Origin: Clostridia bacterium
GTDB lineage: Bacteria; Bacillota; Clostridia; UBA1212; UBA1255
Assembly: GCA_017560765.1 (NCBI GenBank)
Contig: JAFZEI010000015.1
Coordinates: 397-64,396, forward strand
Direction of reading: 5' to 3'
DNA: 64,000 nucleotides
Positions within the stretch are counted from its first letter, which is position 1. Every line of letters starts with the position of its first letter. The translations under genes were made by a program, and so were the position numbers. This document shows, in pieces, positions 1 to 64,000 of this stretch. Under the pieces are notes generated by a model, which had not been told where the DNA came from, did no database searches, and saw nothing but the letters and a program-made list of their open reading frames with translations.

Positions 1-536
1 TATGCAAAGAAATCCTGTTGAGCATCATCTTTAGTTTTCATTACCAAAAAGTAGAACGTAATAGTATCCCCGTTTGCGAGCGTGAGCACATATCCATTGT
101 CAGGTATTGCCGGACCTGTATACGCATTTACTCTCTCTACCAGTGTTTTTTGTAATCCCCAAATATATTGGCCATCAGTGAAATTCCAAACAACGGCTTG
201 TACCGTATTTGTATCACTAAGTATGTAGCCTGATGCATCATCATATTTATAAAGTTCATCAAAACTTTGAGTAAGAAGTATCTTTATCTTTTGCGAAACA
301 TCACTACCATCAACATTACTTGTTGCTACTGACGTATCTACAGGTGTAAATACATCACCGGTGTAGGCACCCTTCTTTTTTTGATCAAGGCAAAATCCAC
401 GATAGTCATTCGAAAACAAAACGTCTGTATATCCGTTTGTCATAGATGAAGCATCATCTGCAAAAACAGGTACTACAGCTATCGAAGACAACAAAAAAAC
501 TACGGTCATTACTACACATAAAATTCTTTTTACCAT
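1..536 (-). CDS. Secreted surface protein, N-terminal fragment (gene runs off the window start); signal peptide plus thioester-domain (TED/TQXA)-like adhesin module
   Basis: ATG at 536 with GGAG 8 nt upstream. Own translation: MVKRILCVVMTVVFLLSSIAVVPVFADDA (signal peptide), then RGFCLDQKKKGAY (candidate thioester Cys), TNTVQAVVWNFTDG (TQXA-like Gln motif) and AQQDFFA. The frame is open to position 1. It is absent from the ORF track because there is no stop in the window. Confidence 0.7.
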   Translation of the reverse strand, partial: MVKRILCVVMTVVFLLSSIAVVPVFADDASSMTNGYTDVLFSNDYRGFCLDQKKKGAYTGDVFTPVDTSVATSNVDGSDVSQKIKILLTQSFDELYKYDDASGYILSDTNTVQAVVWNFTDGQYIWGLQKTLVERVNAYTGPAIPDNGYVLTLANGDTITFYFLVMKTKDDAQQDFFA

Positions 537-570
537 CTACTTCACTCCTTTTTTTGGTATAACTGCAAGC

Positions 571-648
571 AAATACACATTCATATTTGTGTATTTACAA
601 ATATCTGTTGATATATACAATCACAGCTATTATTGATTATATATCAAC
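571..648. promoter_or_regulatory. Two inverted repeats upstream of the adhesin gene (candidate operators or 5' UTR hairpins)
   Basis: AAATACACA (571-579) pairs with TGTGTATTT (588-596), with an 8-nt loop. GTTGATATATA (607-617) pairs with TATATATCAAC (638-648), a perfect 11-bp pair with a 20-nt spacer. Both lie 35-112 nt upstream of the ATG at 536. Confidence 0.35.
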
Positions 649-780
649 TTGTCTTCCACTGTCAATCTTTGGGAAACATAAAATATTCCCACTAAAAACA
701 AGAACAGCACCACTTCGCAAAAAGCTTCTGTAGTACTGTTCATCTATTATAAGTTGCTAAATTATAATTATCTTATTATA

Positions 781-978
781 TTAACAATTTTTGCAACGGT
801 AGCTTGAGCACAAACTCTCATCCTCTGTCTGAGAACAGTTCCCTTTTCTGGGTGCAACCTGAATTTCAGCTAAAGAACAAGAATGTTCTGTCTCCATATT
901 ATATATGCAGCTTTTAACGTTACACATTATTGACTGCTTTCCTGTTTTACAATTTTTCGAATCTTTACAATTGTCCAT
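781..978 (-). CDS. Small Cys-rich protein, DUF1540-like
   Basis: 65 aa. The core MCNVKSCIYNMETEHSCSLAEIQV resembles the C-x-V-x2-C-x-Y-N...C-x-A-x2-I-x-V pattern I recall for DUF1540 proteins of spore formers. Confidence 0.6.
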   Translation of the reverse strand: MDNCKDSKNCKTGKQSIMCNVKSCIYNMETEHSCSLAEIQVAPRKGNCSQTEDESLCSSYRCKNC

Positions 979-1067
979 TTCGAAGCGCCTCCGTATAATA
1001 ATTTATATCTTTTGGATACGCATTTATTATTACCTCAATACAAAAAAATATTCATCCTAAAAAATAC

Positions 1068-1105
1068 AAAAAAAGACCTACAACAGTCGTTAACTATTGT
1101 AGGCC
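1068..1105 (-). terminator. Rho-independent terminator of pck
   Basis: Minus strand reads GGCCTACAA-tagttaacgac-TTGTAGGTC followed by TTTTTTT. It starts 33 nt after the pck stop. Confidence 0.8.
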
Positions 1106-1137
1106 AATATAATTTATATTTTTATAAAGAAACAGGA

Positions 1138-2895
1138 TTACATGGCAGCAATTCTTGCAGCAAGACCTTCGTACTGAGCTTGAAGCTCTGCAGGAAGTTT
1201 CTCAAACTGAGCAAGGTGAGCTTTTTGATCCTCAACTTCTTGCATCCATGACTCTTTGTCAATAGAGAGCAATTCAGCAAGAACTTCTTTAGTAATGCTT
1301 GTGCCTTCAAGATCAATATCTTCAACTTTAGGCAAGTATCCTATAGGAGACTCAACAGCGTCAACTTGATCATTGCAACGAGCAAGAATCCAAAGAAGAA
1401 CTCTGAGGTTGTCACCGAATCCGGGCCAAATGAACTTACCGTTCTCATCTACGCGGAACCAGTTAACATTGAAGATTTTCGGGGGATTAGGTATCTTTTT
1501 ACCCATCTCAAGCCAATGTTGGAAGTATTCTCCCATATTGTATCCGCAGAAAGGACGCATAGCCATAGGATCTCTTCTTACTACGCCAACTGCGCCTGTA
1601 GCTGCAGCTGTTGTCTCAGAAGCCATTGTAGCACCAACGAATACACCATGCTCCCAATCAAATGATTGATATACAAGCGGAGCAACTTTTGCACGACGAC
1701 CACCGAATACGATAGCTGAAATCGGAACGCCTGCAGGATTCTCCCACTCAGAAGAGATGCAAGGACACTGACAAGCAGGTGCTGTAAATCTTGAGTTAGG
1801 ATGAGCACCCTTTGTTCCCATATCAGGAGTCCACTCATTACCCTTCCAGTCAATTGCCTTTGCAGGAGCGTCAACGCCCATGCTCTCCCACCATACATTC
1901 TTATCAGGAGTGATAACAACGTTTGTGAAGATTGTATTTTTCTGACATGTAAGGAGCGCGTTGGGGTTAGATTTCATACTTGTTCCCGGAGCAACACCGA
2001 AGAAACCTGCCTCGGGGTTAACTGCCCAAAGTCTGCCGTCTGCGCCTATTCTAAGCCAAGCGATGTCATCGCCCACTGTCCAAACTTTATATCCCATAGC
2101 TCTGTATTTCTCAGGAGGAATAAGCATTGCAAGGTTTGTTTTACCGCAAGCACTTGGGAATGCAGCTGAAACGTATTGAATGTCACCCTTAGGACTCTCA
2201 ACGCCGAGGATGAGCATGTGCTCAGCCATCCAACCTTCTTTTCTGCCGAGCCAGCTTGCTATACGAAGAGCGAAGCATTTTTTACCGAGAAGAACGTTAC
2301 CGCCGTAACCTGAACCGATTGACCAGATTGCATTATCCTCGGGGAAGTGACAGATATATCTCTTCTCAGGATCAATCTCGCCTTTTGAATGGAGACCTTT
2401 AATGAAATTAGGTGAATCGCCAAGCATATCCATAGCAATTTTACCCATTCTTGTCATAATTCTCATGTTCAATACAACATAGATACTGTCTGTAATCTCA
2501 ATACCAACTTTGCTGAACTCTGAGAAAGCAGGTCCCATAATGTAAGGGATAACATACATTGTTCTACCCTTCATGCTGCCCTCAAAAAGTGTACCTAATT
2601 TTGCATAAGCTGCACTCTTTTCCATCCAATTGTTAATCGGGCCTGCGTCTTCTTTGTGTTCTGTGCAGATGAATGTAAGATGCTCTACTCTGGCAACGTC
2701 ATTTTCTGCTGTTCTATGATATAAACAACCGGGGAGTTTTTCTTGATCTAATTCAATCATCTCACCTGTTGAAAGAGCTTGCTTTGTTAATCTTTCACGC
2801 TCTTCTTCTGAACCGTCAATCCATACTATAGAATCCGGCTGGGTCATTTTTGCCATCTGTTCAACCCATTCGTTAACGTAAACGTTGTTATACAT
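1138..2895 (-). CDS. pck: Phosphoenolpyruvate carboxykinase (GTP)
   Basis: 585 aa with full-length resemblance to GTP-type PEPCK. Motifs include FPSACGKTNLAML (P-loop), GSGYGGNVLLGKKCFALRIAS and VNWFRVDENGKFIWPGFGDN. Confidence 0.95.
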   Translation of the reverse strand: MYNNVYVNEWVEQMAKMTQPDSIVWIDGSEEERERLTKQALSTGEMIELDQEKLPGCLYHRTAENDVARVEHLTFICTEHKEDAGPINNWMEKSAAYAKLGTLFEGSMKGRTMYVIPYIMGPAFSEFSKVGIEITDSIYVVLNMRIMTRMGKIAMDMLGDSPNFIKGLHSKGEIDPEKRYICHFPEDNAIWSIGSGYGGNVLLGKKCFALRIASWLGRKEGWMAEHMLILGVESPKGDIQYVSAAFPSACGKTNLAMLIPPEKYRAMGYKVWTVGDDIAWLRIGADGRLWAVNPEAGFFGVAPGTSMKSNPNALLTCQKNTIFTNVVITPDKNVWWESMGVDAPAKAIDWKGNEWTPDMGTKGAHPNSRFTAPACQCPCISSEWENPAGVPISAIVFGGRRAKVAPLVYQSFDWEHGVFVGATMASETTAAATGAVGVVRRDPMAMRPFCGYNMGEYFQHWLEMGKKIPNPPKIFNVNWFRVDENGKFIWPGFGDNLRVLLWILARCNDQVDAVESPIGYLPKVEDIDLEGTSITKEVLAELLSIDKESWMQEVEDQKAHLAQFEKLPAELQAQYEGLAARIAAM

Positions 2896-2981
2896 GTTCC
2901 TGTCCTTCTTTCTGTTTCATTTACTCTCATAAAAGCTTTTTATAAAGCTTTCTTGCGAAATTCTATTAGCTCGCAACATAT

Positions 2982-3009
2982 ATTATACTCAAAACGAAGA
3001 TTTGTGCAA
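2982..3009 (-). promoter_or_regulatory. Candidate sigma-A promoter of pck, straddling the rsmA stop codon
   Basis: Minus strand reads TTGCAC (3009-3004), N16, TATAAT (2987-2982). Two hairpins (TTGCGA/TCGCAA at 2953-2976 and AAAGCTTT/AAAGCTTT at 2932-2951) lie downstream, in what would be the pck 5' UTR and the rsmA 3' end. Confidence 0.45.
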
Positions 3010-3870
3010 CAATAAATTTGAAAGCTGTCCAAATTCCTCCGGAGAAAGCACTTCTCCCCGTATTCCTGAGCTTTTTCCAATTTCTTCTATGCATTTCACT
3101 GCAGTTTCACGCGTAATTCCCAGATATTGTGCATTTGCTAAAGAGTTTGCCAGCATTTTTCGTCTTTGACAAAAAGCAGCACGCACAACTTTAAAAAAGT
3201 ACTCTTGATCGTTCAATTCAAAAGGCGGCTTCTCGCGAAGCTTCAACGTAATAACCGCCGAGTCCACATTCGGTTGCGGTATAAAACAATGCGGCGGCAC
3301 AATAAATTCTATTTCCGGTTCGGAAAAATATCCCACCGTTACGGTAAGAGCACCATAATCCTTGCCACCGGGCTTTGCAGTCATTCTTTTGGCTACTTCT
3401 TTTTGCACCATAAACGTCATAGAGCGAAGCTGCGGCATCTTATTCTCCAAAAAAGAAAAAATAATAGGTGTTGTAATGTAATACGGCAAATTTGCTACTA
3501 CCTTTACATTTTTTAATTTACCGTCAGACTCCTCTATTTTCTGTGCTACTATTTCTCTTATATTCACTTTAAGAATATCATCGTTAATAAGCTCAATATT
3601 GTTGTGCATATCGCATACAGCCTTCAAAGGCGGTATAAGATTTTTATCAATCTCAACAGCAATAACAAGCCCGGCCTCATTAGCCAGTAAATCGGTCATC
3701 ACTCCCAATCCCGGTCCAACTTCTACAACAATATCCTCTTCTGTCAAATTCGCAGAATAAACAATTTCCTGAACAACTGAAATGTCGTTCAGGAAATTTT
3801 GTCCCAGACTTTTTGAAGGCTTTATGCCGAAAAAATTCATACGATCCTTTGTATTAAACTTCTGATCCAT
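2989..3870 (-). CDS. rsmA: 16S rRNA (adenine1518/1519-N6)-dimethyltransferase
   Basis: KSLGQNFL, VVEVGPGLGVMT (SAM motif) and ANLPYYITTPI. Length 293 aa. Confidence 0.95.
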   Translation of the reverse strand: MDQKFNTKDRMNFFGIKPSKSLGQNFLNDISVVQEIVYSANLTEEDIVVEVGPGLGVMTDLLANEAGLVIAVEIDKNLIPPLKAVCDMHNNIELINDDILKVNIREIVAQKIEESDGKLKNVKVVANLPYYITTPIIFSFLENKMPQLRSMTFMVQKEVAKRMTAKPGGKDYGALTVTVGYFSEPEIEFIVPPHCFIPQPNVDSAVITLKLREKPPFELNDQEYFFKVVRAAFCQRRKMLANSLANAQYLGITRETAVKCIEEIGKSSGIRGEVLSPEEFGQLSNLLLHKSSF

Positions 3871-3903
3871 TTATTAGCCTCACTAATTTACTTTTTATTC
3901 TTT

Positions 3904-5061
3904 TTAACCTCTTAGGGCAAAAACATCCACACTTTGATCCTCAAGAACATAAACCGTTACATCACGAATACCAAAACGATTACAATCATCTTCGCTCTCC
4001 ATGAACAAATCAACTCTCATATTCTTAATTGATCCGCCCACATCCCATGCAATGCAATATCCGTAATCCGGTATACCTGCAACATTACTTTTTATATAAA
4101 GCTTTGTACCAAGAGGAATAACTCTTGTATCGACTGCCACAACACCCTCTCTTGCCCTGTTTCCGGAAGCTGTTGAATAACCCCAATTTTCAGGTGTAGG
4201 TGAATAAGCAGTAGCTACCATATCAAAAACCTTTGAATAACTGTCGTTAAAACCTCTGTTTGTTGTAAAAGAAACCTTCGTTCCCACTGCAACAACCTTA
4301 TTTACAGGCTGTGTCTTGACTTCTGAAATCAATTCTCTGGAAACTTCCTTGCCGTCTTCATATTTTACGGAATACTTTCTTGTAACAGAACCATTCTGAC
4401 CTTGAACCGCAACCTCCGACTCACCTTTATATAAAGTCGAATCCTCTACATAAACCGTCTCATACGGAATATCGGCTTTCTCTTCTACTACCTTTGTAGA
4501 TACAATCACAACGGTAATCGCATCACCGTCAGAAGCAGTCCCGTCTTGATTACCACCGTGAATTACATCGGAACCGTCAACCTTTATGCCGTTTTCCGTA
4601 AGGGCGTCCGAAATATTATCTGTATAAGTTTTGATAATTTTCTCTTCTCCGGCCATTGTAACAAGAAGTGTAATCGGTCTGGAGACGGAAATAACATCAT
4701 TTACATTATCCAAATTGCAAGTAAGGTCATAATTTATCTTATCATCTGTTGCAAGAACAATACCTGCATCCTTAATAGCCTCCGAAACTGTTTCCGCACG
4801 AGTAGTTATTTCGTAAAGCTCCCCGTCTACACTGACTGTAACTGTTCTGAAATCTTTTGTAAAAAGACATACAGCCAAACAAATAGAAACAGCCATTACG
4901 CCACAGAGGATGCCCATATATTTAACCAAACCTAAAGATTTTTTTATCGCTATGATTTGCTTTCGAATACTAATACAAATCGCTCCAATCTGTTTTTTCT
5001 TTTCGCAAGCTTTTATCTTGTTGCAAAATTTCCCAACGCGCCCTACCTCCGGCAGAGTCAC
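3904..5061 (-). CDS. YabE-like cell-wall protein (TM anchor, DUF348-like repeats, G5 domain, 3D domain)
   Basis: TM segment MGILCGVMAVSICLAVCLF, G5-like YKGESEVAVQGQNGSVTRKY and C-terminal 3D-like VAVDTRVIPLGTKLYI...WDVGGSIKNMRVDLF. The start is uncertain. GTG at 5061 has no SD and sits about 5 nt from the predicted TSS, so ATG at 4917 is an alternative. Confidence 0.8.
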   Translation of the reverse strand: MTLPEVGRVGKFCNKIKACEKKKQIGAICISIRKQIIAIKKSLGLVKYMGILCGVMAVSICLAVCLFTKDFRTVTVSVDGELYEITTRAETVSEAIKDAGIVLATDDKINYDLTCNLDNVNDVISVSRPITLLVTMAGEEKIIKTYTDNISDALTENGIKVDGSDVIHGGNQDGTASDGDAITVVIVSTKVVEEKADIPYETVYVEDSTLYKGESEVAVQGQNGSVTRKYSVKYEDGKEVSRELISEVKTQPVNKVVAVGTKVSFTTNRGFNDSYSKVFDMVATAYSPTPENWGYSTASGNRAREGVVAVDTRVIPLGTKLYIKSNVAGIPDYGYCIAWDVGGSIKNMRVDLFMESEDDCNRFGIRDVTVYVLEDQSVDVFALRG

Positions 5062-5071
5062 GTATGCTACA

Positions 5072-5101
5072 ATTTTAGTATAAAAACGGGAATAGTGTCA
5101 A
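5072..5101 (-). promoter_or_regulatory. Candidate sigma-A promoter for yabE-like/rsmA
   Basis: Minus strand reads TTGACA (5101-5096), N18, TAAAAT (5077-5072). Confidence 0.5.
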
Positions 5102-5179
5102 CTTTTTATCTCTGTTTTGCAAAATTTCATGCATGATGCTCGCAACTTATACAAAAAAGCCTGTGGAAAAACCTATTTT

Positions 5180-5977
5180 TTAGTGCAATTTGCCAAAAAC
5201 TCTCAAAGCATTGTCTGTTGTTAACTCACAAATATATTCATAAGAAACATCAAGAATTTCTGCCATTCGTCTTGCCGTGTATACTGTATACGACGAATCG
5301 TTTCTTTTTCCTCTATATGGCACAGGAGTCAAATACGGGCTGTCCGTTTCAATAAGTATGCGTTCTCTTGGCATCACTTTCACAGCCTCTGCCAATTTAA
5401 CTGCATTTTTAAAAGTCAGTACTCCTCCCACTGAGAAACTCATATTAAGCTCCGCAAAATCTCTTACCATCTCTGCACTGCCGGAATAGCAATGTAATAC
5501 ATTTTCCACTTGACCGGACACATTATCTTTAAGAATATTAAGAGTATCTTGATGTGCATCCCTGTCGTGCACCACTAAAGGCAGCCTCAAGCTTTCCGAC
5601 ATACGTATATGCTCAATAAAATTAACTTTTTGCAAAGCCTTTAATCTAAGCACCTCATCAGGCTTGTCCTTAGGGAGCCAATAATAATCAAGCCCCGTTT
5701 CGCCAATACCTACCGCTTTCGGTTCGTTTTCTATAAGATTACTTATTTTGCCCAGAACCTCAGATGAATATGTTTCCGCATACTCCGGATGAATTCCCAA
5801 CACACAATAAACATTATCAAATTTCTTTGCAAGCTCTATGGATTTTACCGAGGTCTCATAATCGACGGCAGCATTTATTACATATCCTATACCCGCCTCT
5901 TTTACTCTTTCCAGGCAACTGTTTAAATCTTCTGAAAACGCATTATCATCATAATGCGCATGAACATCAATAATCAT
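5180..5977 (-). CDS. tatD: TatD-family metal-dependent hydrolase/DNase
   Basis: MIIDVHAHYDD, VVHDRDAH and ETDSPYLTPVPYRGKRN. It has the conserved position next to yabE/rsmA, as in Bacillus yabD. Confidence 0.9.
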   Translation of the reverse strand: MIIDVHAHYDDNAFSEDLNSCLERVKEAGIGYVINAAVDYETSVKSIELAKKFDNVYCVLGIHPEYAETYSSEVLGKISNLIENEPKAVGIGETGLDYYWLPKDKPDEVLRLKALQKVNFIEHIRMSESLRLPLVVHDRDAHQDTLNILKDNVSGQVENVLHCYSGSAEMVRDFAELNMSFSVGGVLTFKNAVKLAEAVKVMPRERILIETDSPYLTPVPYRGKRNDSSYTVYTARRMAEILDVSYEYICELTTDNALRVFGKLH

Positions 5978-6006
5978 GCGAAATCACCGTTCCCCTTTAT
6001 ATTATA

Positions 6007-6792
6007 TTATTTAATGATACATTGTATACCTTCCGTTCCCTCCGGCAGAATGCTTCGTATGCAATATGTACCATCAGTATCACGGGCGCATTCAATCTTA
6101 ACGCTTCTGTTTGATTCAGGCTTTGCTATATATTCTGCAAAAGAAATTTCATGCTTGTATTTAATATCAATTACAGAAATACTGTTCCCCTCTGCAAAAA
6201 ATTCTATCGGCAAAGCTTCCTCAGCCCACTCCACGTATTTTGCATTATTTACATGTCTGTTATAGTCAAAATCAGCATACGACGGAATTCTCGTGCGCTC
6301 TCCCACTTTTGAAACATCAAAAACTTCAGGTGAATACATAGCACCCTTTGGCATTGCAAAAGGTTCCTCTTTCGAGATAATCTCCGGGAATGCAATATTA
6401 CATTCCGAAGGTCTTAAAACAGAACGCTTAGATACATCAAACAAGGCCCACTGTGAAACAGCGCTGCCATAAACATTTCCTTTTAAATCCTCAACTGTAA
6501 AATAACGAGTAAAAATAACTTTCATGTTCTTGTTGGGCCAAGTTCTGATAACGATTTCCTCTCCGGCTCCCGGATGCCTTTGCATCTCAAAACGCATACG
6601 CGACAAAATATAACAAGCATTATACTTTTTCATTAGGTCGCCCCAGCCGCAGCCAAATTCAACACATTGAGCATTGGCAGTATCTTGCACAATTGCAAAA
6701 ACGGCAGACATTTTTATCTTGTTATTCATATCTACATCACGAGCAACTATCTGTCTTATTTCTGAATAAGTACCATCAGCATTCTGTCCCAC
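6007..6792 (-). CDS. Acyl-ACP thioesterase
   Basis: 261 aa double hot-dog type. Motifs are RDVDMNNKIKMSAVFAIVQDTA and DFDYNRHVNNAKYVEW. The GTG start has AGGAAG 7 nt upstream. Confidence 0.8.
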   Translation of the reverse strand: MGQNADGTYSEIRQIVARDVDMNNKIKMSAVFAIVQDTANAQCVEFGCGWGDLMKKYNACYILSRMRFEMQRHPGAGEEIVIRTWPNKNMKVIFTRYFTVEDLKGNVYGSAVSQWALFDVSKRSVLRPSECNIAFPEIISKEEPFAMPKGAMYSPEVFDVSKVGERTRIPSYADFDYNRHVNNAKYVEWAEEALPIEFFAEGNSISVIDIKYKHEISFAEYIAKPESNRSVKIECARDTDGTYCIRSILPEGTEGIQCIIK

Positions 6793-6866
6793 AAAAACAC
6801 TTCCTTCTCATAAACCAAAAAACTTCATCTCCGATAAAACAGAGACGAAGTAAAAAATACTCGATT

Positions 6867-6895
6867 ATGATACCCTAAAAATTTTTTCATGTCAA
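6867..6895 (-). promoter_or_regulatory. Candidate sigma-A promoter for thioesterase/tatD
   Basis: Minus strand reads TTGACA (6895-6890), N17, TATCAT (6872-6867). Confidence 0.55.
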
Positions 6896-6922
6896 CGTGT
6901 AAGGAGCAACAGCCTGCCTTTT

Positions 6923-9130
6923 TCAGATTAATATCTTATGCACTTTTCCGTCATCTTCCAATTTTATTGTTTTGCATCCTTTTGATTTTACAGTAATGAT
7001 ATATACAGAATTTTTATATTTATATTCTATTGTATATTCCTTCCACTCATCCGGAATGTTTGCGTTCAATACTATTTCTGCTTTACCCTTAATTTCACTG
7101 TTTTTCACTGTAAATCCCAAAATATCTTCAAGAATCACCTGATACAGCCATGAGGACGAACCTGTATACCAAGTCCAACCGCCGCGACCAATATTTTCAT
7201 CGCTGTAAATATCTGCTGCAACAGCATAAGGTTCCGTTTTATAACGCGCAACTTCCAATTCTGTCCTGGTATGATTTATAGGGTTTATTACATCTACCAT
7301 ACGTCTTCCTTTTTTAGCAAAATCATCTCCCATTTTAAGAAATGCTTTTGCCAACCAAACTGCCCCATGGGTGTATTGTGCACCATTCTCACGTATTCCG
7401 GCAGGATATGACGCAATATAACCCACATCTTCAATAGAATCAGCAGAAAAAGGAGGCGTGAGCAGCTTTATTATTCCGTTGTTATAATCTGCCAAAAAGC
7501 GTTCCGCAGACAAAAGAGCAGTCTTGCACCTTTCTTTATTTCCAAAGCCGCTTAACACTGCCCATGATTGAGCTATGGAGTCTATCATACATTCTCCCGA
7601 ACGGTGGCTGCCTAAAACCCTCCCGTTATCACAAAACGCACGAATATACCAATTGCCATCCCAAGCATGTTTTTCTATGGCATCGGCAATTTTTTTTGTT
7701 TCCGTTTGCAATCTATGCCTGTCTACCTTTGCAGATTGAGACAGAAGCGACATTTTATCCAAGGCCTTTAGGCAATAACATAAGAACCAGCCGAGCCAGA
7801 CACTTTCGCCTTTACCTTGAATGCCCACGCGGTTCATTCCGTCGTTCCAATCACCGCCCATTATAAGCGGAATACCATGTTCTCCGTATCTCATTGCGTG
7901 CCTGCATGCCAACAGGCAATGGGAAAACAGACTCTCGCTTTTTTCAGATACCTCAGGTATCTCATATCTGTCAATTTCGTTAAAATCAAGAGATTTACTC
8001 TTAATATACGGTACTTTTATATCAAGAATCCCACTGTCTCCCGTAACTTCTATATAGCGAAAAGTCACGTAAACGAGCCACAGTAAATCGTCGCTGTATC
8101 TGCTGCGTATACCTGCATTTTCCGGAGGATGCCACCAATGTTGTACATCGCCTTCCTCATACTGTCTTGAGGCATGCAGTAAAATGCGCTCTTTAACTTT
8201 CTGCGGGTCTGTACATAAAAGGGCAAGGCTGTCTTGAAGTTGGTCTCTAAAACCATAAGCACCGCCGCATTGATAAAAAGCAGTTCTGCCATTTAAGCGG
8301 CAACTAACAGTTTGGTACAAAAGCCAACCGTTCATCATAACATTTATGCTCTTTTCCGGCGTAGTTATGCGAATTCGTCCTAAATATTCTGACCAATAAT
8401 CTTTTACTTTTTCAAGCGCCTCACTGCATGCTTCATATCTGGTATATTCTTGTAAAACAGTCTTATTGTCTGACAGTAGCAAAACACCTTTCCATGTATC
8501 ACCTTTAGAAACAGCCTTTCGTATATTTTCCGCCGAGGAATACATCTCGTGCCTGTATGGTGTTTCAACGGAATACTTTAGAGACAATTTCTTTTCTTTC
8601 TCCGACGTAATTTCAAAAAGCGTTATTTTAACACCTTTGTTTATTGGTACAAATGTTGTAAAACACCACTCTATTCCGTTATATTCTCCTTTAAAGGATG
8701 AATATCCATAGCCATGATGTGTTATGCAATTTGAAAAAGGAGAAATGGAATTTTCTCCTTCTTCTGTAAATTCTGTAATTTCTATACGTTCATCAGATAA
8801 ATCCTCCAGAGGATCGCAATACCAGCGAGTTATAGGATTTTCTCTGCTGTTTCCATGCCAAACGTAACCTCCGCCTTTTTCTGAAATAATAAAGCCAAAC
8901 GGTTCTCCTTCAGCAGCAGAGATGCAATTAATCCAAGGTACAGGAGGACTTTTATATATAATATATTCTCCTGACGATGTATCAAAACCACCAAATCCAT
9001 TGTTAAATTCCAAATTACCGTAATTAAAATTCCTTTTCACAAGCAGCACTCCCAATTTTTTATCATAGCCAAAAGACAAGATTTGATGCTTCAATGATTG
9101 GTGCAGCTCCGTTACTGTCTTTAGGCACAA
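6923..9130 (-). CDS. GH94 (cellobiose/cyclic-glucan phosphorylase-like) domain protein; C-terminal part of a cyclic beta-1,2-glucan synthase in a separate frame
   Basis: EFNNGFGGFDTSSGEYIIY (GH94 N-terminal signature), RYSDDLLWL and GGDWNDGMNRVG...GESVWLGWF (catalytic region). The track start at 9130 is a TTG. GTG at 9040 has GGAG 8 nt upstream and lies 23 nt after the upstream stop. Confidence 0.85.
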   Translation of the reverse strand: MCLKTVTELHQSLKHQILSFGYDKKLGVLLVKRNFNYGNLEFNNGFGGFDTSSGEYIIYKSPPVPWINCISAAEGEPFGFIISEKGGGYVWHGNSRENPITRWYCDPLEDLSDERIEITEFTEEGENSISPFSNCITHHGYGYSSFKGEYNGIEWCFTTFVPINKGVKITLFEITSEKEKKLSLKYSVETPYRHEMYSSAENIRKAVSKGDTWKGVLLLSDNKTVLQEYTRYEACSEALEKVKDYWSEYLGRIRITTPEKSINVMMNGWLLYQTVSCRLNGRTAFYQCGGAYGFRDQLQDSLALLCTDPQKVKERILLHASRQYEEGDVQHWWHPPENAGIRSRYSDDLLWLVYVTFRYIEVTGDSGILDIKVPYIKSKSLDFNEIDRYEIPEVSEKSESLFSHCLLACRHAMRYGEHGIPLIMGGDWNDGMNRVGIQGKGESVWLGWFLCYCLKALDKMSLLSQSAKVDRHRLQTETKKIADAIEKHAWDGNWYIRAFCDNGRVLGSHRSGECMIDSIAQSWAVLSGFGNKERCKTALLSAERFLADYNNGIIKLLTPPFSADSIEDVGYIASYPAGIRENGAQYTHGAVWLAKAFLKMGDDFAKKGRRMVDVINPINHTRTELEVARYKTEPYAVAADIYSDENIGRGGWTWYTGSSSWLYQVILEDILGFTVKNSEIKGKAEIVLNANIPDEWKEYTIEYKYKNSVYIITVKSKGCKTIKLEDDGKVHKILI

Positions 9131-12100
9131 TTACAAAAATATCGCCTCTTACAGGGAAACATCCCCACATAGCTCTTTGCACAAGAGAATCGGCCAACTC
9201 GTGTATCGGACTTACATAGTCTGAATTGTCAAAGACTGCTAAAACCATATCAAGTTTTATACCTCTGAAACTATAATAGCACCACATTCTTACTAATCTT
9301 TCAAGTCTTACAGCATTTTCGACTTTGCGTATCAAAACAGTAATTATAGGATTGTCGCCTGAAATACCGTAGCCCCATAAATGCTTTTTTGTTTTATCGT
9401 CATAATATTTTCTGCCGTAAAGTAATTTAGAAGCATAACTTCTGAAAAATTGCATATCTCCTTTTCTAAAAGAAATATGTTCTTTTTCTATGAGGCAACG
9501 CGTCCTTGCCAATTCAAAAATACGTTGTGTGTTGGCAAAACTGTTAATTTCTGTAAAAGCAGTCTCTTTATTCTGATTCATGCCCATAACAAGCGAAAAA
9601 ACTGCATTTTCTCCGGCTTCGACACGCAACTTAAGATTTACTGCAAAGCATGGATTTAAAACGGTTCCAGCTATGCCTGATAACAAAAAGTCAGAACTAC
9701 CGTTTCTTCCCTTAAAAGAAAGTACATCAGTGTCATACATTATTGATTCCACCTGTTTTTTGCTTTCAGAAGAAACATCCACATAAAAGTAACTTTCCAC
9801 ATGATTATCCGTCGGCTTATGCTTTCGCCTTGTTGCCAAAAGGCAAACACTTGAGCTTTCTGTCTTTACAGCTTTCGTGGTAATAAACATTCCCGAATAA
9901 GAAGGATGCGCCGCATACGAAGCAGGATAGTCCATCATAAGTCTGCAATACAATGTTATGTTTTCATACAGCTCATTTTTCCCTTTGTTTGTAATTTTAA
10001 AAATACGAACTTCTGCGTTATCTTCCGTTGCTACACATATACTTTGTGTTACTTCCTCTTGTTTTGTAAGGTAGAGATATTCACCGCTCCCGGAATAAAC
10101 AGTACATTTTACAGGTTTCATCATTTCACCATTTAAATAAAACACAATACCCTCAGGTAAAATTTGTTCTCTGTGAACATCAATGCCCATCCCGCATAGG
10201 GAAGAATAGCTGTTTCCCTGACCGTTGATTACCACACTGTATTTACCATTTGACAGTACATGAGCATCGTGTCCGGAAATGCAAACGTACTGTTCCTGCT
10301 GTTTTTCTTCACCTGAAGGTTCTTTACGGACAAGCTCATTTTTCGTCTTTGAAGCGTGTTTTTTAAATGCTTTTTTAGGGAACTTTTCTGTAAGCATTAC
10401 TTTAACCGGTTGCATCATTGCCATGTCGCTCAAGCCTTTTGATACCATTTCGTCAAAAAGCAAGTTTGCAATGCCGCATAAAGCCATACCCACATGATGT
10501 GCCATAAAACTTTCTACAATGCCTTTTCTTCCCGGAGTAAAGTCAATTGCCTCGTAATAACCATATTTTCCCTCTGTTCCCAATCGTGACAACAGCTCCA
10601 TATTACTGAATACTGCTTGTGGCGTAATGCTGCTTGCCATTAGACTTGCATAAGGTGCTACAACTGCATCGTCATTATGCATTCTCTTGACTGCCAAAGA
10701 TTTTAGGCCAAAAGCTTTGTATTTATAATTCATATTTATATCAAGCGCATTATAACCTGATTCTGAAATACCCCAAGGTTTATCTCCCGCAAGACTTTGC
10801 TGAATTTCCAGCATTTCATAAATCGATTTATTTAAAGCCGAACCGCAAGGCGACGGCACAAACAATTCAGGCAATACATATTCAAAAACAGTTCCGGACC
10901 AAGAAAGAAGCACATTGCCATCTTCATTACATCTGCGTGCAAGAGCAGAAAAGTGTTCCGCCTCCACATCACCCTTTGCCATGGCCACATAAGAAGTCAG
11001 CCGCGCCTCCGACATAATCATATCATAAAAAGAATTTGAAAATTCCCCCGTACTGTAATTATAACCTATACATAAATGCCTATGCTTATCGTTATACAGA
11101 ATGCCAAAATCCATTGCCAAAGCCATATTTTTCATTCTGGCTGCCAGAATTTTTTTATCCTCATATAAATTAAAAACACCTTGTGTAATATTTTTTTCTG
11201 CATTAACAAGCATTTCTTTCAAATTACAGCGAAAAGAATGGGCGTCTGCCTTTTCGTTCTTTACAGGCGCAACAAGCTCTTTATAATATTGTATTACTCT
11301 CAGAAATTCTTCTTTTGTATAATTATCTTTATTTAAGAATTCTTCTAAAACCCATATTTCTGCTGTATTTCCTTTTTCTGCAAATTCGTTTAAACAACAT
11401 ACTGTATCGTACAGACCTTCAGCAGATTTTTTTATATAATCTTCTGTTGTCTCCACTTCATTTATTGAATTTATCAGTGAAGACGCTGCCAACAGGCAAG
11501 CAGCAAGATTGCCGCTGTCTACACAAGAAACGTATTTTGGTTCCAGAACCTGCAAAGACATTGTGTCATACCAATTAAAAATATGCCCGTTCCACTTGTC
11601 CATTCTGTCTAAGGTATTCATAATTTTTTCTAAACGAACAAGCATTTCTCCTTGAGATATATAACCGAAGTGTTGTGCAATTACAGTAGAAACTATCAAA
11701 AAACCAATATTTGTAGGAGATGTTCTGTGGGCTACCGAATACACCGGCGAAAATTGCACATTGTCAGGGGGCAGAAAATTATCGCTTTCTACGGCATAAT
11801 CGTAATAAAAAGCCCATATTTTTCTTGCATTAATACGAAATTTCTTTATTTGAAGCTTTGTAAGTTTTTTAGATTTATTTCCGTATCTTTGTTTAATTGT
11901 TTTTTTAGAACAAACATAAGCTCCCCACGGTCCTAAAATCCACAATACACTTGGAATTCCAAACAAAAAAGGCGCCATAACAGCTGCCGAAGCAAAATTT
12001 ATCCACATTGTTCTGTTATAGTAAGCTAATGTATTTTGTATGCTTTTGTCAGCATCAGAGGAAACAACCCATTCCAGCATTTTCTGTCTGCTGCGAAAAG

Positions 12101-14543
12101 TTCTCCACACCGCACGTATCATACCATCTGCATGAACAAGGAAAGTGTGTGGAAGCAGTATAAAATTGCTTAGTACTCGCATGATTCTTGGTACGAATCT
12201 ACCTCCCGATGTGATTAACAGTGTACCTGTAACGATAAAAACCCATAAAAAGGCATCACGGCGAAGAAAAAGCATTCCTATCACAAAAACCATAAAAAGA
12301 GCTACAGGCAACAAACTTCTTAATAAATTCATTCCGATTTTAAAACGCGAGTAAAAATTAAGAGGATTATTTTTTAATACACCTTTTTCGTTTTCAAATC
12401 TTTTTCCCAAAAAAGGAAGTAACTGCCAATCTCCTCTTATCCACCTATGCTCTCTTTTAATATATCCACCGTAGCTGCGGGGAAAACTGTCATATAAATG
12501 AACATCCGAAACAAATGCAGTTCTTACAAAGGAACCTTCCAAAAGGTCGTGGCTTAATATACTGTTTCTTTTAAATCTCCCATCAAGAACACCATTGAAA
12601 ACATAAGGATCATACATGCCCTTTCCCGTATATATTCCCTCTGCGCAAACATCAAAATAAAAATCTGATGTTTTGCATCCGTATGAATCAAATCCCACTT
12701 CATCACTGTAAATTTTTTCAAAAATTGTTGTATTTTCTCTGTCGAGTCCTGATGGGGATATTGCAGGCTGCAAAAGCCCGTAACCCTTTGTCACCACGGG
12801 TTCACCTTTTACATAACTTATCTGCGGACGGTTTAAAGGATGATACATAATTTGCGCCATTTTGACAGCCGTATTTATTGGAATTACTGAGTCCGCATCT
12901 ACTGTCAGCACATAATTCACTTTTGGCAACTCACCTTTAATAATTGCTCTGTTAAGCTCAATAAGTGCACCTCTTTTTCTCTCATACCCCATCCATTTAT
13001 TGTCTTCTTTATAAAAATCTCTTTCCCTGACAAGTATACAAAAACGTTCACCTAACTTTTCTGTTTCTGTCTTTGCATACTGAATGAGTTCCCTGTCTTC
13101 CGGTGTGGTTTTTGTGGTACTTTCAGGTAAATCTGCCAACAAAGTATACCAAATCCCCTCTTGAGGATTTGCCCAATATGCCGCCTCCAATTGCTTAATC
13201 ATTTCGTCTACTCGTTTTTTTGAGGTTATCATACATGGCAAAACTATCATAATTTTACAATCCTCAGGTAATTTACCATGAAATTCCATTTCCGGCAGCG
13301 AAAACGGCATCTTCCTGTCCGTGTACATTTTCTGTATCAATGACAAAGAAATATTCATTGACGCAATTAATATAAGCAAAACGCAAAAGGCTCCTAAAAA
13401 TATTCCGAATATACCGTAAAGTTCCATAGAAAGCCCATACGCATAAACTCCGGGGCAAAAGGCCAAAACGGCAGAAGTAAACAAGAACATAACAAAAAAA
13501 GAGCCAAAGTCATTATGCTTTGTATAGTCCTCATATATAAAATCCCCTACATGAGCCTGCCGGTTTTGAGCCTTTTCCAATACTTCCAATGCATATTTTT
13601 CGGGAGAGGTATGTTTGCGTTTTGCACATACTTGTACAATACGCAAATATTCACGTCTTGACTTGGATGTCATTTTGTTAAAAATTCCCGTGGGATCTTT
13701 GCGTAAAATCTGCTCTGTAACACAAAGCTCAGACATAATTTTATCCCAATCCAGTGACGGCAAATCCCTTAGACTTTTTATGGCATTTCCCATAGAAACA
13801 CCTAATGAAATTCTCGTTCTGTGTTCTCTTTCTATCAGCTCTTCAACCGTTGTTCCTTTTGCTGCCAGCTTACCGGAAAGAGCAGTTCTTATTGTGTCAT
13901 TCTGTTCTAATTCAGCAGACAACCGAAGTACAGTTTCGGCAAAAACAGGCGTTATCATATCTGCATTATCAAACAAAACAGCTGCACTTCTCATGCGCTG
14001 CCCATTTTCCGTAGTGTAAGAAGAAAACTCTCTGAAAATTTTCTCGGCTGTTTTTCTGTCTTTGTATATTTTATCCGAAATTTTACAAATTTCTGCAATT
14101 CTCTTAATAAGTGCCACTTGTAGCATACATGGCAAAAACGTAAGAGACTCGGTATCTATTGGTCTTATTTTTTCATACGACGTTACAAAATCCAATATTT
14201 CCCGCTGCCCAATGCAGCCATCTGTATGCGAAGCAATTTCCGCCGCCAAATCATAAACAGGTAAAATTTTACGACTGTATTCTTCGTTTTTTACACTTTC
14301 GGCAGCCTCATTTACAACATGATAATTGTCAGCTATCCACTCGTCCGACGGAATACTTTGCAATTTTTGCGTATTTTCGCCATCTGACATAATTCTGCTG
14401 TATGTTTCATCTATACTTCCACTGCATTTTTCTATTGACGGAATGCTCCTTACGCCGTATCTGCCTTGCAAATGCTTTTCTCCGATATTTGCAGCATGCT
14501 TTATATATTCTTTTCCCGTTAATAATGTATCCTCAAGAATCAT
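9063..14543 (-). CDS. Cyclic beta-1,2-glucan synthase, N-terminal 1826 aa (N-terminal region, GT84-like glycosyltransferase, TM segments, glucoamylase-like/cyclization region)
   Basis: WIADNYHVVNE, WMGYERKRGALIELN, LTVDADS, GYGLLQPAI, SHDLLEGSF, REHRWIRGDWQLLPFL, SPTNIGFLIV, NWYDT...VDSGNLAACLLA and GISESGYNA. This is the same order as in Cgs/ChvB/NdvB. Confidence 0.85.
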   Translation of the reverse strand: MILEDTLLTGKEYIKHAANIGEKHLQGRYGVRSIPSIEKCSGSIDETYSRIMSDGENTQKLQSIPSDEWIADNYHVVNEAAESVKNEEYSRKILPVYDLAAEIASHTDGCIGQREILDFVTSYEKIRPIDTESLTFLPCMLQVALIKRIAEICKISDKIYKDRKTAEKIFREFSSYTTENGQRMRSAAVLFDNADMITPVFAETVLRLSAELEQNDTIRTALSGKLAAKGTTVEELIEREHRTRISLGVSMGNAIKSLRDLPSLDWDKIMSELCVTEQILRKDPTGIFNKMTSKSRREYLRIVQVCAKRKHTSPEKYALEVLEKAQNRQAHVGDFIYEDYTKHNDFGSFFVMFLFTSAVLAFCPGVYAYGLSMELYGIFGIFLGAFCVLLILIASMNISLSLIQKMYTDRKMPFSLPEMEFHGKLPEDCKIMIVLPCMITSKKRVDEMIKQLEAAYWANPQEGIWYTLLADLPESTTKTTPEDRELIQYAKTETEKLGERFCILVRERDFYKEDNKWMGYERKRGALIELNRAIIKGELPKVNYVLTVDADSVIPINTAVKMAQIMYHPLNRPQISYVKGEPVVTKGYGLLQPAISPSGLDRENTTIFEKIYSDEVGFDSYGCKTSDFYFDVCAEGIYTGKGMYDPYVFNGVLDGRFKRNSILSHDLLEGSFVRTAFVSDVHLYDSFPRSYGGYIKREHRWIRGDWQLLPFLGKRFENEKGVLKNNPLNFYSRFKIGMNLLRSLLPVALFMVFVIGMLFLRRDAFLWVFIVTGTLLITSGGRFVPRIMRVLSNFILLPHTFLVHADGMIRAVWRTFRSRQKMLEWVVSSDADKSIQNTLAYYNRTMWINFASAAVMAPFLFGIPSVLWILGPWGAYVCSKKTIKQRYGNKSKKLTKLQIKKFRINARKIWAFYYDYAVESDNFLPPDNVQFSPVYSVAHRTSPTNIGFLIVSTVIAQHFGYISQGEMLVRLEKIMNTLDRMDKWNGHIFNWYDTMSLQVLEPKYVSCVDSGNLAACLLAASSLINSINEVETTEDYIKKSAEGLYDTVCCLNEFAEKGNTAEIWVLEEFLNKDNYTKEEFLRVIQYYKELVAPVKNEKADAHSFRCNLKEMLVNAEKNITQGVFNLYEDKKILAARMKNMALAMDFGILYNDKHRHLCIGYNYSTGEFSNSFYDMIMSEARLTSYVAMAKGDVEAEHFSALARRCNEDGNVLLSWSGTVFEYVLPELFVPSPCGSALNKSIYEMLEIQQSLAGDKPWGISESGYNALDINMNYKYKAFGLKSLAVKRMHNDDAVVAPYASLMASSITPQAVFSNMELLSRLGTEGKYGYYEAIDFTPGRKGIVESFMAHHVGMALCGIANLLFDEMVSKGLSDMAMMQPVKVMLTEKFPKKAFKKHASKTKNELVRKEPSGEEKQQEQYVCISGHDAHVLSNGKYSVVINGQGNSYSSLCGMGIDVHREQILPEGIVFYLNGEMMKPVKCTVYSGSGEYLYLTKQEEVTQSICVATEDNAEVRIFKITNKGKNELYENITLYCRLMMDYPASYAAHPSYSGMFITTKAVKTESSSVCLLATRRKHKPTDNHVESYFYVDVSSESKKQVESIMYDTDVLSFKGRNGSSDFLLSGIAGTVLNPCFAVNLKLRVEAGENAVFSLVMGMNQNKETAFTEINSFANTQRIFELARTRCLIEKEHISFRKGDMQFFRSYASKLLYGRKYYDDKTKKHLWGYGISGDNPIITVLIRKVENAVRLERLVRMWCYYSFRGIKLDMVLAVFDNSDYVSPIHELADSLVQRAMWGCFPVRGDIFVIVPKDSNGAAPIIEASNLVFWL

Positions 14544-14600
14544 TTCACAACTACACCTCGTTGCTTTATTATTCGCAAGGAAGGTAAATTTTATACAAAT

Positions 14601-15392
14601 TCAGACCTTTTTCAATCTGGAATAATCGCCCTCTCTCATTGTGCAATAAATTCTGGATGGATCAAGCTCCCAGCCGTTTCCTGTATTCCTGTTTAGCAGT
14701 TCATCAACAGTTACAAAACGATATCCTTTTTCTTTTAAAATATCCATGGCTCTGAATGCTGTTTCTATAGATGTTTCATAATTATCATGGAGTAAAACAA
14801 TATCTCCGTCAAAAGTGTTTTCAACTATTGTTTTTACCATTTTATCTATATTTCTGCATTGCCAATCACGAGTATCATAATATCCCCAGCAAACAGTTAT
14901 CATGGGTGCTGCTATATTTCTCACCCAAGGAGCAGTCAATGCGCTGCCTCCCGGTGGTCTCATATATTTAGTCTCCTGACCTGTTATTTCTTTTATAAGT
15001 TCATTTGTTTTTTTTAGCTCATAATCAACTTTTTCATGTGTTGATTTGCTGAGCCAACAATGAGAATACGAATGATTTGCAACAGTATGTCCCTCTCTTG
15101 CCATACGTGCAACAAGCTCTCTGCCTTTTGCAATCTCCCAATCCTCATATTTACCGGATTTATAATCCAATCTTTCACCTACAACAAAAAAAGTTGCTTT
15201 TGCATCTCTTTCGGCCAAACCATCCAAAAGCTTTTTTGTATATATGGGATTTGGCCCGTCATCAAACGTAAAAGCGACCATGGGCTTTATTCCCTCTCCG
15301 TTATCTGCTTTTACATAAACAGGAAAGAAAAGCGACAATACAATTACTAACCAAATTATAAAAATTGTTTCTATAAGATACACTTTGCGCAT
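14601..15392 (-). CDS. Membrane-anchored polysaccharide deacetylase (CE4/NodB domain)
   Basis: N-terminal TM segment, FTFDDGP, HSYSH and LLHD motifs. Length 263 aa. Confidence 0.9.
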   Translation of the reverse strand: MRKVYLIETIFIIWLVIVLSLFFPVYVKADNGEGIKPMVAFTFDDGPNPIYTKKLLDGLAERDAKATFFVVGERLDYKSGKYEDWEIAKGRELVARMAREGHTVANHSYSHCWLSKSTHEKVDYELKKTNELIKEITGQETKYMRPPGGSALTAPWVRNIAAPMITVCWGYYDTRDWQCRNIDKMVKTIVENTFDGDIVLLHDNYETSIETAFRAMDILKEKGYRFVTVDELLNRNTGNGWELDPSRIYCTMREGDYSRLKKV

Positions 15393-15426
15393 AAAAAAAC
15401 TCCTTCACACGATAATGTGACGGAGT
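15393..15426 (-). terminator. Terminator-like hairpin after deoC whose 3' arm contains the SD of the deacetylase gene
   Basis: Minus strand reads ACTCCGTCACA-TTATCG-TGTGAAGGAGT followed by TTTTTT, then ATG at 15392. The stem is 11 bp with 1 mismatch. Confidence 0.65.
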
Positions 15427-15474
15427 TTATTATTAGCAAAATTATTTCATTGAAACAGAAAATTAATGTAAATT

Positions 15475-16143
15475 TTAAATTGCGCCGGCATCTATTGCTT
15501 GCTGCATTATTTTCACCCCTGAAGAAGTTCCCAATCTGCTGGCTCCTGCCTCTATCAAGGCTGCTGCTTCTTCATACGTGCGTATTCCTCCGGAAGCCTT
15601 TACAAGTGTACATTCAAACAAGTCGACATTTTTTTTAAGCAATTCAACATCTTTAACTGTAGCCTTTCCCTCTGTGAAACCTGTACATGTCTTAACAAAA
15701 TCAGCACGTGCTTCACAAACAAGCTTTACAGCCATGTCTTTTTCATGTTCCGTAAGAAGTCCTGTTTCTATAATAACTTTTAAAGTTCCGCCGCGAATTG
15801 CGCGTTTGACAGCTGCTATTTCATTTACAACAAAACTGTATCTACGTTCCTTCAGTGCCGCCAAATTCATTACCATATCGTACTCATCACAGCCATTTTC
15901 GCAGGCTTCTTCTGCTTCTGCCATCTTAATTCTTACAGAATTCGCTCCCAAAGGGAATCCTATAACGGTGCACACCTTTACATCCGTTCCTTTTAAAAGA
16001 CCGCTTGCCAACGGAACATATATCGGATTTACGCATACAGAGGCAAATTTCCAATATGCCGCTTCTGTGCAAAGCTTTTCTATATCAAATCTCGTTGCTG
16101 AAGATTTTAAATTTGTATGGTCAATATATTCGTTAAGATTCAT
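15475..16143 (-). CDS. deoC: Deoxyribose-phosphate aldolase
   Basis: IDHTNLK, FVKTCTGF (Schiff-base Lys context) and KASGGIRT. Length 222 aa. Confidence 0.93.
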   Translation of the reverse strand: MNLNEYIDHTNLKSSATRFDIEKLCTEAAYWKFASVCVNPIYVPLASGLLKGTDVKVCTVIGFPLGANSVRIKMAEAEEACENGCDEYDMVMNLAALKERRYSFVVNEIAAVKRAIRGGTLKVIIETGLLTEHEKDMAVKLVCEARADFVKTCTGFTEGKATVKDVELLKKNVDLFECTLVKASGGIRTYEEAAALIEAGASRLGTSSGVKIMQQAIDAGAI

Positions 16144-16161
16144 TATATATCTTTTCCTTTC

Positions 16162-17382
16162 TTAATCTCTTTTGAAAAGGTCTCTCGTATACACTTTCTC
16201 TTTAACATCATCAAGGCAAGCGTCATATCTGTTTGCTATTATACAATCACACTGCTTTTTAAAAGTCTCTAGGTCATTTACAATTTTACTGCCGTAAAAT
16301 ACTGAATTATCCTCCAAAGTCGGCTCATAAATAATAACAGTCGTTCCTTCTGCTTTTATTCTCTTCATTACTCCCTGTATAGAACTCTGTCGGAAATTGT
16401 CGGAATTGCTCTTCATTGTCAATCTATAAACGCCTACAGTGAGATTTTGCGCGTTATTTCCGTCAAAGCCTGCCTTTTTTAGCACACGCTCCGCAATAAA
16501 ATCTTTTCTCGTCCTGTTGCTTTCTACAATCGCACCTATCAGATTTTCAGGAATATCTGCATAATTCGCAAGCAACTGCTTTGTATCTTTTGGCAAGCAG
16601 TACCCTCCGTAACCGAATGAAGGATTATTGTAGTGATTGCCTATTCTTGGGTCTAAACATACACCTTCTATTATTGCTTGTGTGTCAAGGCCTTTGATTT
16701 CCGCATACGTATCCAGCTCATTAAAATACGATACTCTCAAAGCCAAATATGTGTTTGCAAAAAGCTTCACTGCCTCTGCCTCTGTAGTTCCCATGAAAAG
16801 AGTATCAACATTTTCTTTGATTGCGCCTTCTTGTAAAAGTTCTGCAAAAGTATGAGCTGCTGTCACAAGCTTCTCGTTTTGCATATCCGTTCCCACTATT
16901 ATTCTTGACGGATACAAGTTGTCATACAAAGCTTTTGATTCTCTTAAAAACTCAGGGCTGAAAAGTATGTTTTCTGTGTTATATTTTTTTCTTACTTTTT
17001 CTGTGAAGCCTACAGGTATTGTGGATTTTATTACCATTACAGCATTTGGATTGCATTTTTTTACAAGTTCTATGACTGCTTCGACTGCCGTTGTGTCGAA
17101 ATAATTTTTTGTGCTGTCATAATTGGTTGGTGCTGCAATAACTATAAAATCTGCATCGGAATATGCTTTGTCCCCATCTACCGTTGCTGTTAGATTTAAT
17201 TCTTTGGTAGATAAATATTCTTCAATTTCTTTGTCCTGTATGGGTGATTTTTTTTCATTAATAAGAGCTACCTTTTCAGGGACAATGTCTACAGCAGTAA
17301 CTTGATTATGCTGTGCCAAAAGGACAGCTAATGAAAGTCCCACATATCCTGTTCCGGCAACTGCAATTTTAAAATTATTCAT
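16162..17382 (-). CDS. ugd: UDP-glucose 6-dehydrogenase
   Basis: [13 protein letters not shown] and [12 protein letters not shown] prefer ATG at 17382 (GGAGG 5 nt upstream) over the track's TTG at 17397. Confidence 0.9.
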
Positions 17383-17400
17383 ATTATCCTCCCACAAAAT

Positions 17401-18582
17401 TTACGAAATAATTTCTGCAGAAATTTTTTTGCAAGAGAGCTTTTCGCAAGGTTCCCAAATCTGCTTTTCTGCCATAAGAGCTCTGATTTTTTGTATGATA
17501 TCGTTTTCTTCATTATTACACCATAAATATCTGTCAAAGCCTGCAATATACTCTATCATTGCTTCTTTGTTATCTCCGTCTACAAGTACAAGCACAGGTC
17601 TGTTAGTAGCAGCATAATGATAAAGCTTTCCCGGTATTTGCGTGCCTTTTTTATTAAGAACGCAAATATATAAATCAGTTTTCTTTTCAAGCTCACTTAT
17701 ATCGCCTCTTGGAAAAACATTTATATTATCTGTTTTTTCAAGTGCAAAATCTGCTTTTCCCATAACATTCAATATCAATTCATTCTTCATGCCGTTACAA
17801 GCATTATACAAAGGCATAATATCTCTGTTATTCGAAAAATAATCTCCGTAATAACCTACAGTAAATATATTATTTTTTGTTTCACGATAAATCTTCGTTT
17901 CGATGAACGGAGTAGGCACAAATATCATTTTGTTTGCAAACTCCGGTTGTATTCTCTGCTCTTCTTGTAGTGTGAACGGTGATGTATAAACAATTTTATC
18001 TGCCTTTGAAAAGAGCTTTTTTTCTTCTCTTTTTATTGCTTTTTTAGTGTATATTGTTTTTGATGCTGAGATATCTCCTACCAAAGGGTCTCCCCAATAC
18101 TGTATCCACTTTTTATAAGTTAAACCTTGCTCAACTAATTTTGCCATAGCTATATGGCTTGTCTTTGGATCGGAATCTGACATCACATACTCATATTCTT
18201 TTGACGGAAGTTTTTCTATAGAAACTTTTTTTGCGATATCATGTGTAAAATCGTAAAGTGTTGTATAATGATACAATTTTCTTGCTATTTTAAATAGTTT
18301 ATGTTTTATACCGCCTTTTGAACCGCTAAGCATTCCGTATACTGCTTGATTTGCACCGCCGTTTTTTTCTTCATCTGCATAAATTATATTGACTTGCTCC
18401 ATAAAACCATAGCCGGACAAATCCTTTAATACTATATTTGAATTTGCATGAATGCAGAACAAATCTACTTCATATCCGTTCTCAACGAATCCCTTTATTA
18501 CAGCCAATGTTCTAATCATGGATGATGAAGAAGCATTTGGTGCTGCCATTTTTACTACGAGAATTTTTTTGTTATTTTTCAT
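17401..18582 (-). CDS. GT-B-fold glycosyltransferase (family not assignable by eye)
   Basis: 393 aa. Two Rossmann-like halves, with C-terminal QIPGKLYHYAATNRPVLVL resembling GT4-type donor-binding helices. Confidence 0.55.
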   Translation of the reverse strand: MKNNKKILVVKMAAPNASSSSMIRTLAVIKGFVENGYEVDLFCIHANSNIVLKDLSGYGFMEQVNIIYADEEKNGGANQAVYGMLSGSKGGIKHKLFKIARKLYHYTTLYDFTHDIAKKVSIEKLPSKEYEYVMSDSDPKTSHIAMAKLVEQGLTYKKWIQYWGDPLVGDISASKTIYTKKAIKREEKKLFSKADKIVYTSPFTLQEEQRIQPEFANKMIFVPTPFIETKIYRETKNNIFTVGYYGDYFSNNRDIMPLYNACNGMKNELILNVMGKADFALEKTDNINVFPRGDISELEKKTDLYICVLNKKGTQIPGKLYHYAATNRPVLVLVDGDNKEAMIEYIAGFDRYLWCNNEENDIIQKIRALMAEKQIWEPCEKLSCKKISAEIIS

Positions 18583-19669
18583 TTTCCAATATATCCGCTA
18601 TTCTTTTGCATGCAAAACCATCCCCGTAAGGATTGCTGGCATGTGCCATCTTGTTATATTCTTCTTTGTTATCCAGAAGCTTCGTAAAATTATTATATAT
18701 CACTTCTTCATCTGTGCCTACCAGCTTTAATGTGCCGGCTTCAATCCCTTCCGGGCGTTCCGTTGTATCTCTCATAACGAGAACAGGTTTACCCAAAGAG
18801 GGCGCTTCCTCCTGTATTCCGCCGGAGTCTGTAAGTATCATATAGCTGTTAGCCAAAAAGTTATGAAAATCGAGTACCTCCAATGGCTCAATAATATGAA
18901 TTCTGTCACAATTGCCCAACTCTTCTGAGGCTGCTTGTCTTACAACCGGATTCATATGAATGGGATAAATTGCCTTTACGTCAGGGTGTTCGTCTAATAC
19001 TCTACGTATTGCACGGAACATATTATGCATAGGCTGTCCCAAATTTTCTCTGCGGTGTGCTGTTATAAGAATCAGTCGGCTGTCTTTTGCCCATTCCAAC
19101 TCTTTATGAAAATACTCTGTCTTTACAGTAGTTTTTAAAGCATCTATAGCCGTATTTCCCGTAACATATATATACTTTTCATCTTTGCCTTCTTTTACAA
19201 GATTTTCTTTTGCGAGTAAGGTAGGTGCAAAGTTATATTTTGCAACAATAGATACTGCCTGTCTGTTAAACTCCTCAGGATAAGGACTGTATATATTAAA
19301 TGTTCTCAATCCTGCTTCAACATGTCCGATTGGAATTTGCAAATAAAAACAAGCAAGTGCAGTAACAAAAGTTGTGGAAGTATCACCATGAACAAGAACG
19401 ACATCAGGCTTTACTTGTTCTAATACAGCTTTAATACTGTTTAATATATTTGTAGTTATATCAAACAATGTTTGTTTTTCTTTCATTACAGATAAATCAT
19501 AATCCGGCGTTACATCAAAAGCGTCCAAAACTTGATCAAGCATTTGTCTGTGCTGTCCTGTAACACAAACGACAGTATTTATATTTTTTCTTTTTTTTAG
19601 CTCGTTTACAAGAGGACACATTTTAATTGCCTCAGGTCTTGTGCCGAAAACTAACATTACTGTTTTCAT
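18572..19669 (-). CDS. wecB: UDP-N-acetylglucosamine 2-epimerase (non-hydrolysing)
   Basis: MLVFGTRPEAIKM, HVEAGLRT and DSGGIQEEAPSLGKPVLVMRDTTERPE. Confidence 0.93.
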   Translation of the reverse strand: MKTVMLVFGTRPEAIKMCPLVNELKKRKNINTVVCVTGQHRQMLDQVLDAFDVTPDYDLSVMKEKQTLFDITTNILNSIKAVLEQVKPDVVLVHGDTSTTFVTALACFYLQIPIGHVEAGLRTFNIYSPYPEEFNRQAVSIVAKYNFAPTLLAKENLVKEGKDEKYIYVTGNTAIDALKTTVKTEYFHKELEWAKDSRLILITAHRRENLGQPMHNMFRAIRRVLDEHPDVKAIYPIHMNPVVRQAASEELGNCDRIHIIEPLEVLDFHNFLANSYMILTDSGGIQEEAPSLGKPVLVMRDTTERPEGIEAGTLKLVGTDEEVIYNNFTKLLDNKEEYNKMAHASNPYGDGFACKRIADILENEK

Positions 19670-19694
19670 TATAATACCTTCTTCTGTTTATAAA

Positions 19695-20918
19695 TCACAA
19701 ATAGTAAACACTATCTGAATTTATTCCGATATTTTGCGTGTCTAAAACAATTTTTCCCTTTAATTTGTCTGCATTTTCTTTTATCTCATTATGTTTTACC
19801 ATAATAACAACAAAATCTACAGATGATAAGAATTCATCCAAATCAAAAATCTGGTTTTCTGTTATGTTATGCTTTATAAATGGATCATACGCAACAAGAG
19901 GTTGTGCCAAATGTTTTTTCTGACACTCCAAAAGCTGCAGAGCCGGGGATTCTCTGTAGTCGTCCACATTCTCTTTATAAGTCAATCCGTATAAGCCTAC
20001 TTTTGATATGTCTGTCATGCCCTTTTCTTTCATTATGTCATGAATTCTTTCTAAAACAAAAGCCGGCATAGAATCATTTACTTTCATCGATTCCCATATC
20101 ACTTTTGTAAGGCTCGGGTAATCTCCTACCAAAAACCACGGGTCTACGGAAATGCAATGGCCTCCCACTCCGGGGCCCGGATTAAGAATATTTACCCTTG
20201 GGTGCATATTGCAAATTTTAATGATTTCATAAACATTCATATTGTCATTTCTGCAAATTTTTGCCAACTCATTTGCAAACGCTATATTTACTGCTCTGAA
20301 TGTATTCTCTACAACTTTTGTCATTTCTGCCGTTTTTATATCAGTAATAATTATTTCTCCTTGGCAAAAAGAAGCATAATACTCTTTTATTTTCTCACCG
20401 ATTTCTCTGTCATCTGCACCTATTGTTCTGTTGTTATGCAAAAGCTCATATACCATATTGCCGGGAATAATTCTTTCGGGGGCATGTACAAGATTTATAT
20501 CTTTTCCAATAATTAAACCTGCCTTTTCTATTACCGGCCTTACATATTTATCAATTGTTCCGGGAGAAACAGTAGACTCTATTACAATAGTAGCTCCTTT
20601 AGGGCAAACTTTAATTATCTCTTTTACTGCAGAATTCACATAGCATACATCTATTTTTTTTGAAAAACTGTCATACGGAGTTGGCACAGACACAATATAT
20701 GTATCTGTAACACAATATTCCGTAGTAAATTTGATACCGCTCTTCAAAGCTTTTTCAAACAGTTCATCCAAGCCGTCTTCTTTAAAAGTCGTTTTCCCCG
20801 CATTGAGAGTAGCCACAAGTTCCTTATTATAATCTGTTCCTACCACTTCTACCCCATGAGATGCCATCATAAGAGCAGTCGGAAGACCTATATACCCCAA
20901 GCCAATAACATTTACCAT
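19695..20918 (-). CDS. wecC: UDP-N-acetyl-D-mannosamine dehydrogenase-type nucleotide-sugar dehydrogenase
   Basis: VIGLGYIGLPTA and GVGGHCISVDP. Adjacent to wecB. Confidence 0.85.
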   Translation of the reverse strand: MVNVIGLGYIGLPTALMMASHGVEVVGTDYNKELVATLNAGKTTFKEDGLDELFEKALKSGIKFTTEYCVTDTYIVSVPTPYDSFSKKIDVCYVNSAVKEIIKVCPKGATIVIESTVSPGTIDKYVRPVIEKAGLIIGKDINLVHAPERIIPGNMVYELLHNNRTIGADDREIGEKIKEYYASFCQGEIIITDIKTAEMTKVVENTFRAVNIAFANELAKICRNDNMNVYEIIKICNMHPRVNILNPGPGVGGHCISVDPWFLVGDYPSLTKVIWESMKVNDSMPAFVLERIHDIMKEKGMTDISKVGLYGLTYKENVDDYRESPALQLLECQKKHLAQPLVAYDPFIKHNITENQIFDLDEFLSSVDFVVIMVKHNEIKENADKLKGKIVLDTQNIGINSDSVYYL

Positions 20919-20925
20919 TCTTAAA

Positions 20926-22434
20926 TTACCTCGTTTTCCTTAATTGTGCCTTTTCTTCTTTATTTAAACCAAATGCCCACAATGTGCCCAGATAAACTAC
21001 AGCAAAAGCCGCAACACCCAAAAGCATTTTCGCAAGTAGATTTTCGAAAAGAAGTGTGGCTGCAAAGCAAGCTATTCCGCTTAAAATCAAGCAAATCCAA
21101 ATTTTACCGAATATGTTTTTATACATTTTTATCATATTAATTTTATAAATCTTGTAATAATAAATGTTCATTATTATTACGCTGCCAACAAAATAGCTGA
21201 AAGCAGTTCCTACAGCTGCCGCATAATAATTCCAAAAATACGTACCAACCAAGGAAATTATAATATTCAGTACCGTAGTCAAAAGTAAAATCATGGTTCT
21301 GAACACCAATCTATTCTGGGCCCTTAATATAGATAAGCATACATTGACACACAATTCCAACAAGGAAGGTAACATGAGTATTAGAACAATGATATACACA
21401 TCCTCATAGCCATTCCCTAACCATAAATTGACAAAAGTTTTACCTAAAACAATAAAACCTGTCAATGCACCTCCTAATAAAGCAAATTGTATTCTGCCTG
21501 CCTTAAGAATCAATTTTTGAGTCGCAGAAAGATTTTCATCATCGTTTTTTAAGGTTTCAGTTACTGTAGGAAGCATAACACTTGAAATAGATGTAGAAAG
21601 CTGCTCAAACATAGAAAATATCAATAATCCCATAGAATAAACTGTAACTGCTCCTGCGTTGACGACAGCTCCTATTATTACGTTATCAAGATTTCCGTTG
21701 GCTTGAGATGCAATAGTAGTGATAAAAATCAGCATAGAATACTTAAATGATTCTTTAAACACGCTGTGTTCCCATCTGCTGAATTTTATTTTAACATTTA
21801 ACACACGATTTATATAAACAATTTCAACGCAAAGCATTCCTATTGTCAAAAACAAGTCTAACAATACAATAACCAAGGCATCTTTTATAAAATGCAAAGC
21901 AACATATATTGTCAATATTCTTGTAAGCAAGCGGATTATCTTTAATCCGTTGCCAAACATGAATTTATTAAAACCTGTTATCACGCCATTGAAAACATTT
22001 TCAAAAATATGAGCAATAATGCCGGCACACAAAAAGACATACAGCTGTTTAGCTTTTACTAGCTCTGCTGCTGTAAGACCTTTCCCATATATATTGTCAA
22101 TAAAAAAATAAATAATTCCGGTAGCAATTATAACGACTACGCTAATAATACCTGCTTGAAATAAGCTCATAGATATAAAATTAGGTATTTTTTCTTCTTC
22201 TTTGTCAGCTCTGTATCTTGATATATATCTCAATAATGTACCGCCAAGACCAATATCTAAAACCAACAGTGCTGCTGTAAAAGAAGACATAGTCTTGTAA
22301 ACACCATAAGCACTGTCGCCTAGCTTGTCAACAATATATGGAGTAACCAACAAACCGGAAACAGTATTAAGTATTATTAATATATAAGAAAGAATCGCAC
22401 CATATTTTACTTGCGATAATGAAATTTTTCTCAA
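20926..22434 (-). CDS. wzx: Polysaccharide flippase (Wzx, MOP superfamily)
   Basis: About 12-14 predicted TM helices. The likely start is TTG at 22434, overlapping the wzy TGA (TTGA), with GGGAGA upstream. The track ORF extends to GTG at 22485. Confidence 0.75.
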   Translation of the reverse strand: MRKISLSQVKYGAILSYILIILNTVSGLLVTPYIVDKLGDSAYGVYKTMSSFTAALLVLDIGLGGTLLRYISRYRADKEEEKIPNFISMSLFQAGIISVVVIIATGIIYFFIDNIYGKGLTAAELVKAKQLYVFLCAGIIAHIFENVFNGVITGFNKFMFGNGLKIIRLLTRILTIYVALHFIKDALVIVLLDLFLTIGMLCVEIVYINRVLNVKIKFSRWEHSVFKESFKYSMLIFITTIASQANGNLDNVIIGAVVNAGAVTVYSMGLLIFSMFEQLSTSISSVMLPTVTETLKNDDENLSATQKLILKAGRIQFALLGGALTGFIVLGKTFVNLWLGNGYEDVYIIVLILMLPSLLELCVNVCLSILRAQNRLVFRTMILLLTTVLNIIISLVGTYFWNYYAAAVGTAFSYFVGSVIIMNIYYYKIYKINMIKMYKNIFGKIWICLILSGIACFAATLLFENLLAKMLLGVAAFAVVYLGTLWAFGLNKEEKAQLRKTR

Positions 22435-23657
22435 AGTTTTTCTCCCGTATTTTTTTCTTTTGCTCGCCTTATTATGCCAACACACAATCCAATAAGCAGG
22501 AAGAAGTTTGGTTCTAATAAATACGAACTTGACAAAAATAATTTAAAGAAGCTATTTGTGCAAAGCAAAGCTATAATGAAAGTTTTTTCTTTACTGCTCT
22601 CACATTTTGACAATGCACTAATATAAAGCGCTATCAATATTCCGAATATTAAAGAACCGCCAAGCACACCAAAGGACACCCATAATTCCAAAATAATGTT
22701 ATGCGCATATGCCGTTGTAAACTCTCTGTCTGCTGCAACACCCAGTCCCCAAGGATTTTCCTTTATTACAGACAGTAAGGTTTTATTAATATTATCACGT
22801 CCATTTGGGTCTGCTATTTCTCCTTCTTTAAAACTGTCCAAAATTCTGGTACTCATACCCATACTTGAAACTATCTCCCTCAAAAAGTCAATAATCTCAT
22901 CCATAAACAAAAAGACAACAAGAAGAAATAAAATAATTGCTAAATAAGCGACTATTTTGTTTTTTGTTTGCTTTATAAAGACAAAATATGCAAAAGCAAA
23001 AACTATTATTGCAACAACAGGGCCTCTTGTGCCATATGATATCAATAGCACAAATCCTATAATCATGGCAATCAGATCAATTTTTTTATATTTTTCAAAG
23101 AAATATCCGGCTGTCAGTGCAACATGAGGAAGGAGTTTATATGCCATACCCATATTGTCATCACCAATTTGCAATGTATCTGTTCCGAAAATTATTAAAC
23201 TTGCCAAATCTGCAAAAATTGCATAAACAGAAAGGACGTGTAAATAGTCAATCACCTTTTCACTTCTGTATGCCGCACCTACAAGAAATAAGGTGAGAAT
23301 GAATAAAATAAAATCTCGTCTTTCCTCTGATAATACTGTAGCAACCTCTGTATAAGCTGCGTATTGTATTCCTAATTGATATCCGGCTGCAACAGCAAAG
23401 TATAGAAATATATCAGATAGCCGCAATCGCTCAAAAAAGTAAGAGACAGAAAGCAAAATTGCCGTAATAAAAAACAAATAAACTACAATTTCTGTAATGT
23501 AGTTAAAAAACGGCAACCTGTACATGACAAGTTTTAAGTCAGAAATTAATGTATTGTTTGCCCAAACCAAGCAAAACAAAAATAAAAAAAACATTTCTGA
23601 ATTAAAAGGTTTCTCTAATATATTTATATTTTTTGGATATTCTCTATTGATTGCCAT
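22431..23657 (-). CDS. wzy: O-antigen polymerase/ligase-like membrane protein (Wzy)
   Basis: 408 aa polytopic membrane protein with a large loop (GVAADREFTTAYAHNIILE), typical of the Wzy/O-antigen ligase family. Confidence 0.65.
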   Translation of the reverse strand: MAINREYPKNINILEKPFNSEMFFLFLFCLVWANNTLISDLKLVMYRLPFFNYITEIVVYLFFITAILLSVSYFFERLRLSDIFLYFAVAAGYQLGIQYAAYTEVATVLSEERRDFILFILTLFLVGAAYRSEKVIDYLHVLSVYAIFADLASLIIFGTDTLQIGDDNMGMAYKLLPHVALTAGYFFEKYKKIDLIAMIIGFVLLISYGTRGPVVAIIVFAFAYFVFIKQTKNKIVAYLAIILFLLVVFLFMDEIIDFLREIVSSMGMSTRILDSFKEGEIADPNGRDNINKTLLSVIKENPWGLGVAADREFTTAYAHNIILELWVSFGVLGGSLIFGILIALYISALSKCESSKEKTFIIALLCTNSFFKLFLSSSYLLEPNFFLLIGLCVGIIRRAKEKNTGEKL

Positions 23658-23674
23658 AAATTCCCCTTCTTGAT

Positions 23675-24703
23675 TTACTTACCAATTAATATAGGCAACA
23701 CAAAAGTCCATAAGCCTGTTCTGCATAAAAAAAGGAAAAATCTGTATTTATAAGATAATTTTCTGTACATTTCCTTTTTATTCAAAACATCCCACGGCTC
23801 TTTATTTAAATATTCTTTTACAATATGTCTTTTTTCTTTTGATGTCTTAGGACACTTTTCAGAAAGCAATTCGCAAGATACAACAGTATAAAATTCCATT
23901 GCAAGATTTTTAGCATAACACAGTGTATTTTCTTTTATAAAAGCTGCATTTTCTTTTTTTAAGAGCTCTGCATATCTGCAAAGTATTTCTTCCCTATTTC
24001 CATAATATTTTCTCATGGAGGAACTTTCATATATCACATAGCAGTACCATATATCCAGAACGACACAAATATTACTGCACTTGTTTGTAAATTGCATATT
24101 CCATAAAACGTCTTCCCCTAAGGGTTGTCCCACAGGGAAAGGATTATTCTTCGCAACATCACTCTTTATGAGTCTTGCACATGGACCTCTGCCTATATAG
24201 CCATATTTTTTTACGTTTTTATATTCGGTCCGATTTGTCATCAAAAAGTAACTGCGCAAATCATCCATATTTTCTTTTGTATAAATATGATATTGTTTGT
24301 TTTCTTGTAACGGAATACTAACACTTTCCCCCGGTTTTGTTTTTGCAACTGCCGCAATCACCATGTCAGAATTTGTCTCTTTTATGATTTGAAGTCCCTC
24401 TGAAATTGCTTGAGGAAGCAGTACATCATCTGAATCCAAATACATAATATAGTCTCCGGTTGCAAGTTCTGTACCGTAATTTCTCGCAGCGCTTACTCCT
24501 TTGTTTTCACAATGAAAAACACGAATTCTATCATCGAGACTTTTTTGCAAATCACAAAAAGCAGCAGTTTCTTCATTTGAGCCATCGTCAATTATTATAA
24601 TTTCAACATCTTTGAAAGTCTGATTAAAAAGACTTTCCATGCAACGGTTCATATATTCACAATTAACATTGTATACAGGTATTATTACGCTGACAACAGC
24701 CAT
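23675..24703 (-). CDS. Family 2 glycosyltransferase
   Basis: VSVIIPVYN, IIIDDGS and YLDSDD motifs. Confidence 0.85.
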   Translation of the reverse strand: MAVVSVIIPVYNVNCEYMNRCMESLFNQTFKDVEIIIIDDGSNEETAAFCDLQKSLDDRIRVFHCENKGVSAARNYGTELATGDYIMYLDSDDVLLPQAISEGLQIIKETNSDMVIAAVAKTKPGESVSIPLQENKQYHIYTKENMDDLRSYFLMTNRTEYKNVKKYGYIGRGPCARLIKSDVAKNNPFPVGQPLGEDVLWNMQFTNKCSNICVVLDIWYCYVIYESSSMRKYYGNREEILCRYAELLKKENAAFIKENTLCYAKNLAMEFYTVVSCELLSEKCPKTSKEKRHIVKEYLNKEPWDVLNKKEMYRKLSYKYRFFLFLCRTGLWTFVLPILIGK

Positions 24704-24715
24704 ATTTTCCTCTTT

Positions 24716-25612
24716 TTAATACTTTATTCTAACGTAAATTTTAGCCAGCAAGCGTCTGGTACAAGCCAACATGTATCTCAAATATTGAAATACGCACACT
24801 TTTTTATCAAATACATACGAAACGATATTTACGCTTACTCCGCAATCCATAAGCTTTTTGTTCTTATTGTTATACTTAGTTCGTGAAAAAACCGTCATCC
24901 CGCTTTCTGAATATTTTTCAATTTCACCGGGAAACTTTTCTGTATACATAAACGGATATGAAATAAATAAAACACTGTTCTCTTTTAAAAACGATATTAC
25001 AGCATCAACATCATTTTCTCCCATATTGTATTCATATCTGGCACAATATATCCCTTTATATCCTAATTTTGAAACTATCGCTACAGTTTCTGTAGTATAT
25101 GCTTCTATCAGAAATCTTTCTTTTAATTCTGTTTTTTCTCCTATACACAACGAAAGTACATCAAGGAAATTCAAAATCTGTTCCTCTGTAAACATTCCGA
25201 ATAAATCGAGCATAAAAACAGTATCATTATACTCTGATAGCATATCAATAATATTTTGTAAGGATATAGGAGTAAGTCCCTTTGTGGATAAAGAAAAAAG
25301 AGTCTGTTTCATAAACCAGTCAAAGTCATATACATTGGGCTTTTCAAAAACCTCCATACGTCTCATTGACTTTTCATCAACAGTATGAGCAACGGCAACA
25401 TATTTGTTGTCAGTTGTTTTTCCGATGTCAAATTCAAAAACCTTAACACCTTTTTTATACCAACGCAAAAATGCCTCTTTTGTATTGGTTTGTCTTACAC
25501 CGGCAAAAGCACCGAGACCGTGCATACAATAATTAAATTTACCTTTTAATTCATGAACTGTCATCGTATTAAAGTTTTGCTGCCTCTGCAATTGCCAAAT
25601 CGTTTTCATCAT
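24716..25612 (-). CDS. GDPD/PI-PLC-like phosphodiesterase-fold protein
   Basis: HGLGAF...NTKEAF...VKVFEFDIGKTTDNKYVAVAH resembles the H-R/G, E-x-D and H-D pattern of glycerophosphodiester phosphodiesterases. The start is uncertain (ATG 25612/25609 or ATG 25564). Confidence 0.45.
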   Translation of the reverse strand: MMKTIWQLQRQQNFNTMTVHELKGKFNYCMHGLGAFAGVRQTNTKEAFLRWYKKGVKVFEFDIGKTTDNKYVAVAHTVDEKSMRRMEVFEKPNVYDFDWFMKQTLFSLSTKGLTPISLQNIIDMLSEYNDTVFMLDLFGMFTEEQILNFLDVLSLCIGEKTELKERFLIEAYTTETVAIVSKLGYKGIYCARYEYNMGENDVDAVISFLKENSVLFISYPFMYTEKFPGEIEKYSESGMTVFSRTKYNNKNKKLMDCGVSVNIVSYVFDKKVCVFQYLRYMLACTRRLLAKIYVRIKY

Positions 25613-26309
25613 CTATTTCATACCAACGGTCTGCATCAATTTTAACTATCCTTATATCATTGTTCCCGTAATATATCATTGCACCAAGAACAAGCTCATA
25701 GTAACTGTTTATATTTCCTATTTTTACATATAAATCAATCATAGGAAAATACTGGTTGCAAATAAAATTCTTACTAAACTTGTACACGTTTACTGTTTTA
25801 AGTGCCTCGTCATACGGGAATCCCTCATATTGGTCTCTTTTTATAACAAGGGAACTTGCCTTTATTCCATCGCAAGAAAGTATAACAGAGCCATTCATCG
25901 TTACAGGGTTATACTCACTTACCAATATATTACATTCCGCTTCTCCCGACAATATTTTTTCTATCAGATCATAACCATAATACAAATCACATTCAAGCAT
26001 AATGCAATCATCATGTATATAATCCCTCGCCAAAAAAAGAGAGTAGACATTGTTAGTTTTATCATAATCTGAATTTTCTACATATGTAATAGACATGCCC
26101 TTCCAGTTATTACCTATGTGTTTTATTATATATTCTGCCATATGGCCAACAACTATCACTACATTGTCAATTTTGCGCGTTGCAGATAAAAGATTTAAAG
26201 TATTTTCAAGAAGAGGAGTTCCCTTAACCGGAACCATACTTTTAGGCATATGATCTGTAAGCGGCCTAAGACGTTTACCAAAACCGGCAGCCAAAATAAT
26301 CGCTTGCAT
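25569..26309 (-). CDS. LicC-like nucleotidyl(cytidylyl)transferase
   Basis: MQAIILAAGFGKRLRPLT, TNNVYSL and WYEIDDENDL parallel the pneumococcal LicC motifs (AGLGTRLRPLT, YNNFYSL, YEIDSVQDY) as I recall them. Confidence 0.7.
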   Translation of the reverse strand: MQAIILAAGFGKRLRPLTDHMPKSMVPVKGTPLLENTLNLLSATRKIDNVVIVVGHMAEYIIKHIGNNWKGMSITYVENSDYDKTNNVYSLFLARDYIHDDCIMLECDLYYGYDLIEKILSGEAECNILVSEYNPVTMNGSVILSCDGIKASSLVIKRDQYEGFPYDEALKTVNVYKFSKNFICNQYFPMIDLYVKIGNINSYYELVLGAMIYYGNNDIRIVKIDADRWYEIDDENDLAIAEAAKL

Positions 26310-26327
26310 TTTTACTTACTCCTTTCT

Positions 26328-27212
26328 TTAATTAAAAAATTTTATGCACTTTTTAGGAGAATCCAACATATTAACCGGATGCTCAGGCTTTCTTCTTTCT
26401 TCAGACGGCAATAAAGAATAATCCCCATACATTTCTTTAAGAAATGTATCTGAATTAATTAATGCCATAAGTTTTTCTCCTCTAAATAAAACCTCGCCGT
26501 ATCCCTCGTCATAACTTTTTTTATTAAAACGTCTTCCGGTCTCGTACATTCTTGACGTATAACGTGTATATATTCCCGATGGTTTATGTTTCTTTATAGC
26601 AACCGCCTTGTCATTCAGCTCAAATATATCGCGAGGTCCGACAATTATTTTAGCAAAAAGACCGAGAATACTACTTACAATATCCCTTATCTTCTTATAC
26701 GTCTTGTTATATTTGTCGTGCCTTACATTTCTCACTTTAGTATTGTGAAATGCAGTTCTTAAAAATCCTGTTTTAAATTTTTTCCACTTAAAAACCAATT
26801 CGTTTGCAGGTTTTTCTTCATTAATAAATAAATCAATGTATATTTTTTTCTCCAACAACTCTTTCGTTGTTACCCTGTCAAGAAAATGAATTTTTAATAC
26901 TTTAATTTCTGAATCTTCTGCAAGTACTTGTCTAAGTTTAGTATATTCCGTCCTTGTCATCATTACGTCAGCATCATCATCCCAAGGAACGAAATCACCA
27001 TGTCGCATAGCTCCCAAAAGCGTTCCGTCAGCAAGAGAATACTTTAAATCATGCTCTTTGCAAAAACGGTCAAAAGATAATAGCAAGCGCATCATATCTT
27101 CATGTGCTTCTTTTAAGTTATACTTCTCCTCATAGCTGCCTACTTTACTGTAAGGATATGGGATTATATAGTTAATAATCGCTTTTGTCTTTGTGTCGGC
27201 GCCGCTCATCAA
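26328..27212 (-). CDS. licD: LicD-family phosphotransferase
   Basis: YSLADGTLLGAMRHGDFVPWDDDADVMM is the LicD signature. Confidence 0.85.
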   Translation of the reverse strand: MMSGADTKTKAIINYIIPYPYSKVGSYEEKYNLKEAHEDMMRLLLSFDRFCKEHDLKYSLADGTLLGAMRHGDFVPWDDDADVMMTRTEYTKLRQVLAEDSEIKVLKIHFLDRVTTKELLEKKIYIDLFINEEKPANELVFKWKKFKTGFLRTAFHNTKVRNVRHDKYNKTYKKIRDIVSSILGLFAKIIVGPRDIFELNDKAVAIKKHKPSGIYTRYTSRMYETGRRFNKKSYDEGYGEVLFRGEKLMALINSDTFLKEMYGDYSLLPSEERRKPEHPVNMLDSPKKCIKFFN

Positions 27213-27732
27213 ATGCCTTCCATCTTTCCTCTGCAGTTTCCAAATATATTAGAGAACGTCTTTTTTCTGCAAAATTTTCAAAAGTATCAATTTGCTTTGC
27301 GGGTATTCCTGCCCAGACAGCACCCGCCGGAATGTCTTTATTAATCAAACTATTAGCTCCGATTACAGTATCAGACCCAATTCTTACATTTCCCAATACA
27401 ATAGTTCCCGAACCAATAAAAACATTATCCTGTATATCTATACAACCCAGTTGCTCTTTAAATTCAGAATTATTTTTCTCTCCATGGTATTTGAAATTTA
27501 AAACACCATGAATCGCGTCATGTACAACAAACTTTACACCGGAAGCTACTTCAACATTATTTCCAAATGAAATAAGCTCGGAATGTAAAGGAACAAGCAT
27601 TGCAGGTAATCTTACATTTTTACCTACGTGATGAAAAATCTTCTTTTTCCTTGCGTAATTTCCTCTTTTAAGTTGATCAAAAAAAAGAAAAAATCTTATA
27701 GATCTGAACATTCTTTTTATATCCATTGCCAA
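27172..27732 (-). CDS. Left-handed beta-helix (hexapeptide) acetyltransferase, O-acetyltransferase-like
   Basis: Hexapeptide repeats IGSGTIVLGNVRIGSDTVIGANSLINKDIPAGAVWAGIPAK. There is no NeuD/PglD-type N-terminal domain. Confidence 0.75.
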   Translation of the reverse strand: MAMDIKRMFRSIRFFLFFDQLKRGNYARKKKIFHHVGKNVRLPAMLVPLHSELISFGNNVEVASGVKFVVHDAIHGVLNFKYHGEKNNSEFKEQLGCIDIQDNVFIGSGTIVLGNVRIGSDTVIGANSLINKDIPAGAVWAGIPAKQIDTFENFAEKRRSLIYLETAEERWKAFDERRRHKDKSDY

Positions 27733-27739
27733 ATATCTC

Positions 27740-28519
27740 CTAAATATACTCTCCGGCTGTTATTCTGAATGTACTGCCTGTCATCATGGCAGAGGAATCT
27801 GACATAAGGTAAATCAATGCCTCCACATAGTCATGTCTTTCCAACATTCTGCCCATCGGAATTGTGTTTGCCGCACGTTTTCTTAATTGTGCCTCAGTTT
27901 CTCCCTGCTGTTTTCTAAGGGCAACTTCACCCTCTGTTGGTGTCCATCCCAAAGTAAGATAGTTGCAACGTATCATTTCCGAAGCATAATTATGAGCAAT
28001 ATGTTCCATAAGAGTAATTAAAACGCCCTTGGAACAAGCGTATGCAGCTCTGTCCTTTTCGCCACCCCACGCATGAGCAGAACCTGTAAAAACTATGGAA
28101 CCTCCACCATTCATTCGCATATATTTTATTGCCTGTTGACAACAAAAAAAGCAAGCCCTGAAATTTACGTTCATTACCTGATTAAAAGTTTCTTCATCAC
28201 AAGTATCTAAAGGAGAAATCGGCGTTACACCTGCATAATTGAAAAAACCGTCTATCTTCCCAAACTTATTTGCAGCTTCGTCAAATAACTTCTTACAATC
28301 TTCTACTTTTTCCAGATCTGTATGGACAAAAATTGCTTCACTTCCATAAGTCTTGATAATTTTAATTGACTTACGAGCAGCGTCTTCATCTCTGCCACCT
28401 ATAACCACTTTAGCTCCGGCTTTTGCAAACTCTTCGGAAATTGTCTTTCCTACTCCTTTTGTACCACCGGACACTACTATAACTTTTTCTTTTAACGGTT
28501 TATTCATATCAAAAATCAA
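27740..28519 (-). CDS. Short-chain dehydrogenase/reductase
   Basis: SGGTKGVGK (TGxxxGxG-like), NYAG and catalytic YACSK (YxxxK). Confidence 0.85.
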   Translation of the reverse strand: MIFDMNKPLKEKVIVVSGGTKGVGKTISEEFAKAGAKVVIGGRDEDAARKSIKIIKTYGSEAIFVHTDLEKVEDCKKLFDEAANKFGKIDGFFNYAGVTPISPLDTCDEETFNQVMNVNFRACFFCCQQAIKYMRMNGGGSIVFTGSAHAWGGEKDRAAYACSKGVLITLMEHIAHNYASEMIRCNYLTLGWTPTEGEVALRKQQGETEAQLRKRAANTIPMGRMLERHDYVEALIYLMSDSSAMMTGSTFRITAGEYI

Positions 28520-28523
28520 CGCC

Positions 28524-29813
28524 TTATAATTCTAATGCTTTTTTTACATCAAAGCCTTTAAGCAACATGTCATTTCCGTTTGTATCAAAGACCTTAACAC
28601 AATCCATATATTCTCTAAGTTTTTCCCCCAACTCCTGTTTCGAATCACATACAATGTATAATCTTGTCATAACTTGCTTTTCATTACCTATCCATTCTTT
28701 AGGAATATTATCTCCTTCATATAAACGCTGTGCATTTGCAATAATATTTTTATCGTTTTTCCATTTATCCAAACCCTCAATTTTGCCAATGCGTCCCTCT
28801 TTGAGCAAAAACCAAAGTGTAGCAGCCCATTTTCCGCGCAAATAAGGATCATCCGAGGATAAAAGATCCATTTTTCCCTCAGACCCCGTCAAAGCAAATC
28901 TAATAAGCATTTCTCTTTGATCAAAACCTTGAATTTCTTTAATTAGCAGATGCGGTGCCTCTCCCTGAAGTCTAAAGCCTGTATCGTACACATAAAACTC
29001 ACCATTTTCATAAAAAGCAGAAAGCATGAGCACTCCATTACGTATTCCGATGTCCTTGAACATCATTACTGCATTCTCGTGCATTCTCTCAAAATATTCC
29101 TTCATATGCTTTGAGGGGTATGTGCCTCCAAGACACACACGGCTCAACCCGGGCTGTTCATCAGTAGTATATCTGTCATATATACAAGATGCGCTGCATT
29201 GTCCGTCCTTAAACGTATAATACATTCCCATGTCTTCACATTGCATGTATTTTTCTACTATAAAGCGTTTTTTCTTTGAGGCTTCCAAAGCTTTTTCAAC
29301 GGCAGGTTTTAAGTCTTCTTTACTGTAACAAACTGTCATTCCCACACCACCACCGTTATCTACAGGCTTTACCATTACAGGAAATACAATTTTATCAATA
29401 TCTCTGTCATTTAAATCTGCATCAAGATAAAACTCCGGTATTCCGTGAATGCCATACCTTTCACAAGTAGCTTTAAAAACATCTTTAAAGGCAAAAACAT
29501 CAACAATTTGCTGCGTGGCATAGCAAGGAAAACCTAAAGCATTACAAACTTTACAATAGGAAGGAACAAGAATATCAGCAACGCCTACCAGCACACCGTC
29601 AACTTTTTCTTCCATTGCCAAAGCAATAACACCGGGGACATCCATTCCGTCAACATCAAAACTTTTCCAGGAATACTTTTTTGCATCATCAGTATGGCGA
29701 CCGCTTGTAACAATGGTCTTAATTCCCATTTCGTTTGCCAACTTAACAAGTGCTGTTGTTTCAGGATTTCCTCCTAAAATCAATAACTTTTTACCTTCAA
29801 ATTCACTACTCAT
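28524..29813 (-). CDS. ATP-grasp ligase
   Basis: KKLLILGG pre-ATP-grasp region, FPVMVKPVDNGGGVGMTV and DTGFRLQGE. I prefer ATG at 29813 (AGGAGA 6 nt upstream) over the track start at 29828. Confidence 0.7.
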   Translation of the reverse strand: MSSEFEGKKLLILGGNPETTALVKLANEMGIKTIVTSGRHTDDAKKYSWKSFDVDGMDVPGVIALAMEEKVDGVLVGVADILVPSYCKVCNALGFPCYATQQIVDVFAFKDVFKATCERYGIHGIPEFYLDADLNDRDIDKIVFPVMVKPVDNGGGVGMTVCYSKEDLKPAVEKALEASKKKRFIVEKYMQCEDMGMYYTFKDGQCSASCIYDRYTTDEQPGLSRVCLGGTYPSKHMKEYFERMHENAVMMFKDIGIRNGVLMLSAFYENGEFYVYDTGFRLQGEAPHLLIKEIQGFDQREMLIRFALTGSEGKMDLLSSDDPYLRGKWAATLWFLLKEGRIGKIEGLDKWKNDKNIIANAQRLYEGDNIPKEWIGNEKQVMTRLYIVCDSKQELGEKLREYMDCVKVFDTNGNDMLLKGFDVKKALEL

Positions 29814-29842
29814 ATAAATTCTCCTCATTTATACAGTTTCTG

Positions 29843-30613
29843 TTATATAGTTATTCTTTCTCCCACAGTCATAAACATAAAATTATTATTTGGATATTGT
29901 TCTTTCATAATGTGGTAAAATTTCCCGGGATTTCCTCCATGGCACGGAAACATTCCGTAATGACTGGGAATAGTAATTTTGGGCTGTAACGCATTACTTA
30001 AATCTGCACAATCCTGTTCATTTAAATTGCCAAATGCTCCGTTTATCGGTGCAATCAACATATCTATTTCTCCAAAAGCCATATATTCTTCTGCTTTTTC
30101 AAGATGCAAACAAGTATCTCCGGCCATATATATTATTTTACCATCTACGGAAATTACCACTCCAAATGCATCCGGTGCGGCATCAGAATGATCGCAGCTT
30201 ACAAAATGCAAATCAAAACCATCCAAAGAGACGCTTTGTCCTGCTTTTACATAATGCACATTGCTTTCCTTCATTTGCAAACGTAAAACTTCTTCTCTGC
30301 ATCGTGTAGATGCAAAAAGCTTAGTATTGGGATTCGACATAAGCAGCGGTATAGAATCTATATCAAAATGGTCTACATGTGCATGAGTTGTTATCAAATA
30401 ATCAAATTCTATATCAAAAGCACCAAATAATTTAGGGAGCATTCTTTTAAAACCAATATTACCTTCAATTCGCTCTACACATTCCGACAAATACAAATCT
30501 ATGCCTAAAAGCTTCCCGTATTTATTTTTTATTATATACCCCGCCTGTCCCACATAAAAAAGATGTGTTTCTCCAAGCCGTGCAGACATAACATTTGTTA
30601 CGAAATCATTCAT
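29843..30613 (-). CDS. Metallo-beta-lactamase-fold hydrolase
   Basis: THAHVDHFD (HxHxDH), a later CDH, and GD/H motifs. Length 256 aa. Confidence 0.8.
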   Translation of the reverse strand: MNDFVTNVMSARLGETHLFYVGQAGYIIKNKYGKLLGIDLYLSECVERIEGNIGFKRMLPKLFGAFDIEFDYLITTHAHVDHFDIDSIPLLMSNPNTKLFASTRCREEVLRLQMKESNVHYVKAGQSVSLDGFDLHFVSCDHSDAAPDAFGVVISVDGKIIYMAGDTCLHLEKAEEYMAFGEIDMLIAPINGAFGNLNEQDCADLSNALQPKITIPSHYGMFPCHGGNPGKFYHIMKEQYPNNNFMFMTVGERITI

Positions 30614-30629
30614 AAACTATAATACCTAC

Positions 30630-31253
30630 CTATACAGTATTTTGTGACTCTACGTATTCAGCAAAATCCTCCATTGTAACAGAAGTTTCTGAGGATATTC
30701 CTTCCCGCTTAAAAACTGCAGCTACAGTTTTGAAAAGAATTTTTATATCCAATAAAAGGGAAACATTATTCACATAATATAAATCTAATTGAAATCGTTC
30801 CTCCCAAGACAGTAAGTTCCTGCCATTTGCCTGTGCATACCCTGTTAATCCCGGCCTTACATCATGTCTGTGTTTTTGTTCTTCTGAATAGTATGGCAAG
30901 TATTTTACCAATAAAGGCCTGGGGCCGACAATTGACATATCGCCTTTTAATATATTTATTAATTCCGGTAGCTCATCGAGAGAAGATGCTCTCAAAAACT
31001 TTCCATACGGGACCAATCTTTCTTCATCCGGTAAAAGATTATCGTTCGTATCTTTCTCGCAAGTCATTGTCCTGAATTTAATAAGCTTAAAAACCTTCTC
31101 TTTTTTACCCGGTCGTGGTTGTACAAAAAAAGGATTGCCTTTCATAACAATAGCTCCTGCGACAATCATGATTATTATAATCGGCGAAAAAACAATTAAG
31201 GCAGATAAAGAAAAAACAAAATCAAGTATACGTTTAATAAACTTTATGTACAT
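30630..31253 (-). CDS. Small monotopic phosphoglycosyl transferase (PglC/WbaP-C-terminal type, initiating sugar-phosphate transferase)
   Basis: One N-terminal hydrophobic helix, KLIKFRTM, DELPELINILKGDMSIVGPRP and RPGLTGYAQ. Confidence 0.9.
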   Translation of the reverse strand: MYIKFIKRILDFVFSLSALIVFSPIIIIMIVAGAIVMKGNPFFVQPRPGKKEKVFKLIKFRTMTCEKDTNDNLLPDEERLVPYGKFLRASSLDELPELINILKGDMSIVGPRPLLVKYLPYYSEEQKHRHDVRPGLTGYAQANGRNLLSWEERFQLDLYYVNNVSLLLDIKILFKTVAAVFKREGISSETSVTMEDFAEYVESQNTV

Positions 31254-31254
31254 A

Positions 31255-32442
31255 TTAAAAACAACTCTTTATTATCTCAATTACAACATCTTGCTCTTGC
31301 TCTGTCATTTTTATATCACTGGGCAAGCACAATCCCCTATTAAATATATCTTCACATACACAAAAATTATCAGCTTGTACAACACCACAATTTTTAAATA
31401 CAGGTTGCATATGCATCGGCTTCCATATTGGTCTCGACTCAACATTGTACGAAGCCAATTTTTCGCGAATTTCCTCAGGACAAGACTTTCCTTTTTCGCT
31501 AATATATGTAAATTCCTTTTCTTGGCGAATTTGCTTGCACATTGCTTCTTTATCAATAATTATGCAACTAAGCCAATAATTTGGTTCCATTCTTTTCTCA
31601 TCATAAGGATTCATTTTTAAAGGAAGATTCTTTAAACCTTCTTTGTATCTTTCATATATAGCCTTTTTGGCTTTTACATGCTCATCAAGATGTAATAATT
31701 GTCCTCTGCCTATCCCGGCAAGGACATTGCTTAATCGATAATTGTACCCCACAATCTCATGCTGATACCATGGAGCATCTTCTTTTGCTTGTGTAGACAT
31801 CTTTCTTGCCAAGTCTATGGCGTTTTTATCATTGCTTAATAACATTCCGCCGCTACTGCAAGTAATAATTTTGTTTCCGTTAAAGCTTATTACACCATAA
31901 TCTCCATAGTTGCCCGTTTGTACTCCTTCAAAAGTTGCACCTAAAGACTCCGCCGCATCTTCAATCAAAACAGCATTGTGTCTTTTGCAGATAGCTTTTA
32001 TTTCGTCTAATTTTGCAGGCACGCCATAAAGGTTCGTCACAATAACAGCCTTTGCATCACCGTAAATCTCAAAAGCTCTTTCAAGTGCTTTCGGATCCAT
32101 ATTCCATGTTTCTGTTTCGCTATCAATAAAAACAGGCTCTGCTGCTTCATAAACAACGGGATTTACCGTTGCAATAAAAGTCATATCCATACAAAAAACT
32201 TTATCTCCCGGTTTAACACCGGCTAATTTAACTGCTAAATGCAAAGATGTTGTTCCTGAAGACAATGCCAAAGAGTAATGACATCCTACTTTATCACAAA
32301 TTGCTTGCTCTAATTGATTTATATTTTCACCCAATGTGCTGACCCAATTTGTATCAAAAGCTTCATCAACAAAAAGTCGTTCCTCAGAATGCATCGTAGG
32401 TGTTGCTAGCCATATTTTTTTATCAAAGGGTTTAATTACCAT
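31255..32442 (-). CDS. DegT/DnrJ/EryC1-family sugar aminotransferase (PglE-like)
   Basis: Fold type I PLP enzyme. SFNGNKIITCSSGG (PLP-Lys context) and LCLPSD near the C-terminus. Confidence 0.9.
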   Translation of the reverse strand: MVIKPFDKKIWLATPTMHSEERLFVDEAFDTNWVSTLGENINQLEQAICDKVGCHYSLALSSGTTSLHLAVKLAGVKPGDKVFCMDMTFIATVNPVVYEAAEPVFIDSETETWNMDPKALERAFEIYGDAKAVIVTNLYGVPAKLDEIKAICKRHNAVLIEDAAESLGATFEGVQTGNYGDYGVISFNGNKIITCSSGGMLLSNDKNAIDLARKMSTQAKEDAPWYQHEIVGYNYRLSNVLAGIGRGQLLHLDEHVKAKKAIYERYKEGLKNLPLKMNPYDEKRMEPNYWLSCIIIDKEAMCKQIRQEKEFTYISEKGKSCPEEIREKLASYNVESRPIWKPMHMQPVFKNCGVVQADNFCVCEDIFNRGLCLPSDIKMTEQEQDVVIEIIKSCF

Positions 32443-32446
32443 TTTT

Positions 32447-34477
32447 TCACCTTACTATCTTAGTTTGCTCCTGACAAATCGAATCATTCTCAATAAAATT
32501 CGAGTTACCCGCAGGCTTATACGTAGTTACAATTTTCATAACCATTTCTCTTACATCATCATCTCTGTTTTCAAAGCACGCCTTCATTAAAAACTGTAGC
32601 TGATGCAAAAACTTATCCGTATCAAAATTTATAGGCTTTCCTATATGTATAAGTTTATTGGGAGTACTTGTTATACCCTCTTCAGCCATAAGCTTCTCCT
32701 CAAAAAGCTTCTCTCCCGGCCTTAAACCAATATATTCAATTTTAATATTAACATCAGGAATATAACCTGACAATTTAATTAAATTTCTCGCTAATGTATC
32801 AATTTTCATCGGAGAACCCATATCCAAAACAAAGATTTCTCCGCCCTTCGCATACGTTTCTGCCTGCAGAACGAGAGAGACAGCCTCCGGAATAGTCATA
32901 AAATAACGTATTATATCAGGATGTGTAACTTTTACAGGTCCACCGTTTGCAATTTGTTTTTTAAACAAAGGAATTACAGACCCGTTGCTGCCCAAAACAT
33001 TACCGAAGCGCACAGCAACAAATTCCGTATGAATCTCTCCGGGATGTTTACACGGCATTTTAAATTCCCCATCCTCATCCTCAACATGAGCCTGTATAAC
33101 AGGAAGCTCGTCCGCTCTGCCTTCCTTAATAAGCTTATCAAAAGACTGAATTATCATCTCGCACAAACGCTTGCTGGCGCCCATAATATTTGTTGGGTTA
33201 ACCGCCTTATCTGTCGAAATCAAAACAAAGCGTTTGCAACCATTCATAATAGCAGCATATGCTGTCTTGTATGTTCCGATGGCATTATTTTTTATAGCTT
33301 CGCAAGGGCTACTCTCCATAAGAGGAACATGCTTGTGTGCCGCAGCATGGAAGACAATTTCAGGCTTGTACTTATTAAAAACCTGGTTTAACTTACGGCT
33401 GTCTCTGACTGAGCCTATAAGCACCACAAGATTTAATCCGTAACACGTTTCCTTAAGCTCTTGCTCTATATCATAAGCATTGTTCTCATAAACATCAAAA
33501 ATTATCAACTGCTTAGGTGCATGTTTTGCAATCTGTCTGCACAACTCACTGCCAATTGAACCGCCGCCGCCTGTAACAAGAATTACCTTTCCGCTCAACT
33601 GACGGAAAATGTCACTCATTTCTACCTTTATCGGTTCTCTTCCCAAAAGATCTTCCACCGCAATATCCTTCATGGCAGCAACAGAAACATCACCGTTAAC
33701 AAGCTGGTATAAGCCGGGCAGATTTTTTACTTCGCATTTTGTGTTTTGGCAAATATTAAGTATTTCACTTTTGACTTCGGCAGAACAACTGGGAATAGCA
33801 AAATATATCTTCTCTATATTGTACTTTTCTACATTTACTAAAATATCGTCACGTCCGCCTACTATCGGTACGCCATCAAGATATCTTCCCCATTTACTGC
33901 TATCGTCATCAATTATACAGCAAACAACATCCTTGATTGTTGTTGCTCTTTTAACATCCTGTAAAATCATTTGTCCTGCAGAACCGGCACCAATCAGCAT
34001 AACTTTTGAAAAACCTGCCCCTGAGGTATTTTTTATTGCACTGTTTCTTTGTAACAGAATAAAACGATATCCAAAACGCACTGTAATCAAGAAAACAAAC
34101 TGTATTATTGAGCCAAATAAATGATATGAAAAAATCATTTGTTTAAAAATAACTGTAATTCCTATCCAGTGAGCAACAGAAGTAATAATTGATGCCAATA
34201 AAATTCTGGAAAACTCATTAAAACTTGCATATCTCCACAAGCTGCGATAAAGTCTGAGCAAAAAGAAAATAACAATGCAAAAGACAGAATATATCGGTGC
34301 AAATTTTGCAAACGGTTCTAAATATCCACTGCTTTCTACCAAAGAAAACTTACAGTCAAATCTAAACCACAATCCTAAAAAATATGATAAATTAACAGCA
34401 ATCACATCATAAAAAACAAGTAATATCGCTGCATAATTAATAGATTTTTTTTGTTCAATCGATTTGTTGTTATTCAT
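32447..34477 (-). CDS. Membrane-bound UDP-GlcNAc 4,6-dehydratase (CapD/PglF-like)
   Basis: Four N-terminal TM helices, LIGAGSAGQ, LVTGGGGSIGSEL and STDKAVNPTNIMGASKR. The start is set at ATG 34477 (AAGGAGG 6 nt upstream). The track ORF's extra 57 codons lack support. Confidence 0.9.
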   Translation of the reverse strand: MNNNKSIEQKKSINYAAILLVFYDVIAVNLSYFLGLWFRFDCKFSLVESSGYLEPFAKFAPIYSVFCIVIFFLLRLYRSLWRYASFNEFSRILLASIITSVAHWIGITVIFKQMIFSYHLFGSIIQFVFLITVRFGYRFILLQRNSAIKNTSGAGFSKVMLIGAGSAGQMILQDVKRATTIKDVVCCIIDDDSSKWGRYLDGVPIVGGRDDILVNVEKYNIEKIYFAIPSCSAEVKSEILNICQNTKCEVKNLPGLYQLVNGDVSVAAMKDIAVEDLLGREPIKVEMSDIFRQLSGKVILVTGGGGSIGSELCRQIAKHAPKQLIIFDVYENNAYDIEQELKETCYGLNLVVLIGSVRDSRKLNQVFNKYKPEIVFHAAAHKHVPLMESSPCEAIKNNAIGTYKTAYAAIMNGCKRFVLISTDKAVNPTNIMGASKRLCEMIIQSFDKLIKEGRADELPVIQAHVEDEDGEFKMPCKHPGEIHTEFVAVRFGNVLGSNGSVIPLFKKQIANGGPVKVTHPDIIRYFMTIPEAVSLVLQAETYAKGGEIFVLDMGSPMKIDTLARNLIKLSGYIPDVNIKIEYIGLRPGEKLFEEKLMAEEGITSTPNKLIHIGKPINFDTDKFLHQLQFLMKACFENRDDDVREMVMKIVTTYKPAGNSNFIENDSICQEQTKIVR

Positions 34478-34674
34478 CTTTTGCCTCCTTTTCTTTAATA
34501 CTTTTTTATTTCTTTTTTGTATGCTTCGCCAACCTAAACATATATTAATTTTGTTTAGATGCTTTTGTAAAAAATATATCTTTTTGTTGTCTGAAACGAG
34601 CGTAAAGCTACGATTTAAGACAAAACAAAAGTCATACAAAAAAAGCACAAACAGAACAAACCATTCGCTGTTTA

Positions 34675-34703
34675 ATTTTATTTCTTAAACACCTTTTTGT
34701 CAA
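34675..34703 (-). promoter_or_regulatory. Sigma-A promoter of the 19-kb polysaccharide operon
   Basis: Minus strand reads TTGACA (34703-34698), N17, TAAAAT (34680-34675). This implies a leader of about 190 nt. Confidence 0.6.
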
Positions 34704-34848
34704 GTAAAACATAGCTATACAAAAGGGGCTTTTCTTTGAGTTTGTGTATATTTTTGTCAAAAATTTACACTGTTTTTTTAAATTTGTTTTTCATTGAAAA
34801 TCATGTTATACTATTTAAAATTATCACTCAAATAGCGGGAGGAAAATA

Positions 34849-35220
34849 ATGAGAATACACGAATCGGGAGAAAACTATTTAGAAGCTATTTTCAATATCC
34901 GAAAACGTACAGGAGCATGCCGTTCAGTAGATGTTGCAAGAGAACTTGGATTCTCAAAACCTTCTGTAAGCATAATGATGCGAGAATTACGTGAAAACGG
35001 TTTTATAGAAATAGATGATTCAAATGATATTTCTCTGACCGAATCCGGTATGAATATCGCTCTTTCAATTTCAGAACGCCACGAAATAATAGCCAGAACT
35101 CTTATTATGTTGGGCGTTCCGGAGGATATTGCTTTAATTGATGCCTGCAAAATAGAACATGATTTAAGTACGGTTTCTTTTGAAAAAATAAAGGAATATT
35201 ACATCAAGAACAAAAAATAA
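34849..35220 (+). CDS. DtxR/MntR-family metal-dependent transcriptional regulator (no SH3-like C-terminal domain)
   Basis: ESGENYLEAIF...VDVARELGFSKPSVSIMMRELRENGFI is the winged-HTH of the DtxR family. RBS is GGGAGG. Confidence 0.8.
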   Translation: MRIHESGENYLEAIFNIRKRTGACRSVDVARELGFSKPSVSIMMRELRENGFIEIDDSNDISLTESGMNIALSISERHEIIARTLIMLGVPEDIALIDACKIEHDLSTVSFEKIKEYYIKNKK

Positions 35221-35309
35221 GCATATCAAAACCATGGATTTATTTTACTCTTCTCTTTTTATATTTTTACGAGTATAATATGTAAAGTCTCAGAAAGGGG
35301 GCTGATATC

Positions 35310-36221
35310 ATGAGAATAGAAAAAATTTCTAAAAACACTGTTAATGTATACATTTCCCATAACGACCTTGCCGCAAGACATCTTTCTTTTGCTTCCTTAA
35401 AAGAGGATTCTGCAGATTATACAAAGCTTGTATGGGATGCAATAGATCATGCAAACATAGAATTTGGCCGTGAAATCGACGATCGTCAGCTTCGCGTTGT
35501 TAACAGATTTGACAACGATGGTTGTCTCGTTCTTACTATTTCACATAGTATCGATGAAGACTCCCACGAAGGAGCACTTTATGACGAAGAAAATCCTCTT
35601 TTAGAGCATTTTGATAAAATATTAAATGCCGCTGCAGATTCTATGCGTAAAGAGTTAGGTTTAAATTCAAATAACAAAACAAGAAAGACTTCACAAGATA
35701 CTAACGCGGAGCAAAATCCCAACGGCACGGCTTTTCGCAATATTTTTCAGAAAATAAATGCCGAAACAGATGCGCGCAAGAATTTCCGTTATAACACAGG
35801 GAAGAAAAGTGAGCCGGCTCAAGAAGAAAATTACGACGATATAGCTGAAAATAAAGCAGCAGAAGGAATTCCGGAGTCAAACGACAATCGTGAACATGCA
35901 GAAGAGCGCAAAAACCATCTTCTCCCGGATTGGGATATTATTGTGTTCCCGGTTTTTACAGATATGGTAGAATTTTTCTCAAAAAACCAAAACTTTAAAA
36001 GAATAGCTTCTTCTTTATACGGATATCGCGGAGCATATTATTTGCTCCTCAAACCAAACAGCAAAAACCAACACACCGTAGAACGGTTAGAAGCTCTTGT
36101 TGTCGATTATAATGCCACCTATTTGCCTGCAGAATCTTTTCTTCCATTATTGTTAGAGAGAGGAAAAGTCATCATGGAATCAGGTGCAATCTCAAAGATT
36201 ATTAAACACTTTACTTTATAA
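35310..36221 (+). CDS. mecA: Adaptor protein MecA
   Basis: MRIEKISKNTVNVYISHNDL N-terminal domain, low-complexity linker, and a C-terminal domain ending GAISKIIKHFTL (compare Bacillus MecA ...ALETIKKHFAS). Confidence 0.85.
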   Translation: MRIEKISKNTVNVYISHNDLAARHLSFASLKEDSADYTKLVWDAIDHANIEFGREIDDRQLRVVNRFDNDGCLVLTISHSIDEDSHEGALYDEENPLLEHFDKILNAAADSMRKELGLNSNNKTRKTSQDTNAEQNPNGTAFRNIFQKINAETDARKNFRYNTGKKSEPAQEENYDDIAENKAAEGIPESNDNREHAEERKNHLLPDWDIIVFPVFTDMVEFFSKNQNFKRIASSLYGYRGAYYLLLKPNSKNQHTVERLEALVVDYNATYLPAESFLPLLLERGKVIMESGAISKIIKHFTL

Positions 36222-36240
36222 AAATTTTTATTTTCTCTAT

Positions 36241-36272
36241 AAAAAAAGCACTCGAGAAATCCCGAGTGCTTT
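36241..36272. terminator. Bidirectional terminator between mecA and nifJ
   Basis: AGCACTCG-agaaatcc-CGAGTGCT flanked by A7 (giving a T7 tail on the minus strand for nifJ) and by TT on the plus strand. Confidence 0.8.
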
Positions 36273-36299
36273 AAATTATGCTTTATTTTACGATAAGGA

Positions 36300-39200
36300 T
36301 TATTCCTGTACCTCGTAAAGATCTTTCATCTTAAGCAAGCGATTGTAACGAGCCTTAGCCTCTTCCTCTGCCTCAGCAAAGAGTTTTTCTGCTCTTTCAG
36401 GGAATTGCTGTTTAAGACGACTGTAACGTGTCTCACTCTCAATAAATGCAATGTAACTCTCAGTAGGAGCTTTGCAATCAATTGTAAGAGGATTCTTGCC
36501 TTCTGCCTTAAGCTCAGGATTGAAACGGAATGTCTGCCAGTAACCTGCAGCAACTGCCTTCTTCATCTCCTCTTGGCAATTTGACATACCGCCTTTAACA
36601 CCATGCATCTCACAAGGAGCATATCCGATGATGATTGAAGGTCCTTTGTATGCTTCCGCCTCTTTCAATGCTTTAATAGTCTGATTCATATCAGCACCCA
36701 TAGCAATTTGAGCCACGTAAACATATCCGTATGACATAGCAATTTCAGCGAGATTCTTCTTGCCTATTGCCTTACCTGCTGCAGCAAACTGAGCAACCTG
36801 ACCAAGACGGCTTGCCTTAGAAGCCTGACCACCTGTATTAGAGTAAACCTCTGTATCGAATACCATGATATTTACGTCCTCACCGGAAGCAATAACATGG
36901 TCAAGACCGCCAAATCCAATATCATAAGCCCAACCGTCTCCGCCGAAAATCCAAACTGACTTCTTAGCGAGGAATTCTTTGCTTGAAAGGATTTCTTTAC
37001 GCTCACAGCAATCACAATCAATACTTTCAAGTTTTGCAATAAGTTTCTCAGAAGCAACTGCATTTGCTGCTCCGTCATCTACAGTATCAAGATATGCTGT
37101 GCAAAGTTCTTTAAGCTCAGCACATTCTGTTCTGCCGGCAATTCTCTCAACGCAAGCAATAAGTCTGTCTCTTACAGCTTTTTGTCCCAAGAACATACCA
37201 AGACCATGCTCAGCATTATCCTCAAACAAGCTGTTACCCCATGCAGGACCGCGACCTGAATCACGGTTAACTGTATAAGGAGTTGCAGGAGCACTACCAC
37301 CCCAAATAGAAGAACATCCTGTTGCGTTTGAAATATACATACGTTCACCAAAGAGCTGTGTAATAAGTCTTGCGTATGATGTCTCTGCACAACCTGCACA
37401 TGAGCCTGAGAATTCAAGCAAGGGCTGGTTGAACTGGCTTCCCTTAACAGTGAAGTCGCTGAAAGATGTAGGTTTCTTTGTAACAGTTGCAACTGTATAA
37501 TCGAATGCATCTTGTTGAGCTGCCTGAGACTCTTGAGAAACCATCTTAAGAGCTTTTTCTTTAGCAGGACAAACTTTAACACAAAGTCCGCATCCCATAC
37601 AATCAAGAGGACTGATTGACATTGTGAATGTGTATTCCTCACAGCCTTTACCCTTCATTTGAACTTTCTTTGTTGACTCAGGAGCTGCGTCTGCCTCTTC
37701 TTTGCTCATCGCAAAAGGACGAATTGTAGCATGAGGACAAACATAAGCACACTGGTTACATTGAATACAGTTCTCCGGAATCCACTCGGGCACATCTACT
37801 GCAACACCGCGTTTTTCGAAAGCAGAAGAACCTTGCGGGAAAGTACCGTCTGCCATATCAGCAAATACTGAAACAGGCAATGAGTCTCCCTGCATCATAC
37901 CAACAGGCTTCAATATCTCGTTAACAAATTTAACCATTTCAGGACGATTGCTCTTAACGTCAGAAGCTACAGCATCAGACTTTGCATCTTTCCATGAAGT
38001 AGGAACATCAATTTTAACGATAGCATCTACACCTGCATCGATTGCTTTGTAGTTCATTTCAACTACTGCCTCACCTTTTTTAAGGTAAGACTTCTTAGCA
38101 GCAGCCTTCATGTAATCTACAGCTTCTTCGATAGGCATAATGTTCGCAAGAGCAAAGAATGCAGATTGGAGAATTGTATTTGTTCTCTTACCCATACCGA
38201 TTTCTCTTGCTTTATCAATAGCATTTACTATATAGAACTTAACGTCATTTTCTGCAATATACTTCTTTGCCTCTGCAGGAAGGTGCTTTTCAACCTCCTC
38301 AGGTGTCCATTGACAGTTAAGAAGGAAAATTCCGCCGGGTTTAACGTCATTTACAATCTTATATCCCTTAACTATATATGAAGGATTGTGGCAAGCTACA
38401 AAGTCAGCTTTTGTTACATAATATGAAGACTTAATAGCCTTATCACCAAAACGCAAGTGCGAAATTGTTACGCCGCCTGTTTTCTTAGAGTCATACTGGA
38501 AGTATGCCTGAATAAACTTGTCTGTATGGTCACCGATAATTTTGATTGAGTTCTTGTTTGCACCAACAGTTCCGTCACCGCCGAGACCCCAGAACTTACA
38601 GCTGATTGTGCCTGCAGGAGCTGTATCCGGAGCAACTTTCTCTTCTAATGAACGATTTGTAACGTCATCAACAATACCGATAGAGAAGTTAGCCTTAGGC
38701 TCGTCTGCTTTGAGGTTCTCATATACTGCAAATATGCTTTGCGGAGGAGTATCTTTTGAACCGAGACCGTAACGGCCACCTACAACTTTAGCGTTTATAC
38801 CTTTTGTTGCAAGAGCAGTAACAACATCCAAGTAAAGAGGCTCACCCAAAGATCCGGGCTCTTTTGTTCTGTCAAGAACTGCGATTTTCTTTGCTGTAGC
38901 AGGAATTGCTTCAACAAGTTTTTCTGCGCTGAAAGGTCTGTAAAGACGAACTTTAACGAGACCTACTTTCTCGCCTTGTGCGAGCATATAATCGATAACT
39001 TCTTCAGCTACATCACAGATTGAACCCATTGCTACGATAACTCTGTCTGCATCGGGTGCACCATAGTAGTTAAAGAGTTTGTAATTTGTACCGATTTCAG
39101 CATTAACCTTATCCATATATTCTTCAACAATTGCAGGAAGAGCATCGTAATATTTATTACATGCTTCTCTGTGCTGGAAGAAAATGTCTCCGTTTTCTGC

Positions 39201-39854
39201 ACTACCTCTCAATACGGGATGTTCAGGATTGAGAGCTCTTTTACGGAATGCTGCTAAAGCGTCTTGATCGATCATTCCTTTGAGAACATCATAGTCCCAA
39301 GCTTCTATCTTTGAAATCTCATGAGAAGTACGGAAACCATCAAAGAAGTTAACAAACGGCACGCGACCTTTTATTGTTGAAAGGTGACAAACTGCACCTA
39401 AATCCATTACTTCTTGAGGATTTGTACAAGCCATCATTGCAAAACCTGTTTGACGGCAAGCATATACGTCTGAATGATCTCCGAAAATATTAAGTGCGTG
39501 TGATGCTACACATCTTGCTGATACGTGAATAACGCAAGGTAAAAGCTCACCGGCAATTTTATACATATTAGGAATCATCAGGAGTAAACCTTGTGAAGCA
39601 GTATAAGTTGTTGTAAGAGCTCCGGCTGCCAAGCTGCCATGTACAGTTCCGGCAGCACCTGCCTCTGACTGCATTTCCATAACTCTTACATTATCACCGA
39701 AAATATTCTTAAGGCCTGTTGCTGACCATGAGTCAGTAAGCTCAGCCATAACACTGGACGGTGTAATAGGATAAATACTTGCTACCTCTGTGAATGCATA
39801 ACTCACATGAGCGGCAGCTGTATTACCGTCCATTGAAATCTTTTTTCTTGCCAT
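36300..39854 (-). CDS. nifJ: Pyruvate:ferredoxin (flavodoxin) oxidoreductase
   Basis: 1184 aa. Two ferredoxin-type clusters (CIQCNQCAYVCPH and CMGCGLCVKVCP), a TPP-binding region GGDGWAYDIG, and full-length PFOR architecture. Confidence 0.97.
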   Translation of the reverse strand: MARKKISMDGNTAAAHVSYAFTEVASIYPITPSSVMAELTDSWSATGLKNIFGDNVRVMEMQSEAGAAGTVHGSLAAGALTTTYTASQGLLLMIPNMYKIAGELLPCVIHVSARCVASHALNIFGDHSDVYACRQTGFAMMACTNPQEVMDLGAVCHLSTIKGRVPFVNFFDGFRTSHEISKIEAWDYDVLKGMIDQDALAAFRKRALNPEHPVLRGSAENGDIFFQHREACNKYYDALPAIVEEYMDKVNAEIGTNYKLFNYYGAPDADRVIVAMGSICDVAEEVIDYMLAQGEKVGLVKVRLYRPFSAEKLVEAIPATAKKIAVLDRTKEPGSLGEPLYLDVVTALATKGINAKVVGGRYGLGSKDTPPQSIFAVYENLKADEPKANFSIGIVDDVTNRSLEEKVAPDTAPAGTISCKFWGLGGDGTVGANKNSIKIIGDHTDKFIQAYFQYDSKKTGGVTISHLRFGDKAIKSSYYVTKADFVACHNPSYIVKGYKIVNDVKPGGIFLLNCQWTPEEVEKHLPAEAKKYIAENDVKFYIVNAIDKAREIGMGKRTNTILQSAFFALANIMPIEEAVDYMKAAAKKSYLKKGEAVVEMNYKAIDAGVDAIVKIDVPTSWKDAKSDAVASDVKSNRPEMVKFVNEILKPVGMMQGDSLPVSVFADMADGTFPQGSSAFEKRGVAVDVPEWIPENCIQCNQCAYVCPHATIRPFAMSKEEADAAPESTKKVQMKGKGCEEYTFTMSISPLDCMGCGLCVKVCPAKEKALKMVSQESQAAQQDAFDYTVATVTKKPTSFSDFTVKGSQFNQPLLEFSGSCAGCAETSYARLITQLFGERMYISNATGCSSIWGGSAPATPYTVNRDSGRGPAWGNSLFEDNAEHGLGMFLGQKAVRDRLIACVERIAGRTECAELKELCTAYLDTVDDGAANAVASEKLIAKLESIDCDCCERKEILSSKEFLAKKSVWIFGGDGWAYDIGFGGLDHVIASGEDVNIMVFDTEVYSNTGGQASKASRLGQVAQFAAAGKAIGKKNLAEIAMSYGYVYVAQIAMGADMNQTIKALKEAEAYKGPSIIIGYAPCEMHGVKGGMSNCQEEMKKAVAAGYWQTFRFNPELKAEGKNPLTIDCKAPTESYIAFIESETRYSRLKQQFPERAEKLFAEAEEEAKARYNRLLKMKDLYEVQE

Positions 39855-39856
39855 AA

Positions 39857-40801
39857 TTATTTTGCCTCCTTAGCTGCGAGAATTTTCTCTGCAATTGCTT
39901 CTGCGTTCAGGCCGTATTTTTCGAGAAGTGCTGCAGGAGTTCCTGACTTACCGAATTTCTCCTCAACACCAATCATTTTAACTTTGCAAGGATAGTTCTG
40001 TGAAAGAGCCTCACAAACTGCGCCACCTAAACCACCTGATATATTATGCTCTTCAACAGTTACAATAAAACCTGTTTCTTTAGCAGCTTTTACAAGAATT
40101 TCTGTATCTATAGGCTTAATTGTATGCATATCGATAACTCTTGCATTAACGCCTTTTTCATCAAGAATTTCTGCAGCCTTCAAAGACTCCTGTACCATAA
40201 GGCCTGTTGCTACGATTGTAAGATCAGTACCTTCTTTAATTTCTACACCCTTACCAACTTCAAATTTGAATGTTTCGGGATCATGTACAGCTTCTACGCC
40301 AAGTCTTCCGAGACGAACGTATACAGGACCATCATGCTCGATAGCTGCTTTAATAGCAAGCTTTGTCTCAATCTCATCGCAAGGACTGAGTACCAACATA
40401 TTGGGAAGTGCTCTCATTACAGCAAGATCCTCAATACACTGATGTGATGCACCATCTTCACCAACTGTAAGACCTGCGTGTGTTGCGCAAACTTTTACGT
40501 TAAGTTTCGGATAGCATATAGCATTACGAATCTGCTCACATGCACGTTCTGCTGCAAAAATAGCAAATGTGCTGGCGAAGACAATTTTGCCTGTTGAAGC
40601 AAGACCTGCTGCAACGCTCATCATATTGCCTTCTGCAATACCCATATTAAAATGTCTCTCAGGATATACTTTTTTAAATGTATCTGTTTTTGTTGATTTT
40701 GACAAGTCGGCGTCAAGAACAATAATTCTCTCGTCTGCACCAAACTCTGCCAATGCTTTACCGTAAGCTTCTCTAGTTGCTACTTTACCCATTATTTTCA
40801 A
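39857..40801 (-). CDS. Transketolase, C-terminal (pyrimidine-binding) subunit
   Basis: 314 aa. FNMGIAEGNMMSVAAGLA and GEDGASHQ motifs. Confidence 0.95.
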   Translation of the reverse strand: MKIMGKVATREAYGKALAEFGADERIIVLDADLSKSTKTDTFKKVYPERHFNMGIAEGNMMSVAAGLASTGKIVFASTFAIFAAERACEQIRNAICYPKLNVKVCATHAGLTVGEDGASHQCIEDLAVMRALPNMLVLSPCDEIETKLAIKAAIEHDGPVYVRLGRLGVEAVHDPETFKFEVGKGVEIKEGTDLTIVATGLMVQESLKAAEILDEKGVNARVIDMHTIKPIDTEILVKAAKETGFIVTVEEHNISGGLGGAVCEALSQNYPCKVKMIGVEEKFGKSGTPAALLEKYGLNAEAIAEKILAAKEAK

Positions 40802-41658
40802 GCCTCCTCTGCGATTTCTTTATCGATTTTAGCCATAAGGGCATCAAGCTCTGAAATAGCCTGATCTCTCTGCTCCTGATTAGGTGCTGTACCGTGCCAT
40901 GCATAATTATTCTCCATGAAAGAAACACCCTTACCCTTTACACAGTGGCAAACAACCATTGTAGGCTTGCCTTTAACTGTCTTAGCTGTCTCGATGGCAT
41001 TTTTAATTTGCTCGTGATCATGTCCGTCTACGGAAATAACATTCCAACCGAAAGCTGCAAACTTGTCCGCAATCGGCTCAGGATTCATAACGTCTGTAAT
41101 ATTACCGTCAATTTGGAGTCCGTTATAATCAACGAAAGCTGTAAGGTTATCAAGTTTATAATGAGCGCCTGCCATAGCAGCCTCCCAAACCTGACCTTCT
41201 TCAATTTCTCCATCGCCGAGAATTGAGTATACTCTGTAATCTTTCTTGTCAATTTTTCCTGCAAGAGCCATACCTACAGCAGTAGAAATTCCCTGACCCA
41301 ATGAACCTGTTGACATATCAACTCCGGGAACGTAAGTCATGTTAGGATGTCCTTCTAAATAGCTGTCTACCTTACGGAATGTGTATAAATCCTCCTCAGG
41401 GAAGAAGCCCTTTACTGCAAGGGTTGCGTAAAGTGCAGGTGCACAGTGACCCTTTGAAAGAACAAATCTGTCTCTGTTGGGATCCTTAGGATTCTTTGTG
41501 TCAACTCTCATTTCAGCAAAATACAGTGTAGTAAAAATATCTGTACATGAGAGTGATCCGCCCGGATGTCCGGACTTTGCAGAAAATACTTCTTCTATAA
41601 TGTATTTTCTGATTTGAGTAGCTTTTTTCTGTAAATCAAGCTTTGTGCGCTTGTCCAT
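40798..41658 (-). CDS. Transketolase, N-terminal (TPP-binding) subunit
   Basis: 286 aa. SGHPGGSLS, LSKGHCAPALYA and GDGEIEEGQVWEA. Confidence 0.95.
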   Translation of the reverse strand: MDKRTKLDLQKKATQIRKYIIEEVFSAKSGHPGGSLSCTDIFTTLYFAEMRVDTKNPKDPNRDRFVLSKGHCAPALYATLAVKGFFPEEDLYTFRKVDSYLEGHPNMTYVPGVDMSTGSLGQGISTAVGMALAGKIDKKDYRVYSILGDGEIEEGQVWEAAMAGAHYKLDNLTAFVDYNGLQIDGNITDVMNPEPIADKFAAFGWNVISVDGHDHEQIKNAIETAKTVKGKPTMVVCHCVKGKGVSFMENNYAWHGTAPNQEQRDQAISELDALMAKIDKEIAEEA

Positions 41659-41745
41659 GATGTAATCTCCTCCATATCATAAAATTATTTAAATATAGCA
41701 TGAATTATAATAAACTGCCGAAGCAATCATTAACATAAATATAAA

Positions 41746-42198
41746 TTAGTTTCTGCCTTCTATTTCTGTGATAGTATCAAGTCTAACCTGATGTCTGCCA
41801 CCTTCAAATTCAGCATTTACCCACTCATCAACTATCATTTTGGCAAGCTCTGTTCCTACAACACGAGCGCCAAAGCAAAGAATGTTTGAATTATTGTGAA
41901 TCTTAGAAAGCTTTGCCGAAAAAGGTTCTGAACAAACTGCTGCCCTTATACCATTAACCTTATTTGCAGCAATGGAAATACCGATTCCCGTACCGCATAT
42001 AAGTATACCTCTTTCACATTCTCCCGAAGCAACAGCATTAGCCACCTCTTCTGCCTTTGCTGCATAATTGCTGGCAGTGGTAGATTCTGTGCCAAAATCT
42101 TTAACTTCTATTCCCTTCGATTCGAGATGTGCTTTAATAACTTCTTTAAGTGCTACCGCACTGTGATCGTTTCCTATTGCGTACATTTCTCTCTTCAA
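41746..42198 (-). CDS. rpiB: Ribose-5-phosphate isomerase B
   Basis: IGNDHSAV...GILICGTGIGISIAANK...R. The track start is a TTG, and ATG at 42186 is the alternative. Confidence 0.93.
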   Translation of the reverse strand: MKREMYAIGNDHSAVALKEVIKAHLESKGIEVKDFGTESTTASNYAAKAEEVANAVASGECERGILICGTGIGISIAANKVNGIRAAVCSEPFSAKLSKIHNNSNILCFGARVVGTELAKMIVDEWVNAEFEGGRHQVRLDTITEIEGRN

Positions 42199-42257
42199 GC
42201 CTCCTATTGTTTTTTTACAGTCTTATACAGAAGCTTTACACTTCTTTCCAATTTATT

Positions 42258-42286
42258 ATTATACACCCTCAGCTTTTAAAATTCAA
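42258..42286 (-). promoter_or_regulatory. Sigma-A promoter of rpiB-tkt-nifJ
   Basis: Minus strand reads TTGAAT (42286-42281), N17, TATAAT (42263-42258). Confidence 0.6.
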
Positions 42287-42288
42287 TT

Positions 42289-42321
42289 AAAAAAAGACAG
42301 TTTCGCGGGAAACTGTCTTTT
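42289..42321 (-). terminator. Rho-independent terminator of the small surface-protein gene
   Basis: Perfect 10-bp stem AGACAGTTTC/GAAACTGTCT with a 4-nt loop, followed by a T7 tail on the minus strand. Confidence 0.85.
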
Positions 42322-42343
42322 AAAAACACGCTATTTTAACAGA

Positions 42344-43108
42344 TTATGCAAAAATCTTCTTTTTTGCAACTACAGTCAATGCCAAGGCAGCAATTACAAC
42401 CAAGAAAACAACACTTACATCTCCTGAATTGGGATTCTTGTTGGGATCTTGTGGCTTTGTTTCGTCTTTATCTGTGTCTGTATTTGTATCTTTATCTGTA
42501 TCTGTGTCTGTGTCGGCATCATTATCTGTATCGCCCTCACCTGCGGAAATATATGCCTGAGCTTCTTCCACAGTTTTAAACATAGCTACCCAGTCAACAT
42601 CAACTACCGCACCGCTTGCGTTTACAGGATCAATTCTAAACCATTTTACTTCGTCTACCCACTTGTCTAATGATGATCCGTCAGCAATTACATACTGCCA
42701 GTCAGTATTCTCTGCATCAATATCTCCTGTGGCACAAGCAGCTCCGCCTTTGATAAGAATCTGAAGTCTCATATTGTCTGCAGGAGTTACAATTCTCATT
42801 TTTGCAACAACTACCTTGAGAGTATTACAATCAATCGGATCTAATCCCGCACTTGTAATATCTCCTGCATGAGCGCCGGCTGATGATGTACCGGGATAAA
42901 TATATCCGTCTCCGCTCTTATCAGTTAAAGTAACATATTCATCCTCTACTTTAATTGTAGAAACAGTAGGTATTGTAAGACCTTCATCTGCGCCTTGCTC
43001 TGCACTACCTAAATCCCAAAACCATCCCGGTTCTGCTGCGAAAGCCGGAACAACACTTGCACTTAAAATAAGTACAACCATAATCATTAAAGCAACTAAT
43101 TTTTTCAT
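42344..43108 (-). CDS. Secreted surface protein: signal peptide, about 150-aa domain shared with the 1378-aa protein, D/T-rich linker, C-terminal sorting-signal-like anchor
   Basis: MKKLVALMIMVVLILSASVVPAFA signal peptide, VVDVDWVAMFKTVEEAQAY domain end, DTDNDADTDTDTDKDTNTDTDKD linker, and NPNSGD followed by a hydrophobic 18-mer and KKKIFA. Confidence 0.65.
   Translation of the reverse strand: MKKLVALMIMVVLILSASVVPAFAAEPGWFWDLGSAEQGADEGLTIPTVSTIKVEDEYVTLTDKSGDGYIYPGTSSAGAHAGDITSAGLDPIDCNTLKVVVAKMRIVTPADNMRLQILIKGGAACATGDIDAENTDWQYVIADGSSLDKWVDEVKWFRIDPVNASGAVVDVDWVAMFKTVEEAQAYISAGEGDTDNDADTDTDTDKDTNTDTDKDETKPQDPNKNPNSGDVSVVFLVVIAALALTVVAKKKIFA
42464..42533 (-). repeat. Imperfect GTNTCT/GTATCT hexanucleotide repeat encoding the Asp/Thr-rich linker
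   Basis: Plus strand reads gtctttatctgtgtctgtatttgtatctttatctgtatctgtgtctgtgtcggcatcattatctgtatc. Confidence 0.7.
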
Positions 43109-43251
43109 TTTTGCCTCCTCCTAATTTTTAAAAATTATCTAATCTAGATTCATAATCCACAGTATATTTCAATGCATCGGATATGTCAATTGTAATTTTT
43201 TTCTTCGATTTGCATATACTTACAATAAAACTATAGGAGAAGAAGATATTT

Positions 43252-44127
43252 ATGAAAGATGGATACTATTACTTTTTACCTGCCTATTTAGAAAAGGAAA
43301 AATCTAACAAATATGAAGCTGACAAGTCTTTAGGATATATTTCAATCACATGTGCTCCCGATCGGCATGTTTTTTCTATTCAATGTAGTCTAAACAAAGA
43401 TAAAATTCAGGCTATTGCCAACAGACGCACTCCGATTGAGCTTTACATAAGTCCCGTAACTTATGTAACAAACACATCTGTGTATATCGGTCGCTTTTCT
43501 CTCTCTTCTAAAAATCATTTGTTTTTAGACGCCTCCTTATCAAGCAGGCAAATACTTCCGGAAGAAGACAACCAATACATAATTGTCACTTCCGGCGGCA
43601 GAACATTGATATACTCTCTCATACAAGAAAAACGTCCCGAACCGGTTATAACCGATGAGACTCATTCTGCAAATACCTTCGGAGAAATATTTGATCCTTT
43701 TAACACTACCAATCCTGCCTATAAATGGTTTATACATTATGCCAAAAGCCAAGGCGAGCTGGAAAGAATATTCCGTACATTAAAAATACACCCGGAAATG
43801 TTCGGGAAAATTAATAACTATAATACCGGATTTTCGTCTGATACATTCATTAAAACGGCATACTACGCTCTTCGCGTAACAGGGCACATTTTGCGAGGTG
43901 AATACAGCGATCCGATAAGTGATAGATTTTTTACAGTTATAGGCTTACCCGGCTGGAATATTCGAAACAGAAAAAAATCCGCCCCTTCCATTCGCATATA
44001 CGCTCGCTGGATTACAGCCCAAAACAAGCCTGCAAAGCTTAACGCCGGCAACTACAATGGATATTGGCTATATTACTTTGATAAAGAAACGGGTTATCCT
44101 GTAAAAGCCGTTCTTAAAAATAATTAA
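43252..44127 (+). CDS. Hypothetical cytoplasmic protein (no family recognised with confidence)
   Basis: 291-aa ORF with GGAG upstream, no signal peptide and no TM segment. The C-terminal FFTVIGLPGW...GYWLYYFDKETG pattern is reminiscent of an uncharacterised Clostridia-wide family. This is from memory and unverified. Confidence 0.5.
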   Translation: MKDGYYYFLPAYLEKEKSNKYEADKSLGYISITCAPDRHVFSIQCSLNKDKIQAIANRRTPIELYISPVTYVTNTSVYIGRFSLSSKNHLFLDASLSSRQILPEEDNQYIIVTSGGRTLIYSLIQEKRPEPVITDETHSANTFGEIFDPFNTTNPAYKWFIHYAKSQGELERIFRTLKIHPEMFGKINNYNTGFSSDTFIKTAYYALRVTGHILRGEYSDPISDRFFTVIGLPGWNIRNRKKSAPSIRIYARWITAQNKPAKLNAGNYNGYWLYYFDKETGYPVKAVLKNN

Positions 44128-44627
44128 AGAAACATGCATACTATTCCGGCTGATATTGCCGAAATAAAATTTGCTGTTAATGCTGCCGGAAGTACTCCCG
44201 GCAATTTTCTTATTTTTGTTTTCTCTGTATACACTGCCATTGTGTAAAATATTGTTTCTGTAGAGCCCATCATTACACAAGCCGTTCTTGCTTCGTATGA
44301 ATCCGCTCCGCATTTTGTCATTATATCTCTCAATGTTGCTAAGGACGCACTGCCCGAAACCGGTCTTATAAGCACAAGAGGAAAAATTTCTCCGTTTATT
44401 CCTATTTTCTTTAGGACAGGTGATGCAAAATCCACTAAAAACTCTAATATTCCCGAATCTCTGAAAACTCCTATTGCTACAATTAAGCCTATTAAGGAGG
44501 GAACTAATTTTATTATTGTCACTGCACCGTCTTTTGCGCCTTTTACAAAACTGTCAAAGCACGCCACCCCTTTTATAAAACCTATGATAACTATTATTAA
44601 AACAAATACAGGCAATATGTATGTCAT
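44124..44627 (-). CDS. spmB: Spore maturation protein B
   Basis: 167-aa membrane protein directly coupled to spmA (ATGA overlap), with nucleoside-recognition-type repeats. Confidence 0.88.
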   Translation of the reverse strand: MTYILPVFVLIIVIIGFIKGVACFDSFVKGAKDGAVTIIKLVPSLIGLIVAIGVFRDSGILEFLVDFASPVLKKIGINGEIFPLVLIRPVSGSASLATLRDIMTKCGADSYEARTACVMMGSTETIFYTMAVYTEKTKIRKLPGVLPAALTANFISAISAGIVCMFL

Positions 44628-45199
44628 ACTTTTCCCCCTTTTCGAAAAAACAACTTATTGCATATCACAAAAACAGTTAAAGAAAAAATCATCGAAACTA
44701 TAGAAACTATCCATGTTGGGATTAAAATATCCACAGGGGCAGAGGCACCTAATTCTGCACGCATCGCAATAACTGTAGTTGGGAGTAATTGAATTCCTGC
44801 AGAATTTATTACAAGAAACAAACAAACATCTTTTATGTTATTTTGCATTTCAGCAACTGCCTCTATTCCTGAAGGTGTCGCTCCGTTTCCTAATCCAAGA
44901 AAATTTGCAGCAAAATTTGTAACAATTGCATTTTGCGCTTTTTCATTCTTTCTTGCAGACGGAAAAAGGCTCGATATTATAGGTTTAACAATTTTCGAAA
45001 ACCATTTTACAGCCCCTGCATCTTCAAGTATTTTTATAATCCCACACCAAAGGGAAACAATTCCAATTAGCCCCACCGCAAATTCTACTGCCTCCTTTGC
45101 CGACGATATAATGCTGTTCATAATCATATCTGTCTTACCCAAAGCAATGCTTCCTCCGATACCAATTATCATAAGCAGAACCCATATAATATTAAGCAT
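44624..45199 (-). CDS. spmA: Spore maturation protein A
   Basis: MLNIIWVLL...NFLGLGNGATPSGIEAV...QLLPTTVIAMR closely parallels B. subtilis SpmA. The start is set at the third ATG (45199), 9 nt after GAGGTG. Confidence 0.9.
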   Translation of the reverse strand: MLNIIWVLLMIIGIGGSIALGKTDMIMNSIISSAKEAVEFAVGLIGIVSLWCGIIKILEDAGAVKWFSKIVKPIISSLFPSARKNEKAQNAIVTNFAANFLGLGNGATPSGIEAVAEMQNNIKDVCLFLVINSAGIQLLPTTVIAMRAELGASAPVDILIPTWIVSIVSMIFSLTVFVICNKLFFRKGGKV

Positions 45200-45293
45200 T
45201 TTCATCACCTCTAAATCGAAACATCTTTTTAAATATATGTTTCCTTATTCGGTTATATGCACTTTTGGTTTTCCATTTTTTGGCAAATAGCAC

Positions 45294-45307
45294 GGGAAAT
45301 ATTTCCC
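45294..45307. promoter_or_regulatory. Perfect 14-bp palindrome 6 nt upstream of the abrB -35 (candidate operator)
   Basis: GGGAAATATTTCCC is its own reverse complement. Confidence 0.35.
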
Positions 45308-45313
45308 ATAAAT

Positions 45314-45349
45314 TTGACATTATTCAACAATTTTGTTAATATTTCGTCA
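45314..45349 (+). promoter_or_regulatory. abrB sigma-A promoter with an overlapping Spo0A-box-like element
   Basis: TTGACA (45314-19), N17, TAATAT (45337-42). It is immediately followed by TTCGTCA (45343-49), which reads TGACGAA on the other strand and matches the 0A-box consensus TGNCGAA. Confidence 0.6.
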
Positions 45350-45389
45350 CATTCAGTTGAATGTTTTTTCTATATAAGGAGGTAAAAAA

Positions 45390-45650
45390 ATGAAATCAAC
45401 AGGAATTGTAAGAAGAGTAGACAAATTAGGACGCATAGTAATTCCAATGGAGTTAAGAAAGGTGTTGAATATTTCAAATCGCGATGCAATAGAAATATTT
45501 TCTCAAGATAATACACTCATATTAAGAAAATATGAGCCTTCATGTATTTTTTGCGGTAACGCCACAAATGTAACAACATACAAGGGCATTAATATATGTC
45601 CGGAATGCATCATGAGGATGCAAAAATATATAAAAAAGAACGCAGTTTAA
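45390..45650 (+). CDS. abrB: AbrB/SpoVT-family transition-state regulator with a C-terminal CxxC...CxxC zinc-ribbon-like tail
   Basis: MKSTGIVRRVDKLGRIVIPMELRKVLNI (swapped-hairpin AbrB domain), then CIFCGN...CPEC. RBS is AAGGAGG. Confidence 0.88.
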   Translation: MKSTGIVRRVDKLGRIVIPMELRKVLNISNRDAIEIFSQDNTLILRKYEPSCIFCGNATNVTTYKGINICPECIMRMQKYIKKNAV

Positions 45651-45698
45651 TAGTTTCCCCCAACTGTTCTCCCTCTGTTGTCTTTTCGTTCAAGGCAA

Positions 45699-45746
45699 CA
45701 AAAAAGCCCTTGAAATTATCAATCGATAATTCAAGGGCATTTTTTT
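45699..45746. terminator. Bidirectional terminator between abrB and tuf
   Basis: GCCCTTGAAATTATC-aatc-GATAATTCAAGGGC flanked by A-rich sequence on the left and T7 on the right. Confidence 0.85.
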
Positions 45747-45770
45747 ATTATCTAGTAATATTATTTAATA

Positions 45771-46979
45771 TTATTCAATAATTTTAGCAACAGCGCCGGC
45801 ACCAACTGTTCTACCACCTTCACGGATAGCGAAACGGAGACCTTCTTCCATAGCGATAGGAGTGATAAGTTTAACTTCCATCTCGATGTTATCACCGGGC
45901 ATTACCATTTCTACTCCCTCAGGAAGTTGGATAACACCTGTAACGTCTGTTGTTCTGAAGTAGAACTGAGGTCTGTAATTGCTGAAGAATGGTGAGTGAC
46001 GTCCACCCTCATCCTTAGTCAATACGTAAACTTGACCTTTGAAGTGTGTATGAGGTTGAATTGTACCGGGTTTAACAAGAACCTGTCCTCTTTCGATTTC
46101 TGTTCTCTGAATACCTCTTAAGAGTACACCGATGTTGTCGCCTGCTTCAGCTTGATCGAGTTGTTTACGGAACATCTCAACACCTGTTACAACTGTGCTC
46201 AACTTCTCATCGCTGAGACCAACGATTTCTGCAGGATCACCAACTTTGATAACACCTCTTTCAAGACGACCTGTAGCAACAGTACCACGTCCTGTGATTG
46301 TGAATACGTCCTCAACAGGCATAAGGAAAGGCTTATCTGTAGGTCTCTCAGGTGTAGGAATGTAGCTGTCTACAGCATCCATAAGCTCTTTGATGCAAGC
46401 GTACTCAGGTGCATTTGAATCAGAATTTGCGCACTGGAGAGCTGTAAGAGCAGAACCTCTGATAATCGGAATCTCATCTCCGGGGAACTCATATGAGCTG
46501 AGAAGCTCTCTGATTTCCATCTCAGCGAGGTCGAGGAGCTCTTCGTCGCCTTCGTCGATCATGTCACATTTGTTCATGAATACAACGATGTAAGGAACGC
46601 CAACCTGACGAGCAAGAAGAATGTGCTCTCTTGTCTGAGCCTGCGGGCCATCAGGACCTGAAACGAGAAGGATAGCACCGTCCATCTGAGCTGCACCTGT
46701 GATCATGTTCTTAACATAGTCAGCATGTCCGGGGCAGTCAACGTGAGCATAGTGTCTTGTAGCTGTCTCATACTCAACGTGTGCTGTATTAATAGTAATA
46801 CCTCTTTCTCTCTCCTCGGGAGCGCCGTCGATTTCGTCATATGCTTTTGCTTCAGCAGCACCGTCTAAAGAAAGAGTCTTTGTGATAGCGGCAGTCAATG
46901 TTGTCTTACCGTGGTCAACGTGACCAATTGTACCGATATTTACGTGGGGTTTTGTTCTTACGAACTTAGCTTTTGCCAT
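45771..46979 (-). CDS. tuf: Elongation factor Tu
   Basis: [22 protein letters not shown] and full-length identity pattern. Confidence 0.99.
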
Positions 46980-47037
46980 TTTAAATCCTCCTTAAATAAT
47001 AAAATAATCAAAATAATTGAAAATGTGTCCTTTTTGT

Positions 47038-47066
47038 ATATTACACTTTTTCATTTTTTTTTGCAA
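47038..47066 (-). promoter_or_regulatory. Internal promoter in front of tuf
   Basis: Minus strand reads TTGCAA (47066-61), N17, TAATAT (47043-38). Confidence 0.55.
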
Positions 47067-47094
47067 GTATATTTTTGTGCTTGTAAATCAAGCA

Positions 47095-49173
47095 TTACTC
47101 TGCATTTCTCTGTTTGAGAACTGCTTCCTGTACGCTCTTAGGCACTTCCTCGTAGTGGCTGGGTTCCATGATAAATGAACCTCTACCCTGTGTGCTTGAA
47201 CGAAGTGTTGTTGTATAACCGAACATCTCGGCTAACGGACAATGTGCAGAAATAACCTTGCTGCCTGCAACATCCTCCATACCCTCAATCTTACCACGCT
47301 TAGCACTTACAGAACCGATGATATCACCTAAATATTCCTCAGGAACATTTACGCTAACCTTCATGATAGGTTCGAGAAGTACAGGATCAGCTTTCTTACA
47401 AGCTTCTTTAATTGCCATTGAACCGGCAATCTTAAACGCCATTTCTGAGGAGTCAACCTCGTGGTATGAACCATCAACAAGAGTTACTCTAACGTCTACC
47501 ATAGGATAGCCGGCAATGATACCGCTTTGAAGAGCTTCCTGAATACCCTGGTCAACAGGTCCGATATATTCCTTAGGAATTACGCCGCCCACAATCTTGT
47601 TAACGAACTCATAGCCTTTACCTCTTTCAAGGGGCTCAACCTCGATAACACAGTGACCGTATTGACCACGACCACCTGACTGGCGAACAAATTTACCTTC
47701 TTGGCGAACAGGTTTACGAATACCCTCTTTATAAGCAACTTGTGGGTTACCTACGTTAGCTTCTACCTTAAATTCACGAAGCAATCTGTCAACAATAATT
47801 TCCAGGTGAAGCTCACCCATACCGGAAATGATTGTTTGTCCTGTCTCATGATCTGTACGTACTCTGAATGTAGGGTCTTCCTCTGACAGTTTCTGAAGGG
47901 CAATACCCATCTTCTCCTGTCCTGCTTTTGTCTTAGGCTCAACTGCAACTGAAATAACCGGATCAGGGAACTCCATTGTCTCAAGAACAATAGGAGCACT
48001 GTCGTCACAAAGTGTGTCGCCTGTTGTTGTATCCTTTAAGCCAACTGCAGCAGCAATATCTCCTGCATATACACGGGTAATTTCTTCTCTGTGGTTAGCA
48101 TGCATCTGAACGATACGTCCTATACGCTCTTTTTTACCCTTTGTTGCATTGTATACATAAGAACCTGCTTCTAAAGATCCCGAATATACACGGAAGAAGC
48201 AAAGCTTACCTACAAACGGGTCTGTAACAATCTTAAATGCTAATGCAGCGAAAGGCTCATCATCACTTGAGTGACGAACTGCTTCTTCTCCTGTATCAGC
48301 AAGAACACCGTTAATAGCCGGAATATCTGTAGGTGCAGGCATATAATCAACAACTGCATCAAGAAGCTGTTGAACACCCTTGTTTCTATAAGAAGAACCA
48401 CAAAGAACAGGGATCATCTTAACAGCAATAGTAGCTTTACGGATTGCTCTCTTGATTTCTTCAACTGTCACTTCTTCGCCTTCGAGGTATTTCATCATAA
48501 CCTCTTCGTCTTGGTCCGCAACAGCCTCGAGTAATTCCATACGATATTGCTCTGCAAGTTCCTTCATATCCTCAGGAATTTCTTCGATTTCCATTACCTT
48601 ACCAAGATCGTCCTTGTATACGATTGCATGCATCTCAACAAGGTCGATGATACCTACGAATGAATCTTCTTTACCTATGGGCAATTGGAGCGGAACTGCG
48701 TTCGCACCTAATCTGTTGCGGATCATGTCTACACAACGGTAGAAATCCGCACCCATAATGTCCATTTTGTTTACATAACCCATACGTGGAACACCGTACT
48801 TGTCAGCCTGTCTCCAAACAGTCTCTGACTGAGGCTCAACACCACCCTTTGCACAGAACAAAGTAACGCTACCATCGAGAACACGCAATGAACGCTCAAC
48901 CTCTACTGTGAAGTCAACGTGTCCCGGTGTGTCAATGATGTTGATTCTTGTGTTCTTCCACTGTGCTGTTGTAGCAGCAGAAGTAATTGTAATACCTCTT
49001 TCCTGCTCCTGTGCCATGTAGTCCATGGTAGCAGCACCGTCATGTGTTTCACCGATTTTGTGTGTACGTCCGGTATAGAACAAAATTCTCTCTGTTGTAG
49101 TTGTTTTACCGGCGTCGATATGGGCCATAATTCCTATGTTTCTGGTATTTTCCAAACTAAATTGTCTAGGCAT
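47095..49173 (-). CDS. fusA: Elongation factor G
   Basis: [26 protein letters not shown] prefer ATG at 49173 (GGAG 7-8 nt upstream); the track ORF starts 4 codons earlier, at 49185. Confidence 0.99.
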
Positions 49174-49237
49174 TATTTTCTCCATTTCTTAGTTTAAAAC
49201 TAAACTCACACTACTGCACATAATTTCCTTAAAGAAA

Positions 49238-49708
49238 TTACCAACGGTAATGAGCAAACGCACGGTTTGCTTCTGCCATTTTGTGCATATCTTCTTTTCT
49301 TCTTACTGCGCCGCCTGCATTATTAAGTGCATCCATAAGCTCGCCTGCAAGACGCTCTGCCATTGTTCTTTCGCTTCTCTTACGAGCAAAAGTAACAACC
49401 CATCTGAGACCAAGTGCTTGACGTCTTTCGGGTCTAACCTCGATAGGTACCTGATATGTGGCACCACCAACACGTCTTGCTTTAACTTCTAACTGGGGCA
49501 TGATGTTATTGAGAGCTTCTCTGAAAACTTCTAAAGGTTCTCTGCCGGTTTTTTCACGGATGATTTCAAAGGCATCATAGCAAATTCTCTGTGCTACACC
49601 TTTCTTACCATCTAACATGATGTTGTTTATAAGTTTTGTAACAACTTGATCGTTGTATATAGGATCAGGCAGAACCTCTCTCTTCGCAATATATCCTTTT
49701 CTAGGCAT
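49238..49708 (-). CDS. rpsG: 30S ribosomal protein S7
   Basis: [19 protein letters not shown]...AFAHYRW. Confidence 0.99.
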
Positions 49709-49845
49709 TTAAACTTCCCTCCTTTTAATGATAAGTGATCATTTGGTACTCTGCATTTTTTCAGCAGTACATGCCGGCTTCTTTTCATATGATATATCAC
49801 GCTAAAAATGAAATCTATATGAATCACCGGCGATCCGGTTAATAA

Positions 49846-50268
49846 TTATTTTTTAGCTGCTTTCGGTACCTTAGCACCGTACTTTGATCTACCCTGCATA
49901 CGGTTGTTAACACCTGCTGTATCAAGAGTACCTCTGATAATATGGTATCTTACACCAGGGAGATCTTTAACTCTACCGCCTCTTATAAGAACAACGCTAT
50001 GCTCTTGAAGGTTATGTCCGATACCCGGAATATATGCAGTAACTTCCATACCGTTTGTGAGACGTACTCTGGCAATTTTACGCAAAGCAGAGTTAGGTTT
50101 TTTAGGTGTAGTTGTTCTTACAACTGAACAAACTCCTCTCTTTTGCGGACTGCTGATGTCAGTGCTTCTCTTTGTTAAGCTGTTAAAGCCTTTTTGAAGA
50201 GCAGGAGAAGTGGACTTCTTTTCAATTGTCTGTCTACCCTTACGAACCAATTGGTTAAATGTTGGCAT
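49846..50268 (-). CDS. rpsL: 30S ribosomal protein S12
   Basis: [12 protein letters not shown]...[10 protein letters not shown]...[11 protein letters not shown]. Confidence 0.99.
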
Positions 50269-50344
50269 TCAATTTCACCTCCGATTTTATTTTATGTTTT
50301 CTTGTACAAAACAGCAAAAATGCTACAAGTGCACAAGCTTTGTA

Positions 50345-50373
50345 ATTGTACACGAGACAATGCTTATTGTCAA
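50345..50373 (-). promoter_or_regulatory. Sigma-A promoter of rpsL-rpsG-fusA
   Basis: Minus strand reads TTGACA (50373-68), N17, TACAAT (50350-45). Confidence 0.65.
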
Positions 50374-50384
50374 CACTTAATGTC

Positions 50385-50424
50385 AAAAAATAACGGAGCC
50401 GATTATCGTGAAATAATCGGCTCC
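50385..50424 (-). terminator. Rho-independent terminator of the 1378-aa protein gene
   Basis: Perfect 12-bp stem GGAGCCGATTAT/ATAATCGGCTCC with a 6-nt loop, then GTTATTTTTT on the minus strand. Confidence 0.85.
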
Positions 50425-50450
50425 ATCTTTAAACGACTATTCGTTTGCAA

Positions 50451-53400
50451 TTATTTTGGAACTCTGTATGCAAAACGGAATTGGTTTGTACTCTTGTCTA
50501 TAGTCTCATACGAAGGTTGTACTGATCTTATTCTGGAATCACTACCCGCATCGTATCTATATGAGTAACCTCCATCATAGTCACTGGCAATAATGAATAC
50601 GTGTCTCGGATAGTTAGAATATGCAGGAGCAAAGCTTCCCGTATAACCAACGAATACAATATCACCTGCTTTAAGTGAACTCAGTGATGTTACCTTAGTA
50701 AATCCGTAGCGCAAAAGGAATGTTTCAAGACTGATAATATTTGCGCCGGAGTTACCGTAAAGTGAAAGTCCTTCTTTAGAAGGCTGATGTGCTGTATAGC
50801 CTGCATTACCCATGAGCCAACCTATAAATCTGTCACAAGATACATGCTTGTATGATTTGTCAAGATATGGGTTAACTGTAGAGTGTCCGTATACCCAGCC
50901 ATTTACTCTTGCATAGTCTGCAACAGATTTAGCATGAGTAAGAAGTTTTGCAACTTTCTGTCCGTGTTTAGCATAAACAAATGCACCGTTTTGATCATAT
51001 ACTGCATAACCTGTTGTTGAATTCTCATTTGCTTTTGCAACCGCAGCATTATAATCAGTATATACTCCGCCGATTTGCGCACCTAAATCATTCTTTACAT
51101 ACCATGAAATATTTTCTGCTGTTCTATCTGCTATAAAGAAGCGTTGATTTTCTTCGCCATAGTAAGTATAGAGTTGAACATTTGTTCCGCTTGTGTAATC
51201 TGCATTAGAAACATCCAAAGCCATTTTGTCACAATGAGCAGGACGGAAAGCATATGTTGTTTCTTGAATATACAGGTACCATTGCTGAGAAAGGCTATCA
51301 TTGCAGTTCTCCGTAACAATATTTGTTACATCTGTCACACCGGCTCCGCTTACAGCCAAAGCTTTATCATTACTCTCGTTGACAATTCTGTAAGCACCAT
51401 TGTCAAGTCGTATGAATTTCCAAAGTTGACTTGATGAAGCAGCCGGAGTAGCAAGCTGAACATTAGTACCTGAAACAGCAAGAGATTTACCTCCAACAGT
51501 TATATGCGCAAAGAAATTCGTACCAACATCTGCAGGCGTCAATTTATTAAATGTACTTGTTTGTGTATTCAAATAATTTACTGCAGCGTCACCATATTTA
51601 ATTATTTTTTCAGTGATATCAACGAGTTTTGCATCTGTACCACTCTGTGATGAATAAACATACGACTCAATGCTATATTCAAATGTTCCGCTTATTGCTT
51701 TACCAGTACTGTCACAAACAGTGAGTTTCACTGTTTTGCTCATCTGCGATGCACCTAATCCATCAAAAACAAATGCATATACAGGTGTACCGGCAGGTCC
51801 TGTTACAGTTGAAAAGGCATCTTGTTTTACAGTTCCCAACAAATTATTGCTTGTATCCGTTACCTTAACATATACATTTGATAAATCTGTATCAAAATAT
51901 CCTTTGATTGCAACTTTATTATCAAGATAAAGTCCCATCGCTAACCAAGTAGCTTTATCGCCGGAAGCTACAGTAGGCGCTTTTTTCACATTTGTGAGAG
52001 CTCTTAAATCACTTGTGCCAAATTTCTTCTGAGCTGTTGTCAAATTTGCACTAACAAGTTTGTCTACATTATATCCATTATAAATCTGTGCTGATGCTCC
52101 GTAATTAAGCATATCAACAAGCAATGTCTTAAAAGATGGATCCGTTGCCGATGCAAGTTTAGAATAAATATATGTAGCCACACTATATTGGTTCGTCTTA
52201 CTTGAATATACAACTCCGTCTTTAGTTGCTTTTAATGTTGTAAAAATAGCGTCGTTCATCATCTGAGGCGCCACGTTGTTAAATGAGAATAAATAACAAG
52301 CAACTCCGCCGACAGAGGATGTTACTGGATTAAGAGTAATTGTTTTTCCGCCAAAAGTCGCCTCAAGATAAGGATTTGAAAAACCTGCAGCATCAAAGAT
52401 ATCTTTCTTTACAAGATATTTAATTGTAATATCACTTGAAATTGAAAGTGTTGTACCATCAATTTTAAGTGCAGTGTCTTTTACTTTAACAAAACCAGAG
52501 TCTGTTATAAATTGGTCTGTAATATCAGAAGAACCTGATGTTGCACTGTTTACAGTAACCATTACATCGTTATCGCCCAAATTAGCGTTACTGTTTACTT
52601 TAAACTCTATGTAAGCAATAGTTCCGGTTGCTGTTGTGTTAGCAGTACCTTTCCAAGATAATTCATATGAATATGTTGTTTTTGTTGCTTTGAAAACAGC
52701 ATTTCCCATTACGATACCATTTGTCGCTTTTACTGGAGTCAAAACGCTTGGATCCCATTTTACATTAACTACAAGATTCTTTAATCCGGGGTTATTTCCT
52801 AATACAACAGGAACTTTTACCGTGCCGCCAATATTTGCCTCAACATCATCTGCATATATATCAGCCGATTTTGCAACATCAGTCACTGTAAAATATACCT
52901 TGCTGCCTTTTGGAGAAGTGTCTCTCATTATTACAGCATAGTAGTTACCTGCTGAAAGCCTCGGCAAGGAAACTGTCTTTTCGCCGCTAAGATTAATTCT
53001 GTGCATAGGATTTGCCGTTCCCATACCTGAACCGCACTCTTCACCATCATTATAGATACCCAACCAAAGATTGCTTGTAATTGAATCTCCGTAATTAATT
53101 GTTGCTTTAAGATTTCCTGTTTCGCTTACAGTAGTTGAATTAAGTGTAAGAGAAGGATCTACCGTACCTTCATATCCATAATATATGTTATCAATATTAA
53201 ATGCTCTGAAGCGAGAACCAATTGCCATAGATTTTACATAAGAAATCATTGCATTTGATGTTGTAGCCTTTAAATTGCCATTTGCATCATAAATAGTTGC
53301 TGTTCTGTAATATCTCTCGTTATATGCGTCTGATGAGCTTGGTAAAAGACCGGGATCAGCATAAGTTACAAATGCAAATACTTCTCCGTCAAGAGCAAAT

Positions 53401-54587
53401 CTCATTTTTCCACGTCCGTCATCTATCGCTTTGAATTTATGGAAAGCTGTATCAATATAACTTGTGAGCGGATGTGTGTATTTTATTTGAGACAAAGTTC
53501 CCGAAGCTGCATTATATGTTATTACACAAACTTCAATCATAGAAGGATGAATATTTACACTTACACCACTCTTACCTACAGAGTTTTCTCCGTCCACTTT
53601 ATTTGATTCGAAAAACTTATTGTCTTTCCAATCTTTTTCATAGCCATAATTGAATACAAATCCTGCAAAGTGACCAGCTGCTGTTTCCGGCTTTACATCT
53701 GCTGAGAATAAATAAGCACATCCGTTATTGAAGAATTTATTTACCTGCATACTGTCATATTTCAACTTAAGGTACTTATTTGTTCCTTCTACAACGTATT
53801 CGGAATCTCCTGTTCCTGCATTAAACAAGAATTCACCATTAATATTTGTTTTGCTTCCGATAAGTGCAAGACCATTCGTTACTGCAGCTTCTTGGAAATC
53901 ATATGATGTCTTTGGTACATAATGCAAACCATGAGGTATAATGTCAACTCTGCCGGATTTTACATCTGTATAAACCTTACAGAACAAATCATCATATTCT
54001 TGTGCCTGTGCTACACTGTCAAAGAAACCTATATATGCCACATCAACTGTTTTGCCTGCAACTGATGACGCACCGATTCTCATTGATGTAATTGTAGCAT
54101 TAAGCTGTGCTGATGTACCAACAGAACTTGTTGACGAACCCATTAACTCTTTTGATAAGTTGTATGTGGTAAGATTCCATACGCCGTCGCAAACCAGCTT
54201 GCTGGTAGATATAACTCCGCCTGCGGCAGGACCCCAACCACCGGCTGTTGTATCGGGATAAAGCCAAGGGTTACTGATTGATGTATTAATATCTCCCTTG
54301 TACTTAATTGCCATAATCTTACCGCTCATGCTTGTATCTACAAGATTTACTGTAAAATACGGGTCGTTAGCATCTGTCGTTTTAATGGAAACATACTCAT
54401 CTTTGTATGTGTATGTTATTCCACTCGACGATGTATCAATAATTAGTTTGTGATTACCTTCCGCAAAAGATGTTACTCCCTTGTATGAACTCAGCTCCGC
54501 TGCCAACAATACATTAGTTGAGGGCAACATACTAAATACCATCACAAAAACAAGTAACAGCGAAAGAAACTTCATTCCTCGTTTCAT
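50451..54587 (-). CDS. Large secreted multidomain protein. Order: signal peptide, shared N-terminal domain, ConA/LamG-like region, cohesin-like domain, duplicated about 140-aa module, ricin-type beta-trefoil lectin, C-terminal NlpC/P60-like cysteine peptidase
   Basis: RBS is AAAGGAGAG. Signal peptide MKFLSLLLVFVMVFSMLPSTNVLLAAE. Cohesin-like residues about 575-700 (GGTVKVPVVLGNNPGLKNLVVNVKWDPSVL...GTIAYIEFKV). Ricin-like residues about 1025-1155 (QLWKF, QQWYL and ENQRFFI as QxW-type repeats). The C-terminus has HVSCDRFIGW plus GDIVFVGY...PRHVFII (Cys/His of papain-like NlpC/P60). Confidence 0.8.
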   Translation of the reverse strand: MKRGMKFLSLLLVFVMVFSMLPSTNVLLAAELSSYKGVTSFAEGNHKLIIDTSSSGITYTYKDEYVSIKTTDANDPYFTVNLVDTSMSGKIMAIKYKGDINTSISNPWLYPDTTAGGWGPAAGGVISTSKLVCDGVWNLTTYNLSKELMGSSTSSVGTSAQLNATITSMRIGASSVAGKTVDVAYIGFFDSVAQAQEYDDLFCKVYTDVKSGRVDIIPHGLHYVPKTSYDFQEAAVTNGLALIGSKTNINGEFLFNAGTGDSEYVVEGTNKYLKLKYDSMQVNKFFNNGCAYLFSADVKPETAAGHFAGFVFNYGYEKDWKDNKFFESNKVDGENSVGKSGVSVNIHPSMIEVCVITYNAASGTLSQIKYTHPLTSYIDTAFHKFKAIDDGRGKMRFALDGEVFAFVTYADPGLLPSSSDAYNERYYRTATIYDANGNLKATTSNAMISYVKSMAIGSRFRAFNIDNIYYGYEGTVDPSLTLNSTTVSETGNLKATINYGDSITSNLWLGIYNDGEECGSGMGTANPMHRINLSGEKTVSLPRLSAGNYYAVIMRDTSPKGSKVYFTVTDVAKSADIYADDVEANIGGTVKVPVVLGNNPGLKNLVVNVKWDPSVLTPVKATNGIVMGNAVFKATKTTYSYELSWKGTANTTATGTIAYIEFKVNSNANLGDNDVMVTVNSATSGSSDITDQFITDSGFVKVKDTALKIDGTTLSISSDITIKYLVKKDIFDAAGFSNPYLEATFGGKTITLNPVTSSVGGVACYLFSFNNVAPQMMNDAIFTTLKATKDGVVYSSKTNQYSVATYIYSKLASATDPSFKTLLVDMLNYGASAQIYNGYNVDKLVSANLTTAQKKFGTSDLRALTNVKKAPTVASGDKATWLAMGLYLDNKVAIKGYFDTDLSNVYVKVTDTSNNLLGTVKQDAFSTVTGPAGTPVYAFVFDGLGASQMSKTVKLTVCDSTGKAISGTFEYSIESYVYSSQSGTDAKLVDITEKIIKYGDAAVNYLNTQTSTFNKLTPADVGTNFFAHITVGGKSLAVSGTNVQLATPAASSSQLWKFIRLDNGAYRIVNESNDKALAVSGAGVTDVTNIVTENCNDSLSQQWYLYIQETTYAFRPAHCDKMALDVSNADYTSGTNVQLYTYYGEENQRFFIADRTAENISWYVKNDLGAQIGGVYTDYNAAVAKANENSTTGYAVYDQNGAFVYAKHGQKVAKLLTHAKSVADYARVNGWVYGHSTVNPYLDKSYKHVSCDRFIGWLMGNAGYTAHQPSKEGLSLYGNSGANIISLETFLLRYGFTKVTSLSSLKAGDIVFVGYTGSFAPAYSNYPRHVFIIASDYDGGYSYRYDAGSDSRIRSVQPSYETIDKSTNQFRFAYRVPK

Positions 54588-54649
54588 AAAAACTCTCCTT
54601 TTTTAAAATTTTATAGGTTTGATATCAACAAAAACCTTCATTTGGTATT

Positions 54650-54678
54650 ATGATATATTACAAATATTTTTTTGTCAA
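54650..54678 (-). promoter_or_regulatory. Own sigma-A promoter of the 1378-aa protein gene
   Basis: Minus strand reads TTGACA (54678-73), N17, TATCAT (54655-50), directly downstream of the rpoC terminator. Confidence 0.6.
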
Positions 54679-54679
54679 T

Positions 54680-54713
54680 AAAAAAAGCCGCACAACCTTT
54701 TAAGTTGTACGGC
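54680..54713 (-). terminator. Rho-independent terminator of rpoC
   Basis: Minus strand reads GCCGTACAAC-ttaaaag-GTTGTGCGGC followed by TTTTTTT. The only non-Watson-Crick pair is U-G on this strand, whereas it is a C-A mismatch on the plus strand. Confidence 0.85.
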
Positions 54714-54731
54714 CAAAACACTATTTGTATT

Positions 54732-57700
54732 TTAATCTTCGTCAGGTTCATTACTATCGTCAAGATAGATATTACCATCTACAACATCGTATTGCTCTTC
54801 AACAGAAACTTCTGTATCTGCATCCTCTGCAACAACTTCATCTGTTACTTCAACGTAATCTTCCTCTTTTAACTCTTCTCCCGGCTTTCTTTGAAGAGCC
54901 TCCACATCAATCTCGATATCTTTATAACGGCTCATACCTGTACCGGCAGGAATAAGTTTACCGATAATAACGTTTTCTTTAAGACCAAGAAGCGGATCTC
55001 TCTTACTCTTAATAGCCGCCTCAGTAAGAACTCTTGTAGTTTCTTGGAAGGAGGCTGCTGAAAGGAAAGATTCTGTTGCAAGAGATGCCTTTGTAATACC
55101 AAGAAGTGTTCTGCTTCCTGTAGCCTCTTTCTTGCCCTCTGCTGCCATTTTTTCATTTTCAATATTAAATGTTGTAATATCAACCATGCTACCCGGCAAA
55201 AGTGAAGTATCTCCTACATCGTCAACTTTAATTTTGCGGAGCATTTGTCTTACAATTACCTCGATATGACGGTCGTTAATTTTAACACCCTGCATATTGT
55301 ACACTTTTTGTACTTCTTCAATGATGTAATTTTGTACGCCGGTCACACCAACAACTTTTAATATATCATGAGGATTAATGGATCCTCCGACAAGCATATC
55401 GCCCTTCTTGATAAAATCTCCATCTTTTACACGAAGGTTTGTACCCATTACAAATGAATATGTTGCTGACATACCATCCTCAGAAGTAACCGTAACTTCA
55501 CGCTTTTTACCGGAATCATTAATAGAAACAGTACCGTCAAGTTCGGAAATAGTTGCATTTCCTTTTGGTTTTCTTGCCTCGAACAACTCTTCAACTCTCG
55601 GAAGACCTTGAGTGATATCGTCCGCTGTAGCAACACCACCCGTATGGAATGTACGCATGGTAAGCTGTGTACCGGGCTCACCGATTGATTGAGCAGCAAT
55701 GATACCAACTGCATCACCCACATTACACTCTTCGTTTGTTGCAAGGTTAGAACCATAACACTTAGCACAAACACCATGCTTACACTTACAAGTAAGAACT
55801 GAGCGAATTTTCACAGTTGTATGACCTGCGGCAACAATCTTTTCAGCAAGTTCCTCTGTAATCAATGTGTCGCGGTCAGCGAGAATTTCACCTGTGCTTG
55901 GGTCAACAATGGTTTCAGCCGGATAACGTCCGGAAATACGTGCAGCCAACGGAACAATAGGTCCTTGCTCCTTTGCGTCCGGATTTTCTATAGCAGAAAT
56001 TTCTATATGATCCTCTGTGCCGCAATCATGCTCACGAATAATTACCTCTTGGCTGACATCAACAAGACGTCTTGTCAAATAACCTGAGTCAGCTGTTCTA
56101 AGAGCCGTATCTGACAATGTTTTTCTTGTACCGTGGCTGGAGATAAAGAACTCCAATACGTCAAGACCTTCACGGAAGTTTGCCTTAATCGGGATTTCGA
56201 TAGACTTACCTGATGTATCTGTCATAAGACCACGCATACCTGCAAGCTGCTTAATCTGGTTAATGTTACCTCTGGCTCCTGAATCACTCATCATATTAAT
56301 CGGGTTATATTCACCCATGTTCTTTTTGAGGATTGCAGTAAGCTTTTCTATTGTCTCTGTCCAAGCTTTAATAACATTGTTATAACGCTCTTCTTCTGTG
56401 ATAAGACCTCTTCTGTATTGTTTTACAATCTTATCAACCAATTTATCTGTCTCATCAATGAGCTGTTGTTTTTCGGGAGGAACAATAATATCCTCAATAC
56501 CTACTGTAATAGCACCTTTTGTAGAGAATTTATATCCCAATGCCTTAATTTTATCAAGTACAACTGCTGTCTCGGTAATACCGTGAACCTTAATACATTT
56601 ATCAAGAATTTCACCCAATGTACCTTTTTTTACCAACTTGTCGATTTCAAGAACGAGAGCATTTTCTCTCTTTGTTCTATCAACAAATCCCAAATCCTGA
56701 GGAATAGCATCGTTAAAAATCAACTTACCTATTGTTGTATTTATACGCTGAGTAATAGGTTCGCCCTCAAACTCACCAAATCTTCTTACAATAATAGCTG
56801 TATGCAAGTCGATTTGTCCGATATCATATGCCATCTTAGCTTCGTCATACGAAGCGAAAACAGGAGCATTTGTATAATCTTTATTTTTATTAAGTGTCAA
56901 ATAATAACTACCGAGAACCATATCCTGTGTAGGAACTGTAATCGGTTTACCATCCTTAGGAGCAAGCAAATTGTTTGCGGAAAGCATAAGAACTCTTGCC
57001 TCTGCCTGTGCCTCTGCTGAAAGAGGTACGTGAACAGCCATCTGGTCTCCGTCAAAGTCAGCATTGTACGCTGTACATACCAACGGATGCAAACGAAGAG
57101 CACGACCTTCAACGAGAACAGGTTCAAAAGCCTGAATACCAAGACGGTGAAGTGTAGGCGCACGGTTCAAAAGAACAGGATGCTCCTTGATAATATCTTC
57201 AAGAATATCCCATACCTCCGGACGAACACGATCAACCATTTTACGTGCACTCTTAACATTCAAAGCCTTACCGTCATTAACAAGTTTTCTCATAACAAAA
57301 GGCTTAAACAACTCAAGCGCCATTTCTTTAGGAAGTCCGCACTGGTAAATCTTAAGCTCAGGACCTACGACAATAACGCTACGTCCTGAATAGTCAACAC
57401 GTTTACCGAGAAGGTTTTGACGGAAACGTCCCTGCTTACCGCGAAGCATATCTGACAAAGACTTAAGAGGTCTTGTGTTAGGTCCCGTAACAGGACGTCC
57501 TCTTCTGCCATTATCAAGCAAAGCATCAACAGCCTCCTGGAGCATTCTCTTTTCGTTTCTTACAATGATATCGGGAGCTCTTAATTCTTTAAGTCTCTTT
57601 AATCTGTTGTTTCTGTTAATAACACGTCTGTAAAGATCGTTAAGGTCAGATGTTGCAAATCTGCCACCTTCCAACTGTACCATCGGACGAAGATCCGGTG

Positions 57701-58439
57701 GGATTACAGGCACTACGGAAAGTACCATCCACTCCGGCTTATTGTGAGATTGACGAAAAGCTTCTACAACTTCAAGTCTCTTTATGAGACGCATTTTCTT
57801 TTGGCTTATTGTCTGTCCGCCTTTTTCTTTCTCAACATCAGTAAGATGATCAACTTCTTCTCTTAATTCTACAGAAAGTTTCTCAAGGTCAACTTCTGAC
57901 AAAAGCTTTTGAATAGCCTCTGCACCCATCTGAGCTGTAAAGCTTTGATAACCATACTGATTTACAGCATCTCTGAACTCACGTTCTGACAAAACCTGTT
58001 TGTATTCAAGTGCCGTTGTGCCGGGGTCAGTTACGATATATGCTGCGAAATAGAGAACCTTTTCCAATGAACGAGGAGCCATGTCCAAAATCAAGCCCAT
58101 TCTGCTGGGGATTCCTCTAAAGAACCAAATATGTGATACAGGAGCTGCAAGCTCTATGTGACCCATTCTTGTTCTTCTTACCTTTGAACTTGTAACCTCA
58201 ACGCCACACTTATCACAAACTATTCCTCTATATCTGTTTTTCTTATATTTACCGCAATGACATTCGCCATCCTTTGTGGGTCCAAATATTTTTTCACAGA
58301 AAAGACCGTCTTTCTCGGGTTTAAGAGTTCTGTAGTTAATTGTTTCCGGCTTCTTAACCTCTCCGTGAGACCATTTTAAAATTGTCTCCGGTGATGCAAG
58401 GCCAATCTGTATTGAATCAAAATTATTAAAATCTATCAC
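54732..58439 (-). CDS. rpoC: DNA-directed RNA polymerase subunit beta-prime
   Basis: [12 protein letters not shown] catalytic motif and a zinc-binding CHCGKY...CDKCG. GTG start with AAGGAG 8 nt upstream. Acidic C-terminal tail. Confidence 0.99.
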
Positions 58440-58461
58440 TGTCTACACTCCTTACTCCGCA

Positions 58462-61400
58462 TTATTCCGAATCGGTATCGCCTGAAATTCCTACGAAAAC
58501 GTCAGCATCCAAAGCTGTACCCTCTTCGTCGAAATCCCCAACTGCAACATCGACAGTATCATCAAAATCGTCATCATGGAGAACATCTTCCTGTGTATCG
58601 ATGTCGTTGCCCATAAATATTGCACCTGACTCATCTGTAAAAGTCTGGAAATCAGGATTATATACATCCTTCTTTGTTCTGTACTTTTCAGGATTCTTAA
58701 TATAGTCTTCTTCTGCTTCCTTAAGCGGAATTTCTGTATTATCGTCAGTAAAGATACGAACATCAAGAGCCAAACTCTGAAGTTCTTTTACCAATACCTT
58801 AAATGACTCAGGTATACCCGGCTCAGGAACGTTCTCTCCTTTTACAATTGCTTCGTATGTTTTTACACGACCGATAGTGTCATCTGACTTAATTGTAAGA
58901 ATCTCTTGCAATGTATAAGCTGCACCATAAGCCTCCAAAGCCCAAACCTCCATCTCACCGAAACGCTGTCCGCCGAATTGTGCCTTACCACCCAAAGGTT
59001 GCTGTGTTACCAAAGAGTAAGGACCTGTTGAACGTGCGTGGATCTTATCGTCAACCAAGTGATGGAGTTTAAGGTAGTACATATAACCAACGGTTACAGG
59101 ATTGTCAAAAGGCTCACCTGTACGTCCGTCATAAAGTGTTGTCTTACCATCGGGACTCTTTCCTGCTAATTTAAGAGTTTCAATGATGTCATGCTCTGAC
59201 GCACCGTCAAATACAGGCGTAGCAATCTTCCAGCCTAAAGCTTTTGCAGCATAACCCAAATGCACTTCAAGAACCTGACCGATATTCATACGAGAAGGAA
59301 CGCCCAAAGGATTCAATACGATTTCCAATGGTGTACCGTCAGGAAGGAAAGGCATATCTTCCTCAGGAAGAATTCTTGAAATAACACCCTTGTTACCATG
59401 ACGTCCGGCCATTTTATCACCAACAGAAAGTTTTCTCTTCTGTGCAATATAAACTCTTACCATACGGTTAACGCCGGGAGAAAGTTCATCATCATTTTCG
59501 CGAGTAAATTCTTTAACATCAACAACGATACCTGACTCTCCATGAGGAACCTTCAACGAAGTGTCTCTAACGTCTCTGGATTTTTCACCGAAAATTGCAC
59601 GGAGCAAGCGCTCTTCTGCTGTAAGCTCAGTCTCACCCTTCGGAGTTACTTTACCTACAAGAATATCTCCTGCGTGAACCTCAGAACCAACAATAATTAC
59701 ACCGTTAGGATCAAGCATCTTCAATGCATCTTCGCCCACGTGCGGAATCTCAGCTGTAATTTCTTCGGGTCCCAGCTTTGTATCTCTTGCTTCACACTCA
59801 TATTCCTCTATATGAATAGAAGTGTATATATCTTCTTTAACTAACTTTTCACTAATAAGAACGGCATCCTCGTAGTTGTAACCTTCCCAAGTCATAAAGC
59901 CAATCAATGCATTGTGACCCAAGGCAATTTCTCCCTTGTCTGTAGAAGGACCATCTGCAATTACATCTCCTGCTTTTACTTCCTGTCCAAATGTTACAAC
60001 CGGCTTTTGATTAATACATGTGCCCTGATTTGAACGCATATATTTAAGCAGTGTATATTTATCCTCTGTGCCATCTTCTCTTCTGATAGTGATATATTTA
60101 CCGGTTACATCTGTTACAACACCATCATATTTTGAAAGTACAACAGCTCCGGAATCTCTTGCAGCCTTGTACTCAATACCGGTAGCAACGATAGGTGCCT
60201 CAGAACGCATAAGCGGTACTGCCTGACGCTGCATGTTAGAACCCATAAGCGCACGGCTGGCGTCGTCGTTTTCAAGGAACGGAATCATTGCAGCTGCAAC
60301 TGATACAACCTGCTTAGGTGATACGTCCATGTAATCTACGCGTTCGCCTTCAATTTCAAGGAATTCATCGCGGAAACGGCAAACAACTTTACGATTCATA
60401 AAGTGTCCTTCTTCATCCAAAGGCTCATTTGCCTGAGCAACAATATATTTATCCTCTTCATCAGCCATAAGATAGTCAATCTTGTCTGTAACACGCTTTG
60501 TAATAGGATCATACTTTCTATACGGAGCTTCAATGAAACCGTACTCATTGATTCTCGCGTATGTACTTAGCGAGCCAATCAAACCGATATTAGGACCTTC
60601 CGGTGTCTCAATAGGACACATACGACCATAGTGTGAATAGTGTACGTCACGTACATCAAACGTAGCTCTTTCACGATTAAGACCTCCGGGACCCAAGGCA
60701 CTGAGTCTTCTCTTATTGGCAAGCTCTGCCAACGGGTTTGTCTGATCCATAAATTGTGACAACTGGCTGGAACCAAAGAACTCTTTAATTGCTGCTGTCA
60801 CAGGTCTCGTATTAATGAGCGCTTGCGGTGTAACAACATCCTTTTCTTGCATTGCCATACGCTCGCGTACAATTCTCTCCATTCTGGAAAGACCAATACG
60901 AACTTGATTTTGGAGAAGCTCTCCTACCGAACGGATTCTTCTATTGCCCAAATGGTCTATATCATCTGTCTTGCCCAAATCGTACTGAAGATTTAATATA
61001 TAGCTAAATGACGACAAAATATCATCAAGTGTAAGATGCTTCGGTTGGAGATCGTTTACTCTCTCTTCGATTAATTTTTTAAGAACCTCTTCATCTCCCT
61101 CAGCTGCTTCTAAAATCTCGCTGAGTACCGTGAAGTTTACTCTCTCCGTGATACCTAATTCCTTAACATCAAATGTAACGTATTTAGTAATATCAACTGT
61201 GTTATTACCTCTAACTTTAACAGGTCTGTAAGGAGTATTTATTATAACAACATTTACGCCGCTGTCTTGGATTTCTACAGCCTTCTCCTCTGTCAAAACT
61301 TCACCTGCTGATGCAATAACCTCACCTGTACTTGTATTAATAACATCTGCAGCAAGTGTCTTTCCTGTAATCTGTGAGAACAGAGAAAGCTTTTTATTAA

Positions 61401-62277
61401 ATTTATAACGACCCACTTTTGCCAAATCATATCTCTTTGCATCAAAGAACATACCATAAAGCAATGACTTTGCATTCTCTACCAAAGCAGGCTCTCCGGG
61501 ACGAAGTTTCTTATATATCTCAAGTAAAGCAGAATCTGTATCTTTTGTTACATCCTTAAGGAATGTGTTTAAAAGACGCTCATCAATAAGATCCTCGTCT
61601 ATGCCCTCTGCAAACTCAGGTGCGAGCTCGTCCTTTGATATTGCAAATAAATTTTGAATATCAACATTATCACTGTATCCGAAAGCACGCAGGAGAATAG
61701 TTGCGGGAATTTTTCTGTTTCTGTCAATTCTTACATAAATGACATCACTAAAATCAATTTCTGTTTCGAGCCATGCGCCTCTGTTAGGAATAAGTGTAGA
61801 AGCAGTGATATACTTGCCCTTTGTTTTGTCGTAATTTTTCTCAAAATACGCACCGGGGGAACGCACCAACTGGCTCACGATAACACGCTCAGCACCATTC
61901 ATAATAAATGTGCCGTTTTCTGTCATACGGGGAAGTTCACCAAAATAGAGAACATCCTCTTTTATGATGCCCGTTTCTTTGTCAACAACGCGCACACGCA
62001 CCTTTAAGGGCGAAGCATACGTTGCATCTCTTTCTTTACACTCTTCAATTGAATAGTTTGTTTTATTTTCGAGATAATAATCTACGAATTCCAACATCAA
62101 ATTTCCCGAGTAATCGGTGATTGGGGAAATATCCTTAAAGACTTCTTTCAAACCTTCGTCCAAAAAGTGCTGATATGAACTTTTCTGAACAGCAATCAGG
62201 TTTGGCATATCAAGAATTTCCTGTATTCTTGAATAGCTTTTTCTTTCACTCTGACCGTACATTACCGAATGCACCAT
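58462..62277 (-). CDS. rpoB: DNA-directed RNA polymerase subunit beta
   Basis: Full-length RpoB pattern ([13 protein letters not shown] rifampicin cluster I region, [13 protein letters not shown]). Acidic C-terminal extension of about 90 aa. Confidence 0.99.
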
Positions 62278-62554
62278 AATTGATAATCACCTCATATTTT
62301 TTTCCTGCTAACAGCGTATAAGACATGCCCCTCAAAACTACCGCAAACTCCCATTGTACGCTGTAGAAGCTCGTGTTATAATCCCTCTTGTAATGTTCAT
62401 AAAAAATTCATATCCACAAGATGTAGTATGTGAAATTTTTAGACAACAAGACATGGCTGTAGTCCTTGCGAGATTACAACGCAGTTTGTTACTTTATCAT
62501 ATTTCTGTCAATATGTCAACATATTTTTGCGACTCATTTCAGAGAGGGTTAAAT

Positions 62555-62591
62555 AAAAAAGTAAATTCCAGTTTAAGCGGAATTTACTTTT
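62555..62591. terminator. Orphan terminator-like hairpin between rpoB leader and IS30 element
   Basis: GTAAATTCC-agtttaagc-GGAATTTAC. The minus-strand tail is TTTTTTATTT and the plus-strand tail is TTTT. No minus-strand gene remains upstream of it in the window. Confidence 0.5.
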
Positions 62592-64000
62592 ACATCACAT
62601 TCTTTATGGTGTATTATCTATGTACCTCTCGTTCGCAGTAGAAATGAGGTATATATGGCTAAAAAAATACAAACTAATCAAAAACACTTGACACAGGACG
62701 ACAGAGTTACTATCGAAAAGTGTTTGGATGCAAAAACAACGCTGTGTCATATTGCACAAGAACTCGGAAAGGACCCTACTACTATTGCTAAAGAAATCAA
62801 AAAACATCGAACATTTCAACAGCATAACACTTTCAATGACAAGCCAAACCGTTGTGCATTAGCACCATCTTGTCACAGAAAAAATCTTTGTGAGATATTT
62901 GCTCCCATATGCAAAAAAGAATGCAAATATTGCCCGCGATGTCATAAACACTGTCCAGATTTTATTCCCTATGATTACCATTGTAAACTTACAGATAAAG
63001 CACCTTATGTTTGCAATGGTTGCCAGAAGAAAGCCCAATGTCGCTTAGATAAATATTTTTATCGGGCAACAAAAGCACAAAAGGAATACAAAACCATACT
63101 TTCAGAATCCAGAACAGGCATAAATCTTTCAGAAGAAGAATTGACTCTTCTGGACGAAACTATCAGTCCTCTAGTTCTGCAAGGACAATCTGTTTACATG
63201 ATACTTCAAAATCATCCCGAAATTACTTTGTGCGAAAAAACGATTTACAACTACATCGATTCGGGAGTTTTATCTGTAGGCAATCTTGAACTTCCTAAAA
63301 AGGTAAAATACAAAGTGCGTAAATCTCACGAAACTACAATAAATGATTCAGGCATTTTCGTCGGACGTACATACAAAGATTTTCTCGCTTTTATCAAAGA
63401 AAATCACGATATACGCATTACCGAAATGGATACTGTTTTAGGATGCGAAGGTAGCAAAAAGCTTCTCTTAACATTGCATTTTGGCGAGACCAATTTTATG
63501 ATGGCGTATCTTTTAGACTCAAAAGAAGCACGTGGTATAGAAGCTGTTTTCGATAGTATTAATTCCGCCCTCGGAACGCCTCTATTCTACAAATCAATGC
63601 CTGTAATACTCACAGACAGAGGTGGGGAATTTCGCCATCCCGACACACTTGAATGCAGCGTGGATAATTTAATCAGAACAAGTGTTTTTTATTGTGATCC
63701 TATGTCTTCGTGGCAGAAACCACATTGTGAAAAGAACCACGAATATATACGCAAAATCTGTCCGCAAGGCAAAACCTCTTTCGACAGATTAACACAAGAA
63801 GATGTAAATCTTATGATGAGTCACATTAACAGTTCATGCAGAGAAAGCCTCGGAGGTTTATCTCCTTTTGCTCTTGCAAAACTAATGTTACCAAAAGAAT
63901 TATTGTCATTTTTCAATTTAACGGAAATTCCTCCTGATGACATTATTCTTACGCCAAAGCTCTTAAAGGGTAAAATCGAAGTATGAATAAAAAATCACAG
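62592..64000 (+). mobile_element. IS30-family insertion sequence (left boundary approximate; right end at or beyond the window edge)
   Basis: Contains the IS30-type transposase ORF starting about 60 nt after the hairpin. The ends are not defined because no inverted repeat pair could be found inside the window. Confidence 0.6.
62655..63986 (+). CDS. IS30-family DDE transposase with a Cys-rich insert between the HTH and catalytic regions
   Basis: N-terminal HTH (LTQDDRVTIEKCLDAKTTLCHIAQELGKDPTTIAKEIKKH). Cys-rich block (CHRKNLC...CKKECKYCPRCHKHC...CNGCQKKAQC). DDE-type core (ITEMDTV, LTDRGGEF, KNHEYIRK). RBS is GAGG. Confidence 0.85.
   Translation: MAKKIQTNQKHLTQDDRVTIEKCLDAKTTLCHIAQELGKDPTTIAKEIKKHRTFQQHNTFNDKPNRCALAPSCHRKNLCEIFAPICKKECKYCPRCHKHCPDFIPYDYHCKLTDKAPYVCNGCQKKAQCRLDKYFYRATKAQKEYKTILSESRTGINLSEEELTLLDETISPLVLQGQSVYMILQNHPEITLCEKTIYNYIDSGVLSVGNLELPKKVKYKVRKSHETTINDSGIFVGRTYKDFLAFIKENHDIRITEMDTVLGCEGSKKLLLTLHFGETNFMMAYLLDSKEARGIEAVFDSINSALGTPLFYKSMPVILTDRGGEFRHPDTLECSVDNLIRTSVFYCDPMSSWQKPHCEKNHEYIRKICPQGKTSFDRLTQEDVNLMMSHINSSCRESLGGLSPFALAKLMLPKELLSFFNLTEIPPDDIILTPKLLKGKIEV

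Follow-up and report, generated by a model that had tools for sequence, protein, structure and literature searches.

A two-gene, probably two-subunit variant of the cyclic β-1,2-glucan synthase in uncultured Clostridia

Two adjacent genes in an uncultured gut Clostridia MAG (named only 'Clostridia bacterium' by NCBI) very probably represent a naturally two-gene, two-subunit variant of the cyclic β-1,2-glucan synthase (Cgs), with a product and a complex predicted by homology. The pair is located in the window, that is, the whole 64,000-nt stretch of DNA that was analysed, and consists of ORF1, the putative large membrane subunit, and ORF2, the putative small soluble subunit (Table 1), which together amount to 2531 aa. 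To our knowledge, every characterised Cgs is one polypeptide of approximately 300 kDa. The window pair resembled these single-chain enzymes in carrying an N-terminal domain, a GT84 domain, putative TM helices, a GH189-type cyclase, GP1, a Rossmann-fold-like insert (RFL), GP2 and GP3 in the same order, but differed from them in being encoded by two genes, cut between RFL and GP2. The novelty lies in this split gene layout; the enzyme type itself is already known. An earlier note on this DNA had left four options open for the split, among which the two-subunit enzyme was the one favoured by ten conserved split loci, five assemblies and purifying selection.

The ORF coordinates and lengths reported in that note were read again in the sequence, as was the overlap at 9063-9130 between the maximal frames of ORF1 and ORF2, which differ from each other. 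When counted from its first possible start, the ORF2 frame covered 6923..9130 on the minus strand (735 aa). The GTG start at 9040, which had been proposed as an alternative and agrees with the NCBI annotation, stood 22 nt past the TGA-TAA double stop of ORF1 and was preceded by a Shine-Dalgarno sequence at an 8-nt spacing. Deleting one A at 9071-9074 produced a single 2539-codon ORF with the junction peptide that the note had given. A consensus scan identified a promoter-like and a terminator-like site flanking the pair, both weak, and no terminator-like site between ORF1 and ORF2. The count of such sites equalled the shuffle expectation, so they are compatible with an operon but do not constitute evidence for one.

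Table 1. Coordinates of the gene pair, its modules and the neighbouring sequence elements in the window.
Feature	Position	Strand	Details
ORF1, putative large membrane subunit	9063..14543	-	1826 aa, ~208 kDa; NCBI MBR5785224.1, 'hypothetical protein'
ORF2, putative small soluble subunit	6923..9040	-	705 aa, ~80 kDa; NCBI MBR5785223.1, 'hypothetical protein'
Promoter-like site TTGAAA-16-TAAAAT	14588..14615	-	5' of ORF1; consensus scan; weak
Hydrophobic TM-like segments flanking GT84	11931..13502	-	aa 348-366, 378-396, 740-765, 853-871; Kyte-Doolittle
GT84 glycosyltransferase region	12354..13316	-	~aa 410-730 of ORF1; alignment with AtCgs
GH189 cyclase domain	10359..11846	-	~aa 900-1395 of ORF1; contains IMSEAR, TVFEY, WGISESG, FMAHH
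GP1, first GH94-type β-supersandwich	9582..10265	-	aa 1427-1654 of ORF1; Pfam PF06165, E=9e-19
RFL-equivalent	9066..9581	-	C-terminal 172 aa of ORF1; AtCgs alignment runs into RFL (1847-2012); ends ...NLVFWL
T4 run on coding strand (TTT TGG = Phe-Trp)	9071..9074	-	shortening would fuse frames
Gene junction	9041..9065	-	TGA 9063-9065, TAA 9060-9062, Shine-Dalgarno GGGAG 9049-9053, 8 nt, GTG
GH94 catalytic barrel	7115..8398	-	GFRDQLQD (ORF2 aa 263-270), GGDWNDG (395-401, catalytic acid D400)
Terminator-like hairpin, 12-bp stem + T-run	6822..6851	-	~70 nt past ORF2 stop; weak

ORF1 carried the modules from the N-terminal domain to the RFL, in the order described above, GP1 being the Ndom1 β-sandwich. 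Residues 50-1785 of ORF1 aligned with residues 75-1949 of the A. tumefaciens enzyme (AtCgs, 8rf0_A; E=6e-209, phmmer) and ORF2 aligned with AtCgs 2041-2806 (E=4e-151), in agreement with the Cgs/ChvB/NdvB identity proposed in the earlier note, whose quoted motifs were all found in the two translations. The GT84 region contained the motifs VDADS (548-552), SHDLLEG (with D666) and RWIRGDW (700-706). The VDADS motif and D666 aligned on AtCgs D624/D626 and D739, respectively, the RW motif was present, and the putative priming tyrosine Y621 (GFDSY) corresponded to AtCgs Y694 (GIDPY) within an ungapped block. Residues D624/D626, Y694 and D739 are essential in AtCgs, in which six TM helices flank the GT domain (PMC10901819). 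Hydropathy analysis of ORF1 revealed four clear hydrophobic stretches at the equivalent positions, one of which could hold two helices. The region between residues ~900 and 1390 matched the cyclization domain of the Thermoanaerobacter italicus CGS (TiCGS, 8wy1) with E=2e-96, and the equivalents of TiCGS E1356, E1400, E1442 and H1536/H1537 were all kept; E1356 is the acid/base and E1442 the nucleophile of that enzyme (PMC10834661). GP1 is the counterpart of Ndom1 of 1,2-β-oligoglucan phosphorylase (domain roles according to PMC5309861 and PMC10901819), and the AtCgs limits of the RFL given in Table 1 are those of the AtCgs domain map (PMC10901819). The HMM domain calls that the earlier note had suggested placed Pfam PF06165 on both ORF1 and ORF2 and PF17167 on ORF2 (359 bits).

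By sequence and predicted fold, ORF2 comprises a canonical GH94 phosphorylase unit in full, namely a β-sandwich (GP2/Ndom2), a helical linker, an (α/α)6 catalytic barrel and a C-terminal β domain. Its GFRDQLQD and GDWND motifs aligned with AtCgs D2393 and D2528, the latter being the phosphorylase catalytic acid (PMC10901819), and were invariant across the ORF2 family. The AF2 model of ORF2 (pTM 0.85) reached TM-scores of 0.81 to 8rf0 and 0.71-0.76 to whole chains of cellobiose and chitobiose phosphorylases (CBP/ChBP), and a Kyte-Doolittle scan found no hydrophobic TM-like segment in it. Judging from the alignments, all the catalytic and priming residues tested in the pair, namely those of GT84, the priming tyrosine, GH189 and GH94, are conserved.

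The split had previously been described as falling exactly at the GH94 boundary. This was correct in that the cut falls where free-standing GH94 enzymes naturally begin: ORF2 residue 16 aligned with residue 3-4 of such enzymes, the cellobiose/chitobiose phosphorylases. However, the phosphorylase region itself is cut, since GP1 and about 170 RFL-aligned residues still belong to ORF1. Ndom1 is absent from ORF2 and sits on ORF1, so ORF2 lacks the monomer-internal pocket that characterises SOGP. Fused relatives presented a different linker of approximately 40 aa, which is gone in the split clade; characterised single-chain Cgs are about 2800-2900 aa long as against the 2531 aa of the pair. The uninterrupted linker that seemed to emerge after the A deletion was thus a coincidence.

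To determine how widely the split is distributed, other assemblies and lineages were compared. The exact 1826-aa ORF1 protein occurred on at least six contigs from independent samples, and the complete members listed for its 90% cluster were all 1826 aa. Three contigs showed 99.93-99.97% identity to the window over the 7621-nt pair (2-5 SNPs, no gaps) and an identical junction. With the addition of a further assembly, the junction was identical in L085, L086, L087 and L093, and the T4 run was present in all five independent assemblies. The same pair was found in L001, L002, L004, L005, L088, L089 and L090, with ORF2 proteins 45-91% identical, and these seven lineages plus the window constitute the eight lineages of the window clade. 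Aligning the junction with orthologues, as the earlier note had recommended, revealed that the window-clade relatives are split at the same residue. ORF1 terminated as ...VFW[LM]-stop throughout the clade with the exception of L089, in which ...IYYQL-stop occupied the same aligned site, and the FW codons at this end varied synonymously between relatives. Because relatives carry TTC TGG, the T4 run is not conserved, and it is no functional element. A second split group, comprising L071 (Anaerocolumna aminovalerica DSM 1283) and L091, was cut in the same linker and brought the split loci to ten. In all ten, ORF2 was located immediately 3' of ORF1, after a spacer of 9-50 nt, and had its own start codon; a clear Shine-Dalgarno-like run was found in every locus but L091, and the spacers of the window clade carried a purine-rich ribosome-binding site before the new start codon. 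On the basis of this succession of stop, spacer, ribosome-binding site and new start in ten loci, we filed the pair as a split variant and not as a canonical Cgs.

Fused and split forms were surveyed through a search of cluster representatives, a genome scan with open-frame analysis and contig look-ups. Among 1.84 billion cluster representatives, searched without a word index, no fused protein was more than 53% identical to the pair, 53% being the value of the best single-chain match. A separate homologous-protein search returned only proteins of up to about 1050 aa, and its matches of ~700 aa, being length-biased, were not relied on alone. The premise of the earlier note that a Cgs is unusual in a Gram-positive host is weak: Clostridium, Caloramator and Paenibacillus commonly carry Cgs as a single-chain gene, as the genome scan showed, and the biochemistry of the T. 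italicus enzyme has been studied (PMC10834661). The literature on split Cgs or Firmicute Cgs, of which our coverage was incomplete, provided no description of a two-gene Cgs, which amounts only to absence of evidence.

Strong purifying selection acts on both genes, with dN/dS values of 0.07-0.10 for ORF2, 0.09 for ORF1 and 0.13 for the last 172 aa of ORF1. The ORF1 fragment of L088 was left out of this calculation; its value of 0.35 was unreliable, the first 238 nt of that contig being unalignable to the window. The eight sequences of the window clade were monophyletic in 100/100 bootstraps for both enzyme halves, and the window clade and the Anaerocolumna-type pair were joined with bootstrap values of 61% (GH94 half) and 21% (synthase half).

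Two improbable alternatives withstood these data best. According to one of them, ORF2 would be a free-standing, probably homodimeric GH94 enzyme that degrades or recycles β-1,2-glucooligosaccharides, ORF1 alone would be the synthase and their adjacency would be only operonic. ORF2 indeed spans the canonical GH94 chain end to end with a predicted fold like that of dimeric CBP/ChBP, and AtCgs can function almost without its phosphorylase catalytic acid. In contrast, ORF2 was far closer to the corresponding Cgs region than to free-standing GH94 enzymes (E=4e-151 versus about 1e-58), its position directly 3' of ORF1 was kept in 10/10 loci at 9-50 nt and AtCgs function is lost on C-terminal truncation. 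Furthermore, the pocket helices of the SOGP/Cgs lineage are carried by Ndom1 and not by Ndom2 (PMC5309861), and Ndom1 stays on ORF1. By analogy with free-standing GH94 enzymes, ORF2 could in principle homodimerise.

The other alternative, to which we likewise attach a small probability, concerns only the history of the pair and is compatible with a two-subunit function: the two-gene form would be ancestral, a relic that predates fusion, and not the result of gene fission. In the midpoint-rooted NJ tree, the split clade formed a basal branch outside the fused sequences, and the start of ORF2 coincides with the N-terminus that free-standing GH94 enzymes naturally have, both of which fit this history. 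Against it, fused Cgs occur in many phyla whereas the split forms with a named source are all Clostridia-type, and stand-alone SOGP-like proteins hold Ndom1 and Ndom2 in one chain. In addition, the nearest sequences to the Anaerocolumna-type split by ORF1 distance were fused clostridial Cgs, which suggests that fission at this linker does happen.

It is very unlikely that programmed recoding, either a +1 frameshift or stop read-through, yields a fusion besides or instead of the two proteins. Although ORF2 of the window lies in the +1 frame and is open for 30 codons 5' of its start, overlapping the ORF1 end, no conserved slippery site was found and the relative frame of the two ORFs varied over the ten loci (0 in four, +1 in two and +2 in four). 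The ORF2 frame was closed before reaching ORF1 in 5/10 loci, the window presented the TGA-TAA double stop and L001 a second in-frame stop directly before the ATG, and the start codons and Shine-Dalgarno-like runs described above also argue against recoding. A prfB-like programmed frameshift gene was considered as well and rejected, as neither a shift site nor a frame relation was conserved over the ten loci.

The remaining readings were refuted by the comparative data, whether they involved a frameshift, an assembly error, a pseudogene or phase variation. Homopolymer errors are common, and if the T4/A4 homopolymer had been misread or misassembled, the real product would be a single-chain Cgs of 2539 aa. 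In favour of this, a one-base deletion restores one long ORF, and artefact-like frameshift breaks do occur in the Cgs genes of the nanopore MAGs L034 and L056. Nevertheless, this explanation has a negligible probability: the junction was common to five independent assemblies, relatives without T4 stop at the same residue, both ORFs share one frame with stop codons between them in L088, L001, L090 and L091, so that no indel is involved, the peptide that the deletion would produce at the junction is unlike the linker of fused relatives, and the L034 and L056 breaks fall at other, arbitrary places, with a long frame overlap in L034. Recent decay into a pseudogene, or on/off switching by phase variation, suggested by the short homopolymer at the frame change, can be practically dismissed, given that the tract is just 4 nt, does not vary among five assemblies and is not kept by relatives, that dN/dS is low for ORF2 and for ORF1 down to its last 172 aa, that catalytic residues are invariant, and that the split reaches back to lineages only 45% identical. 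A phase-variable contingency locus, which needs a long repeat of varying length, was rejected on the constant T4 and the TTC TGG of relatives.

The preferred reading, a two-subunit Cgs, entails the following mechanism. ORF1 and ORF2 would be co-transcribed, ORF2 would be translated separately, starting at its GTG with a ribosome-binding site of its own, and both proteins would reassemble non-covalently into the single-chain Cgs architecture. LpSOGP is monomeric and has its phosphorylase pocket between Ndom1 and the barrel (PMC5309861). Since Cgs has been likened to LpSOGP, the pocket would here be formed between subunits, in trans, with ORF1 contributing GP1 and ORF2 the barrel. Starting from a tyrosine-linked primer, the complex would polymerise UDP-glucose, phosphorolysis would trim the chain length and cyclic β-1,2-glucan would presumably be released. 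AtCgs loses its function when the C-terminal region is truncated and hardly depends on its phosphorylase catalytic acid (PMC10901819), so selection on ORF2 could reflect a structural or an independent role. An AF2 single-sequence model of ORF1 1396-1826 joined to ORF2 gave a mean pLDDT of 31 and was unusable. As a speculative and rather doubtful extension, ORF2 might dock reversibly on the synthase, its amount or availability tuning chain length and perhaps the transition from elongation to cyclisation, while free ORF2 might recycle glucan as a dimer; if so, fission would have converted a fixed pocket inside one chain into a regulated pocket between two.

TiCGS (Thit_1831; 8WY1) is the founding member of GH189, and its isolated cyclization domain has been characterised (PMC10834661). 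ORF1 resembles it as part of a Firmicute Cgs with all the catalytic residues of the cyclization domain, whereas TiCGS is numbered as one continuous chain and a split is not mentioned (PMC10834661). The GP1, GP2 and GP3 modules of Cgs correspond to Ndom1, Ndom2 and the catalytic/β domains of SOGP. SOGP differs from the window pair in being soluble and monomeric, in holding Ndom1 and Ndom2 in a single chain and in lacking the Rossmann-like insert; in the window, Ndom1 and the barrel are located on different polypeptides. As for dimeric GH94 enzymes (cellobiose, chitobiose and cellobionic acid phosphorylases; 3QDE, 1V7V, 4ZLE), ORF2 matched them from residue 3 to the C-terminus. Their pocket combines the N-terminal domain of one chain with the barrel of another (PMC5309861), and we infer by analogy that ORF1 and ORF2 would share this arrangement. 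In contrast to ORF2, to which they are ~20% identical, these enzymes are homodimers of one soluble protein, while the partner domain for ORF2 would come from a 208-kDa membrane synthase.

The pair also differed from single-chain Cgs in its host, an uncultured gut Clostridia, and in its surroundings, as no Cgt/ChvA-type exporter gene was found in the window or beside the pair in related loci with called genes listed. We found no report on a β-1,2-glucan product or role in organisms without a periplasm. The window contained no tRNA or Rfam element. The description of the host as spore-forming found no support there, since Pfam identified no sporulation gene among the window ORFs that measured 150 aa or more (120 aa or more below position 30000).

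Because Cgs is a single polypeptide, what each module does is difficult to tease apart. AtCgs can almost do without its phosphorylase active site, whereas its C-terminal region is structurally essential. A separate 80-kDa soluble GH94 unit would offer a direct handle on the part that this unit plays in ring size, cyclisation and stability. The pair may also provide a clean example of a domain-duplicated 'pseudo-dimer' that was re-split into a real heteromer. In public MAGs it is labelled 'hypothetical protein' and could be misread as a frameshifted pseudogene. Among uncultured Clostridia, Cgs-type genes were observed in MAGs with contig names suggestive of gut and rumen sources.

Two minus-strand ORFs of 1826 and 735 aa were located where the earlier note had placed them (see the feature table), and every motif that it had quoted was found in their translations. 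Both matched the Agrobacterium tumefaciens synthase for cyclic beta-1,2-glucan (AtCgs, 8rf0), in agreement with the proposed Cgs-type identity: ORF1 residues 50-1785 aligned with residues 75-1949 (E=6e-209) and ORF2 with residues 2041-2806 (E=4e-151). ORF1 also matched the cyclization domain of the Thermoanaerobacter italicus enzyme (TiCGS, 8wy1), and the next-best ORF2 matches were free-standing GH94 phosphorylases (E about 1e-58). Pfam calls across the pair were Glycoamylase and a GH94 supersandwich (1427-1654) in ORF1, and a second supersandwich and the GH94 catalytic domain (359 bits) in ORF2. The experimentally important reference residues of four modules were all kept at the locus: GT84 (AtCgs D624/D626/D739 and the RW motif; VDADS, SHDLLEG and RWIRGDW in ORF1), the primer tyrosine (AtCgs Y694; ORF1 Y621), the GH189 cyclase (TiCGS E1356, E1400, E1442 and H1536/H1537; IMSEAR, TVFEY, WGISESG and FMAHH) and GH94 (AtCgs D2393 and catalytic acid D2528; GFRDQLQD and GDWND on ORF2). 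The hydrophobic segments of ORF1 coincided with the positions of Cgs TM helices, while a hydropathy scan of ORF2 revealed none.

Features of the window
Feature	Coordinates	Strand	Description
ORF1	9063..14543	-	1826 aa
ORF2, maximal frame	6923..9130	-	735 aa from first possible start
ORF2 from GTG at 9040	6923..9040	-	705 aa
CE4 polysaccharide deacetylase	14601-15392	-	directly upstream of the split cgs pair
Wzx/Wzy-type polysaccharide cluster	14601-34648	-	upstream of the pair, co-directional
Promoter-like site and hairpin	6822-6895	-	ORF2 stop to acyl-ACP thioesterase gene
rpsL	49846-50268
Lectin-repeat protein	50451-54587	-	1378 aa
rpoC	54732-58439

The coding-strand sequence across the junction is ...AAT CTT GTC TTT TGG CTA TGA TAA AAAATT GGGAG TGCTGCTT GTG AAA AGG..., ORF1 ending in ...NLVFWL at a double stop (TGA-TAA) and the GGGAG lying 8 nt upstream of the GTG. 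NCBI holds separate gene records for the pair (MBR5785224.1 and MBR5785223.1, the latter of 705 aa), with hypothetical as the product name of both. The exact 1826-aa protein was present on at least six contigs from different samples. Three of these, independent assemblies of one strain, differed from the window by 2-5 SNPs across the 7621-nt pair (99.93-99.97% identity) and had the same junction and no gaps, and the T4 run (9071-9074) also occurred in a fifth contig, from a different collection. Comparison with orthologues showed that relatives share the two-gene layout, with stops and starts of their own (see the table of relatives). Their ORF1 ended in ...N[LVMI]VFW[LM]-stop, except for SDIYYQL-stop in L089, and the Phe-Trp codons varied synonymously (TTT/TTC TGG). 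Every spacer contained a purine-rich ribosome-binding site, and the start codon lay 4-9 residues ahead of the conserved LxFxNGxGGF.

Relatives carrying the two-gene layout
Locus	ORF2 identity to window	ORF1 / ORF2 length	Spacer
L088	91%	partial / 706 aa	24 nt
L002	73%	1855 / 703 aa	11 nt
L004	63%	1862 / 724 aa	50 nt
L005 (UMGS-series MAG)	62%	about 1869 / about 718 aa	17 nt
L001	60%	1826 / 722 aa	30 nt
L090	49%	1824 / 733 aa	9 nt
L089	45%	1698 / 697 aa	10 nt

Of the four options left open earlier, the comparative data upheld two genes and spoke against an assembly error, a phase switch and a pseudogene. Programmed recoding was rejected as well: among ten split loci, ORF2 shared the frame of ORF1 (0) at four, was shifted by +1 at two and by +2 at the other four, and its frame was shut by a stop before reaching ORF1 in five, indicating that the conserved trait is the stop, ribosome-binding site and start rather than a frameshift. 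Deleting one base from the T4 run did produce a single ORF of 2539 codons, as proposed; the peptide so created, GYDKKLGVLLVKR, is nevertheless not the uninterrupted linker it had looked like, since it shows no homology to the linker of fused relatives, which spans roughly 30-50 aa from the last strand of the Rossmann-fold-like insert (RFL) to the second sandwich (GP2) and is lost in the split clade. Phase variation was excluded by the constancy of T4 across assemblies and the synonymous TTT/TTC codons of relatives. Decay into a pseudogene was incompatible with selection, dN/dS being 0.073 for ORF2 against L088 (dS 0.58). Comparison with L002, at saturated dS, gave 0.09-0.10 for either ORF, and the value for the final 172 aa of ORF1 was 0.13. 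An assembly error was dismissed because independent assemblies carry the identical junction and relatives the same layout. Among 1.84 billion cluster representatives no close fused form was found, the best single-chain match (P0021, 2802 aa) being 53% identical; the cluster that includes the window has the 703-aa P0004 as its representative. In contrast, the Cgs genes of two nanopore MAGs are interrupted elsewhere, at arbitrary sites, by what look like homopolymer or indel artefacts. These long-read Chloroflexia assemblies carry overlapping or multiple ORFs (L034, 1605-10581, frames overlapping by 245 nt; L056, 1621-10397, several pieces). Altogether, the assemblies, relatives, selection, fused-form search, artefact contrast and linker led us to reject all four alternatives to two genes.

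ORF1 extends through the first GH94-type sandwich (GP1) plus 172 residues equivalent to the RFL, and AtCgs 2041 pairs with ORF2 residue 7, placing the cut at the RFL/GP2 boundary, within the phosphorylase region. Residue 3-4 of free-standing cellobiose/chitobiose phosphorylases aligned with ORF2 residue 16 (FGGFD), and the AF2 model of ORF2 (pTM 0.85) superposed on whole chains of these enzymes (TM-score 0.71-0.76) and on 8rf0 (0.81). Judged from this alignment and modelling, ORF2 is a single complete canonical GH94 polypeptide. The split had been described as falling exactly at the GH94 boundary, which holds for the start of the canonical polypeptide but not for that of the phosphorylase region, as GP1 and RFL stay on ORF1.

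In dimeric GH94 enzymes the pocket lies where one chain's N-terminal domain faces its partner's barrel, while in monomeric SOGP, a phosphorylase of 1,2-beta-oligoglucans, a duplicated domain, Ndom1, replaces the partner's domain and sends two helices into the pocket (PMC5309861). GP1-GP3 of Cgs have been likened to the SOGP structure LpSOGP (PMC10901819). SOGP carries Ndom1 and Ndom2 on one chain, whereas here GP1/Ndom1 is on ORF1 and Ndom2 plus barrel on ORF2; a functional phosphorylase pocket would thus require ORF1-ORF2 docking, which would recreate the intermolecular pocket of the dimeric enzymes. AtCgs loses its function when the C-terminal region is truncated, even though it can do almost without the catalytic acid (PMC10901819), which argues that ORF2 would be needed at least structurally. 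The model that we consider most likely has the two proteins co-translated and reassembling as a Cgs-like machine, which would synthesise beta-1,2-glucan on a tyrosine primer, shorten it by phosphorolysis and close it into rings.

In a genome-wide scan, 80 loci were recovered. Distant relatives were nearly all single ORFs of 2545-3150 aa (identity 35-49% in the GH94 part, 25-30% in ORF1), and fused Cgs came from many phyla, Clostridium, Caloramator and Paenibacillus included. SOGP-like stand-alone ORFs (about 1280-1355 aa) also carry GP1 and the GH94 unit on one chain. As fused forms are widespread and SOGPs single-chain, we favour an origin of the two-gene form by fission over a pre-fusion relic. 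In midpoint-rooted NJ trees the eight window-type split sequences formed one clade in 100/100 bootstraps for both GH94 and synthase halves. A second split group comprised L071 from Anaerocolumna aminovalerica DSM 1283 (2070 aa, ...ELLEEY-stop, AAGGAGG, TTG start, 810 aa) and L091 (2015 + 817 aa); its cut falls in the same linker, part of which is retained on both proteins. It joined the window clade in 61% (GH94 half) and 21% (synthase half) of bootstraps, and its nearest neighbours by ORF1 distance were fused clostridial Cgs.

Four stand-alone ORFs of 1278-1355 aa from Proteobacteria and Verrucomicrobiota MAGs (L014, L052, L072, L082) consisted only of a GP1-like sandwich and a GH94 unit. The placement of L052 and L082 among full-length Cgs in the NJ tree hints that the phosphorylase module was repeatedly released from Cgs. 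Unusually short single-chain Cgs (2544-2578 aa; the split pair totals 2531 aa) occurred in MAGs labelled uncultured bacterium (one with an hRUG isolate name), Muribaculaceae and Bacilli (L015, L016, L020, L032), and bootstraps linking them to the split clade were 7-20%.

No description of a two-gene Cgs was found in the literature searched; it is a variant within a known enzyme family, not a novel kind of system. For specialists, the pair is useful as a case in which the Cgs phosphorylase module has been separated out naturally, and it cautions against reading the two genes as a pseudogene.

The window represents chromosomal DNA of Firmicute type, with rpoB, rpoC, rpsL, rpsG, fusA, tuf, PFOR and MecA, from an uncultured 'Clostridia bacterium' MAG (NCBI) that, by the ENA contig label XIEF21, may belong to a ruminant gut MAG survey. 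The pair forms the downstream end of a long polysaccharide cluster encoding a priming sugar transferase, DegT aminotransferase, Polysacc_synt_2, two UDP-glucose-type dehydrogenases, a 2-epimerase, flippase, Wzy, GT2, LicD, a nucleotidyltransferase, an ATP-grasp protein, SDR and hexapeptide transferase; its ORFs 17401-18582 and 24716-25612 gave no Pfam match. In L002 (3580-4368) and L090 (1668-2426; 49% identical), too, the pair is preceded by a CE4 gene, which may be a conserved partner, perhaps in glucan modification, or coincidental synteny. The pair's neighbours differ in L001, L004 and L089, indicating that the conserved unit is the two genes themselves. No Cgt/ChvA-type ABC exporter was seen near the pair, nor any sporulation gene among the scanned window ORFs; spoIVA adjoins the pair in L089.

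Beyond the ORF2 stop, a near-consensus promoter-like TTGACA-17-TATCAT is followed by a 12-bp hairpin and T-run, which might serve as terminator of cgs or else as a leader/attenuator of the next gene. The usually tight rpoBC-rpsL-rpsG-fusA-tuf order is broken between rpoC and rpsL by a protein that has Ricin-B lectin repeats and, at its N-terminus, a signal-peptide-like segment. Near the split pair, L089 carries an MBOAT + DHHW pair (12243-15081), a possible O-acylation system, and L091 has encapsulin (Linocin_M18) and EncFtn-like cargo genes just upstream (246-1452).

Follow-up and report, generated by a model that had tools for sequence, protein, structure and literature searches.

A conserved hairpin of terminator form that encloses a Shine-Dalgarno sequence precedes a polysaccharide deacetylase gene in Clostridia: a candidate gate for a deacetylase-cyclic glucan synthase unit

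The window analyzed here, a stretch of 64,000 nucleotides from contig JAFZEI010000015.1 of a Clostridia bacterium, carries on its minus strand a gene for a polysaccharide deacetylase (positions 14601 to 15392) with a NodB fold and an N-terminal signal or anchor segment (PF01522 at 1.2e-31); NCBIfam PgdA/PdaB matches to the protein all lie under their cutoffs. Upstream on the same strand is deoC (15475 to 16143), the last gene of a co-directional, ~19-kb polysaccharide run whose operon starts at ~34.65 kb. The deoC identity given in a first-pass annotation, made from the letters alone, is borne out by TIGR00126 (256 bits versus a cutoff of 117). Downstream, also on the minus strand, a giant ORF of 1826 aa (9063 to 14543) encodes the N-terminal part of a cyclic β-1,2-glucan synthase (Cgs), and homology to PDB 8rf9/8rf0 (E 6e-209) agrees with its earlier naming as cgs. 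A GH94 phosphorylase-type ORF (6923 to 9130, minus strand), the C-terminal part of Cgs, overlaps the 1826-aa ORF in another frame; the next intergenic terminator-like hairpin, followed by U6 (6818 to 6850, minus strand), marks the end of the deacetylase-cgs unit.

The spacer between deoC and the deacetylase contains a terminator-like hairpin (15426 to 15399, minus strand; defined from the sequence and RNAfold) that begins 48 nt after the deoC stop codon. The minus-strand order is AAUAA, a 5' arm ACUCCGUCACA (15426 to 15416), the loop UUAUCG (15415 to 15410), a 3' arm UGUGAAGGAGU (15409 to 15399), the U tract, and the AUG (15392 to 15390), identical letter for letter to the sequence quoted in the first-pass annotation. 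The outer half of the 5' arm, ACUCC, is an anti-Shine-Dalgarno (anti-SD) sequence; the 3' arm holds the Shine-Dalgarno (SD) GAAGGAG (15406 to 15400), which is, as had been proposed, the sole SD-like sequence (GGAG/GAAGGAG) ahead of the ATG at 15392. Deacetylase orthologs start at the same ATG and share the same N terminus (MRK...). The stem, described previously as 11 bp, is stable but not perfect: it consists of 10 Watson-Crick pairs (6 G-C) arranged as 5 bp, a central G15421·A15404 mismatch or bulge that is conserved, and 5 to 6 bp, with G15421 as a conserved unpaired purine. RNAfold adds a U15415·G15410 pair at the stem top, leaving a loop of 4 nt, and extends the base by three A-U pairs that involve the A-rich 5' flank. 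The U7 tract (15399 to 15393) is terminator tail and, again as described before, SD-AUG spacer in one.

The RNA folding calculation that had been suggested for this region was run. A 38-nt piece containing the hairpin folds at −15.3 kcal/mol, against a mean of −3.9 ± 2.0 kcal/mol for shuffled sequences (z = −5.7); none of 200 shuffles is as stable. The initiation region of the deacetylase is the most structured among the 42 genes of the window (−16.2 kcal/mol); the next reaches −13.6 kcal/mol and the remainder are mostly weaker than −5.5 kcal/mol. The window holds one copy of the hairpin, before the deacetylase.

The proposed form of an intrinsic terminator is thus upheld by a stable stem followed by U7, to which are added 6 G-C pairs, the A-rich 5' flank, and a U-rich tail in 11/11 lineages of the comparison set described below (UUUUUUU, UUAUUUUU, U8, and UUAUUUUUUU). 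From these features we infer that transcription would terminate at the U tract; according to PMC4824070, a distance of 48 nt from the stop codon is enough for full terminator function. Between ~34.65 kb and 15.4 kb, the minus strand has no other intergenic terminator-like hairpin. The genome's other Rho-independent terminators (54688, 50395, 45707, 42296, 36249, 6824, and 1077) likewise have a ~10-bp G-C stem and a U6-7 tail, are of similar free energy, and are placed after a co-directional gene. In contrast, they are perfect stems with 3- to 4-nt loops that exclude the next SD, whereas in the deacetylase hairpin a mismatch or bulge is conserved, the SD is enclosed, and the ATG follows directly. 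These differences bear on a simple reading in which an ordinary terminator overlaps the next SD through a short spacer, the deacetylase and cgs being expressed constitutively at a low level from read-through RNA, either as the helix breathes or through ribosomes standing by at the AU-rich flank. Conservation would then reflect the SD and the need to pair with it, which would doubly constrain the outer stem (SD plus complement). The intrinsic-terminator form itself and the compactness of the genome, in which another terminator-like hairpin lies ~25 nt from the next start codon at 6824, are consistent with such an arrangement; the perfect, SD-free stems of the window's other terminators are not.

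To define what is conserved, we compared 11 species-level lineages of Ca. Egerieisoma-like Clostridia, which come from gut or fecal assemblies of birds and mammals, span a genome GC of 37 to 53%, and have deacetylase proteins that are 65 to 76% identical. Four-fold sites of the deacetylase gene are saturated (identity to the window 0.21 to 0.37; mean of 0.26 between group 1 and group 2), whereas the hairpin arms are identical in 9/11 lineages. Arm pairs were counted by hand-anchored parsing (the MAFFT alignment of the 3' arm was wrong across the indel between groups 1 and 2), and the register of L020 was set from its RNAfold structure. L018 has one arm change and L020 three, two of which preserve pairing (one compensatory U-A to C-G and one C-G to U·G). 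The unpaired purine is G in 10 lineages and A in one. The loop, by comparison, is free to vary in sequence and in length, from 6 to 18 nt over the orthologs (4 to 6 nt in the window and group 1; 10 to 18 nt in group 2); group-2 loops are long for an efficient terminator, for which 3 to 8 nt is typical. Conserved arms amid saturated synonymous sites point to purifying selection, and the variable loop together with the pairing-preserving changes in L020 suggests that selection acts on RNA rather than DNA, the covariation coming from this single lineage.

The near absence of covariation, with the arms conserved as sequence, also fits a DNA inverted repeat that serves as the operator of a dimeric factor or as a plus-strand antisense promoter (TTCACA-N18-TATTAT). 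The group-1 plus strand does present a promoter-like site matching at 10/12 positions (score ~7), formed by the complement of the 3' arm and the AATAAT box that lies beside the 5' arm. However, this site is lost in group 2 (scores 1 to 5) and is present only with short loops, a dimer operator of fixed geometry could not accommodate an arm spacing of 6 to 18 nt, the half-sites (TCACA..TGTGA) are everted when compared with those of CRP/FNR type, and the changes in L020 keep pairing, not sequence. We consider a DNA-level function highly improbable.

The gene upstream of the hairpin is deoC in the window, L002, and L004; ugd (UDP-glucose dehydrogenase) in L001; and a gene for a conserved 405-aa protein in L003, L005-7, L018, L020, L025, and L027. 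The 405-aa protein has no match in PDB, Pfam, or NCBIfam and no homolog in the window; a 393-aa gene of the window was compared as a candidate homolog, and no homology was found. In every clade member the upstream gene is co-directional and separated by a gap of 82 to 100 nt. Among the 58 stretches of a metagenome-wide motif scan, 8 are true copies (L045, L047, L069, L070, L079, and L083-L085), all before a deacetylase ATG; the other stretches are unrelated. L008, L017, L022, and L028 have hairpins of different build before the deacetylase. Because the same hairpin occurs behind three different upstream genes, the element goes with the deacetylase and belongs to the downstream unit, and the earlier view of a terminator specific to the polysaccharide operon does not survive the comparison. 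A repeated or mobile element was considered and rejected: the window has one copy, true metagenome copies occur only before the deacetylase, and there is neither a transposase nor terminal repeats.

In the full-length leader RNA, opening the SD costs 12.5 kcal/mol at 25 °C, 10.7 kcal/mol at 37 °C, and 9.95 kcal/mol at 42 °C; the range across the 11 lineages is 8.5 to 13.5 kcal/mol. The value of 10.7 kcal/mol is equivalent to an open fraction of ~3e-8, in agreement with the expectation that the SD is occluded in any RNA with both arms. Such a mismatched SD hairpin might be read as an RNA thermometer that melts at host temperatures of 37 to 42 °C. ROSE elements have a bulged G, which the unpaired purine beside the SD-pairing segment resembles, and the bird and mammal sources of the relatives would suit a temperature switch; yet the helix is far from open at either temperature, group-2 stems are longer still (−17 to −19 kcal/mol), and no Rfam ROSE or fourU match was found even at E ≤ 10. 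A thermometer is therefore most improbable. The depth of the lock also weighs on the ordinary overlapping terminator: at this open fraction a protein conserved at 65 to 76% identity would be left effectively unexpressed. That reading, moreover, requires none of the inner stem, the unpaired purine, the RATAAT box described below, or a block further upstream, all of which are conserved, and it does not foresee an element that follows the downstream gene through three upstream contexts. We rate it as improbable.

How the deacetylase could then be expressed depends on where its mRNA begins. The first-pass annotation had pointed to a weak promoter, TTTCAA-N17-TAATAA, whose start would fall in the 5' arm. 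The motif is present (15455 to 15427, minus strand), but its TTTCAA −35 is not conserved, and it scores 2 to 3.4 on a sigma-A matrix for which four clear promoters in the window, at 9.4 to 12.8, served as the yardstick. The conserved letters lie in a slightly different register, a −10-like box AATAAT (15429 to 15434, minus strand; RATAAT in orthologs), with the previously noted TAATAA 2 nt downstream. ATAAT is the same in 10/11 lineages (L004: ATACT) while the flanking letters vary; the box is as conserved as the arms, and the unpaired purine is the seventh position after it in group 2 and the eighth in group 1. This box could serve as the −10 of an internal, non-canonical promoter with neither a −35 nor an extended −10 and a sigma-A matrix score of 2 to 3.4. 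An RNA starting at the unpaired purine would have its SD opening cost reduced to 0.4 to 3.3 kcal/mol in all 11 lineages; a start from the distal box leaves the SD lock in place. The proposal that transcription begins within the 5' arm is thus retained in its position, box, and predicted release of the SD, and weakened by the low promoter score.

Other promoter candidates in the spacer are no stronger on this matrix. A promoter-like TTTACA-N17-TGAAAT (15444 to 15472, minus strand; score 3.2, without the −11 A) occupies the 5' margin of the conserved block in the spacer (TTTnnAATAATTAGCWG in orthologs); group 2 has only degenerate versions of its boxes. When the window and 13 orthologous spacers were scanned with a position-weight matrix, no promoter emerged that is both strong and positionally conserved (best conserved candidates 2 to 6), and a promoter scan of the deoC-deacetylase spacer returned none on the minus strand. 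Visual comparison with the consensus sequences of ECF, sigma-54, sigma-D, and sporulation sigma factors gave no consistent fit. ATAAT-like words are abundant in AT-rich spacers. In L008, L017, L022, and L028, a RATAAT-type box is so placed that a start 7 nt on would fall 3' of the 5' arm, which is a post hoc reading. Two further features of the leaders were set aside: uORFs from an AUG atop the group-2 5' arm, which on inspection are conserved in neither frame nor length and do not occur in group 1; and an upstream hairpin, P1, as a structured leader, for which RNAalifold gives a 3-bp closure around an AU interior, with GCA/UGC exchanged for GCU/AGC, but which has marginal energies (−0.9 to −5.3 kcal/mol) and is absent in the window. 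We give a productive start inside the 5' arm somewhat less than even weight.

In group 2, the 405-aa gene is preceded by a strong, conserved canonical promoter, TTGACG-N14-TGnTAGTAT, so co-transcription through the hairpin would be the simpler reading there. A rival reading is an intercistronic attenuator that is unlocked in trans: lacking its own promoter, the deacetylase would be co-transcribed with the upstream gene, the hairpin would terminate most of these transcripts and lock the SD, and a protein, small RNA, or RNase recognizing the invariant stem and bulged purine would open or cleave it whenever the cell requires deacetylase and cyclic glucan. A conserved spacer without a canonical promoter, the strong promoter of the 405-aa gene directly upstream, the constant co-directional neighbor at its short gap, and a lock too strong to leak are all in keeping with such a device, and invariant arms with an unpaired purine and a free loop are the pattern expected of sequence-specific recognition of a bulged helix. 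Most lineages, however, have no candidate regulator in or beside the unit (only L022 has an HTH_3 + TPR gene upstream), there is no conserved antiterminator pairing for the 5' arm, no Rfam family applies (best match 20.9 bits versus a gathering score of 60), and the fixed distance from the RATAAT box to the unpaired purine is left unexplained. We regard the attenuator as unlikely, though deserving of serious consideration.

The boundary between the deacetylase and cgs has features of a similar kind. A conserved leader (14544 to 14600, minus strand) carries a second RATAAT box 20 to 24 nt before the cgs start codon and, like the deacetylase spacer, is without a canonical promoter. Its anti-SD pairing is weak: a 48-nt fold suggested an SD lock on cgs, but ensembles computed in fuller context give opening costs of 0 to 7.8 kcal/mol (0.0 in the window), and a robust lock was discarded; the sequence conservation of the leader stands. 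In L025 and L027, a queT gene in the opposite orientation separates the deacetylase from cgs, from which it follows that cgs probably has its own promoter.

Given the demonstrated structure, conservation, deacetylase linkage, and size of the SD lock, we lean toward reading the hairpin as a conserved cis-acting gate, or insulator, of the deacetylase(-cgs) unit rather than as a part of the upstream operon. RNA arriving from any co-directional upstream gene would fold into the hairpin, and Rho-independent termination would stop most of it; in RNA that reads through, the SD would be paired to the ACUCC anti-SD and translationally silent. By terminating incoming RNA and silencing what passes, a single structure of ~29 nt would insulate the unit from foreign transcription at two levels. 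The productive mRNA would start within the element, at or beside G15421, from the RATAAT box of a non-canonical and probably activator- or alternative-sigma-dependent promoter. In such an RNA the anti-SD would be gone, the SD free, and a 6-bp inner hairpin placed at the 5' end. The invariant inner stem (UCACAU/AUGUGA) is not accounted for by this model. More tentatively, and with well under even confidence, we suggest a portable three-in-one cassette of terminator, read-through lock, and promoter embedded at the unpaired purine, in which the internal start would turn the same sequence into a 5'-terminal stabilizer hairpin with a free SD; such a design would account for fixed arms, bulge, and −10-like box beside a changing loop and a changing upstream gene. 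In Bacillus, 5'-terminal stabilizer stem-loops (the aprE leader, ermC) have been reported to protect mRNA from 5' decay, and a start at the candidate G15421 would give a comparable layout, with the 6-bp hairpin 1 nt from the 5' end and the SD after it.

A search of the available literature found no direct precedent outside IS elements, whose devices the hairpin may resemble in working without being one of them. At the left end of IS200 of Salmonella, one stem-loop terminates impinging transcripts and another occludes the RBS of the element's own gene (PMC3196728); these are the same two protective functions that we propose. IS200, however, is a mobile element that divides them between two separate stem-loops, whereas here one hairpin, in single copy, would serve a chromosomal deacetylase-cgs pair. 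Fold-back inhibition in IS10/Tn10, which protects from external promoters (Davis, Simons & Kleckner 1985, cited in PMC13181058), follows the logic of the gate favored here: an RBS-sequestering 5' arm lies upstream of the element's own start, so that read-through RNA alone is locked. In the same account, the IS10 structure is not itself a terminator, unlike the terminator-like hairpin described here, and its native-promoter RNA is translated from a mapped start; for the deacetylase, the start is inferred from a conserved −10-like box. Riboswitch and attenuator platforms of Bacillota are read out in two standard ways, by formation of a terminator or by burial of the SD (PMC11625349). The hairpin has in common with them a terminator and U tract right before the coding region and an SD buried in a helix, but it lacks an aptamer, a conserved alternative pairing, and any Rfam match, and its conserved leader is only ~85 nt long, with the hairpin itself as the conserved part.

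Were the hairpin a plain terminator, the finding would be an ordinary one. If the gate works as proposed, it would be a natural, minimal part of ~45 bp that uncouples a module from its neighborhood in both transcription and translation, which IS elements do with separate structures and synthetic biologists with several parts. The deacetylase-cgs pair of these uncultured gut Clostridia would then be under tight, separate control. In Proteobacteria, cyclic glucans act in host interaction and osmoprotection, and the element offers a handle for asking when uncultured gut Clostridia make them.

The genes around the hairpin are all on the minus strand. A co-directional run of polysaccharide-synthesis genes begins at ~34,648, continues to a UDP-sugar dehydrogenase gene (16162-17397) and closes with a bona fide deoC (deoxyribose-phosphate aldolase; 15475-16143); an 82-nt spacer separates it from a NodB-type polysaccharide deacetylase gene (14601-15392), and a further 57 nt (14544-14600) lead to the cyclic β-1,2-glucan synthase gene (cgs), present as two ORFs (9063-14543 and 6923-9130). 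These ORFs are in different frames and overlap at 9063-9130; the first (1826 aa) covers residues ~56-1930 in an alignment with the 2799-aa Cgs (PDB: 8rf9) and the second is a 735-aa GH94 ORF. As orthologues also have an N-terminal cgs ORF (1811-1882 aa), the split is natural and not a sequencing error. A small plus-strand ORF of ~123 aa (MRIHESGENYLEAIF...; ~34850-35230), located between mecA and the promoter of the polysaccharide operon and absent from our list of ORFs of at least 150 aa, looks by eye like a putative MntR/DtxR-type metal-dependent repressor.

The 5′ arm of the hairpin, ACUCCGUCACA (15426-15416, minus strand), is followed by the loop UUAUCG, the 3′ arm UGUGAAGGAGU (15409-15399), a U tract running to 15393 and the deacetylase AUG at 15392. 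The RNA sequence quoted in the first-pass annotation matches the window exactly; the 11-bp stem described there is not perfect and consists of 5 bp, a mismatch (G15421 opposite A15404) and 5 bp, to which folding can add U·G at the top and three basal A-U pairs. The folding calculation proposed at that stage gave −15.3 kcal/mol for a 38-nt piece, compared with −3.9 ± 2.0 kcal/mol for shuffled controls (z −5.7; 0 of 200 folded equally well), and the deacetylase initiation region is the most structured among the window's 42 genes. A hairpin-plus-U scan for intergenic terminator-like structures found no other on the minus strand from 34.6 to 15.4 kb. The hairpin is therefore confirmed and not a product of chance. 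The second most structured initiation region belongs to a gene for a 443-aa HTH_38 protein (62655, plus strand; −13.6 kcal/mol), where the Shine-Dalgarno (SD) sequence GAGGU pairs with an upstream ACCUC (62610-62657); this could be an IS-type ribosome-binding site (RBS) lock if the protein is, putatively, a transposase.

Relatives were collected by a deacetylase search with one genome per species, supplemented by exact-protein look-ups; they come from uncultured Clostridia and bear the labels Candidatus Egerieisoma, Oscillospiraceae or Clostridia. Across 11 species-level lineages (deacetylase identity to the window copy, 65-76%; genomic GC, 37-53%), the same hairpin lies immediately 5′ of the deacetylase ATG in all 11. 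The upstream gene varies: in group 1 it is deoC (the window and contigs L002 and L004) or UDP-glucose dehydrogenase (L001), and in all of group 2 it encodes a conserved 405-aa protein of unknown family. A motif scan of a metagenome collection returned 58 stretches, of which just eight are true copies, all ahead of a deacetylase start; the others are either palindromes with no relation to it or matches due to chance. The element is single-copy in the window. Its earlier description as the terminator of the polysaccharide operon thus fits the local situation and misses its identity; by its distribution, the element belongs to the deacetylase and not to the upstream operon. L001 has no deoC at the corresponding position; the gene may thus have been inserted recently between ugd and the hairpin. 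The 405-aa protein (52-78% identity), for which Pfam, NCBIfam and PDB gave no match, is encoded upstream of the hairpin-deacetylase unit throughout group 2 (L003, L005, L006 and L007 counted as one lineage, L018, L020, L025 and L027; e.g., L005:1695-2912) and also occurs in L008; its gene has an open SD and a strongly conserved canonical promoter, and the window holds no homologue.

The deacetylase is saturated at four-fold degenerate sites (identity to the window, 0.21-0.37; mean between groups 1 and 2, 0.26), and the arms are identical in 9 of the 11 lineages, with one change in L018 and three in L020. Loops range from 6 to 18 nt and are unrelated in sequence between lineages. Invariant arms at variable spacing favour an RNA helix over an operator bound by a dimer. 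The outer stem of L020 carries C-G in place of U-A and U·G in place of C-G, and its unpaired position still opposes purine to purine, A·G replacing G·A; group 2 lacks the A facing the G, which is bulged. An unpaired purine is thus kept at the same stem position in all lineages. The single change in L018 is disruptive and adjoins the mismatch. Direct covariation evidence is thin, and its near absence despite saturating divergence indicates that the arms are constrained as sequence too, beyond structure alone. This is accounted for in the outer half, which serves both as SD and as SD complement; the invariance of the inner half, UCACAU/AUGUGA, is not explained by SD pairing. A DNA operator was also tried as a candidate and failed its test. 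On the plus strand (15404-15433), TTCACA (complement of the 3′ arm), an 18-nt spacer and TATTAT (complement of the AATAAT box) form a 10/12 promoter-like site directed antisense into deoC, found only in short-loop group 1 and lost in group 2.

The terminator form proposed earlier holds up as a stem-loop with a U tract whose features are conserved across lineages: G-C pairs adjoining the tail, a U-rich tail of changing length and an A-rich 5′ flank. The hairpin begins 48 nt past the deoC stop, enough distance to avoid interference by the terminating ribosome (PMC4824070). A stricter terminator scan did not call it, presumably because of the mismatch, and group-2 loops (10-18 nt) exceed the length usual for efficient terminators, a caveat for termination. 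Downstream, the next terminator-like hairpin in the hairpin-plus-U scan is at ~6824, past the GH94 ORF. There (6792-6900, minus strand) a canonical promoter, TTGACA-N17-TATCAT, is followed ~10 nt later by the hairpin with U6 and then by the SD of an acyl-ACP thioesterase gene, which starts with GTG at 6792; the cgs-unit terminator therefore lies within the next gene's 5′ leader.

Occlusion of the SD, also proposed earlier, is borne out by computation: the cost of freeing AGGAG in RNA with both arms is 10.7 kcal/mol at 37 °C, equivalent to an open fraction of ~3e-8, and spans 8.5-13.5 kcal/mol over the 11 lineages. Such a lock is predicted to be far too stable for useful leaky translation. An RNA thermometer was rejected, as the helix costs 12.5 kcal/mol to open at 25 °C and still 9.95 kcal/mol at 42 °C.

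Clear sigma-A promoters are easily recognized in these genomes: TTGACA-N17-TATCAT at ~6895 and ~54680, TTGAAT-N17-TATAAT preceded by a TG at ~42290, TTGACA-N17-TAAAAT ahead of the polysaccharide operon and, in front of the group-2 405-aa gene, a conserved TTGACG-N14-TGnTAGTAT. The four in the window score 9.4-12.8 with a simple matrix, by which neither the deoC-deacetylase spacer nor its orthologous counterparts hold a positionally conserved site above ~6. The −35 element once proposed here was not upheld. The companion proposal, a start inside the 5′ arm, stays plausible and would relieve the computed lock in every lineage. RATAAT (15434-15429) is the most conserved spacer element, invariant like the arms, and the unpaired purine is nucleotide 7 (group 2) or 8 (group 1) past it, a canonical start distance. 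RNA starting at that purine lacks the anti-SD ACUCC and has an opening cost of 0.4-3.3 kcal/mol, while initiation from the distal AATAAT leaves the lock in place. Such an RNA would form first a 6-bp inner hairpin and then a free SD. In more distant or differently built leaders, a RATAAT-type box is likewise positioned such that initiation 7 nt beyond it would fall 3′ of the 5′ arm; the L008 leader has a canonical terminator whose 5′ arm and loop hold the box, the L017 and L028 hairpins close over SD and AUG without a U tract, and L022 has a long-range helix. Against an internal start, the candidate promoter has no −35 and no extended −10 (score, 2-3.4), and words resembling ATAAT occur frequently in AT-rich DNA. 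We regard initiation within the hairpin as a tentative reading of these spacers. Co-transcription of the deacetylase with the upstream gene, the lock being opened by a trans-acting factor or RNase, would suit the strong promoter preceding the 405-aa gene and the invariance of the bulged helix; no candidate factor or alternative pairing was found, and we consider it rather unlikely.

The deacetylase-cgs spacer (14544-14600) is itself a conserved leader block. All in-clade orthologues have a RATAAT box, similar to that of the deacetylase leader, at a constant 20-24 nt from the start codon of cgs, and 18-19 nt upstream of this box is the word TTGnAT; pairing with the anti-SD is weak in this leader and differs from one orthologue to another (0-7.8 kcal/mol, with 0.0 for the window). 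In L025 and L027 an opposite-strand queT (L025:3323-3832; L027:2986-3495) separates deacetylase and cgs, so cgs probably needs its own promoter in these two lineages; their cgs leaders also lack a canonical promoter.

The gate mechanism, which we infer, has precedents. In IS200, two separate stem-loops terminate impinging transcripts and occlude the RBS of those that pass (PMC3196728), the same logic as proposed for the single hairpin here; IS10/Tn10 likewise sequesters translation signals when transcription comes from external promoters (Davis et al. 1985, as cited in PMC13181058). Unlike both, the present element is not mobile. Riboswitch expression platforms share the read-outs of terminator formation or SD burial (PMC11625349), but the element has no aptamer, and Rfam gave no match for it. 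It lies outside all three families. It combines a striking pattern of conservation with a compact design. What is new is that a single hairpin, possibly with a promoter nested in it, would merge both protective functions and is attached to an ordinary chromosomal gene pair.

What the first reader, a model, noticed from the sequence alone, without database searches (positions are those of the whole stretch)
24716..27212. LicC-like / LicD / phosphodiesterase-fold trio without choline kinase or transporter
LicD (DGTLLGAMRHGDFVPWDDDADV) and a LicC-like cytidylyltransferase (AAGFGKRLRPLT, TNNVYSL, YEIDDENDL) indicate transfer of a phospho-alcohol from a CDP-activated donor onto the polysaccharide. 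Candidates are phosphocholine, phosphoethanolamine, phosphoglycerol or a phosphonate.

No LicA kinase or LicB permease is present in the operon or the window. Instead the next gene encodes a GDPD/PI-PLC-like phosphodiesterase-fold protein (FEFDI, VAVAH).

That protein could generate the phospho-alcohol from a host or dietary phosphodiester by a PLC-like cut, or it could trim the polymer. The substituent identity cannot be read from the sequence.
Basis: partly seen in the sequence, partly recalled or inferred. Interest (0 to 1): 0.55.

Follow-up and report, generated by a model that had tools for sequence, protein, structure and literature searches.

The report
LicD-coupled phosphodiesterase in a capsule locus
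Three adjacent genes in a gut/rumen Clostridia capsule operon form a conserved module that activates a phospho-alcohol, attaches it to the polysaccharide and probably re-processes that phosphodiester with a previously unannotated enzyme, but the substituent is still unknown.

Summary
Window 24716-27212 (- strand) holds three tightly spaced genes:
- a full-length LicD;
- a LicC-like cytidylyltransferase (best solved relative LicC, 1jyk);
- a 282-aa protein with no Pfam or NCBIfam hit.

The AlphaFold model of the third protein (pLDDT 94) matches only GDPD structures. It keeps two catalytic His and an acidic metal triad.

No choline kinase, permease or PEP mutase was found among the window ORFs of 150 aa or more that were scanned.

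New findings:
- The GDPD-like protein belongs to a small, unannotated family (about 43 clusters).
- It lay next to LicD, or one cytidylyltransferase gene away, in all 15 distinct related loci examined.
- It is fused to LicD in both domain orders in two proteins.
- The cytidylyltransferase is interchangeable. It is LicC-like here, a small TagD-like PF01467 enzyme elsewhere, and absent from two loci.
- The protein is cytoplasmic, with an amphipathic C-terminal helix.

Best reading: a CDP-alcohol phosphotransfer module, most likely glycerol-phosphate. The GDPD-fold enzyme would work with LicD at the membrane on the phosphodiester that LicD makes.

I rate it a new variant of a known kind, of moderate interest.

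The parts
26328..27212 (-). LicD-family phosphotransferase. The start is uncertain: 27188, 27209 or 27212. NCBI aa.
   Evidence: Pfam LicD, 1.8e-26, full profile. FKRP catalytic motif matched. A 100%-identical NCBI protein is named 'LicD family protein'. It belongs to a subclade of about 64 clusters at 44% identity or more.
25569..26309 (-). LicC-like (PF00483/PF12804) cytidylyltransferase that activates the phospho-alcohol.
   Evidence: best PDB relative is LicC 1jyk, then PntC 6pd1. The invariant E106 and E205 sit at LicC D105 and D192. NCBI name: 'phosphocholine cytidylyltransferase family protein', MBR5785235.1.
24716..25564 (-). GDPD-fold phosphodiesterase of an unannotated family (282 aa). 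The mechanical ORF extends to 25612. It ends in a C-terminal amphipathic helix, residues about 254-281.
   Evidence: No Pfam or NCBIfam hit. AF2 pLDDT 94.3. Foldseek returns GDPD matches only, 1.6e-11. Invariant residues: H15, E44, D46, H60, D120, E154. Fused to LicD in P0049 and P0054. Amphipathic helix with muH about 0.5 and no TM segment.
23675..24703 (-). GT2 glycosyltransferase. It follows the GDPD-like gene directly in most of the closer related loci.
   Evidence: Pfam Glycos_transf_2, 6.9e-36. Gene order in L001-L008 and L015-L017.
27172..27732 (-). Hexapeptide-repeat acyl/acetyltransferase, an optional member of the cassette.
   Evidence: Pfam Hexapep. Present in L004, L005, L007, L008, L016 and L023. 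Absent from L001-L003, L006 and L015.
27740..28519 (-). SDR oxidoreductase, part of the linked conserved cassette. Substrate unknown.
   Evidence: Pfam adh_short, 4.9e-44. Scores 407-474 bits against the cassette loci L004-L010. No close characterised structure.
28524..29828 (-). ATP-grasp ligase, the most conserved protein of the linked cassette. Substrate unknown.
   Evidence: Pfam CPSase_L_D2 and Dala_Dala_lig_C. Scores 735-790 bits in all cassette loci. Fused to the MBL protein in L007. No close characterised structure.
29843..30613 (-). MBL-fold (Lactamase_B_3 / UPF0173) metal hydrolase, part of the linked cassette.
   Evidence: Pfam hits. PDB relatives are only UPF0173 hydrolases. Conserved position upstream of the ATP-grasp gene.
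30630..34648 (-). PglF/CapD-like 4,6-dehydratase (32447-34648), DegT aminotransferase (31255-32442) and small Bac_transf initiating phosphoglycosyltransferase (30630-31253). Together they start the repeat unit on a 4-amino-4,6-dideoxy-HexNAc.
   Evidence: ORFs. Pfam annotations of the 87-98% identical locus L001.
14601..23657 (-). Rest of the Wzx/Wzy locus: Wzy (22431-23657), Wzx (20926-22485), UDP-ManNAc dehydrogenase (19695-20918), UDP-GlcNAc 2-epimerase (18572-19669), an unassigned ORF with no Pfam hit on record that may be a glycosyltransferase (17401-18582), a second UDP-sugar dehydrogenase (16162-17397), a DeoC-family aldolase (15475-16143) and a polysaccharide deacetylase (14601-15392).

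Best explanation
The three genes form a conserved module for CDP-alcohol phosphotransfer inside a Wzx/Wzy-type polysaccharide operon that resembles teichoic-acid synthesis. The operon comes from an uncultured Clostridia bacterium.

Step 1 (inferred from homology): the LicC-like enzyme makes a CDP-activated phospho-alcohol from a precursor that needs no dedicated kinase or importer. My estimates for the head group are glycerol-phosphate about 0.5, an amine-bearing group (P-ethanolamine, AEP or P-choline) about 0.3, and another polyol-phosphate about 0.2.

Step 2 (inferred from homology): LicD transfers the phospho-alcohol onto the undecaprenyl-PP-linked repeat unit at the cytoplasmic face of the membrane.

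Step 3 (inferred from fold, conserved catalytic residues, strict adjacency and fusion to LicD): the GDPD-fold protein is held at the membrane by its amphipathic C-terminal helix. It acts together with LicD on the phosphodiester LicD has just made. It could trim surplus or wrongly added phospho-alcohol units, or cut on one side of the phosphate, before the next GT2 extends the unit. It is not a precursor-scavenging enzyme.

Shown here:
- the folds, motifs and gene order;
- the LicD/GDPD fusions;
- the interchange of cytidylyltransferase types.

Not shown here:
- any substrate;
- which bond is cut;
- the identity of the substituent.
For: Fold and catalytic residues:
- Pfam, PDB and fold assignments.
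- H15, N27, E44, D46, H60, D120 and E154 are invariant in 40 close members. They are nearly invariant in 40 distant representatives.
- A family profile reaches Pfam-GDPD proteins. It also matches a sister clade at hhalign probability 99.9%.

Linkage to LicD:
- In the 15 distinct related loci examined, LicD is directly upstream, or one cytidylyltransferase gene away. The loci are L001 (with its duplicates L002 and L003), L004-L010, L014-L019 and L023.
- In two further, distant loci it is adjacent (L022) or fused (L021).
- Fusions exist in both orders: P0049 is LicD then GDPD-like, and P0054 is GDPD-like then LicD.
- 21 of 43 GDPD-like clusters share a longest-contig length with a cluster of the LicD subclade, which suggests they lie on the same contigs.

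Interchangeable cytidylyltransferase:
- LicC-like: window, L009, L010, L019.
- Small PF01467 type: L004, L005, L007, L008, L014, L016, L021, L022, L023.
- Neither type within about 10 kb: L006 and L015 (L015 checked only by the phmmer screen).
- The small enzyme's best solved relatives are TagD 1coz (2e-18) and TarD, over the full length.

No kinase needed:
- Homologues of the LicC-like enzyme at 53-59% identity sit beside a TagF-type Glyphos_transf or a LicD, never beside a kinase.
- Pneumococcal and Oenococcus loci need only a cytidylyltransferase for glycerol-phosphate (PMC1391919; PMC4047060).

Location: no signal peptide, no TM segment, amphipathic basic C-terminal helix.
Against: - No biochemical data exist for any member of the family.
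- Canonical GDPD chemistry on a sugar-P-glycerol product would simply undo LicD's work. The proposed processing therefore needs either altered bond specificity or a trimming/editing role. Neither is demonstrated.
- A fusion of two pathway enzymes does not prove that their steps are consecutive.
- The small cytidylyltransferases fall below NCBI's TagD equivalog cut-off: 66-72 bits in L004, L005, L007, L008 and L016, and 125 bits in L014, against 165.
- The LicC-like clade keeps Glu/Glu plus Tyr/Tyr at the positions that contact the amine in PntC and LicC. This weakens the glycerol-phosphate assignment.
- The linked MBL, ATP-grasp and SDR genes remain unexplained. They may change what the substituent is.
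Confidence: 0.45

Rival explanations
1. Precursor supply, UgpQ-like. The GDPD-fold enzyme hydrolyses cytoplasmic or membrane glycerophosphodiesters to sn-glycerol-3-phosphate. The cytidylyltransferase converts this to CDP-glycerol and LicD transfers it. The result is a linear three-step pathway in which each enzyme does its family's textbook reaction.
For: - GDPD fold and catalytic residues.
- The trio of cytidylyltransferase, LicD and GDPD-like is conserved even in distant loci.
- The alternative cytidylyltransferase is most like TagD.
- No other G3P-supply gene is in the locus.
Against: - G3P is a central metabolite. Known glycerol-phosphate capsule loci carry only a cytidylyltransferase.
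- The protein tracks LicD, not the cytidylyltransferase, which can be several kb away or not found.
- The canonical G3P- and phosphate-binding motifs are replaced: HR by HG, ENT by TNT, ExK by DLF.
- An amphipathic membrane helix is unnecessary for a soluble-substrate enzyme.
- No Ugp/GlpT-type importer was found.
Confidence: 0.2
2. Non-hydrolytic role. The GDPD-fold enzyme transesterifies the phosphodiester that LicD installs, as PI-PLC and sphingomyelinase-D-type relatives do. This would release the alcohol and leave a cyclic phosphate, a phosphomonoester ('uncovering') or a new inter-residue phosphodiester on the repeat unit.
For: - Same coupling evidence as the best explanation.
- Substrate-binding motifs differ from hydrolytic GDPDs while the catalytic His pair and metal site are kept.
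- Several clade-specific invariant arginines (R24, R69, R176, R228) suggest a strongly anionic, non-canonical substrate.
Against: - There is no precedent in polysaccharide biosynthesis.
- The cyclising relatives belong to other branches of the superfamily. The nearest structural matches here are ordinary GDPDs.
- Nothing in the sequence shows which bond is attacked.
Confidence: 0.12
3. The locus decorates the polysaccharide with phosphocholine or phosphoethanolamine. The phosphodiesterase-fold protein replaces LicA/LicB by cutting phosphocholine or phosphoethanolamine, PLC-style, out of host, dietary or own phospholipid-derived diesters.
For: - LicC is the best solved relative of the cytidylyltransferase.
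- Acidic and aromatic residues are kept at the amine-contacting positions.
- LicA/LicB were not found in the window.
- The amphipathic helix could bring the enzyme to membrane phospholipids.
Against: - GDPD-family enzymes release the head-group alcohol and keep the phosphate on glycerol (general knowledge of the family; structural neighbours).
- Weak PI-PLC-X similarity appears in only 3 of 40 members.
- The protein is cytoplasmic and no transporter was found.
- In sister loci the cytidylyltransferase is TagD-like rather than LicC-like.
- LicC-like homologues sit beside a TagF-type glycerol/ribitol-phosphotransferase in a Treponema locus.
Confidence: 0.08
4. The GDPD-like protein is a non-catalytic structural or scaffolding partner of LicD.
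For: Tight adjacency and fusion to LicD. Loss of the canonical HR, ENT and ExK motifs.
Against: Both catalytic histidines, the E/D/D metal triad and E154 are essentially invariant across more than 80 sequences down to about 25% identity. This is the signature of a working active site.
Confidence: 0.03

Closest known systems
Lic-1 (licABCD) phosphocholine decoration pathway of H. influenzae and S. pneumoniae
   Same: A LicC-fold cytidylyltransferase sits next to a LicD-family transferase. The logic is the same: activate a phospho-alcohol as a CDP-alcohol, then transfer it to a glycan.
   Different: - No LicA kinase or LicB permease was found in the 64-kb window.
- LicC's Asp105 and Asp192 are Glu here.
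- The cytidylyltransferase is replaced by a TagD-like enzyme in sister loci.
- A third, GDPD-fold enzyme is an obligate partner.
Glycerol-phosphate or alditol-phosphate side chains and teichoic-acid-like units in Gram-positive capsule/EPS loci (pneumococcal gct and gtp1-3, TarI/J plus LicD3, O. oeni TagD plus LicD)
   Same: Wzx/Wzy locus with an AAT-sugar/bacillosamine-type initiating system, a cytidylyltransferase and a phosphotransferase. No kinase is needed because the precursor is a central metabolite.
   Different: None of those described systems includes a GDPD-fold enzyme. The small cytidylyltransferases here are below the TagD equivalog threshold.
Glycerophosphodiester phosphodiesterases (GlpQ, UgpQ; B. 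subtilis GlpQ trims wall teichoic acid; phage K gp155 GDPD domain)
   Same: Same TIM-barrel fold, with Foldseek E values from 1e-11 to 1e-6 for the listed matches. Two catalytic His and an acidic metal site are in equivalent motifs.
   Different: - Below the Pfam GDPD threshold.
- HR, ENT and ExK motifs are replaced.
- Cytoplasmic, with a C-terminal amphipathic helix.
- Encoded inside a biosynthetic operon and fused to LicD in some organisms.
- The nearest relatives are an equally uncharacterised 'AHALG...YTNS...FEVDL' clade with N-terminal extensions; some Pfam-scanned relatives of that kind carry a Cu_amine_oxidN1 domain.
PntC phosphonate (AEP) cytidylyltransferase with LicD-type transfer
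   Same: Glu/Glu at the two amine-contacting positions, as in T. denticola PntC. PntC is the second-best solved relative.
   Different: No PEP mutase, decarboxylase or AEP transaminase was found in the window.
Mannose-6-phosphate 'uncovering' logic (phosphodiester installed, then one side removed) and FKTN/FKRP mis-capping by CDP-glycerol
   Same: This is only a conceptual analogy. A LicD-family transferase makes a phosphodiester that a second enzyme could uncover or edit. LicD-family enzymes are known to accept the wrong CDP-alcohol.
   Different: The enzymes are unrelated, and there is no evidence here for either reaction.

Membership tests
LicD family (PF04991) | Full-length match above Pfam's gathering score | tested here: met
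   94.1 bits against a cut-off of 22.6, profile positions 1-227 of 227.
LicD family (PF04991) | Conserved catalytic segment LGAxRHxxxIPWDxDxD shared with FKRP | tested here: met
   LADGTLLGAMRHGDFVPWDDDADV aligns with FKRP residues 297-327.
LicD family (PF04991) | Uses a CDP-alcohol donor to phosphorylate a glycan hydroxyl | not testable with these tools
   This needs an enzyme assay.
LicC, CTP:phosphocholine cytidylyltransferase | NTP-transferase fold with the GxGxRxxPxxxxxPK signature, and LicC as closest solved relative | tested here: met
   AAGFGKRLRPLTDHMPK. 1jyk at 9e-14 and 7e-24 over the full length.
LicC, CTP:phosphocholine cytidylyltransferase | Choline pocket with small Asp105 and Asp192 plus an aromatic box | tested here: not met
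   Both positions are invariant Glu (E106, E205), as in PntC. Tyr203 and Tyr204 stand at the positions of the LicC Tyr-Trp pair that precedes D192.
LicC, CTP:phosphocholine cytidylyltransferase | Genomic partnership with LicA choline kinase and LicB permease | tested here: not met
   None was found among the window ORFs of 150 aa or more that were scanned. None is beside three homologues at 53-59% identity. The rest of the genome was not searched.
PntC, phosphonate cytidylyltransferase | Glu at the two amine-contacting positions | tested here: met
   E106 and E205 correspond to Tde-PntC E104 and E196.
PntC, phosphonate cytidylyltransferase | Clustered with PEP mutase, decarboxylase and AEP transaminase | tested here: not met
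   No such genes were found in the window.
TagD, glycerol-3-phosphate cytidylyltransferase (applies to the alternative cytidylyltransferase of sister loci) | NCBIfam TIGR01518 equivalog score of at least 165.4 | tested here: not met
   66-72 bits for L004, L005, L007, L008 and L016, and 125 bits for L014.
TagD, glycerol-3-phosphate cytidylyltransferase (applies to the alternative cytidylyltransferase of sister loci) | HxGH and RTEGISTT motifs, with TagD/TarD as the best full-length structural relatives | tested here: met
   FHLGH and RTPGICSS. 1coz at 2e-18 and 2b7l at 4e-14, ahead of ECT and CCT.
GDPD (PF03009) | Sequence match above Pfam's gathering score | tested here: not met
   14.3 bits against 23.6 for the window protein. 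25 of 40 members give sub-threshold hits, best 5.5e-5.
GDPD (PF03009) | GDPD TIM-barrel fold | tested here: met
   AF2 pLDDT 94.3. The 50 best Foldseek matches listed are almost all GDPD-family entries, TM about 0.65. The family profile reaches Pfam-GDPD proteins.
GDPD (PF03009) | Two catalytic His and an acidic metal-binding triad | tested here: met
   H15, H60, E44, D46 and D120 are invariant. E44 and D46 align with UgpQ 'EFD'. The assignment rests on motif alignment, not on a residue-level structural superposition.
GDPD (PF03009) | Canonical substrate-binding motifs HR(G), (E)NT and ExK | tested here: not met
   They are HG, TNT and DLF here.
PI-PLC X domain | Sequence or structural match to PI-PLC | tested here: not met
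   Only 3 of 40 members give weak hits, best 0.056. There is no PI-PLC among the 50 best structural matches listed.

The most novel reading that the evidence does not exclude
The GDPD-fold protein may be a new kind of biosynthetic enzyme. It would be physically coupled to LicD and would remodel the freshly installed phosphodiester on the lipid-linked repeat unit. Possible outcomes are uncovering it to a phosphomonoester, cyclising it, or swapping the alcohol by transesterification. In that case the final substituent of these gut-Clostridia polysaccharides would not be the group carried by the CDP donor.
Probability: 0.2. Interest if true: 0.7.

Novelty: new variant of a known kind. Interest (0 to 1): 0.45.

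Why it matters
LicD-type phospho-decorations such as phosphocholine, ribitol-phosphate and glycerol-phosphate shape how hosts and phages recognise bacterial surfaces.

This work shows that a subclade of LicD enzymes in gut and rumen Clostridia always comes with a dedicated, unannotated GDPD-fold partner. Cultured species carry it too, namely Ruminococcus gauvreauii and Ruminococcus sp. OA3. In some organisms the partner is fused to LicD.

Four consequences follow:
- It defines a new protein family that could receive a Pfam or NCBIfam model.
- It flags the automatic name 'phosphocholine cytidylyltransferase' as unsafe for this clade.
- It gives a concrete three-protein system, in culturable strains, to test whether polysaccharide phosphodiesters are edited or remodelled before export.
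- If the enzyme does more than hydrolyse, it would add a new step to glycan phosphodiester chemistry.

Tried and rejected
- Looked up the window's own GDPD-like protein (298-aa and 282-aa forms) in the contig index. It is not on record, so I used homologues instead.
- The Foldseek afdb50 library was unavailable.
- hhalign of the family profile against the single E. coli UgpQ sequence aligned only the ENT...ExD segment, at low probability. I used it only for motif correspondence.
- I first read the small PF01467 enzymes as bona fide TagD, and hence CDP-glycerol as settled. NCBIfam scores below the equivalog cut-off made me downgrade this to 'TagD-like, most probable'.
- PDB sequence searches for the ATP-grasp, MBL and SDR proteins found no characterised close relative. 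Their role stays open.
- The promoter/terminator scan of the locus gave counts equal to shuffled controls. It adds no information beyond the short intergenic gaps.
- Genome and metagenome pattern scans recovered only 5 and 6 extra loci, so the co-occurrence statistics rest on 15 distinct loci, two distant loci and a contig-length proxy.
- Literature searches for LicD together with GDPD/glycerophosphodiesterase found no paper describing such a module.
- I rejected PI-PLC membership, the inactive-scaffold idea and extracellular scavenging. The reasons are given under the rival explanations.


Full report
**What is there**

The flagged interval lies in a long minus-strand operon that runs from about 34648 to 14601. 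In transcription order the genes are:
- a PglF/CapD-like dehydratase, a DegT aminotransferase and a small Bac_transf initiating transferase;
- an MBL-fold hydrolase, an ATP-grasp ligase, an SDR and a hexapeptide acyltransferase;
- LicD (26328-27212), a LicC-like nucleotidyltransferase (25569-26309) and a 282-298-aa ORF (24716-25564/25612);
- a GT2, Wzy, Wzx, UDP-ManNAc dehydrogenase and UDP-GlcNAc 2-epimerase;
- further sugar-modifying and sugar-nucleotide genes.

Gaps between the three genes of interest are 18 nt and 4 nt, with 12 nt to the next GT2. A promoter/terminator scan gave nothing above shuffled controls.

The window matches a 64,686-bp contig of an NCBI MAG labelled 'Clostridia bacterium'.

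- LicD is a full-length Pfam match.
- The nucleotidyltransferase is closest to S. pneumoniae LicC, then MurU and the phosphonate enzyme PntC. With a family profile, LicC aligns over the full length at 7e-24.
- The third protein has no Pfam or NCBIfam hit and no sequence relative in the PDB.

Its family is small: 43 clusters among 5.8 billion proteins. An alignment shows invariant H15, E44, D46, H60, D120 and E154, among others.

Evidence for the fold:
- AlphaFold2 gives pLDDT 94.3.
- The 50 best Foldseek PDB matches listed are almost all glycerophosphodiesterase-family entries, including B. subtilis GlpQ, the phage K gp155 domain and S. aureus LpgD.
- 25 of 40 members give sub-threshold Pfam GDPD hits.
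- A profile search of 1.84 billion representatives finds 43 close members, then a tail of Pfam-GDPD proteins.
- A sister clade aligns at hhalign probability 99.9%.

The catalytic set stays essentially invariant in 40 distant representatives. The canonical HR, ENT and ExK motifs are replaced by HG, TNT and DLF.

Homologues and the 4-nt spacing put the start at 25564.

Pfam scans of 20 further window ORFs of 150 aa or more, plus eight locus genes, show no choline kinase, permease or PEP mutase.

**What the surroundings add**

I examined 15 distinct related loci. L002 and L003 duplicate L001, which is near-identical to the window. The others were L004-L010, L014-L019 and L023. LicD is immediately upstream of the GDPD-like gene in all of them, or separated from it only by the cytidylyltransferase.

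Two distant members behave the same way:
- L022 reads LicD, GDPD-like, small cytidylyltransferase.
- L021 reads small cytidylyltransferase, then a GDPD-like::LicD fusion.

Fusions occur in both orders, P0049 and P0054.

The LicD partner forms its own subclade of about 64 clusters at 44% identity or more, followed by a drop to 35%. 21 of the 43 GDPD-like clusters share a longest-contig length with a cluster of that subclade.

By contrast, the cytidylyltransferase floats:
- It is LicC-like in the window, L009, L010 and L019.
- It is a 131-136-aa PF01467 enzyme, adjacent or up to about 7 kb downstream, in L004, L005, L007, L008, L016, L021, L022 and L023.
- It is fused to a GFO/IDH/MocA oxidoreductase in L014.
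- Neither type was found within about 10 kb in L006 and L015, which have two LicD genes.

Most loci also keep MBL, ATP-grasp and SDR directly upstream. MBL and ATP-grasp are fused in L007. L014, L021 and L022 lack them. The minimal module is therefore cytidylyltransferase plus LicD plus GDPD-like.

The cassette occurs in cultured Ruminococcus sp. OA3. It also occurs next to a LicD that NCBI assigns to Ruminococcus gauvreauii. That LicD is indexed in 127 blocks of the assembly collection.

**Which substituent?**

The two cytidylyltransferase types serve orthologous LicD/GDPD pairs, so they probably make the same CDP-alcohol.

Evidence pointing to glycerol-phosphate:
- The small enzymes carry HxGH and RTPGICSS.
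- Their best full-length solved relatives are TagD and TarD, ahead of ECT and CCT. They fall below NCBI's TagD equivalog cut-off, however.
- Homologues of the LicC-like enzyme at 53-59% identity are widespread and are auto-named 'phosphocholine cytidylyltransferase family'. They sit beside a TagF-type glycerol/ribitol-phosphotransferase, beside a LicD, or in a small polysaccharide-type cluster with a flippase-family gene, never beside a kinase.
- Pneumococcal and Oenococcus loci show that a cytidylyltransferase alone suffices for glycerol-phosphate, and that LicD pairs with TagD or Abp1/2 without LicA/LicC.
- The third enzyme has a GDPD fold.

Evidence against:
- The LicC-like clade has invariant Glu at the two positions where LicC has Asp105 and Asp192. 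T. denticola PntC has Glu104 and Glu196 there, contacting the amine.
- The neighbouring Tyr203 and Tyr204 stand at the positions of LicC's Tyr-Trp pair. An amine-bearing head group therefore remains possible.

My estimates are glycerol-phosphate 0.5, amine-bearing group 0.3 and other polyol-phosphate 0.2.

**How the phosphodiesterase most likely works**

The protein has no signal peptide or TM segment. It ends in a basic amphipathic helix with muH about 0.5. It should therefore sit on the cytoplasmic membrane face, where LicD meets the lipid-linked repeat unit.

Its linkage to LicD is tighter than its linkage to the cytidylyltransferase. The two-way fusions and the altered substrate-binding motifs point the same way. 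The enzyme most likely acts on the phosphodiester LicD makes, by trimming, editing or one-sided cleavage, before the following GT2 acts.

I hold this at 0.45. The rivals are:
- UgpQ-like G3P supply, 0.20;
- non-hydrolytic remodelling such as uncovering, cyclisation or transesterification, 0.12;
- an inactive scaffold, 0.03.

About 0.12 is left for something else. None of these can be separated without enzyme assays.

**Comparison and novelty**

The module works like the LicC/LicD half of the Lic-1 pathway. It also resembles glycerol- or alditol-phosphate modules of Gram-positive capsule loci. It fails LicC membership on the choline pocket and on the LicA/LicB partnership. The third enzyme fails Pfam GDPD membership by score and by three motifs, while meeting the fold and the catalytic residues.

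No paper in the searchable library links LicD to a GDPD in one module.

I class it as a new variant of a known kind: an ordinary CDP-alcohol decoration system with a new, obligate, unannotated partner enzyme. Interest is moderate at 0.45. The most novel reading left open is biosynthetic remodelling of the phosphodiester, with probability about 0.2 and interest 0.7 if true.

Noticed in passing
window 27740-30613 (-); L007 5745-7805: The MBL-fold hydrolase, ATP-grasp and SDR form a conserved block directly upstream of LicD in most related loci. The ATP-grasp is the most conserved protein of the whole locus (735-790 bits across loci where the GDPD-like protein is only about 45% identical). It is fused to the MBL protein in L007. 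No characterised close relative was found. The block may N-acylate the 4-amino sugar or modify the substituent.
   Followed up: partly
window 27172-27732 (-) versus L001-L003: The hexapeptide acyltransferase gene is present in the window but missing from loci that are otherwise 87-98% identical (L001-L003). It is also absent from L006 and L015. It is an optional, indel-type member of the cassette. Its 3' end overlaps the longest LicD ORF by 41 nt.
   Followed up: partly
alignment A2 (P0093, P0099, P0103 and others); P0096, P0101: The nearest relatives of the family are a GDPD-like clade whose members carry N-terminal extensions of about 25-50 residues. Its consensus is 'IAHALG...YTNS.EAF...FEVDL...H.W'. 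Some Pfam-scanned relatives of this kind (P0096, P0101) carry a Cu_amine_oxidN1 domain. The clade also appears uncharacterised (hhalign 99.9% to A1).
   Followed up: partly
L014 7038-9136: Here the TagD-like cytidylyltransferase is fused to a GFO/IDH/MocA oxidoreductase and is followed by an SDR, then LicD and the GDPD-like gene. This hints that at least some versions make a reduced polyol-phosphate donor. A SIR2/STAND NTPase gene lies upstream.
   Followed up: no
L019 1-11605: The most distant locus (GDPD-like 26% identical) combines FkbH_N, a split transketolase, an SDR, a hexapeptide transferase, LicD, a LicC-like enzyme, the GDPD-like gene and a GDSL esterase. The chemistry around the core trio is different here.
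   Followed up: no
window 6923-14543 (-): Two very large adjacent genes (1826 aa and 735 aa) carry GH94 supersandwich/catalytic and glucoamylase-like domains. They lie just downstream of the polysaccharide locus. They may form a split beta-glucan phosphorylase or synthase.
   Followed up: no
window 14601-17397 (-): The distal end of the locus carries a DeoC/LacD-family aldolase, a second UDP-sugar dehydrogenase and a polysaccharide deacetylase. An aldolase is unusual in a capsule locus. It is conserved in L001.
   Followed up: no
window 50451-54587 (-): A 1378-aa protein whose only Pfam hits are ricin-type beta-trefoil lectin repeats near its C-terminus.
   Followed up: no
homologues P0230, P0242, P0248, P0262, P0276: JGI labels several 245-264-aa homologues of the LicC-like cytidylyltransferase 'choline kinase', and NCBI labels the clade 'phosphocholine cytidylyltransferase family protein'. 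Neither name is supported by the contexts examined.
   Followed up: partly
window 42344-43108 (-) and 43252-44127 (+): Two ORFs of 254 and 291 aa have no Pfam family at E<=1e-4. They lie between the transketolase genes and the translation-factor genes.
   Followed up: no
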